Shown one piece after another: positions 1 through 41,969 of a stretch of 41,969 nt of DNA. This DNA comes from Enterobacteria phage O276. The notes under the pieces are model-generated. The model ran no database searches, was not told where the DNA came from, and was given only the letters and a program-made list of their open reading frames with translations. The DNA is taken from the sequence record NC_049951.1, one strand, 5' to 3'. The number at the start of each line of letters is the position of its first letter. Positions within the stretch are counted from its first letter, which is position 1. The translations under genes and the position numbers were made by a program.

Positions 1-190
1 GGGCGGCGACCTCGCGGGTTTTCGCTATTTATGAAAATTTTCCGGTTTAAGGCGTTTCCGTTCTTCTTCGTCATAACTTAATGTTTTTATTTAAAATACC
101 CTCTGAAAAGAAAGGAAACGACAGGTGCTGAAAGCGAGGCTTTTTGGCCTCTGTCGTTTCCTTTCTCTGTTTTTGTCCGTGGAATGAACA
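1..190 (+). other. cos: cos region: left cohesive end (cosN overhang sequence 1..12) and cosB terminase-binding region upstream of nu1
   Basis: Window begins GGGCGGCGACCT, the lambda 12-nt left cohesive end; nu1 follows at 191 as in lambda. Confidence 0.85.
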
Positions 191-710
191 ATGGAAGTCA
201 ACAAAAAGCAGCTGGCTGACATTTTCGGTGCGAGTATCCGTACCATTCAGAACTGGCAGGAACAGGGAATGCCCGTTCTGCGAGGCGGTGGCAAGGGTAA
301 TGAGGTGCTTTATGACTCTGCCGCCGTCATAAAATGGTATGCCGAAAGGGATGCTGAAATTGAGAACGAAAAGCTGCGCCGGGAGGTTGAAGAACTGCGG
401 CAGGCCAGCGAGGCAGATCTCCAGCCAGGAACTATTGAGTACGAACGCCATCGACTTACGCGTGCGCAGGCCGACGCACAGGAACTGAAGAATGCCAGAG
501 ACTCCGCTGAAGTGGTGGAAACCGCATTCTGTACTTTCGTGCTGTCGCGGATCGCAGGTGAAATTGCCAGTATTCTCGACGGGCTCCCCCTGTCGGTGCA
601 GCGGCGTTTTCCGGAACTGGAAAACCGACATGTTGATTTCCTGAAACGGGATATCATCAAAGCCATGAACAAAGCAGCCGCGCTGGATGAACTGATACCG
701 GGGTTGCTGA

Positions 711-736
<26 letters not shown>
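191..736 (+). CDS. nu1: terminase small subunit Nu1
   Basis: 181-aa ORF MEVNKKQLADIFGASIRTIQNWQEQGMPVL with N-terminal HTH; same position and length as lambda nu1. Confidence 0.95.
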
Positions 737-4417
<3,681 letters not shown>

Positions 4418-4437
<20 letters not shown>

Positions 4438-5737
4438 TCTCCCGCATATTGCCAGCATGGCCTTTAATGAGCCGCTGATGCTTGAACCCGCCTATGCGCG
4501 GGTTTTCTTTTGTGCGCTTGCAGGCCAGCTTGGGATCAGCAGCCTGACGGATGCGGTGTCCGGCGACAGCCTGACTGCCCAGGAGGCACTCGCGACGCTG
4601 GCATTATCCGGTGATGATGACGGACCACGACAGGCCCGCAGTTATCAGGTCATGAACGGCATCGCCGTGCTGCCGGTGTCCGGCACGCTGGTCAGCCGGA
4701 CGCGGGCGCTGCAGCCGTACTCGGGGATGACCGGTTACAACGGCATTATCGCCCGTCTGCAACAGGCTGCCAGCGATCCGATGGTGGACGGCATTCTGCT
4801 CGATATGGACACGCCCGGCGGGATGGTGGCGGGGGCATTTGACTGCGCTGACATCATCGCCCGTGTGCGTGACATAAAACCGGTATGGGCGCTTGCCAAC
4901 GACATGAACTGCAGTGCAGGTCAGTTGCTTGCCAGTGCCGCCTCCCGGCGTCTGGTCACGCAGACCGCCCGGACAGGCTCCATCGGCGTCATGATGGCTC
5001 ACAGTAATTACGGTGCTGCGCTGGAGAAACAGGGTGTGGAAATCACGCTGATTTACAGCGGCAGCCATAAGGTGGATGGCAACCCCTACAGCCATCTTCC
5101 GGATGACGTCCGGGAGACACTGCAGTCCCGGATGGACGCAACCCGCCAGATGTTTGCGCAGAAGGTGTCGGCATATACCGGCCTGTCCGTGCAGGTTGTG
5201 CTGGATACCGAGGCTGCAGTGTACAGCGGTCAGGAGGCCATTGATGCCGGACTGGCTGATGAACTTGTTAACAGCACCGATGCGATCACCGTCATGCGTG
5301 ATGCACTGGATGCACGTAAATCCCGTCTCTCAGGAGGGCGAATGACCAAAGAGACTCAATCAACAACTGTTTCAGCCACTGCTTCGCAGGCTGACGTTAC
5401 TGACGTGGTGCCAGCGACGGAGGGCGAGAACGCCAGCGCGGCGCAGCCGGACGTGAACGCGCAGATCACCGCAGCGGTTGCGGCAGAAAACAGCCGCATT
5501 ATGGGGATCCTCAACTGTGAGGAGGCTCACGGACGCGAAGAACAGGCACGCGTGCTGGCAGAAACCCCCGGTATGACCGTGAAAACGGCCCGCCGCATTC
5601 TGGCCGCAGCACCACAGAGTGCACAGGCGCGCAGTGACACTGCGCTGGATCGTCTGATGCAGGGGGCACCGGCACCGCTGGCTGCAGGTAACCCGGCATC
5701 TGATGCCGTTAACGATTTGCTGAACACACCAGTGTAA
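4418..5737 (+). CDS. C: head maturation protease / scaffold C (GTG start)
   Basis: GTG at 4418 preceded by GAGGAGGAG; ORF to 5737; S49-type protease-like sequence. Confidence 0.85.
5132..5737 (+). CDS. nu3: scaffolding protein Nu3, in-frame internal start within C
   Basis: ATG at 5132 is in frame with C and shares its stop, as in lambda. Confidence 0.75.
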   Translation: MDATRQMFAQKVSAYTGLSVQVVLDTEAAVYSGQEAIDAGLADELVNSTDAITVMRDALDARKSRLSGGRMTKETQSTTVSATASQADVTDVVPATEGENASAAQPDVNAQITAAVAAENSRIMGILNCEEAHGREEQARVLAETPGMTVKTARRILAAAPQSAQARSDTALDRLMQGAPAPLAAGNPASDAVNDLLNTPV

Positions 5738-5746
5738 GGGATGTTT

Positions 5747-6079
5747 ATGACGAGCAAAGAAACCTTTACCCATTACCAGCCGCAGGGCAACAGTGACCCG
5801 GCTCATACCGCAACCGCGCCCGGCGGATTGAGTGCGAAAGCGCCTGCAATGACCCCGCTGATGCTGGACACCTCCAGCCGTAAGCTGGTTGCGTGGGATG
5901 GCACCACCGACGGTGCTGCCGTTGGCATTCTTGCGGTTGCTGCTGACCAGACCAGCACCACGCTGACGTTCTACAAGTCCGGCACGTTCCGTTATGAGGA
6001 TGTGCTCTGGCCGGAGGCTGCCAGCGACGAGACGAAAAAACGGACCGCGTTTGCCGGAACGGCAATCAGCATCGTTTAA
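5747..6079 (+). CDS. D: head decoration protein D
   Basis: [27 protein letters not shown]...; the ORF track starts 2 codons upstream. Confidence 0.95.
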
Positions 6080-6100
6080 CTTTACCCTTCATCACTAAAG

Positions 6101-6121
6101 GCCGCCTGTGCGGCTTTTTTT
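6101..6121 (+). terminator. stem-loop GCCGC-ctgt-GCGGC followed by T7 between D and E
   Basis: Read directly: perfect 5-bp GC stem, 4-nt loop, then TTTTTTT. Confidence 0.55.
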
Positions 6122-6134
6122 ACGGGATTTTTTT

Positions 6135-7160
6135 ATGTCGATGTACACAACCGCCCAACTGCTGGCGGCAAATGAGCAGAAATTTAAGTTTGATCCGCTG
6201 TTTCTGCGTCTCTTTTTCCGTGAGAGCTATCCCTTCACCACGGAGAAAGTCTATCTCTCACAAATTCCGGGACTGGTAAACATGGCGCTGTACGTTTCGC
6301 CGATTGTTTCCGGTGAGGTTATCCGTTCCCGTGGCGGCTCCACCTCTGAATTTACGCCGGGATATGTCAAGCCGAAGCATGAAGTGAATCCGCAGATGAC
6401 CCTGCGTCGCCTGCCGGATGAAGATCCGCAGAATCTGGCGGACCCGGCTTACCGCCGCCGTCGCATCATCATGCAGAACATGCGTGACGAAGAGCTGGCC
6501 ATTGCTCAGGTCGAAGAGATGCAGGCAGTTTCTGCCGTGCTTAAGGGCAAATACACCATGACCGGTGAAGCCTTCGATCCGGTTGAGGTGGATATGGGCC
6601 GCAGTGAGGAGAATAACATCACGCAGTCCGGCGGCACGGAGTGGAGCAAGCGTGACAAGTCCACGTATGACCCGACCGACGATATCGAAGCCTACGCGCT
6701 GAACGCCAGCGGTGTGGTGAATATCATCGTGTTCGATCCGAAAGGCTGGGCGCTGTTCCGTTCCTTCAAAGCCGTCAAGGAGAAGCTGGATACCCGTCGT
6801 GGCTCTAATTCCGAGCTGGAGACAGCGGTGAAAGACCTGGGCAAAGCGGTGTCCTATAAGGGGATGTATGGCGATGTGGCCATCGTCGTGTATTCCGGAC
6901 AGTACGTGGAAAACGGCGTCAAAAAGAACTTCCTGCCGGACAACACGATGGTGCTGGGGAACACTCAGGCACGCGGTCTGCGCACCTATGGCTGCATTCA
7001 GGATGCGGACGCACAGCGCGAAGGCATTAACGCCTCTGCCCGTTACCCGAAAAACTGGGTGACCACCGGCGATCCGGCGCGTGAGTTCACCATGATTCAG
7101 TCAGCACCGCTGATGCTGCTGGCTGACCCTGATGAGTTCGTGTCCGTACAACTGGCGTAA
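6135..7160 (+). CDS. E: major capsid protein E
   Basis: MSMYTTAQLLAANEQKFKFDPLF..., 341 aa from ATG at 6135. Confidence 0.95.
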   Translation: MSMYTTAQLLAANEQKFKFDPLFLRLFFRESYPFTTEKVYLSQIPGLVNMALYVSPIVSGEVIRSRGGSTSEFTPGYVKPKHEVNPQMTLRRLPDEDPQNLADPAYRRRRIIMQNMRDEELAIAQVEEMQAVSAVLKGKYTMTGEAFDPVEVDMGRSEENNITQSGGTEWSKRDKSTYDPTDDIEAYALNASGVVNIIVFDPKGWALFRSFKAVKEKLDTRRGSNSELETAVKDLGKAVSYKGMYGDVAIVVYSGQYVENGVKKNFLPDNTMVLGNTQARGLRTYGCIQDADAQREGINASARYPKNWVTTGDPAREFTMIQSAPLMLLADPDEFVSVQLA

Positions 7161-7201
7161 TCATGGCCCTTCGGGGCCATTGTTTCTCTGTGGAGGAGTC
7201 C

Positions 7202-7600
7202 ATGACGAAAGATGAACTGATTGCCCGTCTCCGCTCGCTGGGTGAACAACTGAACCGTGATGTCAGCCTGACGGGGACGAAAGAAGAACTGGCGCTCCGT
7301 GTGGCAGAGCTGAAAGAGGAGCTTGATGACACGGATGAAACTGCCGGTCAGGACACCCCTCTCAGCCGGGAAAATGTGCTGACCGGACATGAAAATGAGG
7401 TGGGATCAGCGCAGCCGGATACCGTGATTCTGGATACGTCTGAACTGGTCACGGTCGTGGCACTGGTGAAGCTGCATACTGATGCACTTCACGCCACGCG
7501 GGATGAACCTGTGGCATTTGTGCTGCCGGGAACGGCGTTTCGTGTCTCTGCCGGTGTGGCAGCCGAAATGACAGAGCGCGGCCTGGCCAGAATGCAATAA
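7202..7600 (+). CDS. FI: DNA packaging protein FI
   Basis: MTKDELIARLRSLGEQ...; start at 7202 inside the longer track ORF. Confidence 0.9.
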   Translation: MTKDELIARLRSLGEQLNRDVSLTGTKEELALRVAELKEELDDTDETAGQDTPLSRENVLTGHENEVGSAQPDTVILDTSELVTVVALVKLHTDALHATRDEPVAFVLPGTAFRVSAGVAAEMTERGLARMQ

Positions 7601-7611
7601 CGGGAGGCGCT

Positions 7612-7965
7612 GTGGCTGATTTCGATAACCTGTTCGATGCTGCCATTGCCCGCGCCGATGAAACGATACGCGGGTACATGGGAACGTCAGCCACCATTAC
7701 ATCCGGTGAGCAGTCAGGTGCGGTGATACGTGGTGTTTTTGATGACCCTGAAAATATCAGCTATGCCGGACAGGGCGTGCGCGTTGAAGGCTCCAGCCCG
7801 TCCCTGTTTGTCCGGACTGATGAGGTGCGGCAGCTGCGGCGTGGAGACACGCTGACCATCGGTGAGGAAAATTTCTGGGTAGATCGGGTTTCGCCGGATG
7901 ATGGCGGAAGTTGTCATCTCTGGCTTGGACGGGGCGTACCGCCTGCCGTTAACCGTCGCCGCTGA
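7612..7965 (+). CDS. FII: head completion protein FII
   Basis: 117-aa ORF at lambda FII position. Confidence 0.9.
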   Translation: MADFDNLFDAAIARADETIRGYMGTSATITSGEQSGAVIRGVFDDPENISYAGQGVRVEGSSPSLFVRTDEVRQLRRGDTLTIGEENFWVDRVSPDDGGSCHLWLGRGVPPAVNRRR

Positions 7966-7976
7966 AAGGGGGATGT

Positions 7977-8555
7977 ATGGCCATAAAAGGTCTTGAGCAG
8001 GCCGTTGAAAACCTCAGCCGTATCAGCAAAACGGCGGTGCCTGGTGCCGCCGCAATGGCCATTAACCGCGTTGCTTCATCCGCGATATCGCAGTCGGCGT
8101 CACAGGTTGCCCGTGAGACAAAGGTACGCCGGAAACTGGTAAAGGAAAGGGCCAGGCTGAAAAGGGCCACGGTCAAAAATCCGCAGGCCAGAATCAAAGT
8201 TAACCGGGGGGATTTGCCCGTAATCAAGCTGGGTAATGCGCGGGTTGTCCTTTCGCGCCGCAGGCGTCGTAAAAAGGGGCAGCGTTCATCCCTGAAAGGT
8301 GGCGGCAGCGTGCTTGTGGTGGGTAACCGTCGTATTCCCGGCGCGTTTATTCAGCAACTGAAAAATGGCCGGTGGCATGTCATGCAGCGTGTGGCTGGGA
8401 AAAACCGTTACCCCATTGATGTGGTGAAAATCCCGATGGCGGTGCCGCTGACCACGGCGTTTAAACAAAATATTGAGCGGATACGGCGTGAACGTCTTCC
8501 GAAAGAGCTGGGCTATGCGCTGCAGCATCAACTGAGGATGGTAATAAAGCGATGA
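7977..8555 (+). CDS. Z: tail completion protein Z
   Basis: 192-aa ORF at lambda Z position. Confidence 0.9.
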   Translation: MAIKGLEQAVENLSRISKTAVPGAAAMAINRVASSAISQSASQVARETKVRRKLVKERARLKRATVKNPQARIKVNRGDLPVIKLGNARVVLSRRRRRKKGQRSSLKGGGSVLVVGNRRIPGAFIQQLKNGRWHVMQRVAGKNRYPIDVVKIPMAVPLTTAFKQNIERIRRERLPKELGYALQHQLRMVIKR

Positions 8556-8947
8556 AACATACTGAACTCCGTGCAGCCGTACTGGATGCACTGGAGAAGC
8601 ATGACACCGGGGCGACGTTTTTTGATGGTCGCCCCGCTGTTTTTGATGAGGCGGATTTTCCGGCAGTTGCCGTTTATCTCACCGGCGCTGAATACACGGG
8701 CGAAGAGCTGGACAGCGATACCTGGCAGGCGGAGCTGCATATCGAAGTTTTCCTGCCTGCTCAGGTGCCGGATTCAGAGCTGGATGCGTGGATGGAGTCC
8801 CGGATTTATCCGGTGATGAGCGATATCCCGGCACTGTCAGATTTGATCACCAGTATGGTGGCCAGCGGCTATGACTACCGGCGCGACGATGATGCGGGCT
8901 TGTGGAGTTCAGCCGATCTGACTTATGTCATTACCTATGAAATGTGA
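8552..8947 (+). CDS. U: tail terminator protein U
   Basis: 131-aa ORF, ATGA overlap with Z. Confidence 0.9.
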
Positions 8948-8954
8948 GGACGCT

Positions 8955-9695
8955 ATGCCTGTACCAAATCCTACAATGCCGGTGAAAGGTGCCGGGACCA
9001 CCCTGTGGGTTTATAAGGGGAGCGGTGACCCTTACGCGAATCCGCTTTCAGACGTTGACTGGTCGCGTCTGGCAAAAGTTAAAGACCTGACGCCCGGCGA
9101 ACTGACCGCTGAGTCCTATGACGACAGCTATCTCGATGATGAAGATGCAGACTGGACTGCGACCGGGCAGGGGCAGAAATCTGCCGGAGATACCAGCTTC
9201 ACGCTGGCGTGGATGCCCGGAGAGCAGGGGCAGCAGGCGCTGCTGGCGTGGTTTAATGAAGGCGATACCCGTGCCTATAAAATCCGCTTCCCGAACGGCA
9301 CGGTCGATGTGTTCCGTGGCTGGGTCAGCAGTATCGGTAAGGCGGTGACGGCGAAGGAAGTGATCACCCGCACGGTGAAAGTCACCAATGTGGGACGTCC
9401 GTCGATGGCAGAAGATCGCAGCACGGTAACAGCGGCAACCGGCATGACCGTGACGCCTGCCAGCACCTCGGTGGTGAAAGGGCAGAGCACCACGCTGACC
9501 GTGGCCTTCCAGCCGGAGGGCGTAACCGACAAGAGCTTTCGTGCGGTGTCTGCGGATAAAACAAAAGCCACCGTGTCGGTCAGTGGTATGACCATCACCG
9601 TGAACGGCGTTGCTGCAGGCAAGGTCAACATTCCGGTTGTATCCGGTAATGGTGAGTTTGCTGCGGTTGCAGAAATTACCGTCACCGCCAGTTAA
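8955..9695 (+). CDS. V: major tail tube protein V
   Basis: [22 protein letters not shown]... with C-terminal Ig-like region. Confidence 0.95.
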
Positions 9696-9710
9696 TCCGG
9701 AGAGTCAGCG

Positions 9711-10133
9711 ATGTTCCTGAAAACCGAATCATTTGAACATAACGGTGTGACCGTCACGCTTTCTGAACTGTCAGCCCTGCAGCGCATTGAGCATCTCGCC
9801 CTGATGAAACGGCAGGCAGAACAGGCGGAGTCAGACAGCAACCGGAAGTTTACTGTGGAAGACGCCATCAGAACCGGCGCGTTTCTGGTGGCGATGTCCC
9901 TGTGGCATAACCATCCGCAGAAGACGCAGATGCCGTCCATGAATGAAGCCGTTAAACAGATTGAGCAGGAAGTGCTTACCACCTGGCCCACGGAGGCAAT
10001 TTCTCATGCTGAAAACGTGGTGTACCGGCTGTCTGGTATGTATGAGTTTGTGGTGAATAATGCCCCTGAACAGACAGAGGACGCCGGGCCCGCAGAGCCT
10101 GTTTCTGCGGGAAAGTGTTCGACGGTGAGCTGA
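9711..10133 (+). CDS. G: tail assembly chaperone G
   Basis: 140-aa ORF ending just after the slippery site. Confidence 0.9.
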   Translation: MFLKTESFEHNGVTVTLSELSALQRIEHLALMKRQAEQAESDSNRKFTVEDAIRTGAFLVAMSLWHNHPQKTQMPSMNEAVKQIEQEVLTTWPTEAISHAENVVYRLSGMYEFVVNNAPEQTEDAGPAEPVSAGKCSTVS

Positions 10134-10549
10134 GTTTTGCCCTGAAACTGGCGCGTGAGATGGGGCGACCCGACTGGCGTGCCATGCTTGCCGGGATGTC
10201 ATCCACGGAGTATGCCGACTGGCACCGCTTTTACAGTACCCATTATTTTCATGATGTTCTGCTGGATATGCACTTTTCCGGGCTGACGTACACCGTGCTC
10301 AGCCTGTTTTTCAGCGATCCGGATATGCATCCGCTGGATTTCAGTCTGCTGAACCGGCGCGAGGCTGACGAAGAGCCTGAAGATGATGTGCTGATGCAGA
10401 AAGCGGCAGGGCTTGCCGGAGGTGTCCGCTTTGGCCCGGACGGGAATGAAGTTATCCCCGCTTCCCCGGATGTGGCGGACATGACGGAGGATGACGTAAT
10501 GCTGATGACAGTATCAGAAGGGATCGCAGGAGGAGTCCGGTATGGCTGA
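9711..10549 (+). CDS. T: tail assembly chaperone G-T, made by -1 programmed frameshift at the end of G
   Basis: The -1 frame ORF (to 10549) overlaps the G 3' end; slippery heptamer at 10109..10115. Confidence 0.85.
10109..10115 (+). promoter_or_regulatory. -1 frameshift slippery heptamer G GGA AAG
   Basis: GGGAAAG read in the G zero frame as GCG GGA AAG. Confidence 0.8.
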
Positions 10550-13103
10550 ACCGGTAGGCGATCTGGTCGTTGATTTGAGTCTGGATGCGGCCAGATTTGA
10601 CGAGCAGATGGCCAGAGTCAGGCGTCATTTTTCTGGTACGGAAAGTGATGCGAAAAAAACAGCGGCAGTCGTTGAACAGTCGCTGAGCCGACAGGCGCTG
10701 GCTGCACAGAAAGCGGGGATTTCCGTCGGGCAGTATAAAGCCGCCATGCGTATGCTGCCTGCACAGTTCACCGACGTGGCCACGCAGCTTGCAGGCGGGC
10801 AAAGTCCGTGGCTGATCCTGCTGCAACAGGGGGGGCAGGTGAAGGACTCCTTCGGCGGGATGATCCCCATGTTCAGGGGGCTTGCCGGTGCGATCACCCT
10901 GCCGATGGTGGGGGCCACCTCGCTGGCGGTGGCGACCGGTGCGCTGGCGTATGCCTGGTATCAGGGCAACTCAACCCTGTCCGATTTCAACAAAACGCTG
11001 GTCCTTTCCGGCAATCAGGCGGGACTGACGGCAGATCGTATGCTGGTCCTGTCCAGAGCCGGGCAGGCGGCAGGGCTGACGTTTAACCAGACCAGCGAGT
11101 CACTCAGCGCACTGGTTAAGGCGGGGGTAAGCGGTGAGGCTCAGATTGCGTCCATCAGCCAGAGTGTGGCGCGTTTCTCCTCTGCATCCGGCGTGGAGGT
11201 GGACAAGGTCGCTGAAGCCTTCGGGAAGCTGACCACAGACCCGACGTCGGGGCTGACGGCGATGGCTCGCCAGTTCCATAACGTGTCGGCGGAGCAGATT
11301 GCGTATGTTGCTCAGTTGCAGCGTTCCGGCGATGAAGCCGGGGCATTGCAGGCGGCGAACGAGGCCGCAACGAAAGGGTTTGATGACCAGACCCGCCGCC
11401 TGAAAGAGAACATGGGCACGCTGGAGACCTGGGCAGACAGGACTGCGCGGGCATTCAAATCCATGTGGGATGCGGTGCTGGATATTGGTCGTCCTGATAC
11501 CGCGCAGGAGATGCTGATTAAGGCAGAGGCTGCGTATAAGAAAGCAGACGACATCTGGAATCTGCGCAAGGATGATTATTTTGTTAACGATGAAGCGCGG
11601 GCGCGTTACTGGGATGATCGTGAAAAGGCCCGTCTTGCGCTTGAAGCCGCCCGAAAGAAGGCTGAGCAGCAGACTCAACAGGACAAAAATGCGCAGCAGC
11701 AGAGCGATACCGAAGCGTCACGGCTGAAATATACCGAAGAGGCGCAGAAGGCTTACGAACGGCTGCAGACGCCGCTGGAGAAATATACCGCCCGTCAGGA
11801 AGAACTGAACAAGGCACTGAAAGACGGGAAAATCCTGCAGGCGGATTACAACACGCTGATGGCGGCGGCGAAAAAGGATTATGAAGCGACGCTGAAAAAG
11901 CCGAAACAGTCCAGCGTGAAGGTGTCTGCGGGCGATCGTCAGGAAGACAGTGCTCATGCTGCCCTGCTGACGCTTCAGGCAGAACTCCGGACGCTGGAGA
12001 AGCATGCCGGAGCAAATGAGAAAATCAGCCAGCAGCGCCGGGATTTGTGGAAGGCGGAGAGTCAGTTCGCGGTACTGGAGGAGGCGGCGCAACGTCGCCA
12101 GCTGTCTGCACAGGAGAAATCCCTGCTGGCGCATAAAGATGAGACGCTGGAGTACAAACGCCAGCTGGCTGCACTTGGCGACAAGGTTACGTATCAGGAG
12201 CGCCTGAACGCGCTGGCGCAGCAGGCGGATAAATTCGCACAGCAGCAACGGGCAAAACGGGCCGCCATTGATGCGAAAAGCCGGGGGCTGACTGACCGGC
12301 AGGCAGAACGGGAAGCCACGGAACAGCGCCTGAAGGAACAGTATGGCGATAATCCGCTGGCGCTGAATAACGTCATGTCAGAGCAGAAAAAGACCTGGGC
12401 GGCTGAAGACCAGCTTCGCGGGAACTGGATGGCAGGCCTGAAGTCCGGCTGGAGTGAGTGGGAAGAGAGCGCCACGGACAGTATGTCGCAGGTAAAAAGT
12501 GCAGCCACGCAGACCTTTGATGGTATTGCACAGAATATGGCGGCGATGCTGACCGGCAGTGAGCAGAACTGGCGCAGCTTCACCCGTTCCGTGCTGTCCA
12601 TGATGACAGAAATTCTGCTTAAGCAGGCAATGGTGGGGATTGTCGGGAGTATCGGCAGCGCCATTGGCGGGGCTGTTGGTGGCGGCGCATCCGCGTCAGG
12701 CGGTACAGCCATTCAGGCCGCTGCGGCGAAATTCCATTTTGCAACCGGAGGATTTACGGGAACCGGCGGCAAATATGAGCCAGCGGGGATTGTTCACCGT
12801 GGTGAGTTTGTCTTCACGAAGGAGGCAACCAGCCGGATTGGCGTGGGGAATCTTTACCGGCTGATGCGCGGCTATGCCACCGGCGGTTATGTCGGTACAC
12901 CGGGCAGCATGGCAGACAGCCGGTCGCAGGCGTCCGGGACGTTTGAGCAGAATAACCATGTGGTGATTAACAACGACGGCACGAACGGGCAGATAGGTCC
13001 GGCTGCTCTGAAGGCGGTGTATGACATGGCCCGCAAGGGTGCCCGTGATGAAATTCAGACACAGATGCGTGATGGTGGCCTGTTCTCCGGAGGTGGACGA
13101 TGA
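10542..13103 (+). CDS. H: tail tape measure protein H
   Basis: 853-aa ORF, coiled-coil-rich, lambda H position. Confidence 0.95.
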   Translation: MAEPVGDLVVDLSLDAARFDEQMARVRRHFSGTESDAKKTAAVVEQSLSRQALAAQKAGISVGQYKAAMRMLPAQFTDVATQLAGGQSPWLILLQQGGQVKDSFGGMIPMFRGLAGAITLPMVGATSLAVATGALAYAWYQGNSTLSDFNKTLVLSGNQAGLTADRMLVLSRAGQAAGLTFNQTSESLSALVKAGVSGEAQIASISQSVARFSSASGVEVDKVAEAFGKLTTDPTSGLTAMARQFHNVSAEQIAYVAQLQRSGDEAGALQAANEAATKGFDDQTRRLKENMGTLETWADRTARAFKSMWDAVLDIGRPDTAQEMLIKAEAAYKKADDIWNLRKDDYFVNDEARARYWDDREKARLALEAARKKAEQQTQQDKNAQQQSDTEASRLKYTEEAQKAYERLQTPLEKYTARQEELNKALKDGKILQADYNTLMAAAKKDYEATLKKPKQSSVKVSAGDRQEDSAHAALLTLQAELRTLEKHAGANEKISQQRRDLWKAESQFAVLEEAAQRRQLSAQEKSLLAHKDETLEYKRQLAALGDKVTYQERLNALAQQADKFAQQQRAKRAAIDAKSRGLTDRQAEREATEQRLKEQYGDNPLALNNVMSEQKKTWAAEDQLRGNWMAGLKSGWSEWEESATDSMSQVKSAATQTFDGIAQNMAAMLTGSEQNWRSFTRSVLSMMTEILLKQAMVGIVGSIGSAIGGAVGGGASASGGTAIQAAAAKFHFATGGFTGTGGKYEPAGIVHRGEFVFTKEATSRIGVGNLYRLMRGYATGGYVGTPGSMADSRSQASGTFEQNNHVVINNDGTNGQIGPAALKAVYDMARKGARDEIQTQMRDGGLFSGGGR

Positions 13104-13429
13104 AGACCTTCCGCTGGAAAGTGAAACCCGGTATGGATGTGGCTTCGGTCCCTTCTGTAAGAAAGGTGCGCTTTGGTGATGGCTATTCTCAGCGAGCGCC
13201 TGCCGGGCTGAATGCCAACCTGAAAACGTACAGCGTGACGCTTTCTGTCCCCCGTGAGGAGGCCACGGTACTGGAGTCGTTTCTGGAAGAGCACGGGGGC
13301 TGGAAATCCTTTCTGTGGACGCCGCCTTATGAGTGGCGGCAGATAAAGGTGACCTGCGCAAAATGGTCGTCGCGGGTCAGTATGCTGCGTGTTGAGTTCA
13401 GCGCAGAGTTTGAACAGGTGGTGAACTGA
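13100..13429 (+). CDS. M: tail tip protein M
   Basis: 109-aa ORF, ATGA overlap with H. Confidence 0.9.
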   Translation: MKTFRWKVKPGMDVASVPSVRKVRFGDGYSQRAPAGLNANLKTYSVTLSVPREEATVLESFLEEHGGWKSFLWTPPYEWRQIKVTCAKWSSRVSMLRVEFSAEFEQVVN

Positions 13430-14127
13430 TGCAGGATATCCGGCAGGAAACACTGAATGAATGCACCCGTGCGGAGCAGTCGGCCAGCGTGGTGCTCTGG
13501 GAAATCGACCTGACAGAGGTCGGTGGAGAACGTTATTTTTTCTGTAATGAGCAGAACGAAAAAGGTGAGCCGGTCACCTGGCAGGGGCGACAGTATCAGC
13601 CGTATCCCATTCAGGGGAGCGGTTTTGAACTGAATGGCAAAGGCACCAGTACGCGCCCCACGCTGACGGTTTCTAACCTGTACGGTATGGTCACCGGGAT
13701 GGCGGAAGATATGCAGAGTCTGGTCGGCGGAACGGTGGTCCGGCGTAAGGTTTACGCCCGTTTTCTGGATGCGGTGAACTTCGTCAACGGAAACAGTTAC
13801 GCCGATCCGGAGCAGGAGGTGATCAGCCGCTGGCGCATTGAGCAGTGCAGCGAACTGAGCGCGGTGAGTGCCTCCTTTGTACTGTCCACGCCGACGGAAA
13901 CGGATGGCGCTGTTTTTCCGGGACGTATCATGCTGGCCAACACCTGCACCTGGACCTATCGCGGTGACGAGTGCGGTTATAGCGGTCCGGCTGTCGCGGA
14001 TGAATATGACCAGCCAACGTCCGATATCACGAAGGATAAATGCAGCAAATGCCTGAGCGGTTGTAAGTTCCGCAATAACGTCGGCAACTTTGGCGGCTTC
14101 CTTTCCATTAACAAACTTTCGCAGTAA
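13429..14127 (+). CDS. L: tail tip protein L
   Basis: 232-aa ORF with C-terminal Cys cluster. Confidence 0.9.
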   Translation: MQDIRQETLNECTRAEQSASVVLWEIDLTEVGGERYFFCNEQNEKGEPVTWQGRQYQPYPIQGSGFELNGKGTSTRPTLTVSNLYGMVTGMAEDMQSLVGGTVVRRKVYARFLDAVNFVNGNSYADPEQEVISRWRIEQCSELSAVSASFVLSTPTETDGAVFPGRIMLANTCTWTYRGDECGYSGPAVADEYDQPTSDITKDKCSKCLSGCKFRNNVGNFGGFLSINKLSQ

Positions 14128-14132
14128 ATCCC

Positions 14133-23907: not shown

Positions 23908-24202
23908 CGCAAAGTCTCCGCAATTACACGCAAGAAAAAACCGCCATCAGGCGGCTTGGTGTTCTTTCAGTTCTTCAATTCGAATATTGGTTACGTCTGC
24001 ATGTGCTATCTGCGCCCATATCATCCAGTGGTCGTAGCAGTCGTTGATGTTCTCCGCTTCGATAACTCTGTTGAATGGCTCTCCATTCCATTCTCCTGTG
24101 ACTCGGAAGTGCATTTATCATCTCCATAAAACAAAACCCGCCGTAGCGAGTTCAGATAAAATAAATCCCCGCGAGTGCGAGGATTGTTATGTAATATTGG
24201 GT

Positions 24203-24484
24203 TTAATCATCTATATGTTTTGTACAGAGAGGGCAAGTATCGTTTCCACCGTACTCGTGATAATAATTTTGCACGGTATCAGTCATTTCTCGCACATTGC
24301 AGAATGGGGATTTGTCTTCATTAGACTTATAAACCTTCATGGAATATTTGTATGCCGACTCTATATCTATACCTTCATCTACATAAACACCTTCGTGATG
24401 TCTGCATGGAGACAAGACACCGGATCTGCACAACATTGATAACGCCCAATCTTTTTGCTCAGACTCTAACTCATTGATACTCAT
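24203..24484 (-). CDS. ea8.5: Ea8.5 protein
   Basis: 93-aa ORF at lambda ea8.5 position. Confidence 0.85.
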   Translation of the reverse strand: MSINELESEQKDWALSMLCRSGVLSPCRHHEGVYVDEGIDIESAYKYSMKVYKSNEDKSPFCNVREMTDTVQNYYHEYGGNDTCPLCTKHIDD

Positions 24485-24675
24485 TTATAAACTCCTTGCA
24501 ATGTATGTCGTTTCAGCTAAACGGTATCAGCAATGTTTATGTAAAGAAACAGTAAGATAATACTCAACCCGATGTTTGAGTACGGTCATCATCTGACACT
24601 ACAGACTCTGGCATCGCTGTGAAGACGACGCGAAATTCAGCATTTTCACAAGCGTTATCTTTTACAAAACCGATC

Positions 24676-25224
24676 TCACTCTCCTTTGATGCGAATGCCA
24701 GCGTCAGACATCATATGCAGATACTCACCTGCATCCTGAACCCATTGACCTCCAACCCCGTAATAGCGATGCGTAATGATGTCGATAGTTACTAACGGGT
24801 CTTGTTCGATTAACTGCCGCAGAAACTCTTCCAGGTCACCAGTGCAGTGCTTGATAACAGGAGTCTTCCCAGGATGGCGAACAACAAGAAACTGGTTTCC
24901 GTCTTCACGGACTTCGTTGCTTTCCAGTTTAGCAATACGCTTACTCCCATCCGAGATAACACCTTCGTAATACTCACGCTGCTCGTTGAGTTTTGATTTT
25001 GCTGTTTCAAGCTCAACACGCAGTTTCCCTACTGTTAGCGCAATATCCTCGTTCTCCTGGTCGCGGCGTTTGATGTATTGCTGGTTTCTTTCCCGTTCAT
25101 CCAGCAGTTCCAGCACAATCGATGGTGTTACCAATTCATGGAAAAGGTCTGCGTCAAATCCCCAGTCGTCATGCATTGCCTGCTCTGCCGCTTCACGCAG
25201 TGCCTGAGAGTTAATTTCGCTCAC
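24676..25224 (-). CDS. ea22: Ea22 protein
   Basis: 182-aa coiled-coil-rich ORF at lambda ea22 position. Confidence 0.85.
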   Translation of the reverse strand: MSEINSQALREAAEQAMHDDWGFDADLFHELVTPSIVLELLDERERNQQYIKRRDQENEDIALTVGKLRVELETAKSKLNEQREYYEGVISDGSKRIAKLESNEVREDGNQFLVVRHPGKTPVIKHCTGDLEEFLRQLIEQDPLVTIDIITHRYYGVGGQWVQDAGEYLHMMSDAGIRIKGE

Positions 25225-25442
25225 TTCGAACCTCTCTGTTTACTGATAAGTTCCAGATCCTCCTGGCAACTTGCACAAGTCCGACAACCCTGAACGACCA
25301 GGCGTCTTCGTTCATCTATCGGATCGCCACACTCACAACAATGAGTGGCAGATATAGCCTGGTGGTTCAGGCGGCGCATTTTTATTGCTGTGTTGCGCTG
25401 TAATTCTTCTATTTCTGATGCTGAATCAATGATGTCTGCCAT
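25221..25442 (-). CDS. small C4 zinc-finger protein, TraR/DksA-like
   Basis: 73 aa with CxxC-x17-CxxC (CECG...CRTC); ATGA overlap with ea22 start suggests coupling. Confidence 0.5.
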   Translation of the reverse strand: MADIIDSASEIEELQRNTAIKMRRLNHQAISATHCCECGDPIDERRRLVVQGCRTCASCQEDLELISKQRGSK

Positions 25443-25667
25443 CTTTCATTAATCCCTGAACTGTTGGTTAATACGCTTGAGGGTGAATGCGAATAATAAA
25501 AAAGGAGCCTGTAGCTCCCTGATGATTTTGCTTTTCATGTTCATCGTTCCTTAAAGACGCCGTTTAACATGCCGATTGCCAGGCTTAAATGAGTCGGTGT
25601 GAATCCCATCAGCGTTACCGTTTCGCGGTGCTTCTTCAGTACGCTACGGCAAATGTCATCGACGTTT

Positions 25668-25853
25668 TTATCCGGAAACTGCTGTCTGGCTTTTTTTGAT
25701 TTCAGAATTAGCCTGACGGGCAATGCTGCGAAGGGCGTTTTCCTGCTGAGGTGTCATTGAACAAGTCCCATGTCGGCAAGCATAAGCACACAGAATATGA
25801 AGCCCGCTGCCAGAAAAATGCATTCCGTGGTTGTCATACCTGGTTTCTCTCAT
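25668..25853 (-). CDS. orf61: hypothetical protein orf61
   Basis: 61-aa ORF at lambda orf61 position. Confidence 0.7.
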   Translation of the reverse strand: MRETRYDNHGMHFSGSGLHILCAYACRHGTCSMTPQQENALRSIARQANSEIKKSQTAVSG

Positions 25854-26025
25854 CTGCTTCTGCTTTCGCCACCATCATTTCCAGCTTTTGTGAAAGGGAT
25901 GCGGCTAACGTATGAAATTCTTCGTCTGTTTCTACTGGTATTGGCACAAACCTGATTCCAATTTGAGCAAGGCTATGTGCCATCTCGATACTCGTTCTTA
26001 ACTCAACAGAAGATGCTTTGTGCAT
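25834..26025 (-). CDS. orf63: hypothetical protein orf63
   Basis: 63-aa ORF at lambda orf63 position. Confidence 0.7.
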   Translation of the reverse strand: MHKASSVELRTSIEMAHSLAQIGIRFVPIPVETDEEFHTLAASLSQKLEMMVAKAEADERNQV

Positions 26026-26180
26026 ACAGCCCCTCGTTTATTATTTATCTCCTCAGCCAGCCGCTGTGCTTTCAGTGGATTTCGGATAACAGAAAGGCCG
26101 GGAAATACCCAGCCTCGCTTTGTAACGGAGTAGACGAAAGTGATTGCGCCTACCCGGATATTATCGTGAGGATGCGTCAT
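25998..26180 (-). CDS. orf60a: hypothetical protein orf60a
   Basis: ORF ending 25998; lambda orf60a position. Confidence 0.65.
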
Positions 26181-26857
26181 CGCCATTGCTCCCCAAATAC
26201 AAAACCAATTTCAGCCAGTGCCTCGTCCATTTTTTCGATGAACTCCGGCACGATCTCGTCAAAACTCGCCATGTACTTTTCATCCCGCTCAATCACGACA
26301 TAATGCAGGCCTTCACGCTTCATACGCGGGTCATAGTTGGCAAAGTACCAGGCATTTTTTCGCGTCACCCACATGCTGTACTGCACCTGGGCCATGTAAG
26401 CTGACTTTATGGCCTCGAAACCACCGAGCCGGAACTTCATGAAATCCCGGGAGGTAAACGGGCATTTCAGTTCAAGGCCGTTGCCGTCACTGCATAAACC
26501 ATCGGGAGAGCAGGCGGTACGCATACTTTCGTCGCGATAGATGATCGGGGATTCAGTAACATTCACGCCGGAAGTGAATTCAAACAGGGTTCTGGCGTCG
26601 TTCTCGTACTGTTTTCCCCAGGCCAGTGCTTTAGCGTTAACTTCCGGAGCCACACCGGTGCAAACCTCAGCAAGCAGGGTGTGGAAGTAGGACATTTTCA
26701 TGTCAGGCCACTTCTTTCCGGAGCGGGGTTTTGCTATCACGTTGTGAACTTCTGAAGCGGTGATGACGCCGAGCCGTAATTTGTGCCACGCATCATCCCC
26801 CTGTTCGACAGCTCTCACATCGATCCCGGTACGCTGCAGGATAATGTCCGGTGTCAT
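26177..26857 (-). CDS. exo: exonuclease (Red alpha)
   Basis: 226 aa [31 protein letters not shown]... Confidence 0.97.
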
Positions 26858-27639
26858 GCTGCCACCTTCTGCTCTGCGGCTTTCTGTTTCAGGAATCCAA
26901 GAGCTTTTACTGCTTCGGCCTGTGTCAGTTCTGACGATGCACGAATGTCGCGGCGAAATATCTGGGAACAGAGCGGCAATAAGTCGTCATCCCATGTTTT
27001 ATCCAGGGCGATCAGCAGAGTGTTAATCTCCTGCATGGTTTCATCGTTAACCGGAGTGATGTCGCGTTCCGGCTGACGTTCTGCAGTGTATGCAGTATTT
27101 TCGACAATGCGCTCGGCTTCATCCTTGTCATAGATACCAGCAAATCCGAAGGCCAGACGGGCACACTGAATCATGGCTTTATGACGTAACATCCGTTTGG
27201 GATGCGACTGCCACGGCCCCGTGATTTCTCTGCCTTCGCGAGTTTTGAATGGTTCGCGGCGGCATTCATCCATCCATTCGGTAACGCAGATCGGATGATT
27301 ACGGTCCTTGCGGTAAATCCGGCATGTACAGGATTCATTGTCCTGCTCAAAGTCCATGCCATCAAACTGCTGGTTTTCATTGATGATGCGGGACCAGCCA
27401 TCAACGCCCACCACCGGAACGATGCCGTTCTGCTTATCAGGAAAGGCGTAAATTTCTTTCGTCCACGGATTAAGGCCGTACTGGTTGGCGACGATCAGCA
27501 ATGCGATGAACTGCGCATCGCTGGCATCACCTTTAAATGCCGTCTGGCGAAGAGTGGTGATCAGTTCCTGTGGGTCGACAGAATCCATGCCGACACGTTC
27601 AGCCAGCTTCCCAGCCAGCGTTGCGAGTGCTGTACTCAT
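26854..27639 (-). CDS. bet: Bet single-strand annealing protein (Red beta)
   Basis: 261 aa [36 protein letters not shown]... Confidence 0.97.
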
Positions 27640-27644
27640 CCGTT

Positions 27645-28061
27645 TTATACCTCTGAATCAATATCAACCTGATGGTGAGCAATGGTTTCAACCATGTACC
27701 GGATGTGTTCTGCCATGCGCTCCTGAAACTCAACATCGTCATCAAATGCACGGGTAATGGCTTTTTTGCTGGCCCCGCAGCGTTGTAAATGATCGATGCA
27801 GAGCGATTCAAACAAATGCTGGGGCAGGCCTTTTTCCATGTCGTCTGCCAGTTCTGCCTCTTTCTCTTCACGGGCGAGCTGCTGGTAGTGACGCGCCCAG
27901 CTCTGAGCCTCAAGACGATCCTGAATGTAATAAGCGTTCATGGCTGAACTCCTGAAATAGCTGTGAAAATATCGCCCGCGAAATGCCAGGCTGATTAGGA
28001 AAACAGGAAAGGGGGTTAGTGAATGCTTTTGCTTGATCTCAGTTTCAGCATTAATATCCAT
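27645..28061 (-). CDS. gam: Gam, RecBCD inhibitor
   Basis: 138 aa [32 protein letters not shown]... Confidence 0.95.
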
Positions 28062-28159
28062 TTTTTATAAGCGTCGACGGCTTCACGAAACATCTTTTCA
28101 TCGCCAATAAAAGTGGCGATAGTGAATTTAGTCTGGATAGCCATACGTGTTTGATCCAT
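28016..28159 (-). CDS. kil: Kil, host cell division inhibitor
   Basis: 47-aa [47 protein letters not shown] inside the longer track ORF. Confidence 0.85.
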
Positions 28160-28292
28160 TCTTTGGGACTCCTGGCTGATTAAGTATGTCGATAAGGCGT
28201 TTCCATCCGTCACGTAATTTACGGGTGATTCGTTCAAGTAAAGATTCGGAAGGGCAGCCAGCAACAGGCCACCCTGCAATGGCATATTGCAT
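28128..28292 (-). CDS. cIII: CIII, FtsH protease inhibitor
   Basis: 54-aa MQYAIAGWPVAGCPSESLLERITRKLRDGWKRLIDILNQPGVPK... Confidence 0.9.
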   Translation of the reverse strand: MQYAIAGWPVAGCPSESLLERITRKLRDGWKRLIDILNQPGVPKNGSNTYGYPD

Positions 28293-28364
28293 GGTGTGCT
28301 CCTTATTTATACATAACGAAAAACGCCTCGAGTGAAGCGTTATTGGTATGCGGTAAAACCGCAC

Positions 28365-28733
28365 TCAGGCGGCCTTGATAGTCATATCATCTGAATCAAA
28401 TATTCCTGATGTATCGATATCGGTAATTCTTATTCCTTCACTACCATCCATTGGAGGCCATCCTTCCTGACCATTTCCATCATCCCAGTCGAACTCACAA
28501 ACAACACCATATGCATTTAAGTCTTTCGAAATTGCTATAAGCAGAGCATGTTGCGCCAGCATGATTAATACAGCATTTAATAAAGAGCCGTGTTTATTGA
28601 GTCGGTATTCAGAGTCTGACCAGAAATTATTAATCTGGTGAAGTTTTTCCTCTGTCATTACGTCATGGTCGATTTCAATTTCTATTGATGCTTTCCAGTC
28701 GTAATCAATGATGTATTTTTTGATGTTTGACAT
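28365..28733 (-). CDS. ea10: Ea10 protein
   Basis: 122-aa ORF at lambda ea10 position. Confidence 0.85.
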   Translation of the reverse strand: MSNIKKYIIDYDWKASIEIEIDHDVMTEEKLHQINNFWSDSEYRLNKHGSLLNAVLIMLAQHALLIAISKDLNAYGVVCEFDWDDGNGQEGWPPMDGSEGIRITDIDTSGIFDSDDMTIKAA

Positions 28734-28854
28734 CTGTTCATATCCTCACAGATAAAAAATCGCCCTCACACTGGAGGGCAAAGAAGATTTCCAATAATCA
28801 GAACAAGTCGACTCCTGTTTAGTTACGAGCGACATTGCTCCGTGTATTCACTCG

Positions 28855-28863
28855 TTGGAATGA
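28855..28863 (+). repeat. 9-bp target-site duplication TTGGAATGA (left copy)
   Basis: Identical 9-mer immediately outside each IS inverted repeat. Confidence 0.9.
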
Positions 28864-29920
28864 GGCTTTGTTGAATAAATCAGATTTCGGGTAAGTCTCC
28901 CCCGTAGCGGGTTGTGTTTTCAGGCAATACGCACGCTTTCAGGCATACCTGCTTTCGTCATTTTGTTCAGCGCTCGTACCAGGGCCATAGCCTCTGCAAC
29001 CTGACCATCGTAGTCACGCAGTGTCAGTGAACCCCCGAACAGCTGTTTTACCCGGTACATCGCCGTTTCCGCTATCGAGCGACGGTTGTAATCTGTTGTC
29101 CATTTCCACCGCGCATTACTCCCGGTCATTCGCTGATTAGCCACTGCACGGTTACGGTCTGCATATTCACCGGGCCAGTAACCCGCACCTTTTCGGGGAG
29201 GGATAAGCGCGCTGATTTTCTTACGCCGCAGTTCATCGTGACATAGCCGGGTATCGTAAGCGCCATCGGCGGCGGCTGACCTGATTTTCCGGTGGGTTTG
29301 CCGGATTAACCCGGGGAAGGCCTCTGAGTCCGTAACGTTGTTCAGCGACAGGTCAGCGCAGATGATTTCATGTGTTTTACTGTCAACGGCGAGATGCAGC
29401 TTACGCCAGATACGGCGGCGTTCCTGGCCATGCTTTTTGACTTTCCACTCGCCTTCACCGAAGACCTTCAGCCCGGTGGAATCAATTACCAGGTGTGCGA
29501 TTTCACCCCGGGTGGGCGTTTTGAAACTGACATTAACCGACTTTGCCCGCCTGCTGACACAGCTGTAATCCGGGCAGCGTAGCGGAACGTTCATCAGAGA
29601 AAAAATGGAATCAATAAAGCCCTGCGCAGCGCGCAGGGTCAGCCTGAATACGCGTTTAATGACCAGCACAGTCGTGATGGCAAGGTCAGAATAGCGCTGA
29701 GGTCTGCCTCGTGAAGAAGGTGTTGCTGACTCATACCAGGCCTGAATAGCTTCATCATCCAGCCAGAAAGTTATGGAGCCACGGTTGATGAGGGCTTTAT
29801 TGTAGGTGGGCCAGTTGGTGATTTTGAACTTTTGCTTTGCCACGGAACGGTCTGCGTTGTCGGGAAGATACGTGATCTGATCCTTCAACTCAGCAAAAGT
29901 TCGATTTATTCAACAAAGCC
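28864..29920 (-). mobile_element. IS903: IS903-family insertion sequence (IS5 family), 1057 bp
   Basis: Perfect 18-bp terminal inverted repeats GGCTTTGTTGAATAAATC at 28864..28881 and 29903..29920; one transposase ORF; 9-bp TSD. Confidence 0.93.
28920..29843 (-). CDS. tnp: IS903 transposase (DDE, IS5 family), 307 aa from GTG start
   Basis: ...VAKQKFKITNWPTYNKALINRGSITFWLDDEAIQAWY...; track ORF runs 15 codons further upstream to 29888. Confidence 0.9.
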   Translation of the reverse strand: MAKQKFKITNWPTYNKALINRGSITFWLDDEAIQAWYESATPSSRGRPQRYSDLAITTVLVIKRVFRLTLRAAQGFIDSIFSLMNVPLRCPDYSCVSRRAKSVNVSFKTPTRGEIAHLVIDSTGLKVFGEGEWKVKKHGQERRRIWRKLHLAVDSKTHEIICADLSLNNVTDSEAFPGLIRQTHRKIRSAAADGAYDTRLCHDELRRKKISALIPPRKGAGYWPGEYADRNRAVANQRMTGSNARWKWTTDYNRRSIAETAMYRVKQLFGGSLTLRDYDGQVAEAMALVRALNKMTKAGMPESVRIA

Positions 29921-29929
29921 TTGGAATGA
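29921..29929 (+). repeat. 9-bp target-site duplication TTGGAATGA (right copy)
   Basis: Direct repeat of 28855..28863. Confidence 0.9.
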
Positions 29930-29957
29930 ATACACAGTGCAGTGTTTATTCTGTTGT

Positions 29958-29989
29958 TTGCGTGAAAATGAAACCCGCCTGAGCGGGTT
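29958..29989 (-). terminator. intrinsic terminator at the 3' end of nun
   Basis: AACCCGC-tcag-GCGGGTT hairpin followed by a T-rich run on the minus strand; overlaps the nun stop. Confidence 0.55.
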
Positions 29990-30326
29990 ATGACCACTTT
30001 TTGTTTGGGTTTCGCTGGTGAGCGTGATTAACAACTCTGTGCATTACATCCTCATATTTTTCATCTTCAATTTTTTCGACATCGCGAGGAAATGGTGTTG
30101 CTAATGCTTTGTCAACTTTGTCCATTGGGTCTTCATTAATCTTATATTCAGGACCGTCATCTATAGCATTAAATCCAGGTGTCACACCGTTTTTTAATGC
30201 ATATGCTATCCTTTTTTCCCATCTCGCTATTCTCCTCCTGTCTCGAGATGTAAGACCTCTATCAGATACTTTTCTGTTTTGTCCGCTGTCAGGATTAACA
30301 TAAATAGTCTTTTTCACCATAAGCAT
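29988..30326 (-). CDS. nun: Nun transcription-termination factor (HK022-type, arginine-rich motif); alternative ATG at 30320
   Basis: ARM DRGLTSRDRRRIARWEKRIAYALKNG and C-terminal ...NPNKKWS with penultimate Trp. Confidence 0.8.
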   Translation of the reverse strand: MLMVKKTIYVNPDSGQNRKVSDRGLTSRDRRRIARWEKRIAYALKNGVTPGFNAIDDGPEYKINEDPMDKVDKALATPFPRDVEKIEDEKYEDVMHRVVNHAHQRNPNKKWS

Positions 30327-30584
30327 ACCCAATAAGCACCGTACGGTAGTTTACTGTACAATTTTATTTTTTGGACTGCATGTATTTTGTTTCCTAATGG
30401 GTTTGAATCTTTGCAATAAATACTTCTATTTTTTCGAACGACTTCTATATCAAAAAGCTGCTTTGCTTTTTGTGACTAAAAGCAAAAAAGCCTTCTCGCT
30501 AATGAGCAGCATTGCCGTTCATCCTGAACCCGCCGCGCTCCCGACGCATGGTTTAAAGACGCGCCGTTCGTCTATGGGCTTATG

Positions 30585-30684
30585 ATGTACTTAAAGTTCA
30601 TTAATGTAAAGTACCAATAGTACATTTTATGGGTATAAAAAGCTCACTACATCATAAGTTAGTGAACTTTAAGGAAATTTATTT
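30585..30684 (-). promoter_or_regulatory. left operator/promoter region (OL/pL-type) for the heterologous repressor
   Basis: Repeated TTAAAGTTCA / TGAACTTTAA half-site palindromes just beyond the cI stop, upstream of the leftward operon. Confidence 0.5.
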
Positions 30685-31392
30685 TTATCCGAATCGCTTG
30701 TAATCGATTGACTGCCTAATGAGGACTTTGGCTAGAATGTGAAGTTGCTCTTCTTCACCTTCTTCTATGTACCATCGATCATAAGCGGCATTGTCAGAGA
30801 TGACGGCAAGCCTGTTCTTTTGCATTTGCAGGCGCTTAACGTGCATTGTTTTCCCGTATACAAACACATAAATGCCATCGCCATCAAAACAGGTTATGGA
30901 TACAACAACAAAGATCTCATCTCCCGGATTGATGGTTCCCTCCATGCTGTCACCGCGAACCGTGATGACTTTTACGCTTTCCTGTGGCCTTCCATTAAAT
31001 AAAATTCTTGCCTGCTCGGTCGTATATTCAATTGCTCTTATCTTTTCTATAAATTCATTGGAAACCATGGTTCCTGGCCCGGCGCTCGCCTGAACATCCA
31101 ATACATCAACACGATAATAATCATTTGATCTTGATAGATGATTTACCGTGATACCGTCATCATCAGCATAGCCATGCAGATATGCAGCAGTAGTTCCCAG
31201 CACCGAAGCCAGAGATTCCATCTTGTCTTTTCTTGGTATTGACTCCCCGTTGAACCATTTACTAATGGCTTTTGGTGTGACCTTAAGCCTGACAGCTAAA
31301 TCAGCCTGCCTACCATGCAAAGGTAATCCCGCTTTATCACAGGCCAGCGCAAGCCTCTGCGAGAAAGTTTCACGCTCTTTCTGTTGAACCAT
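30685..31392 (-). CDS. cI: CI-type repressor (HTH + LexA-like S24 peptidase domain), non-lambda allele
   Basis: HTH ...GRQADLAVRLKVTPKAISKWFNGE...; C-terminal GDSM...K; start chosen at M56 of the track ORF because upstream residues overlap PR and cro. Confidence 0.8.
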   Translation of the reverse strand: MVQQKERETFSQRLALACDKAGLPLHGRQADLAVRLKVTPKAISKWFNGESIPRKDKMESLASVLGTTAAYLHGYADDDGITVNHLSRSNDYYRVDVLDVQASAGPGTMVSNEFIEKIRAIEYTTEQARILFNGRPQESVKVITVRGDSMEGTINPGDEIFVVVSITCFDGDGIYVFVYGKTMHVKRLQMQKNRLAVISDNAAYDRWYIEEGEEEQLHILAKVLIRQSIDYKRFG

Positions 31393-31457
31393 AAGTTCAA
31401 CTATATTAGGTATTGACTGTACTATCAGTTCCGTCATAATATGAACCATAAGTTCAC
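31385..31457 (+). promoter_or_regulatory. OR-type operator/promoter region: two copies of the 15-bp palindrome TGAACCATAAGTTCA flanking PR (-35 TTGACT, -10 TAATAT); divergent PRM-like -10 TAATAT
   Basis: Palindromes at 31385..31399 and 31443..31457; TTGACT 31413..31418, TAATAT 31437..31442; reverse-strand TAATAT at 31403..31408. Confidence 0.7.
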
Positions 31458-31471
31458 CACAGGAGAGAAGC

Positions 31472-31702
31472 ATGAACGAAGTTACGTTTGGAGAAGTTAT
31501 CAAATCCGTTCGAGTTTCTGTTGTGGCTGATGTTTGTGGACTTACGCCAAAAGCCATCTATAAGTGGCTTGAGCGTGGTTCTCTGCCGCGTACCGAGTTC
31601 ACTGGTGAAACCGAATATGCGGATAAGATCGCCAAGGCATCAGGCGGCAAGTACTCAGCAGCACAGATTCGCCGTATCGGTAAACAGCAGTTTGTTATGT
31701 AA
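31472..31702 (+). CDS. cro: Cro-type repressor, non-lambda allele
   Basis: 76-aa HTH protein just downstream of PR; AGGAGA SD. Confidence 0.8.
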   Translation: MNEVTFGEVIKSVRVSVVADVCGLTPKAIYKWLERGSLPRTEFTGETEYADKIAKASGGKYSAAQIRRIGKQQFVM

Positions 31703-31823
31703 TAAAAATGTACTTTTAGTACCGAACGGCCCGGTATACGGTCGGGTGCCCGGCGTGGTCAAGGATGACTGTCAATGGTGCACGATAAAAACCCAAATTA
31801 TTTACCTATGGAGATAGTAAGAA

Positions 31824-32120
31824 ATGACACAAACAAGTTACAGCAAGCCAACACAGCGAGAAATTGATCGCGCTGAAACTGATTTACTCATCAACCTGTC
31901 AACGCTTACCCAGCGCGGTCTGGCAAAGATGATTGGCTGTCATGAATCGAAGATAAGCAGAACGGACTGGAGATTTATTGCTTCGGTCTTGTGTGCTTTC
32001 GGAATGGCATCAGACATCAGTCCGATTAGCAGGGCTTTTAAGTATGCGCTTGATGAAATCACAAAGAAAAAATCCCCGGCCGCCACCGAGGATTTTAAGC
32101 AAATTGATATGCAATTCTGA
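31824..32120 (+). CDS. cII: CII-type transcriptional activator, non-lambda allele
   Basis: 98 aa; C-terminal ...KKSPAATEDFKQIDMQF resembles lambda CII ...KKRPAATERSEQIQMEF. Confidence 0.8.
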   Translation: MTQTSYSKPTQREIDRAETDLLINLSTLTQRGLAKMIGCHESKISRTDWRFIASVLCAFGMASDISPISRAFKYALDEITKKKSPAATEDFKQIDMQF

Positions 32121-32152
32121 GGGAATTACTGGATCTATCAACAGGAGTCATT

Positions 32153-33052
32153 ATGACAAATACAGCAAAAATACTCAACTTCGGCAGAGGTAACTTTGCC
32201 GGACAGGAGCGTAATGTGGCAGATCTCGATGATGGTTACGCCAGACTATCAAATATGCTGCTTGAGGCTTATTCGGGCGCAGATCTGACCAAGCGACAGT
32301 TTAAAGTGCTGCTTGCCATTCTGCGTAAAACCTATGGGTGGAATAAACCAATGGACAGAATCACCGATTCTCAACTTAGCGAGATTACAAAGTTACCTGT
32401 CAAACGGTGCAATGAAGCCAAGTTAGAACTCGTCAGAATGAATATTATCAAGCAGCAAGGCGGCATGTTTGGACCAAATAAAAACATCTCAGAATGGTGT
32501 ATCCCTCAAAACGAGGGAAAATCCCCTAAAACGAGGGATAAAACATCCCTCAAATTGGGGGATTGCTATCCCTCAAAACAGGGGGACACAAAAGACACTA
32601 TTACAAAAGAAAAAAGAAAAGATTATTCGTCCGAGAATTCTGGCGAATCCTCTGACCAGCCAGAAAACGATCTTTCTGTGGTTAAACCGGATGCTGCAAT
32701 TCAGAGCGGCAGCAAGTGGGGAACAGCAGAAGACCTGACCGCCGCAGAGTGGATGTTTGACATGGTGAAGACCATCGCGCCATCAGCCAGAAAACCGAAT
32801 TTTGCTGGGTGGGCTAACGATATCCGCCTGATGCGTGAACGTGACGGACGTAACCACCGCGATATGTGTGTGCTTTTCCGCTGGGCCTGCCAGGACAACT
32901 TCTGGTCCGGTAACGTGCTGAGTCCGGCCAAACTCCGCGACAAGTGGACCCAGCTCGAAATCAACCGTAACAAGCAACAGGCAGGCGTGACAGCCAGCAA
33001 ACCAAAACTCGACCTGACAAACACTGACTGGATTTACGGGGTGGATTTATGA
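32153..33052 (+). CDS. O: replication initiator O
   Basis: 299 aa MTNTAKILNFGRGNFAGQERNVADLDDGYARLSNMLLEAYSGADLTKRQFK... Confidence 0.97.
   Translation: MTNTAKILNFGRGNFAGQERNVADLDDGYARLSNMLLEAYSGADLTKRQFKVLLAILRKTYGWNKPMDRITDSQLSEITKLPVKRCNEAKLELVRMNIIKQQGGMFGPNKNISEWCIPQNEGKSPKTRDKTSLKLGDCYPSKQGDTKDTITKEKRKDYSSENSGESSDQPENDLSVVKPDAAIQSGSKWGTAEDLTAAEWMFDMVKTIAPSARKPNFAGWANDIRLMRERDGRNHRDMCVLFRWACQDNFWSGNVLSPAKLRDKWTQLEINRNKQQAGVTASKPKLDLTNTDWIYGVDL
32500..32630 (+). repeat. ori: ori lambda: four about 19-bp iterons (ATCCCTCAAAACGAGGGA type) plus AT-rich region, inside O
   Basis: Four tandem imperfect palindromic repeats then an A-rich stretch. Confidence 0.92.
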
Positions 33053-33750
33053 AAAACATCGCCGCACAGATGGTTAACTTTGACCGTGAGCAGATGCGTC
33101 GGATCGCCAACAACATGCCGGAACAGTACGACGAAAAGCCGCAGGTACAACAGGTAGCGCAGATCATCAATGGTGTGTTCAGCCAGTTACTGGCAACTTT
33201 CCCGGCGAGTCTGGCTAACCGGGACCAGAACGAACTGAACGAAATCCGCCGCCAGTGGGTGCTGGCTTTCCGGGAAAACGGGATCACCACAATGGAACAG
33301 GTTAACGCAGGAATGCGCGTAGCCCGTCGGCAGAATCGACCATTTCTGCCATCACCCGGGCAGTTTGTTGCATGGTGCCGGGAAGAAGCATCCGTTATCG
33401 CCGGACTGCCAAACGTCAGCGAGCTGGTTGATATGGTTTACGAGTATTGCCGGAAGCGAGGCCTGTATCCGGATGCGGAGTCTTATCCGTGGAAATCAAA
33501 CGCGCACTACTGGCTGGTTACCAACCTGTATCAGAACATGCGGGCCAATGCGCTTACTGATGCGGAATTACGCCGTAAGGCCGCAGATGAGCTTGTCCAT
33601 ATGACTGCGAGAATTAACCGTGGTGAGGCGATCCCTGAACCAGTAAAACAACTTCCTGTCATGGGCGGTAGACCTCTAAATCGTGCACAGGCTCTGGCGA
33701 AGATCGCAGAAATCAAAGCTAAGTTCGGACTGAAAGGAGCAAGTGTATGA
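33049..33750 (+). CDS. P: replication protein P (DnaB helicase loader)
   Basis: 233 aa MKNIAAQMVNFDREQMRRIANNMPEQYDEKPQVQQ... Confidence 0.97.
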   Translation: MKNIAAQMVNFDREQMRRIANNMPEQYDEKPQVQQVAQIINGVFSQLLATFPASLANRDQNELNEIRRQWVLAFRENGITTMEQVNAGMRVARRQNRPFLPSPGQFVAWCREEASVIAGLPNVSELVDMVYEYCRKRGLYPDAESYPWKSNAHYWLVTNLYQNMRANALTDAELRRKAADELVHMTARINRGEAIPEPVKQLPVMGGRPLNRAQALAKIAEIKAKFGLKGASV

Positions 33751-34037
33751 CGGGCAAAGAGGCAATTATTCATTACCTGGGGACGCATAATAGCTTCTGT
33801 GCGCCGGACGTTGCCGCGCTAACAGGCGCAACAGTAACCAGCATAAATCAGGCCGCGGCTAAAATGGCACGGGCAGGTCTTCTGGTTATCGAAGGTAAGG
33901 TCTGGCGAACGGTGTATTACCGGTTTGCTACCAGGGAAGAACGGGAAGGAAAGATGAGCACGAACCTGATTTTTAAGGAGTGTCGCCAGAGTGCCGCGAT
34001 GAAACGGGTATTGGCGGTATATGGAGTTAAAAGATGA
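33747..34037 (+). CDS. ren: Ren protein
   Basis: 96-aa ORF, ATGA overlap with P. Confidence 0.9.
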   Translation: MTGKEAIIHYLGTHNSFCAPDVAALTGATVTSINQAAAKMARAGLLVIEGKVWRTVYYRFATREEREGKMSTNLIFKECRQSAAMKRVLAVYGVKR

Positions 34038-34110
34038 CCATCTACATCACTGAGCTAATAACAGGCCTGCTGGTAATCGCAGGCCTTTTTATTTGGGGGA
34101 GAGGGAAGTC

Positions 34111-34551
34111 ATGAAAAAACTAACCTTTGAAATTCGATCTCCAGCACATCAGCAAAACGCTATTCACGCGGTACAGCAAATTCTTCCAGACCCAACCAAA
34201 CCAATCGTAGTAACCATTCAGGAACGCAACCGCAGCTTAGACCAGAATCGAAAGCTTTGGGCTTGCCTTGGTGACGTCTCTCGTCAGGTTGAATGGCATG
34301 GTCGCTGGCTGGATGCAGAAAGCTGGAAGTGTGTGTTTACCGCAGCATTAAAGCAGCAGGATGTTGTTCCTAACCTTGCCGGGAATGGCTTTGTGGTAAT
34401 AGGCCAGTCAACCAGCAGGATGCGTGTAGGCGAATTTGCGGAGCTATTAGAGCTTATACAGGCATTCGGTACAGAGCGTGGCGTTAAGTGGTCAGACGAA
34501 GCGAGACTGGCTCTGGAGTGGAAAGCGAGATGGGGAGACAGGGCTGCATGA
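34111..34551 (+). CDS. ninB: NinB (Orf) recombination mediator
   Basis: MKKLTFEIRSPAHQQNAIHAVQQILPDPTKP... Confidence 0.9.
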   Translation: MKKLTFEIRSPAHQQNAIHAVQQILPDPTKPIVVTIQERNRSLDQNRKLWACLGDVSRQVEWHGRWLDAESWKCVFTAALKQQDVVPNLAGNGFVVIGQSTSRMRVGEFAELLELIQAFGTERGVKWSDEARLALEWKARWGDRAA

Positions 34552-35420
34552 TAAATGTCGTTAGTTTCTCCGGTGGCAGGACGTCAGCATATTTGCTCTG
34601 GCTAATGGAGCAAAAGCGACGGGCAGGTAAAGACGTGCATTACGTTTTCATGGATACAGGTTGTGAACATCCAATGACATATCGGTTTGTCAGGGAAGTT
34701 GTGAAGTTCTGGGATATACCGCTCACCGTATTGCAGGTTGATATCAACCCGGAGCTTGGACAGCCAAATGGTTATACGGTATGGGAACCAAAGGATATTC
34801 AGACGCGAATGCCTGTTCTGAAGCCATTTATCGATATGGTAAAGAAATATGGCACTCCATACGTCGGCGGCGCGTTCTGCACTGACAGATTAAAACTCGT
34901 TCCCTTCACCAAATACTGTGATGACCATTTCGGGCGAGGGAATTACACCACGTGGATTGGCATCAGAGCTGATGAACCGAAGCGGCTAAAGCCAAAGCCT
35001 GGAATCAGATATCTTGCTGAACTGTCAGACTTTGAGAAGGAAGATATCCTCGCATGGTGGAAGCAACAACCATTCGATTTGCAAATACCGGAACATCTCG
35101 GTAACTGCATATTCTGCATTAAAAAATCAACGCAAAAAATCGGACTTGCCTGCAAAGATGAGGAGGGATTGCAGCGTGTTTTTAATGAGGTCATCACGGG
35201 ATCCCATGTGCGTGACGGACATCGGGAAACGCCAAAGGAGATTATGTACCGAGGAAGAATGTCGCTGGACGGTATCGCGAAAATGTATTCAGAAAATGAT
35301 TATCAAGCCCTGTATCAGGACATGGTACGAGCTAAAAGATTCGATACCGGCTCTTGTTCTGAGTCATGCGAAATATTTGGAGGGCAGCTTGATTTCGACT
35401 TCGGGAGGGAAGCTGCATGA
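34548..35420 (+). CDS. ninC: NinC
   Basis: [42 protein letters not shown]... (PAPS-reductase-like SGG motif). Confidence 0.9.
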
Positions 35421-35590
35421 TGCGATGTTATCGGTGCGGTGAATGCAAAGAAGATAACCGCTTCCGACCAAATCAACCTTACTGGAATCGATGGTGTCTC
35501 CGGTGTGAAAGAACACCAACAGGGGTGTTACCACTACCGCAGGAAAAGGAGGACGTGTGGCGAGACAGCGACGAAGTATCACCGACATAA
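35417..35590 (+). CDS. ninD: NinD (small Cys-rich protein)
   Basis: 57-codon [22 protein letters not shown]... translated by hand; below the track length cutoff. Confidence 0.75.
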
Positions 35591-35739
35591 TCTGCGAAAA
35601 CTGCAAATACCTTCCAACGAAACGCACCAGAAATAAACCCAAGCCAATCCCAAAAGAATCTGACGTAAAAACCTTCAACTACACGGCTCACCTGTGGGAT
35701 ATCCGGTGGCTAAGACGTCGTGCGAGGAAAACAAGGTGA
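35557..35739 (+). CDS. ninE: NinE
   Basis: 60-aa ORF at lambda ninE position. Confidence 0.8.
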
Positions 35740-35906
35740 TTGACCAAAATCGAAGTTACGAACAAGAAAGCGTCGAGCGAGCTTTAACGTGCGCTAACTG
35801 CGGTCAGAAGCTGCATGTGCTGGAAGTTCACGTGTGTGAGCACTGCTGCGCAGAACTGATGAGCGATCCGAATAGCTCGATGCACGAGGAAGAAGATGAT
35901 GGCTAA
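35736..35906 (+). CDS. ninF: NinF (GTG start)
   Basis: [56 protein letters not shown]. Confidence 0.8.
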
Positions 35907-36510
35907 ACCAGCGCGAAGACGATGTAAAAACGATGAATGCCGGGAATGGTTTCACCCTGCATTCGCTAATCAGTGGTGGTGCTCTCCAGAGTGTGGAACC
36001 AAGATAGCACTCGAACGACGAAGTAAAGAACGCGAAAAAGCGGAAAAAGCAGCAGAGAAGAAACGACGACGAGAGGAGCAGAAACAGAAAGATAAACTTA
36101 AGATTCGAAAACTCGCCTTAAAGCCCCGCAGTTACTGGATTAAACAAGCCCAACAAGCCGTAAACGCCTTCATCAGAGAAAGAGACCGCGACTTACCATG
36201 TATCTCGTGCGGAACGCTCACGTCTGCTCAGTGGGATGCCGGACATTACCGGACAACTGCTGCGGCACCTCAACTCCGATTTAATGAACGCAATATTCAC
36301 AAGCAATGCGTGGTGTGCAACCAGCACAAAAGCGGAAATCTCGTTCCGTATCGCGTCGAACTGATTAGCCGCATCGGGCAGGAAGCAGTAGACGAAATCG
36401 AATCAAACCATAACCGCCATCGCTGGACTATCGAAGAGTGCAAGGCGATCAAGGCAGAGTACCAACAGAAACTCAAAGACCTGCGAAATAGCAGAAGTGA
36501 GGCCGCATGA
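35896..36510 (+). CDS. ninG: NinG (Rap) Holliday-junction resolvase-like
   Basis: 204-aa ORF with Cys clusters. Confidence 0.9.
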
Positions 36511-36713
36511 CGTTCTCAGTAAAAACCATTCCAGACATGCTCGTTGAAGCATACGGAAATCAGACAGAAGTAGCACGCAGACTGAAATGTAGTCGCGGTA
36601 CGGTCAGAAAATACGTTGATGATAAAGACGGGAAAATGCACGCCATCGTCAACGACGTTCTCATGGTTCATCGCGGATGGAGTGAAAGAGATGCGCTATT
36701 ACGAAAAAATTGA
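36507..36713 (+). CDS. ninH: NinH
   Basis: 68-aa ORF at lambda ninH position. Confidence 0.85.
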
Positions 36714-37356
36714 TGGCAGCAAATACCGAAATATTTGGGTAGTTGGCGATCTGCACGGATGCTACACGAACCTGATGAACAAACTGGATACGATTGGATT
36801 CGACAACAAAAAAGACCTGCTTATCTCGGTGGGCGATTTGGTTGATCGTGGTGCAGAGAACGTTGAATGCCTGGAATTAATCACATTCCCCTGGTTCAGA
36901 GCTGTACGTGGAAACCATGAGCAAATGATGATTGATGGCTTATCAGAGCGTGGAAACGTTAATCACTGGCTGCTTAATGGCGGTGGCTGGTTCTTTAATC
37001 TCGATTACGACAAAGAAATTCTGGCTAAAGCTCTTGCCCATAAAGCAGATGAACTTCCGTTAATCATCGAACTGGTGAGCAAAGATAAAAAATATGTTAT
37101 CTGCCACGCCGATTATCCCTTTGACGAATACGAGTTTGGAAAGCCAGTTGATCATCAGCAGGTAATCTGGAACCGCGAACGAATCAGCAACTCACAAAAC
37201 GGGATCGTGAAAGAAATCAAAGGCGCGGACACGTTCATCTTTGGTCATACGCCAGCAGTGAAACCACTCAAGTTTGCCAACCAAATGTATATCGATACCG
37301 GCGCAGTGTTCTGCGGAAACCTAACATTGATTCAGGTACAGGGAGAAGGCGCATGA
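36691..37356 (+). CDS. ninI: NinI Ser/Thr protein phosphatase
   Basis: [25 protein letters not shown]... calcineurin-like GDLHG / GDLVDRG / GNHE motifs. Confidence 0.92.
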
Positions 37357-37976
37357 GACTCGAAAGCGTAGCTAAATTTCATTCGCCAAAAAGCCCGATG
37401 ATGAGCGACTCACCACGGGCCACGGCTTCTGACTCTCTTTCCGGTACTGATGTGATGGCTGCTATGGGGATGGCGCAATCACAAGCCGGATTCGGTATGG
37501 CTGCATTCTGCGGTAAGCACGAACTCAGCCAGAACGACAAACAAAAGGCTATCAACTATCTGATGCAATTTGCACACAAGGTATCGGGGAAATACCGTGG
37601 TGTGGCAAAGCTTGAAGGAAATACTAAGGCAAAGGTACTGCAAGTGCTCGCAACATTCGCTTATGCGGATTATTGCCGTAGTGCCGCGACGCCGGGGGCA
37701 AGATGCAGAGATTGCCATGGTACAGGCCGTGCGGTTGATATTGCCAAAACAGAGCTGTGGGGGAGAGTTGTCGAGAAAGAGTGCGGAAGATGCAAAGGCG
37801 TCGGCTATTCAAGGATGCCAGCAAGCGCAGCATATCGCGCTGTGACGATGCTAATCCCAAACCTTACCCAACCCACCTGGTCACGCACTGTTAAGCCGCT
37901 GTATGACGCTCTGGTGGTGCAATGCCACAAAGAAGAGTCAATCGCAGACAACATTTTGAATGCGGTCACACGTTAG
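37353..37976 (+). CDS. Q: late antiterminator Q
   Basis: 207-aa ORF with Zn-binding CRDCHGTG...CGRCKG. Confidence 0.95.
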
Positions 37977-38008
37977 CAGCATGATTGCCACGGATGGCAA
38001 CATATTAA

Positions 38009-38037
38009 CGGCATGATATTGACTTATTGAATAAAAT
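38009..38037 (+). promoter_or_regulatory. late promoter pR' (-35 TTGACT, -10 TAAATT) with qut region
   Basis: TTGACT at 38009..38014, 17-bp spacer, TAAATT at 38032..38037, directly after Q. Confidence 0.85.
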
Positions 38038-38188
38038 TGGGTAAATTTGACTCAACGATGGGTTAATTCGCTCGTTGTGGTAGTGAGATGAAAAGAGGCG
38101 GCGCTTACTACCGATTCCGCCTAGTTGGTCACTTCGACGTATCGTCTGGAACTCCAACCATCGCAGGCAGAGAGGTCTGCAAAATGCA

Positions 38189-38248
38189 ATCCCGAAACAG
38201 TTCGCAGGTAATAGTTAGAGCCTGCATAACGGTTTCGGGATTTTTTAT
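38189..38248 (+). terminator. tR' terminator ending the short pR' (6S) transcript
   Basis: Long inverted repeat AATCCCGAAAC...GTTTCGGGATT followed by TTTTTT. Confidence 0.85.
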
Positions 38249-38652
38249 ATCTGCACAACAGGTAAGAGCATTGAGTCGATAATCGTGAAGAGTCGGCGAG
38301 CCTGGTTAGCCAGTGCTCTTTCCGTTGTGCTGAATTAAGCGAATACCGGAAGCAGAACCGGATCACCAAATGCGTACAGGCGTCATCGCCGCCCAGCAAC
38401 AGCACAACCCAAACTGAGCCGTAGCCACTGTCTGTCCTGAATTCATTAGTAATAGTTACGCTGCGGCCTTTTACACATGACCTTCGTGAAAGCGGGTGGC
38501 AGGAGGTCGCGCTAACAACCTCCTGCCGTTTTGCCCGTGCATATCGGTCACGAACAAATCTGATTACTAAACACAGTAGCCTGGATTTGTTCTATCAGTA
38601 ATCGACCTTATTCCTAATTAAATAGAGCAAATCCCCTTATTGGGGGTAAGAC

Positions 38653-38976
38653 ATGAAGATGCCAGAAAAACATGACCTGTTGGCCGCCATTCTCGCGGCA
38701 AAGGAACAAGGCATCGGGGCAATCCTTGCGTTTGCAATGGCGTACCTTCGCGGCAGATATAATGGCGGTGCGTTTACAAAAACAGTAATCGACGCAACGA
38801 TGTGCGCCATTATCGCCTGGTTCATTCGTGACCTTCTCGACTTCGCCGGACTAAGTAGCAATCTCGCTTATATAACGAGCGTGTTTATCGGCTACATCGG
38901 TACTGACTCGATTGGTTCGCTTATCAAACGCTTCGCTGCTAAAAAAGCCGGAGTAGAAGATGGTAGAAATCAATAA
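38653..38976 (+). CDS. S: holin/antiholin S (S107 from 38653; S105 from Met3 at 38659)
   Basis: [34 protein letters not shown]... dual-start Met-Lys-Met. Confidence 0.97.
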
Positions 38977-39436
38977 TCAACGTAAGGCGTTCCTCGATAT
39001 GCTGGCGTGGTCGGAGGGAACTGATAACGGACGTCAGAAAACCAGAAATCATGGTTATGACGTCATTGTAGGCGGAGAGCTATTCACTGATTACTCCGAT
39101 CACCCTCGCAAACTTGTCACGCTAAACCCAAAACTCAAATCAACAGGCGCCGGACGCTACCAGCTTCTTTCCCGTTGGTGGGATGCCTACCGCAAGCAGC
39201 TTGGCCTGAAAGACTTCTCTCCGAAAAGTCAGGACGCTGTGGCATTGCAGCAGATTAAGGAGCGTGGCGCTTTACCTATGATTGATCGTGGTGATATCCG
39301 TCAGGCAATCGACCGTTGCAGCAATATCTGGGCTTCACTGCCGGGCGCTGGTTATGGTCAGTTCGAGCATAAGGCTGACAGCCTGATTGCAAAATTCAAA
39401 GAAGCGGGCGGAACGGTCAGAGAGATTGATGTATGA
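38960..39436 (+). CDS. R: endolysin R (lytic transglycosylase)
   Basis: [39 protein letters not shown]... Confidence 0.97.
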
Positions 39437-39894
39437 GCAGAGTCACCGCGATTATCTCCGCTCTGGTTATCTGCATCATCGTCTGCCTGTCATGGGCTGT
39501 TAATCATTACCGTGATAACGCCATTACCTACAAAGCCCAGCGCGACAAAAATGCCAGAGAACTGAAGCTGGCGAACGCGGCAATTACTGACATGCAGATG
39601 CGTCAGCGTGATGTTGCTGCGCTCGATGCAAAATACACGAAGGAGTTAGCTGATGCTAAAGCTGAAAATGATGCTCTGCGTGATGATGTTGCCGCTGGTC
39701 GTCGTCGGTTGCACATCAAAGCAGTCTGTCAGTCAGTGCGTGAAGCCACCACCGCCTCCGGCGTGGATAATGCAGCCTCCCCCCGACTGGCAGACACCGC
39801 TGAACGGGATTATTTCACCCTCAGAGAGAGGCTGATCACTATGCAAAAACAACTGGAAGGAACCCAGAAGTATATTAATGAGCAGTGCAGATAG
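39433..39894 (+). CDS. Rz: spanin inner-membrane subunit Rz
   Basis: 153 aa, N-terminal TM segment then coiled coil. Confidence 0.95.
39653..39835 (+). CDS. Rz1: spanin outer-membrane lipoprotein Rz1, embedded in the +1 frame of Rz
   Basis: 60 aa with lipobox LVVVGC and proline-rich tail. Confidence 0.9.
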
Positions 39895-39925
39895 AGCTGA
39901 CCATATCGATGGGCAACTCATGCAA

Positions 39926-40219
39926 TTATTTTGAGCAATACACACGCGCTTCCAGCGGAGTATAAATGCCTAAAGTAATAAAACCGAGCAATCCATTTAC
40001 GAATGTTTGCTGGGTTTCTGTTTTAACAACATTTTCTGCGCCGCCACAAATTTTAGCTGCATCGACAGTTTTCTTCTGCCCAATTCCAGAAACGAAGAAA
40101 TGATGGGTGATGGTTTCCTTTGGTGCTACTGCTGCCGGTTTGTTTTGAACAGTAAACGTCTGTTGAGCACATCCTGTAATAAGCAGGGCCAGCGCAGTAG
40201 CGAGTAGCATTTTTTTCAT
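39926..40219 (-). CDS. bor: Bor lipoprotein (serum resistance)
   Basis: 97 aa MKKMLLATALALLITGCAQQ... lipobox. Confidence 0.95.
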   Translation of the reverse strand: MKKMLLATALALLITGCAQQTFTVQNKPAAVAPKETITHHFFVSGIGQKKTVDAAKICGGAENVVKTETQQTFVNGLLGFITLGIYTPLEARVYCSK

Positions 40220-40508
40220 GGTGTTATTCCCGATGCTTTTTGAAGTTCGCAGAATCGTATGTGTAGAAAATTAAACAAACCCTAAACAATGAGTTGAAAT
40301 TTCATATTGTTAATATTTATTAATGTATGTCAGGTGCGATGAATCGTCATTGTATTCCCGGATTAACTATGTCCACAGCCCTGACGGGGAACTTCTCTGC
40401 GGGAGTGTCCGGGAATAATTAAAACGATGCACACAGGGTTTAGCGCGTACACGTATTGCATTATGCCAACGCCCCGGTGCTGACACGGAAGAAACCGGAC
40501 GTTATGAT

Positions 40509-41042
40509 TTAGCGTGGAAAGATTTGTGTAGTGTTCTGAATGCTCTCAGTAAATAGTAATGAATTATCAAAGGTATAGTAATATCTTTTATGTTCATGGA
40601 TATTTGTAACCCATCGGAAAACTCCTGCTTTAGCAAGATTTTCCCTGTATTGCTGAAATGTGATTTCTCTTGATTTCAACCTATCATAGGACGTTTCTAT
40701 AAGATGCGTGTTTCTTGAGAATTTAACATTTACAACCTTTTTAAGTCCTTTTATTAACACGGTGTTATCGTTTTCTAACACGATGTGAATATTATCTGTG
40801 GCTAGATAGTAAATATAATGTGAGACGTTGTGACGTTTTAGTTCAGAATAAAACAATTCACAGTCTAAATCTTTTCGCACTTGATCGAATATTTCTTTAA
40901 AAATGGCAACCTGAGCCATTGGTAAAACCTTCCATGTGATACGAGGGCGCGTAGTTTGCATTATCGTTTTTATCGTTTCAATCTGGTCTGACCTCCTTGT
41001 GTTTTGTTGATGATTTATGTCAAATATTAGGAATGTTTTCAC
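40509..41042 (-). CDS. hypothetical protein (lambda p78 / YbcV-like)
   Basis: 177-aa AT-rich minus-strand ORF at lambda p78 position. Confidence 0.8.
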
Positions 41043-41204
41043 TTAATAGTATTGGTTGCGTAACAAAGTGCGGTCCTGCTGGCATTCTGGAGGGAAATAC
41101 AACCGACAGATGTATGTAAGGCCAACGTGCTCAAATCTTCATACAGAAAGATTTGAAGTAATATTTTAACCGCTAGATGAAGAGCAAGCGCATGGAGCGA
41201 CAAA

Positions 41205-41411
41205 ATGAATAAAGAACAATCTGCTGATGATCCCTCCGTGGATCTGATTCGTGTAAAAAATATGCTTAATAGCACCATTTCTATGAGTTACCCTGATGTT
41301 GTAATTGCATGTATAGAACATAAGGTGTCTCTGGAAGCATTCAGAGCAATTGAGGCAGCGTTGGTGAAGCACGATAATAATATGAAGGATTATTCCCTGG
41401 TGGTTGACTGA
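41205..41411 (+). CDS. hypothetical protein (lambda p79-like)
   Basis: 68-aa ORF at lambda p79 position. Confidence 0.6.
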
Positions 41412-41575
41412 TCACCATAACTGCTAATCATTCAAACTATTTAGTCTGTGACAGAGCCAACACGCAGTCTGTCACTGTCAGGAAAGTGGTAAAACTGCAA
41501 CTCAATTACTGCAATGCCCTCGTAATTAAGTGAATTTACAATATCGTCCTGTTCGGAGGGAAGAACGCGGGATGT

Positions 41576-41770
41576 TCATTCTTCATCACTTTTAATTGAT
41601 GTATATGCTCTCTTTTCTGACGTTAGTCTCCGACGGCAGGCTTCAATGACCCAGGCTGAGAAATTCCCGGACCCTTTTTGCTCAAGAGCGATGTTAATTT
41701 GTTCAATCATTTGGTTAGGAAAGCGGATGTTGCGGGTTGTTGTTCTGCGGGTTCTGTTCTTCGTTGACAT
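41576..41770 (-). CDS. putative ribbon-helix-helix (Arc/MetJ/CopG-like) DNA-binding protein
   Basis: 64 aa; RNIRFPNQMIEQINIALEQKGSGNFSAWVIEACRRRL fits beta-strand / helix / G-x-S turn / helix. Confidence 0.4.
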   Translation of the reverse strand: MSTKNRTRRTTTRNIRFPNQMIEQINIALEQKGSGNFSAWVIEACRRRLTSEKRAYTSIKSDEE

Positions 41771-41899
41771 GAGGTTGCCCCGTATTCAGTGTCGCTGATT
41801 TGTATTGTCTGAAGTTGTTTTTACGTTAAGTTGATGCAGATCAATTAATACGATACCTGCGTCATAATTGATTATTTGACGTGGTTTGATGGCCTCCAC

Positions 41900-41969
41900 G
41901 CACGTTGTGATATGTAGATGATAATCATTATCACTTTACGGGTCCTTTCCGGTGATCCGACAGGTTACG
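41900..41969 (+). other. cos: right genome end (cosQ side of cos; joins position 1 on circularisation)
   Basis: Window ends ...GGTCCTTTCCGGTGATCCGACAGGTTACG, the lambda right end. Confidence 0.8.

What the first reader, a model, noticed from the sequence alone, without database searches (positions are those of the whole stretch)
28855..29929. IS903-family element inserted in the pL operon between ea10 and the immunity region
The element is exactly 1057 bp with perfect 18-bp inverted repeats (GGCTTTGTTGAATAAATC) and one 307-aa DDE transposase from a GTG start. It is flanked by a 9-bp direct repeat TTGGAATGA, and the flanks read continuously as lambda ea10-ral intergenic sequence once the IS and one TSD copy are removed. 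That marks a simple transposition into phage DNA. The transposase is on the same strand as pL transcription and lies between the promoter and cIII, kil, gam, bet, exo, xis and int, so polarity on those genes is possible.
Basis: seen in the sequence. Interest (0 to 1): 0.6.

Follow-up and report, generated by a model that had tools for sequence, protein, structure and literature searches.

The report
Known IS903 copy in lambda/HK022 hybrid
The feature is a real, intact IS903-type jumping gene, but it is the long-known copy that phage HK022 carries next to its nun gene, passed by recombination into the published laboratory hybrid phage O276, so it is ordinary apart from lying 23 bases from a recently described phage small RNA.

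Summary
A 1057-bp element lies at 28864-29920, with perfect 18-bp inverted repeats, a 307-aa GTG-start DDE transposase on the minus strand, and a 9-bp duplication, TTGGAATGA.

It is not new. The window is the full genome of the laboratory hybrid phage O276 (MH547045; King & Perez 2018). The element is base-for-base the IS903 annotated at the same site in phage HK022. It entered the hybrid with the HK022 nun-cI-cro-cII block, through a crossover in the 42 bp just left of it. It did not transpose into this genome.

The gene upstream of it is nun, not ral. HK022 pL and putL lie upstream, and put-modified polymerase is reported to read through intrinsic and Rho-dependent terminators at least 10 kb away.

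Two observations appear to be new:
- The IS ends 23 nt upstream of the 5' end of the homologue of the lambda sRNA PreS/LPR1. It splits the hairpin at whose base that 5' end maps.
- The "lambda" DNA on both sides of the HK022 block is really phage 21-type.

Verdict: already known, low interest.

The parts
28864..29920 (-). IS903 (IS903B-type) insertion sequence, 1057 bp. The transposase reads on the minus strand.
   Evidence: Searches show the element. It is identical to the HK022 AF069308 copy, which NC_002166 annotates as 'insertion sequence IS903' at 26601-27657. It matches 1057/1057 to many copies that PGAP names 'IS5-like element IS903B family transposase'.
29903..29920 (.). Terminal inverted repeat next to the transposase start (IRL by convention)
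   Evidence: GGCTTTGTTGAATAAATC, 18/18 with the other end.
28864..28881 (.). Terminal inverted repeat at the transposase-distal end (IRR)
28920..29843 (-). Transposase gene: 307 aa, GTG start, TGA stop
   Evidence: Searches give the ORF. Pfam finds DDE_Tnp_1_5 and DDE_Tnp_1. NCBIfam NF033579, IS5 family, scores 357.6 bits against a cut-off of 140. The exact protein is in a 25,127-member cluster named IS903B family transposase and was seen on at least 1000 contigs. D121, D193 and E259 are present.
28855..28863 (.). Target-site duplication, left copy: TTGGAATGA
   Evidence: A single copy is present in lambda, phage 21 and HK75.
29921..29929 (.). Target-site duplication, right copy: TTGGAATGA
29988..30320 (-). 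HK022 nun, the gene immediately promoter-proximal to the IS
   Evidence: One search gives the ORF. AF069308 annotates Nun at 27725-28057, which corresponds to window 29988-30320.
29972..29989 (-). Terminator-like hairpin just after nun, upstream of the IS in pL sense
   Evidence: AACCCGCTCAGGCGGGTT followed by TCATTTTCAC. This is a consensus match only.
30504..30566 (-). putL antiterminator RNA element
   Evidence: 63/63 identical to the putL site annotated in HK75.
30582..30610 (-). HK022 pL promoter
   Evidence: 28/29 to the annotated pL of HK75. One search finds a promoter-like site at the same place. The X16093 pL -10 and -35 annotations map here.
28753..28840 (-). Homologue of lambda sRNA PreS/LPR1, 88 nt. 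Its 3' end is the tL2a terminator hairpin at 28760-28781. Its 5' end lies 23 nt from the IS end.
   Evidence: Primer sequences in Table S5 of bioRxiv 10.1101/2024.10.31.621285 were mapped onto the window. The copy is 87/88 to lambda and identical to phage 21. One search finds the terminator.
28832..28853 (.). 3' arm (in pL-sense RNA) of a conserved hairpin that the IS splits. PreS +1 lies inside it.
   Evidence: inverted repeat I2; uninterrupted lambda RNA folds at -24.9 kcal/mol, z = -5.2.
29924..29945 (.). 5' arm (in pL-sense RNA) of the same hairpin, now 1066 nt away
   Evidence: predicts that the arms still pair across the IS.
28812..28853 (.). Interval holding the crossover between phage-21-type and HK022 DNA that brought the IS into the hybrid
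   Evidence: 28811 carries the phage 21 allele and 28854 carries the HK022 allele.
29620..29638 (-). Terminator-like hairpin inside the transposase gene, on the pL-sense strand
   Evidence: CCCTGCGCGCTGCGCAGGG followed by CTTTATTGAT. This is a consensus match only.
28365..28733 (-). ea10, the first protein gene downstream of the IS in pL sense. It is the phage 21 allele.
   Evidence: (DUF2528).

Best explanation
The element is an intact IS903 (IS903B-type) insertion sequence of the IS5 family. It once transposed into the nun-cIII intergenic region of phage HK022 or a recent ancestor, producing the usual 9-bp duplication. The window is the laboratory hybrid phage O276. O276 received the IS passively, together with the HK022 block nun-pL/putL-cI(ts12)-cro-putR-cII, by homologous recombination in the 42 identical bases just left of the IS.

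Shown here: the anatomy of the element, its identity to the HK022 copy, the empty sites in relatives, and the mosaic map.

Inferred:
- The DDE transposase binds the 18-bp ends and joins them to 9-bp staggered target cuts.
- pL transcripts become termination-resistant through putL RNA. They therefore cross nun, the 1057-bp IS in the sense direction of its transposase, the PreS/tL2a region, and continue into ea10, cIII, kil, gam, bet, exo, xis and int.
- The IS therefore exerts little polarity on those genes.
For: Identity of the window:
- It is 41,969 bp with 50.68% GC.
- It has the extra G at 14267.
- Its deletions are 3177 bp (b519) and 1995 bp (b515).
- All of this is as published for O276, MH547045.
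- The paper itself places the left crossover 'between genes cIII and IS903'.

Identity of the element:
- It is identical to HK022 AF069308 26601-27657, which is annotated IS903.
- It is also in the 1989 record X16093.
- The filled-junction 33-mer occurs only in HK022 among 2.9 million viral contigs, and in none of 185,579 species-representative genomes.
- The empty-site 33-mer occurs in at least 120 viral contigs and 18 genome contigs.

Family assignment:
- Pfam and NCBIfam both place the transposase in the IS5 family.
- The element is 100% identical to copies annotated as IS903B family, and 99.5% to the 'IS903' of phage P7.
- A 9-bp duplication is reported for IS903 and IS903B (PMC2577343; PMC13618097).

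Crossover and transcription:
- The crossover interval comes from informative sites.
- putL and pL are present upstream.
- The properties of put antitermination are from PMC9378689.
Against: Nothing contradicts the identification. The following steps are not shown here:
- No expression data exist for readthrough across the IS.
- Transposase activity of this copy is untested.
- ISfinder could not be consulted, so the choice between the names IS903 and IS903B rests on GenBank and PGAP naming.
- The target site matches the published preferred motif WTTYA-N9-TRAAW at only 5 of 10 positions, and 24% of window positions score as well. That motif is a preference, not a requirement.
Confidence: 0.96

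Rival explanations
1. The IS transposed afresh into the hybrid or its lambda parent in the laboratory, as the first reader's phrase 'simple transposition into phage DNA' could imply for this genome.
For: The anatomy alone (inverted repeats plus duplication) fits any recent transposition. IS903B copies identical to this one are common in E. coli.
Against: HK022 has the same copy at the same base with the same duplication in three records, dating from 1989 onward. An independent hit at the same 9 bp by an identical copy is not credible. DNA from 28854 rightwards is HK022 by informative sites.
Confidence: 0.01
2. The IS is an assembly artefact, with host IS reads joined into the phage contig.
For: O276 was assembled from short single-end Ion Torrent reads. 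IS903B is abundant in enterobacterial genomes.
Against: The same junctions are in independently sequenced HK022 records, X16093 and AF069308. A precise 9-bp duplication is not what a chimeric join produces. From my own knowledge, the propagation host MG1655 has no IS903; this was not tested here.
Confidence: 0.01
3. The IS is strongly polar. Its internal and flanking terminators and its poorly translated transposase gene would cut pL transcription and starve cIII, kil, gam, bet, exo, xis and int.
For: Terminator-like hairpins lie on the pL-sense strand after nun (29972-29989), inside the transposase gene (29620-29638) and at tL2a (28760-28781). About 1 kb of weakly translated RNA is a plausible Rho substrate (inference).
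Against: HK022 pL and putL lie upstream. Put-mediated antitermination is described as efficient, as suppressing both intrinsic and Rho-dependent termination, and as persisting at least 10 kb (PMC9378689). O276 is viable and was used to demonstrate that antitermination. HK022 itself keeps its cIII, kil and recombination genes behind the same IS. Some partial attenuation cannot be excluded.
Confidence: 0.12
4. The IS alters production of the PreS-type sRNA. It separates the two arms of the hairpin at whose base the PreS 5' end maps, so 5'-end formation in HK022 and O276 would be lost, shifted, or would depend on a long-range helix formed across the IS.
For: - PreS +1 is at window 28840, 23 nt from the IS end.
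- In lambda that nucleotide pairs at the base of a 14-bp perfect stem. The hairpin folds at -24.9 kcal/mol with z = -5.2.
- No sigma-70-like promoter lies upstream in lambda. PreS is made only in the lytic cycle. Both facts fit processing from the pL transcript.
- The fold of the 1221-nt readthrough RNA keeps the old stem, stacked on a 19-bp helix formed by the two IS ends.
Against: The way the PreS 5' end is made has not been published, and the preprint names no RNase. The fold is a prediction for a 1.2-kb RNA and carries no covariation support. The 88-nt PreS sequence and its seed are intact, so the sRNA may be made normally.
Confidence: 0.25

Closest known systems
IS903 of phage HK022 (NC_002166 26601-27657; AF069308; X16093, Oberto et al. 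1989)
   Same: It is the same element: 1057/1057 identical to AF069308, with the same insertion point, orientation and 9-bp duplication.
   Different: Only the DNA to its left differs. In the window it is phage 21/lambda-type (PreS, ea10) from 28811 leftwards, rather than HK022 cIII-kil. X16093 differs at IS nt 399-400 (GC versus CG), probably an old sequencing error.
Phage O276, MH547045 (King & Perez 2018, PMC6256539)
   Same: Length, GC content, the G insertion at 14267, both b deletions, the cI change and the HK022 gene content all match. The paper names IS903 and places the left crossover between cIII and IS903.
   Different: The record itself was not in the searchable collections, so the identification rests on the published description. 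The paper says all other genes come from lambda. The sequence shows phage 21 alleles at 27427-28811 and 32136-34269.
IS903 / IS903B / IS102 group of the IS5 family
   Same: It shares the 1057-bp length, the 18-bp perfect inverted repeats, the 9-bp duplication and the single 307-aa DDE transposase. It is 100% identical to copies annotated as IS903B family and 99.5% to the IS903 of P7, with 5 nt and 1 aa (P110S) differences.
   Different: None detected. The ISfinder isoform name could not be checked.
Lambda sRNA PreS/LPR1 locus (bioRxiv 10.1101/2024.10.31.621285)
   Same: The 88-nt sequence ending at tL2a is present just downstream of the IS. It is 87/88 to lambda, with the seed region unchanged.
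   Different: In lambda the sRNA is preceded by an intact hairpin and ral. Here and in HK022 the IS end lies 23 nt upstream and the 5' arm of the hairpin is 1066 nt away. The preprint does not mention HK022 or IS903.

Membership tests
IS903 group, IS5 family | Element length of about 1057 bp | tested here: met
   The element is 1057 bp, the same length as the annotated IS903 of HK022 and P7.
IS903 group, IS5 family | Perfect 18-bp terminal inverted repeats GGCTTTGTTGAATAAATC | tested here: met
   The ends are 18/18 complementary and identical to the ends of the annotated IS903 copies.
IS903 group, IS5 family | 9-bp target-site duplication | tested here: met
   TTGGAATGA is present twice. A 9-bp duplication is reported for IS903 and IS903B (PMC2577343; PMC13618097). 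Single-copy empty sites exist in relatives.
IS903 group, IS5 family | Single DDE transposase of about 307 aa belonging to the IS5 family | tested here: met
   Pfam finds PF13737 and PF01609. NCBIfam NF033579 scores 357.6 bits against a cut-off of 140. The exact protein is named IS903B family transposase.
IS903 group, IS5 family | Catalytic D, D, E residues | tested here: met
   D, D and E are present at positions 121, 193 and 259. The position numbers come from my own recollection of the IS903 literature, not from a paper read here.
IS903 group, IS5 family | High nucleotide identity to named reference copies | tested here: met
   It is 100% identical to copies annotated as IS903B family on plasmids and E. 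coli chromosomes, and 99.5% to the IS903 of P7.
IS903 group, IS5 family | ISfinder assignment and isoform name (IS903, IS903B or IS102) | not testable with these tools
   ISfinder is not available here. Naming rests on GenBank and PGAP annotation.
IS903 group, IS5 family | Preferred target motif WTTYA-N9-TRAAW (a preference, not a requirement) | tested here: not met
   The site matches 5 of 10 positions, and 24% of window positions score at least as well. The motif is from PMC2577343.
IS903 group, IS5 family | Transposition activity of this copy | not testable with these tools
   Only sequence integrity can be shown. The protein is identical to a very widespread variant.
HK022-type put RNA antitermination (context of the IS) | putL sequence just downstream of pL, upstream of the IS | tested here: met
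   It is 63/63 identical to the annotated putL of HK75, at 30504-30566. pL is at 30582-30610. No Rfam family for put matched.
HK022-type put RNA antitermination (context of the IS) | Readthrough of terminators in and around the IS | not testable with these tools
   This is inferred from PMC9378689 and from the viability of O276.
PreS/LPR1 sRNA | 88-nt sequence with seed region, ending at the tL2a terminator hairpin and U tail | tested here: met
   It lies at window 28840 to 28753 and is 87/88 to lambda, differing by C30U, the phage 21 allele. The seed and terminator are unchanged.
PreS/LPR1 sRNA | Expression and Hfq binding in O276 or HK022 | not testable with these tools
   No expression data are available.

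The most novel reading that the evidence does not exclude
HK022 and O276 may be natural variants in which PreS sRNA biogenesis is changed by the IS. The IS903 lies 23 nt upstream of the PreS 5' end and splits the hairpin at whose base that end maps. In antiterminated pL transcripts, the old hairpin arms plus the two IS ends are predicted to form a helix of about 33 bp closing a 1-kb loop. This resembles the processing stems that flank rRNAs. Cleavage there would release both the PreS 5' end and a discrete transposase mRNA. That would couple transposase supply and sRNA production to prophage induction.
Probability: 0.1. Interest if true: 0.4.

Novelty: already known. Interest (0 to 1): 0.13.

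Why it matters
As an IS insertion it matters little. It has been known since the HK022 immunity region was sequenced in 1989. It is annotated in GenBank and is named in the O276 genome announcement.

Three practical points remain.
1. This case shows how a mobile element can look like a fresh insertion in a genome when it was in fact inherited by recombination from a parent.
2. Anyone using O276 or HK022 to study left-operon expression should know that the IS lies immediately upstream of the homologue of the newly described PreS sRNA. PreS supports phage DNA replication through host dnaN. These phages could therefore serve as ready-made material to test how the PreS 5' end is formed.
3. O276 is a three-parent mosaic (lambda, 21, HK022), not a two-parent one. 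Its O, P, ren, gam, kil, cIII and ea10 genes are phage 21 alleles.

Tried and rejected
- **Rfam, window 27500-33000, gathering threshold.** It found only the cIII thermometer. No family covers put RNA, PreS or the split hairpin.
- **Rfam, lambda 33850-34150, E-value mode.** It gave only chance-level hits (rliE, RyhB; E about 0.4).
- **IS903 target motif WTTYA-N9-TRAAW.** The site is unremarkable, so target preference does not explain it.
- **Sigma-70 promoter scans.** None lies upstream of PreS in lambda. None lies at the outward-facing IS end in the window. I therefore dropped the idea that the IS end supplies or destroys a PreS promoter.
- **A misreading I corrected.** I first took window 28811 (A) for a private mutation that creates a SalI site. 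One search showed it is simply the phage 21 allele.
- **Papers not held.** Hu & Derbyshire 1998 (IS903 target choice) and King et al. 2000 (nun promoters) were unavailable. Oberto 1989/1993 and Juhala 2000 are also not in the library. Statements about them come from the King & Perez text, from GenBank annotation, or from my own knowledge.
- **Technical.** The first two run_python attempts failed only because several loci are stored in one FASTA file.
- **Not used.** Protein-homologue, structure-prediction and metagenome searches were not needed.

Full report
**1. The observation**

Reading the region and scanning it for repeats shows a 1057-bp element at 28864-29920.
- Its two ends are the same 18 bases, GGCTTTGTTGAATAAATC, in inverted orientation. 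They are 18/18 complementary, and similarity falls away immediately inside them.
- The 9-mer TTGGAATGA abuts both ends, at 28855-28863 and 29921-29929.
- The only long ORF is on the minus strand. From the GTG at 29843 to the TGA at 28920 it encodes 307 aa.
- The protein matches Pfam DDE_Tnp_1_5 and DDE_Tnp_1. It matches the NCBIfam IS5-family model NF033579 at 357.6 bits against a cut-off of 140.
- D, D and E are present at positions 121, 193 and 259, where I recall the IS903 catalytic residues to lie. The position numbers are from memory.

**2. What the window is**

The window is lambda from cos to cos, with two b-region deletions and a foreign block. A literature search for HK022 plus IS903 returned one paper, King & Perez 2018 (PMC6256539). 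It describes the laboratory hybrid phage O276 (MH547045). I checked its details against the window:
- The length is 41,969 bp and the GC content is 50.7%. The window is 41,969 bp with 50.68% GC.
- There is a single extra G at 14,267. This is present.
- The b519 deletion is 3,177 bp and the b515 deletion is 1,995 bp. Both match once the 14-bp and 10-bp junction overlaps are counted.
- The hybrid carries HK022 cIts12. The only HK022-block difference outside the crossover zones is nt 30905, which gives D163V in cI.

The window is O276.

**3. Where the IS came from**

HK022 carries the same element.
- NC_002166 annotates 'insertion sequence IS903' at 26601-27657, and AF069308 annotates its transposase.
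- The window copy is identical to that copy over all 1057 bp.
- The 1989 immunity-region record X16093 contains it too. It differs only at IS nt 399-400 (GC versus CG), probably an old sequencing error.

Informative sites bracket the left crossover. Position 28811 carries the phage 21 allele. Position 28854, one base before the duplication, carries the HK022 allele. The IS therefore entered the hybrid through a crossover in the 42 identical bases at 28812-28853. This agrees with the paper's statement that the crossover lay 'between genes cIII and IS903'.

The insertion is private to HK022.
- The 33-mer spanning the filled left junction occurs once in 2.9 million viral contigs. That contig is 40,751 bp long, the length of the HK022 genome, so I take it to be HK022.
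- It occurs in none of 185,579 species-representative genomes.
- Lambda, phage 21 and HK75 show the empty site with one copy of the 9-mer.

So this was a simple transposition, but into HK022 or a recent ancestor, not into this genome.

**4. Family**

The element is 100% identical over its full length to many plasmid and chromosomal copies that PGAP names 'IS5-like element IS903B family transposase'.
- At least 5000 plasmid records hold a match.
- 1994 of 5426 complete E. coli genomes hold a match.
- It is 99.5% identical to the 'IS903' of phage P7, differing at 5 nt and 1 aa, P110S.
- The exact protein sits in a cluster of 25,127 sequences and was seen on at least 1000 contigs.
- The 9-bp duplication is the one reported for IS903 and IS903B (PMC2577343; PMC13618097).

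The published target preference, WTTYA-N9-TRAAW, is matched at only 5 of 10 positions. That is no better than 24% of positions in the window. ISfinder could not be consulted.

**5. Context and likely behaviour**

In pL sense (minus strand) the order is:
1. pL, 30610-30582
2. putL, 30566-30504
3. nun, 30320-29988
4. a terminator-like hairpin, 29989-29972
5. IS903, 29920-28864, with its transposase at 29843-28920 on the same strand
6. the PreS/tL2a region
7. ea10, then cIII, kil, gam, bet, exo, xis and int

 The promoter-side neighbour is therefore nun, not ral. Only 39 bp of the right flank is lambda-like, at 38/39.

There are terminator-like hairpins before, inside (29638-29620) and after the IS. 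This operon, however, starts with putL. Put RNA makes RNA polymerase resistant to both intrinsic and Rho-dependent termination. The effect persists for at least 10 kb and needs no phage protein (PMC9378689). O276 was built to demonstrate exactly this, and it is viable. I infer that polarity is probably small. This was not measured.

**6. One observation that appears to be new**

A review (PMC12197685) led to a preprint describing the lambda sRNA PreS/LPR1 (bioRxiv 10.1101/2024.10.31.621285). According to that preprint:
- The sRNA lies between ea10 and ral.
- It is about 88 nt long and is processed to about 68 nt.
- It ends at terminator tL2a and depends on Hfq.
- It is made only in the lytic cycle.
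- It activates host dnaN and supports phage DNA replication.

The authors' primers (Table S5) place it at lambda 34011 to 33924. That corresponds to window 28840 to 28753.
- The O276 copy is 87/88 to lambda. The one change, C30U, is the phage 21 allele, and the seed is untouched.
- The HK022 copy differs at 5 nt, all in the terminator loop or tail.
- The IS end at 28864 is only 23 nt upstream of PreS +1.

In uninterrupted lambda, +1 pairs at the base of a 14-bp perfect stem. The hairpin spans lambda 34003-34050, with a folding energy of -24.9 kcal/mol and z = -5.2 against shuffles. The IS separates the two arms of that hairpin by 1066 nt (repeat I2). No sigma-70-like promoter precedes PreS in lambda. 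This fits processing from the pL transcript, though the preprint names no RNase.

Folding the 1221-nt readthrough RNA predicts that the old arms still pair across the IS. They stack on a 19-bp helix made by the two IS ends, in both the minimum-energy and the centroid structures. Whether this changes PreS production is unknown. It is a prediction without covariation or expression support. The preprint does not mention HK022 or IS903.

**7. A second side result**

The 'lambda' DNA next to the HK022 block is phage 21-type.
- Window 27427-28811 (3' end of bet, gam, kil, cIII, ea10, most of PreS) carries the phage 21 allele at all 25 sites where lambda and 21 differ.
- Window 32136-34269 (O, P, ren, 5' end of ninB) carries phage 21 alleles throughout. 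Over 32125-34300 it is 100% identical to phage 21 and 98.3% to lambda.
- The adjoining stretches, 22000-27399 and 34301-38999, are 100% lambda.

O276 is therefore a lambda/21/HK022 mosaic. Presumably its lambda parent had imm21 ancestry. The published description says all non-HK022 genes come from lambda.

**8. Verdict**

The element and its presence in this very genome are already published and annotated, so novelty is 'already known' and interest is low. The PreS adjacency and the phage 21 segments are small additions that others can check.

Noticed in passing
window 27427-28811 and 32136-34269: The arms flanking the HK022 block carry phage 21 alleles, not lambda alleles. The left arm has the phage 21 allele at 25 of 25 informative sites. 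The right arm is 100% identical to phage 21 and 98.3% to lambda. Crossovers to true lambda lie at 27338-27426 (in bet) and 34270-34428 (in ninB). The published description of O276 says all remaining genes come from lambda.
   Followed up: yes
window 28753-28840 (minus strand): A homologue of the lambda sRNA PreS/LPR1 lies 23 nt downstream of the IS end. The IS splits the conserved hairpin at whose base the PreS 5' end maps. The predicted readthrough RNA re-forms that stem across the IS, stacked on a helix formed by the two IS ends.
   Followed up: partly
window 32125-32135: The right-hand HK022-to-phage-21 crossover, at the cII/O boundary, falls in only 11 bases of perfect identity. The flanking similarity is merely patchy. 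This is an unusually short exchange interval.
   Followed up: partly
window 19775-19788 and 20738-20747: Both b deletions have short junction homologies. b519 (3177 bp) joins at an imperfect 14-bp repeat, ATCC(GG/AA)ATGAAGCC. b515 (1995 bp) joins at a perfect 10-bp repeat, GTCATAAAAC. Both fit microhomology-mediated deletion.
   Followed up: partly
window 14267: There is an extra G relative to reference lambda, as the O276 paper notes. It extends the K reading frame upstream: the ORF is 14133-14876, against lambda K at 14276-14875. The reference lambda annotation of K may therefore be truncated, or the reference may carry a 1-nt error or variant here.
   Followed up: no
window 30905: This is the single difference from HK022 inside cI. 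It gives D163V and is presumably the cIts12 allele mentioned in the O276 paper.
   Followed up: partly
L146 (X16093), IS nt 399-400 (window 29262-29263): The 1989 HK022 record reads CG where AF069308 and the window read GC. This is probably a sequencing error in the old record.
   Followed up: no
L130, L134, L144 and other genome-contig hits: The lambda ea10-ral 33-mer occurs on contigs of about 48.4-48.5 kb in assemblies of Shewanella, Pseudomonas, Neobacillus, Kitasatospora and others. This is most likely lambda control-DNA contamination of those assemblies, not prophages.
   Followed up: no
window 29620-29638 (minus strand): A GC-rich hairpin, CCCTGCGCGCTGCGCAGGG followed by CTTTATTGAT, lies inside the transposase gene on its sense strand. 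It could act as a weak intrinsic terminator or attenuator for transposase or readthrough transcripts. It is only a consensus match.
   Followed up: no
window 39085, 39897, 39900, 39931, 40055: Five scattered differences from reference lambda lie in the R-Rz-bor region. At least one of them appears to be shared with a sequenced lambda imm21 stock, judging only from mismatch counts (4 versus 5). These are probably laboratory-strain polymorphisms.
   Followed up: no

Follow-up and report, generated by a model that had tools for sequence, protein, structure and literature searches.

What has taken the place of the lambda immunity region in the phage O276, how far does the foreign DNA reach on each side, whose DNA surrounds it, and how can early antitermination proceed after such a replacement? 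These questions were addressed with the genome of 41,969 bp (GC 50.68%), which is the whole stretch of DNA that was analysed and is called the window below.

The HK022 block and its joints

A reading made from the sequence alone had assigned an HK022-type immunity region, nun-cI-cro-cII, to 29957-32152. Alignment confirms this, as the entire interval matches HK022 27694-29889, where Nun, CI, Cro and CII are annotated, with 99.8% identity. The block is wider, from 28812-28853 to 32125-32135. Specifically, 28752-32160 is gaplessly collinear with HK022 (AF069308) 26489-29897 and 99.7% identical to it; nine of the 10 mismatches fall in the two crossover zones and one in cI. We have very little doubt about the explanation as a whole, namely that a block of about 3.3 kb from HK022 sits in the immunity region of a lambda b515 b519 chromosome. 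Its order from left to right is IS903, nun, putL, PL/OL, cI, OR/PR, cro, OFR, putR and cII. The joints and the left end of the block contain the following features:

28812-28853, no strand: left crossover interval, phage 21-type to HK022-type, 42 bp, between ea10 and IS903
28855-28863 and 29921-29929: 9-bp target duplication of IS903, TTGGAATGA
28864-29920, minus strand: IS903, 1057 bp, with 18-bp terminal inverted repeats GGCTTTGTTGAATAAATC
28920-29843, minus strand: IS903 transposase reading frame, 307/307 identical to HK022_46
29921-29959, no strand: 39-bp remnant right of IS903, common to lambda, phage 21 and HK022
32125-32135, no strand: right crossover interval, HK022-type to lambda/21-type, 11 bp, between the stop codon of cII and the start codon of O

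The limits of the left interval are given by the last 21-specific base, 28811, and the first base that excludes phage 21, 28854, which is G here, in lambda and in HK022 and A in phage 21. On the right, HK022-specific bases extend to 32124 and lambda/21-specific ones begin at 32136. The block entered by two homologous crossovers, one within each interval.

The sequence-only reading had lambda-like sequence continue to about 29956 and put the left junction at about 29957. Homology between lambda and HK022 does end there, but what precedes this point is merely the 39-bp remnant past IS903, itself from HK022. Continuous lambda/21 homology ends at 28863 in blastn and resumes, in local alignment, over the 39 bp past IS903. 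The remnant matches lambda 34026-34064 and phage 21 33301-33339 at 38 of 39 positions and is followed by complete divergence. The partial similarity noted at this junction is exact, with TTCTGTTGTTTGCGTG here and TTCTGTTATTTATGCC in lambda 34026-34068. Since IS903 belongs to the imported HK022 DNA, the true recombination joint lies about 1.1 kb further left, at 28812-28853.

The element has the length, the 18-bp repeats, the 9-bp duplication and the DDE transposase (Pfam DDE_Tnp_1_5 and DDE_Tnp_1) of IS903, a member of the IS5 family. Its site and target duplication are the same as in HK022, and the transposase is identical to the annotated IS903 transposase of that phage. In HK75, in contrast, the target site is without IS903, and HK75 bases 1465-1473 align to both flanks of the element. 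The possibility that IS903 had inserted independently, at a site of lambda type, was considered and ruled out: element, site and duplication are identical to those of HK022 and the alignment runs through them without a gap.

Phage 21 alleles on both sides of the block

The gene O adjoins the block on the right as had been proposed, but the alleles there are those of phage 21 and not of lambda. Two tracts are of this kind:

27427-28811, no strand: left flank with phage 21 alleles, comprising the 3' end of bet, gam, kil, cIII and ea10; neither HK022 nor reference lambda
32136-34269, no strand: right flank with phage 21 alleles, comprising O, P, ren and the 5' part of ninB

At sites informative for lambda versus phage 21, all 66 in 25231-27337 are lambda-type and all 25 in 27338-28853 are 21-type; on the right 37/37 are 21-type, followed by 30/30 lambda-type from 34301. 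Left of the block, 27300-28863 has 99.9% identity to phage 21 (OL657228) versus 98.4% to lambda. It is very likely that O276 is a three-parent mosaic of lambda, phage 21 and HK022, with about 3.5 kb around the block being phage 21 DNA. The published description of O276 assigns the remaining genes to lambda (PMC6256539), and lambda stocks in laboratories do show a few differences from the reference, so that the flanking differences might be read as ordinary laboratory-strain variation, or as more HK022 DNA, in an otherwise lambda genome. We consider this very improbable. At each of the 62 flanking positions that differ from lambda (62/62 informative sites in both flanks together) the allele is that of phage 21, and these positions lie in two unbroken tracts directly adjoining the HK022 block. 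Over the 2,265 bp of 32136-34400, the one on the right is 100.0% identical to phage 21 (OL657228). Homologs of lambda bet, gam, ea10, O or P are absent from HK022 at these positions, and therefore the tracts cannot be HK022 DNA.

With the three-parent mosaic preferred, we deduce from the 21-type flanks a lambda parent that was itself a lambda/21 hybrid of the imm21 type, and the displaced segment was probably imm21 rather than imm-lambda. Such a parent is plausible, as phage 21 N and its nut sites should not be targets of Nun during mixed infection with HK022. The sequenced lambda imm21 (OM418625) is ruled out as the direct parent: it is lambda-type across 27300-28863, where O276 is 21-type.

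Phage 21 ancestry is absent from the O276 paper and conflicts with its statement that all remaining genes are lambda genes (PMC6256539). The genome of phage 21 appeared in 2022, later than the O276 paper of 2018. The phage 21 flanks are a small correction of provenance. Those who use O276 as lambda outside the immunity region should note that, relative to reference lambda, a few residues are different in Gam, Kil and Ea10 and 62 sites in the flank DNA.

Identity with the published hybrid

The published O276 (MH547045; King & Perez 2018, PMC6256539) has 41,969 bp, a GC content of 50.7%, the deletions b519 (3,177 bp) and b515 (1,995 bp) and a G insertion at 14,267. It carries cIts12, although the base change of ts12 is absent from that paper. 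Its crossovers are described as lying between cIII and IS903 and between cII and O, with nun, cI, cro, cII and IS903 as the only HK022 genes and all other genes from lambda (PMC6256539). The genome in the window runs from cos to cos on lambda 1-48502. Relative to lambda it has deletions of 3,177 bp (the size of b519) and 1,995 bp (the size of b515) and an extra G at position 14,267, and the first 19.8 kb contain 2 mismatches and one 1-bp insertion. All descriptors are reproduced: length, GC, both deletions, the extra G, the single cI change and the crossover positions. There is no detectable difference from the description, in which the phage 21 tracts are unmentioned (PMC6256539). Based on this match to every numerical descriptor in PMC6256539, the genome is almost certainly that of the published laboratory hybrid. 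The HK022 immunity region in a lambda hybrid is thus a correct observation of something already known, and it yields no new biology.

Lambdoid phages are naturally mosaic, and segments like nun and the HK022 cII occur in many natural phages, mEp235, mEpX1, HK75 and Stx phages among them, which would allow for a natural lambdoid phage or prophage in which an HK022-like immunity module is joined to the structural genes of lambda. We regard the chance of this as minute, and such an origin is effectively refuted by the near identity of the first 19.8 kb to lambda, by b-region deletions of exactly the published b519 and b515 sizes, by the extra G, the one change in cI and a length exactly as published, and by a block that, IS903 included, is identical to HK022 except for one base in cI.

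Repressor circuit, Nun and put RNAs

The laboratory hybrid carries the following features between the 39-bp remnant and O:

29972-29989, minus strand: intrinsic-terminator-like hairpin at the end of nun, with a T run; the 3' arm and the stop codon of nun overlap (leftward transcript)
29988-30320, minus strand: nun (Nun transcription-arrest factor), 110 aa when started at MVKKT; the open frame reaches an upstream ATG at 30326
30504-30566, minus strand: putL, cis-acting antiterminator RNA from PL; identical to the annotated putL of HK75 and without mismatch to HK022
30582-30610, minus strand: PL promoter, by annotation transfer from X16093/HK75; TTTACA-17-CATCAT in the scan
30586-30600, 30610-30624 and 30632-30646, minus strand: OL1, OL2 and OL3, by annotation transfer from X16093 and HK75
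30685-31392, minus strand: cI repressor (HK022), 235 aa, with a helix-turn-helix and an S24 peptidase domain
31385-31399, 31418-31432 and 31442-31456, plus strand: OR3, OR2 and OR1, by annotation transfer
31413-31440, plus strand: PR promoter, TTGACT-16-CATAAT, the best match in the promoter scan
31472-31702, plus strand: cro (HK022), 76 aa, 76/76 identical to HK022 Cro
31709-31723, plus strand: OFR, an extra predicted repressor-binding site downstream of cro; TGTACTTTTAGTACC fits the operator pattern, with annotation transfer from HK75
31723-31784, plus strand: putR, cis-acting antiterminator RNA from PR; 61/62 to the annotated putR of HK75 and identical to HK022
31814-31842, antisense: PRE promoter, CII-dependent, by annotation transfer
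31824-32120, plus strand: cII (HK022), 98 aa, 98/98 identical to HK022 CII

The LexA-like repressor and the Cro noted earlier are indeed heterologous to lambda. CI (Pfam matches HTH_3 and Peptidase_S24) is identical to HK022 CI at 234 of 235 residues, and Cro is identical throughout. The one substitution, D163V (GAT to GTT, base 30905), is the sole internal difference in the block. We interpret it as the cIts12 allele of the publication, in which case it would make lysogens heat-inducible. Compared with CI and Cro of lambda and phage 21, the two proteins have 18-20% identity in global alignment and give no tblastn match; the repressor is not that of lambda or 21. Nun, CI, Cro and CII share 13-33% identity with lambda N, cI, cro and cII. 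CII shares 86/99 residues with phage 21 CII and 33/103 with lambda CII (Pfam Phage_CII, E=5e-33). Its C-terminus is lambda-like, as had been recognised: the DNA from 32059 can be aligned to lambda starting at 38592, and there are 18 mismatches up to 32124.

The 15-bp operator pattern TGAAC-N5-GTTCA has 20 matches genome-wide versus 3.8 expected. Six of them are clustered in the block, at 30586, 30610, 31385, 31418, 31442 and 31709, in agreement with the HK75 and X16093 annotations; the same scan found the exact palindrome TGAACCATAAGTTCA twice in the OR region. On the basis of published studies of HK022, carried over by sequence identity, HK022 CI would bind such operators at OL, OR and OFR. 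With HK022 CI acting at HK022 operators, the phage should therefore have HK022 immunity and be heteroimmune to lambda. The reported absence of lambda N, RexA/RexB, SieB and Ral holds as well: lambda Ral, Orf28, SieB, N, RexB, RexA, CI and Cro give no tblastn match in the genome at E<=1e-3, and neither do phage 21 N at that threshold or phage 21 Ral, CI and Cro in the same kind of search. The functions of Rex, SieB and Ral would be lost with these genes. The sequence thus supports heteroimmunity and the presence of Nun, and also that Rex, SieB, Ral and N have been lost.

The arginine-rich-motif protein with a C-terminal KKWS, described before as Nun-like, aligns to HK022 Nun without a single difference (110/110). 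Its arginine-rich motif is SRDRRRIARWEKRIAYAL. Residues 4-112 match PDB 6ALG chain N (E=4e-72), the sequence in that chain being identical, and the arginine-rich peptide matches PDB 1HJI (1HJI_B). The terminator-like hairpin at the end of the gene has, in the consensus scan, a 7-pair stem with 5 GC pairs and the tail TCATTTTCAC. From its identity to the HK022 protein, Nun is expected to bind boxB of lambda nut RNA by the arginine-rich motif and to arrest polymerase, and therefore an O276 lysogen should exclude lambda through Nun; the hybrid itself has no boxB target. HK022 with nun deleted plates normally, as published work has concluded.

No lambda boxB (nut) is present within 2 mismatches anywhere in the genome. 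Since N and the two nut sites are missing, it must be the putL and putR RNAs in the block that provide early antitermination. The purpose of O276 was to show HK022 early antitermination without N protein, by way of these cis-acting RNAs (PMC6256539). putL lies downstream of PL, and the placement of putR fits a position about 270 nt downstream of the PR start as in PMC9378689. The function and structure of put RNA have been described; the RNA folds on RNA polymerase into a structure that includes non-canonical pairs and a triplex (PMC9378689). Minimum-free-energy folds give two hairpins for each RNA and are no better than those of shuffled sequences (z = -0.63 for putL and -0.06 for putR). An Rfam scan of 27000-33500 at a permissive threshold returned only the lambda cIII thermoregulator at 28247-28305 and chance-level matches, Rfam having no put family. 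The put assignment is therefore a putative one, based on identity to the HK022 sequence on which the experiments were done.

As in HK022, nascent putL and putR RNAs would bind the zinc-binding domain of beta-prime and make polymerase from PL and PR resistant to terminators. Readthrough of lambda/21 terminators (e.g. a tR2-type hairpin at 34063-34086) would carry transcription into the replication, nin and Q genes, and put-modified leftward transcription would reach the red genes. That Nun, which lies in the position of N and has an N-like arginine-rich motif, or another protein of the block replaces N as a protein antiterminator is exceedingly unlikely, as the genome holds no boxB/nut target for such a motif and the work on O276 concluded that a phage-encoded antitermination factor is not required and led to the put RNA discovery (PMC6256539, PMC9378689). 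[quoted passage not shown]

Compared with known systems, O276 has the same map position for its immunity module as lambda has for its N/nut and Rex/SieB module, between ea10 and O, and the same divergent PL and PR around the repressor gene. In contrast to lambda, N, nutL, nutR, rexA, rexB, sieB and ral of that module are all missing. Outside the block, the recombination genes (erf/abc) and the replication genes of HK022 are P22-like; the window has the lambda/21 red genes and O/P instead. The HK75 immunity region (HM173637) is 95.9% identical from nun to cII and has annotated putL, putR, OL1-3, OR1-3 and OFR. Lambda imm21 (OM418625) and lambda imm434 (OM418626) are, like O276, lambda chromosomes that acquired a heterologous immunity by homologous crossovers, and all of them carry extra donor DNA beyond the region of nonhomology. 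The difference lies in antitermination: imm21 keeps the protein N and nut of phage 21 and imm434 those of lambda, while O276 has RNA-only put together with Nun.

Immunity genes and the extent of the HK022 block

The sequence-only reading had placed HK022-type nun, cI, cro and cII genes between positions 29957 and 32152, and every element of that observation is correct; the two outcomes named there as refuting it did not occur. The ORFs listed over 27500-34500 include the following:

29988-30326, minus strand: nun frame, 112 aa, with the motif DRGLTSRDRRRIARWEKRIAYAL and the C-terminal KKWS
ends at 30685, minus strand: repressor-sized frame (cI)
31472-31702: 76-aa frame (cro)
31824-32120: 98-aa frame (cII)
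start at 32153: lambda O

In a megablast search of 50,697 phage records, 29957-32152 matched HK022 (AF069308, 27694-29889) with 100% coverage and 99.8% identity, and this match covers the HK022 genes annotated as Nun, CI, Cro and CII. The next match was HK75 (95.9%). Protein comparison with HK022 gave 110/110 identical residues for Nun, 76/76 for Cro, 98/98 for CII and 234/235 for CI; the single internal difference is at base 30905, where CI codon 163 reads GTT instead of GAT (D163V). When aligned globally with lambda N, cI, cro and cII, the four proteins reach 13-33% identity, and only CII is close to its phage 21 counterpart (86/99). Nun matches two solved structures (6ALG chain N and 1HJI chain B), CI has the Pfam domains HTH_3 and Peptidase_S24, and CII has Phage_CII. 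The reported loss of lambda N, RexA/RexB, SieB and Ral holds as well: tblastn over the whole window (E<=1e-3) found no match to lambda Ral, Orf28, SieB, N, RexB, RexA, CI or Cro, nor to phage 21 Ral, N, CI or Cro. The nun gene with about 120 bp upstream (29971-30446) matches segments of mEp235, mEpX1, a Lambdavirus record and many Stx1a phages at 92-97% identity. These segments are annotated beside an N-like antiterminator, thus nun-like genes and N co-occur in natural phages.

Block map (blastn, window versus the complete lambda and HK022 genomes)
1-19788: lambda 1-19787
19775-20747: lambda 22951-23923
20738-28863: lambda 25909-34034
28752-32160: HK022 26489-29897 (0 gaps, 10 mismatches)
32059-41969: lambda 38592-48502

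According to this map the HK022-shared block starts about 1.1 kb to the left of 29957. The additional DNA is IS903 (28864-29920, 1057 bp). Its terminal inverted repeats are 18 bp long, and a 9-bp target duplication, TTGGAATGA, flanks it (28855-28863 and 29921-29929). HK022 carries an annotated IS903 at this very position, whereas HK75 lacks it and HK75 bases 1465-1473 align to both IS903 flanks. To the right of IS903 there are 39 bp of lambda homology (29921-29959 = lambda 34026-34064, 38/39). At its end the window reads ...GTTGTTTGCGTG and lambda ...GTTATTTATGCC; local comparison confirmed these sequences as given in the sequence-only reading. The junction proposed there at 29956 correctly marks the end of lambda homology; the recombination joint lies elsewhere.

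Recombination joints and phage 21 flanks

Mismatches to lambda outside the HK022 block fall into two tracts adjoining it rather than being scattered. Over window 27300-28863 identity is 99.9% with phage 21 (OL657228) and 98.4% with lambda; over 32136-34400 it is 100.0% with phage 21. The flanks were typed with a three-way table of informative sites, which also delimits the crossover intervals:

25231-27337: 66/66 lambda-type
27338-28853: 25/25 phage 21-type
28812-28853: left joint, 21 to HK022; last 21-specific base 28811
32125-32135: right joint, HK022 to 21/lambda; after the cII stop at 32120 and before the O start at 32153
32136-34300: 37/37 phage 21-type
34301-36535: 30/30 lambda-type

Phage 21 alleles occupy 62/62 informative sites in 27427-28811 and 32136-34269, where identity to OL657228 is 99.9-100%. 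Position 28854 is G in the window, lambda and HK022 and A in phage 21. The cII genes of phage 21 and HK022 are near-identical over most of their length, so long homology was on hand for the right-hand exchange. The presence of phage 21 alleles in both flanks implies that the "lambda" parent would itself have been a lambda/21 hybrid. The segment displaced by the HK022 block was probably imm21; imm21 phages lack the lambda nut sites on which Nun acts, which makes this plausible.

Regulatory sites and antitermination

Sites were placed by annotation transfer from HK75 (HM173637) and the HK022 immunity region record X16093 via alignments. The pattern TGWAC-N5-GTWCA recovers six of the operators (marked p) and a consensus scan recovers PR and PL (marked c).

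30504-30566, minus strand: putL
30582-30610, minus strand: PL (c)
30586-30600: OL1 (p)
30610-30624: OL2 (p)
30632-30646: OL3
31385-31399: OR3 (p)
31413-31440, plus strand: PR (c)
31418-31432: OR2 (p)
31442-31456: OR1 (p)
31709-31723: OFR (p)
31723-31784, plus strand: putR
31814-31842, minus strand: PRE

The 1989 record X16093 has a "putative nutL equivalent" at window 30451-30484, which appears to be superseded by the later putL. An oop-like antisense RNA unit (32069-32178, minus strand) spans the right crossover. Its promoter-like TTGAGT-17-CATAAT (32178-32150) belongs to the 21/lambda part and its strong terminator hairpin (32096-32069) to the HK022 part, and the predicted oop RNA is therefore chimeric. 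Rfam Lambda_thermo, the cIII thermoregulator, is found at 28247-28305 on the minus strand (88.5 bits, E=3e-21), upstream of a phage 21-type cIII.

No lambda boxB occurs anywhere in the window with two mismatches allowed. With boxB and N missing, an intact nin region and a tR2-type terminator at 34063-34086, the phage needs antitermination to express its downstream lambda/21 genes. In published work it comes from nascent put RNAs, which attach to the zinc-binding domain of the RNA polymerase beta-prime subunit and need no phage-encoded protein (PMC6256539, PMC9378689). The put sequences are identical to those of HK022, and by this identity we assign put antitermination to the window phage. Folding of the put sequences added nothing to the assignment, and Rfam has no put model. 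Nun stalls polymerase on lambda nut RNA, as structures 6ALG and 1HJI support. The hybrid lacks nut, so its own Nun has no target there. A lysogen should exclude lambda and be immune only to HK022-immunity phages.

Comparison with the published hybrid O276

O276 (MH547045) was built by Oberto et al. (1993), obtained from R. A. Weisberg and described by King & Perez 2018 (PMC6256539) as lambda b515 b519 carrying the immunity region of HK022. The paper gives 41,969 bp, GC 50.7%, deletions of 1,995 (b515) and 3,177 (b519) bases, the HK022 cIts12 mutation, an additional G at 14,267 and crossovers at cIII/IS903 and cII/O; nun, cI, cro, cII and IS903 are the sole HK022 genes. The window reproduces all these features. 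It has 41,969 nt and GC 50.68%, its first difference from lambda is the G inserted at 14,267, and both deletions lie at short direct repeats. The side-tail-fibre and tfa region is lost in the 3,177-bp deletion (lambda about 19778-22950, junction window 19775-19788); the 1,995-bp deletion (lambda 23914-25908, junction window 20738-20747) lies at the 10-bp direct repeat GTCATAAAAC. We infer that D163V is ts12, because it is the sole candidate change.

The inserted G falls in the region of gene K, shortly before the annotated start of that gene (lambda 14276), and the K reading frame may be extended or altered by it. Six isolated single-base differences from lambda, at 39085, 39897, 39900, 39931 and 40055 (R/Rz/bor region) and at 20076 (ea47), are unclustered, carry the phage 21 base only at 39897 and are probably laboratory-stock variants.

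No record in the collection searched covered at least 80% of window 26000-36000, and the window is identified as published O276 by these descriptors rather than by alignment to MH547045. The phage is thus already known, with a well-studied HK022 immunity module. The O276 paper (PMC6256539) assigns every non-HK022 gene to lambda and does not mention phage 21 alleles, whereas the window has phage 21-type flanks; this one detail is a note on provenance, not a discovery.

Follow-up and report, generated by a model that had tools for sequence, protein, structure and literature searches.

Analysis of the early region of Enterobacteria phage O276 (record NC_049951.1; the whole stretch of 41,969 nucleotides analyzed here is called the window) revealed an immunity core of HK022 type, whose only encoded genes are those for the IS903 transposase, Nun, cI, Cro, and cII. 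The HK022 cI repressor gene (positions 30685-31392, minus strand) was recognized by the Pfam domains HTH_3 and Peptidase_S24 and by the HK022 annotation. HK022 cro (31472-31702) and HK022 cII (31824-32120) are located on the plus strand; cro was assigned from its open reading frame and the HK022 annotation, and cII from a match to the Pfam family Phage_CII (E value of 5e-33). The first gene of the pL operon is nun (29988-30320, minus strand), which encodes a termination/exclusion factor and was identified by a match to the Nun-like family phrog_5632 (E value of 9.5e-69) and by the HK022 annotation. A 1,057-bp IS903 element (28864-29920, minus strand) is positioned in the path of the pL transcript and is accompanied by a 9-bp target duplication, TTGGAATGA; it was identified by alignment with HK022, by its sequence, and by the HK022 annotation "IS903 transposase." The pL promoter (TTTACA-17-CATCAT; 30582-30610, minus strand) was found by the promoter scan and agrees with the -10/-35 annotation of X16093. 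The pR promoter (TTGACT-16-CATAAT; 31413-31440, plus strand), with a start at about 31447, was the top scan match (10/12) and is likewise annotated in X16093. The Q gene of lambda, belonging to the late operon, is located at 37353-37976.

BLAST comparisons with lambda and HK022 and subsequent searches with the flanking DNA established the parentage of the window. The first base of the window corresponds to lambda base 1 and the last to lambda base 48502, and both cos ends and all essential lambda genes are present. Lambda forms the backbone, phage 21 DNA flanks the immunity region on both sides, and HK022 provides the core. From left to right, window positions 1-19788 correspond to lambda 1-19787, and positions 19775-20747 correspond to lambda 22951-23923; lambda DNA then extends from 20738 to about 27400. 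The b region carries two deletions, with lambda bases of about 19788-22950 and about 23924-25908 absent. The stretch from about 27427 to 28862 is 99.9% identical to phage 21 (98.3% to lambda). It is followed by HK022 DNA at 28863-32135 (IS903, nun, pL, cI, pR, cro, and cII), phage 21 DNA from 32140 to about 34270 (100% identical), and lambda DNA from about 34270 to the right cos end. Positions 29900-32164 showed 99.8% identity to HK022. The left crossover into HK022 was placed by alignment in a block of about 90 bp common to the parents, immediately left of IS903, and the right crossover in a stretch of 11 bp located past the cII stop and ahead of the O start. The same parental combination was found in none of the records of the phage collection and the complete E. 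coli genomes. Because the parental pieces were resolved and no record held the same combination, the window, as judged from its sequence, is a three-parent, laboratory-style hybrid.

The first-pass annotation had proposed that N and the nut boxA-boxB sites are lacking and that early antitermination must be N independent. The searches agreed with the lack of N and nut. Lambda 34035-38591, the segment carrying N, nutL, and nutR, is replaced in the window, and lambda N gave no match to the window by tblastn. The lambda boxB motif (GCCCTGAAAAAGGGC type) gave two matches in the window, each with three mismatches and neither close to a promoter; at 48 of 100 shuffles, this does not exceed chance. 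For boxA (CGCTCTTA), the window contains no exact match, and matches with one mismatch occur at or under the chance frequency. The gene in the N position belongs to phrog_5632 (Nun) and not to the N-like phrog_271 (PHROG 271). Nun shares 30% identity with lambda N over 60 amino acids around the arginine-rich motif (E value of 3e-4), which makes it, on this resemblance, a relative of N by descent, and it is the only N relative in the window. Nun is a termination factor that acts on the nut sites of lambda and excludes lambda; the hybrid has no nut site for Nun to target. In functional terms, Nun is therefore not the N homolog elsewhere that would have spoken against the first-pass annotation. 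HK022 itself is documented to be devoid of an N-like antiterminator (PMC9378689).

The early operons contain several candidate terminators. On the minus strand, a terminator-like hairpin with a U-rich tail was detected by the scan directly after nun (29972-29989; fold of -15.1 kcal/mol, z of -4.2). A further intrinsic-terminator-like hairpin followed by U6 is located in the lambda/21 DNA downstream of IS903 in the pL operon (28760-28781, minus strand; fold z of -3.1, also from the scan). On the plus strand, a tR2-type hairpin with a T-run (34063-34086, corresponding to lambda 40596-40619) was supported by the scan, by its fold (z of -2.7), and by colinearity with lambda; it is located 2.3 kb downstream of putR. 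Window positions 32059-41969 are colinear with lambda 38592-48502 without gaps, and there is no nin deletion. The earlier description of an intact lambda nin region with its terminators was thus right as to the gap-free colinearity and the retained tR2-type hairpin and inexact as to origin, since the O-P-ren-ninB stretch (32140 to about 34270) is 100% identical to phage 21.

The leader between pL and nun (30321-30584) had been named as the candidate location of a putL element. Alignment revealed putL within this leader, at 30504-30573 on the minus strand (residues A3-C72), as supported by identity to HK022 and HK75, by the HK75 annotation, by residue matches, and by covariation. The element and its flanks are 100% identical to HK022 (AF069308/X16093); putL is also 100% identical to HK75, and the putL annotation of the HK75 record maps onto it. 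The pL transcription start was fixed at 30575 (minus strand) by fitting to the transcript numbering of the cryo-EM structure. With this start, 35 of the 35 putL residues named in PMC9378689 agree with the window, among them A3GACG7, C15-U19, U28, G35, G42-U65, G43-A64, C44-A63, and the C94/U95 pause. putL accordingly begins at +3, i.e., 2 nt past the start, and the classical element C10-C72 occupies 30504-30566. Its helices are S1 (3-7:15-19), S2 (10-14:30-34), and stem II (36-72). The structure describes A3GACG7 paired with C15-U19, U21-C25 as a third strand, and a C26-G29 bulge with U28 (PMC9378689). It also names A9-G35, G12-U32, G42-U65, G43-A64, C44-A63, G45, and a final pair at C72 (PMC9378689). 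The residues found to be essential by mutagenesis (A3-G7, A9, U28, G35, G45, and A64) are all found in the putL of the window. A weak -10-like element is present at +23 to +28 (30548-30553). Applying the numbering of PMC9378689 to the window places the C94/U95 pause site, which is suppressed by putL, at 30481-30482 (minus strand). An AU-rich terminator-like hairpin (30457-30491) followed by U5 (30452-30456) spans 30452-30491 on the minus strand (fold of -17 kcal/mol, z of -2.2). The X16093 feature 2066-2099, labeled "put. nutL equivalent" in 1989, maps to 30451-30484; this hairpin is located downstream of putL and is distinct from put.

The second candidate location had been the GC-rich spacer between the cro stop at 31702 and the cII ATG at 31824 (31703-31823). 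It contains putR at 31720-31783 (plus strand), as supported by 100% HK022 identity, by the covariance model, and by covariation. To set the bounds of putR, the HK75 annotation was transferred and the 5' duplex of putL served as a guide; the HK75-type annotation itself corresponds to 31723-31784. The flanks of putR are also 100% identical to HK022 in the alignment. The putR helices are S1 (31720-31724:31732-31736), S2 (31727-31731:31740-31744), and stem II (31746-31783). The element begins about 274 nt past the pR start, which fits the published distance of about 270 nt (PMC9378689). A repressor-binding site, OFR (TGTACTTTTAGTACC, 31709-31723, no strand assigned), was transferred from the HK75 annotation "similar to HK022 OFR" and shares 4 nt with the 5' end of the extended putR. 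The GC-rich motif quoted earlier from this spacer contained an error of one base: the sequence reads TCGGGTGCCCGGCG, not CCGGGTGCCCGGCG. With full identity to HK022 putL and putR in both intervals, the idea of an HK022-type early region that supplies put RNAs was borne out; the wording "put-like" had the right sites and was too weak, as the elements are the type putL and putR themselves.

The two elements of the window are not alike in every part. Equivalents of the 5' duplex, A9, G35, G45, and A64 are present in putR, and there is none for U28. The linker of putR comprises 3 nt (UAC), compared with a 10-nt strand in putL, which forms the U28 bulge, a contact to beta', and a triplex in the minor groove. 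This difference in length is conserved: in the model-based alignment, the 7-column gap of the putR class occurs in 24 of 59 distinct rows. Because of the 3-nt linker, the solved putL structure is not transferable to that part of putR stem I. It is conceivable, though we consider it somewhat doubtful, that the putR class (73 nt) grips RNA polymerase through a stem-I geometry unlike that of the solved putL and folds without the sigma-dependent pause that has been proposed in the case of putL. Such a geometry would be a structural variant inside a known family and would not amount to a new mechanism.

Minimum-energy folding gave two hairpins for putL and two for putR. The earlier expectation of two stem-loops per element therefore agrees with the predicted folds; it falls short in that the energies match those of shuffled sequences and that a pseudoknot/triplex, not a simple hairpin, makes up stem I. 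The fold energy was no better than that of dinucleotide shuffles for trimmed putL (z of -0.68) or trimmed putR (z of -0.07), and that of the full intervals was not discriminating (leader, z of -1.37; spacer, z of +0.61). At the gathering threshold, the sole Rfam match in the window was the lambda cIII thermoregulator (28247-28305), and at the put sites Rfam gave nothing up to an E value of 10. Permissive Rfam matches (SL1, a CRISPR repeat, and microRNAs) were rejected as chance. Rfam 15 appears to contain no put model. Since the energies are not significant, the case for put rests on covariation and on identity to HK022, and because the energy was unremarkable and Rfam offered no put model, the published architecture was examined by covariation.

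Viral contigs were scanned with an exact pattern of the conserved stem II core, which yielded 93 loci; their put sequences number 37 when duplicates are removed and fall into three length classes, the third apparently occurring as a single copy. In an alignment of 23 sequences, 92.7% of the paired positions were complementary, compared with 25 to 53% when the 3' partners were slid, and 10 of 22 pairs were altered on both sides. Covariation was assessed on 59 to 63 nonidentical put sequences, drawn from 86 loci in viruses and bacteria. With 59 distinct rows, 93.3% of the cells were paired, versus 25 to 53% in the slid controls, and 14 of the 22 pairs showed compensatory changes; the observed values were reached in none of 500 shuffles. 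The 5' duplex covaried at four of its five pairs, so that the alignment independently confirms a pseudoknot duplex previously revealed by cryo-EM alone. Some 19 or 20 rows appeared unpaired at three pairs of the stem II apex. This proved to be an alignment artifact, as MAFFT and the covariance-model alignment misplace a one-base length difference at the apex of putR-type copies, and it was resolved by counting from fixed anchors. In the corrected register, the apical helix was 99.6% paired in 63 distinct sequences, compared with 85.5% after shuffling, with four pair types at 48-58. Within the window, putL and putR differ in a compensatory manner in the 5' duplex (AGACG/CGUCU versus UACCG/CGGUA) and at pairs 37-71, 40-67, and 48-58. 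Covariation strongly supports the published put architecture.

A covariance model derived from the 23-sequence alignment and applied to the window recovered two sites only, 30499-30577 (88 bits) and 31716-31788 (76.6 bits). The training set included the two elements of the window, so that these matches are partly circular, and the negatives and independent homologs are the informative part. The same two sites were found in HK022 and HK75, and no match was obtained in the lambda genome. Over the viral loci, the model identified 135 put copies. All 56 viral loci with two copies carry an outward-facing pair of a putL-type and a putR-type element, 1.1 to 2.9 kb apart, as in the window. At least 10 matches in bacterial genomes passed the model, and among the matches listed all are from Enterobacterales (Kluyvera, Siccibacter, Enterobacter, Winslowiella, Pantoea, and Escherichia); this host range is a lower bound, and the loose scan pattern also drew chance matches in GC-rich genomes. 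The first gene past putL is highly variable between loci, and Nun is encoded downstream of putL in 6 of 86 put-bearing loci. This low frequency indicates that put functions independently of Nun, which is consistent with the literature. With lambda N as the sole query, which divergent N types may escape in those phages, tblastn gave matches in 11 put-bearing loci. These were rejected as evidence that put phages carry N, as they are relics of 23 to 31 codons after the first open reading frame, or Nun itself; one locus (L061) carries a 5'-truncated N relic at a contig end.

These data bear on three other explanations of the two intervals. The GC-rich hairpins could be ordinary terminators or attenuators, equivalent to tL1 or tR1, that halt early transcription. 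Both regions do fold into hairpins, and a terminator-like hairpin with a U-run is located just past putL at 30452-30491. Stem II, however, is not followed by a U-run in either element (AUUAGCGAG comes after putL and AUAAAAACCC after putR), neither put element was called by the terminator scan, and a non-Watson-Crick internal motif and a compensating pseudoknot helix, both unnecessary for terminators, are conserved. As identical sequences have in addition been proven by experiment to be antiterminators (PMC9378689), termination as the role of these hairpins is extremely improbable. The sites could also be nut-like RNA targets of Nun or of an unrecognized N analog, a reading encouraged by the label "putative nutL equivalent" of X16093 2066-2099 (30451-30484) and by the presence of a distant N relative, Nun, in the N position. 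The labeled hairpin, however, is downstream of putL and separate from put, no boxA/boxB is present in the window, Nun accompanies so few of the put-bearing loci, and the first gene after putL varies. In vitro, polymerase alone suffices and no phage factor is needed (PMC9378689 and its reference 9). An N- or Nun-directed role of the sites is therefore scarcely credible.

The remaining explanation concerns the hybrid rather than the elements: O276 could have no early antitermination, being defective or relying on leaky readthrough, with put carried as a passenger of an immunity swap. The genome does resemble a laboratory construct with deletions, and the hybrid is known from sequence alone. Against this, the nin terminators are all there and no nin-type deletion bypasses them, the put elements, promoters, and spacing are intact and identical to those of functional HK022, and no essential lambda gene or cos end is missing. 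Such a lack of early antitermination in the hybrid is very unlikely. The two intervals almost certainly encode HK022 putL and putR, which are protein-free early antiterminator RNAs. Observed in the window itself are the sequence identity, the positions, the lack of N and nut, and an architecture that covariation backs.

The mode of action of put is known from HK022. As put RNA emerges, it folds on the very polymerase that is transcribing it and docks at the RNA exit channel, where it contacts the beta' zinc-binding domain and the beta flap tip; cutting it from the transcript does not release it, and it resists swiveling and backtracking (PMC9378689). With no phage protein, it suppresses terminators of both the intrinsic and the Rho-dependent type over a distance of at least 10 kb, and the effect is blocked by mutations in the beta' zinc-binding domain (PMC9378689). 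Antitermination was obtained in vitro with RNA polymerase alone and no phage-encoded factor (PMC9378689 and its reference 9). The work behind this mechanism, as cited in PMC9378689, includes Oberto 1993, Clerget 1995, King 1996, Banik-Maiti 1997, Sen 2001, Sloan 2007, and Komissarova 2008. Polymerase binding, antitermination activity, and range are taken from this literature on the identical HK022 sequences and would apply to the window by analogy. N-independent early antitermination, as had been proposed for the window, agrees with the absence of N and nut and with put elements identical to those that are sufficient in HK022 (PMC9378689).

In O276, each put element would be transcribed within the early pL or pR transcript and would fold during synthesis into a V-shaped structure some 70 nt long. 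Two helices (3-7:15-19 and 10-14:30-34), stacked in a pseudoknot topology, would make up stem I, to which putL would add a third strand in the minor groove, and stem II would contain the conserved GGCG/CAAU internal motif. Once bound, put would counteract swiveling and pausing and thereby permit readthrough of intrinsic and Rho-dependent terminators over at least 10 kb. The lambda/21 terminators of this hybrid are thus the ones on which the put elements would be expected to work. A polymerase modified by putL would pass the 30452-30491 hairpin, the terminator after nun (29972-29989), IS903, and the lambda/21 terminators (e.g., 28760-28781), and would arrive at cIII, gam, bet, exo, xis, and int, a distance of about 8 kb from putL. 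A polymerase modified by putR would traverse cII, O, P, and the terminators of the nin region, including the tR2-type terminator at 34063-34086, to Q at 37353, 5.6 kb from putR. Both distances, about 8 kb and 5.6 kb, are inside the documented range of put.

put-mediated antitermination in this window is the rediscovery of an already known mechanism. Factor-independent antitermination by put has been known since 1993 to 1996 and its structure since 2022, so the result carries little weight as a discovery. It has value as a positive control: the put RNAs had been deduced from the presence of nun, the absence of N and nut, and the intact nin terminators, and both proposed intervals were right. 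The outputs include a usable put covariance model and a nonredundant alignment for a family lacking in Rfam.

Among known systems, HK022 putL and putR share with the window the sequence, the position relative to pL and pR, the flanking nun, cI, cro, and cII, and every residue named in the structure. The elements are identical, whereas the downstream DNA differs, as the window carries genes and terminators of lambda and phage 21. The type elements are the subject of King et al. 1996 (Cell 87:893) and Banik-Maiti et al. 1997. Cryo-EM structures of the putL-polymerase complex (7XUE and 7XUI) were reported by Hwang et al. 2022 (PMC9378689). The put elements of HK75 and other lambdoid phages and prophages likewise occur as an outward-facing pair that flanks an immunity region, and their helices are the same, with base changes that compensate. 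The window carries the HK022 alleles, from which those copies depart in the 5' duplex, in the loops, and at pairs 36-72, 37-71, 40-67, and 48-58. put-like elements in HK75 and other lambdoid phages and prophages were reportedly described in 2011 by King et al. in J Bacteriol 193:5784. The lambda N/nut system acts from the same genomic sites (after pL and between cro and cII) with the same outcome, processive antitermination of the early operons. It requires N, a 15-nt boxB hairpin, and host Nus factors, whereas the window has neither N nor boxA/boxB and the put RNA itself binds polymerase. The EAR RNA of the Bacillus eps operon, the other RNA for which a role in processive antitermination has been reported, is also a cis-acting structured RNA and is associated with long-range readthrough of terminators; its sequence and fold are considered unrelated to put, and it belongs to a chromosomal operon of a Gram-positive bacterium. 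Lambda Q/qut and RfaH/ops also provide processive anti-pausing and antitermination, and put has been likened to RfaH in resisting swiveling (PMC9378689). In contrast to nascent put RNA, both Q and RfaH are protein factors that are loaded at DNA sites in a sigma-dependent or ops pause.

Analysis of the regions downstream of the put elements, which encode the antiterminator RNAs of the HK022 type, revealed that the first gene slot after putL is hypervariable among put-bearing phages (viral loci L006 to L098; e.g., L075 6423-6501, L008 6752-6830, and L046 3325-3403). Its contents include HNH endonucleases of ~165 to 180 aa, zinc-ribbon-like proteins of 53 to 77 aa, a family of 138 to 151 aa, and Nun. 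Nun occupies this slot in only 6 of 86 put-bearing loci, and in two of these six it is just 58 to 65% identical to HK022 Nun. In several loci, a relic of ~30 codons of the lambda N 3' end follows the first gene after putL. These relics suggest that an ancestral N was repeatedly replaced through recombination in put-bearing phages.

Variation was also detected in the RNA elements themselves. The put covariance model matched divergent putL-like copies in L061 (4243-4320, plus strand; 56.8 bits) and L018 (9303-9380, minus strand; 37.7 bits). Both copies retain stem I and the GGCG/CAAU core, and their lower stem II is wholly rewritten by compensating changes (e.g., CCAUA/UAUGG in L061). The cI and cro genes of L061 are of the HK022 type, and L018 contains three matches to the model. 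A third put length class, of 74 to 75 nt, is characterized by a 5' duplex GUUG/CAAC and by a stem II that is closed by U-A and C-G pairs. It occurs as one copy per locus, in L065 (5338-5412), L080 (3962-4036), L054 (7908-7982), L039 (10207-10281), and L090 (258-331), as well as in Candidatus Pantoea communis (L158, 3342-3415). A 241- to 246-aa acidic protein is encoded downstream of the element in L065, L054, and L158. A search of the annotated phage collection revealed no close match to this class (best, 77 to 78% over 84%). This class may be equivalent to put-like elements reported in 2011.

In the window, putL is directly followed by an AU-rich hairpin and U5 (30452-30491, minus strand), with a folding energy of -17 kcal/mol and a z score of -2.2. 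The predicted structure looks like an intrinsic terminator, and its 5' arm contains the documented C94/U95 pause. The 1989 annotation "put. nutL equivalent" corresponds to this hairpin. In the literature searched, no statement for or against termination of unmodified polymerase by the hairpin was found. On the rightward side, the repressor-binding site OFR (TGTACTTTTAGTACC, 31709-31723), transferred from the HK75 annotation, shares 4 nt with the putR pseudoknot duplex, in its 5' strand (31720-31724). The same bases therefore belong to a DNA operator and to the beginning of an RNA element.

Judged from sequence comparison, the window (1-41969) is a complete phage genome and a hybrid of three parents, with junctions at ~19775-19788, ~20738-20747, ~27427, 28812-28862, 32125-32135, and ~34270. 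HK022 is the source of the immunity core, which is flanked on both sides by phage 21 DNA (99.9 to 100% identity). The only Rfam match at the gathering threshold within the window, the lambda cIII thermoregulator RNA (RF01804; 28247-28305, minus strand; 88.5 bits), is located in this phage 21-derived flank. The backbone is that of lambda, from which two b-region segments (lambda ~19788-22950 and ~23924-25908) are deleted. Both deletion junctions show a microhomology of ~10 to 14 bp, and attP is kept. The deletions presumably lie at positions similar to those of b515 and b519, a classical pair in laboratory lambda strains. In the right arm, the lysis/Rz-to-cos portion (39085-40055) shows five isolated mismatches to reference lambda, to which this region is otherwise identical. 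In the collections of phage and E. coli genomes that were searched, the lambda/21/HK022 combination is absent.

The leftward operon contains a 1,057-bp IS903 (28864-29920, minus strand) between nun and the leftward genes, bordered by the 9-bp target duplication TTGGAATGA (28855-28863 and 29921-29929). Its transposase is oriented in the direction of pL transcription, and with IS903 in this position, leftward delayed-early expression must all cross the element. HK022 carries IS903 in the same place, between nun and the leftward genes.
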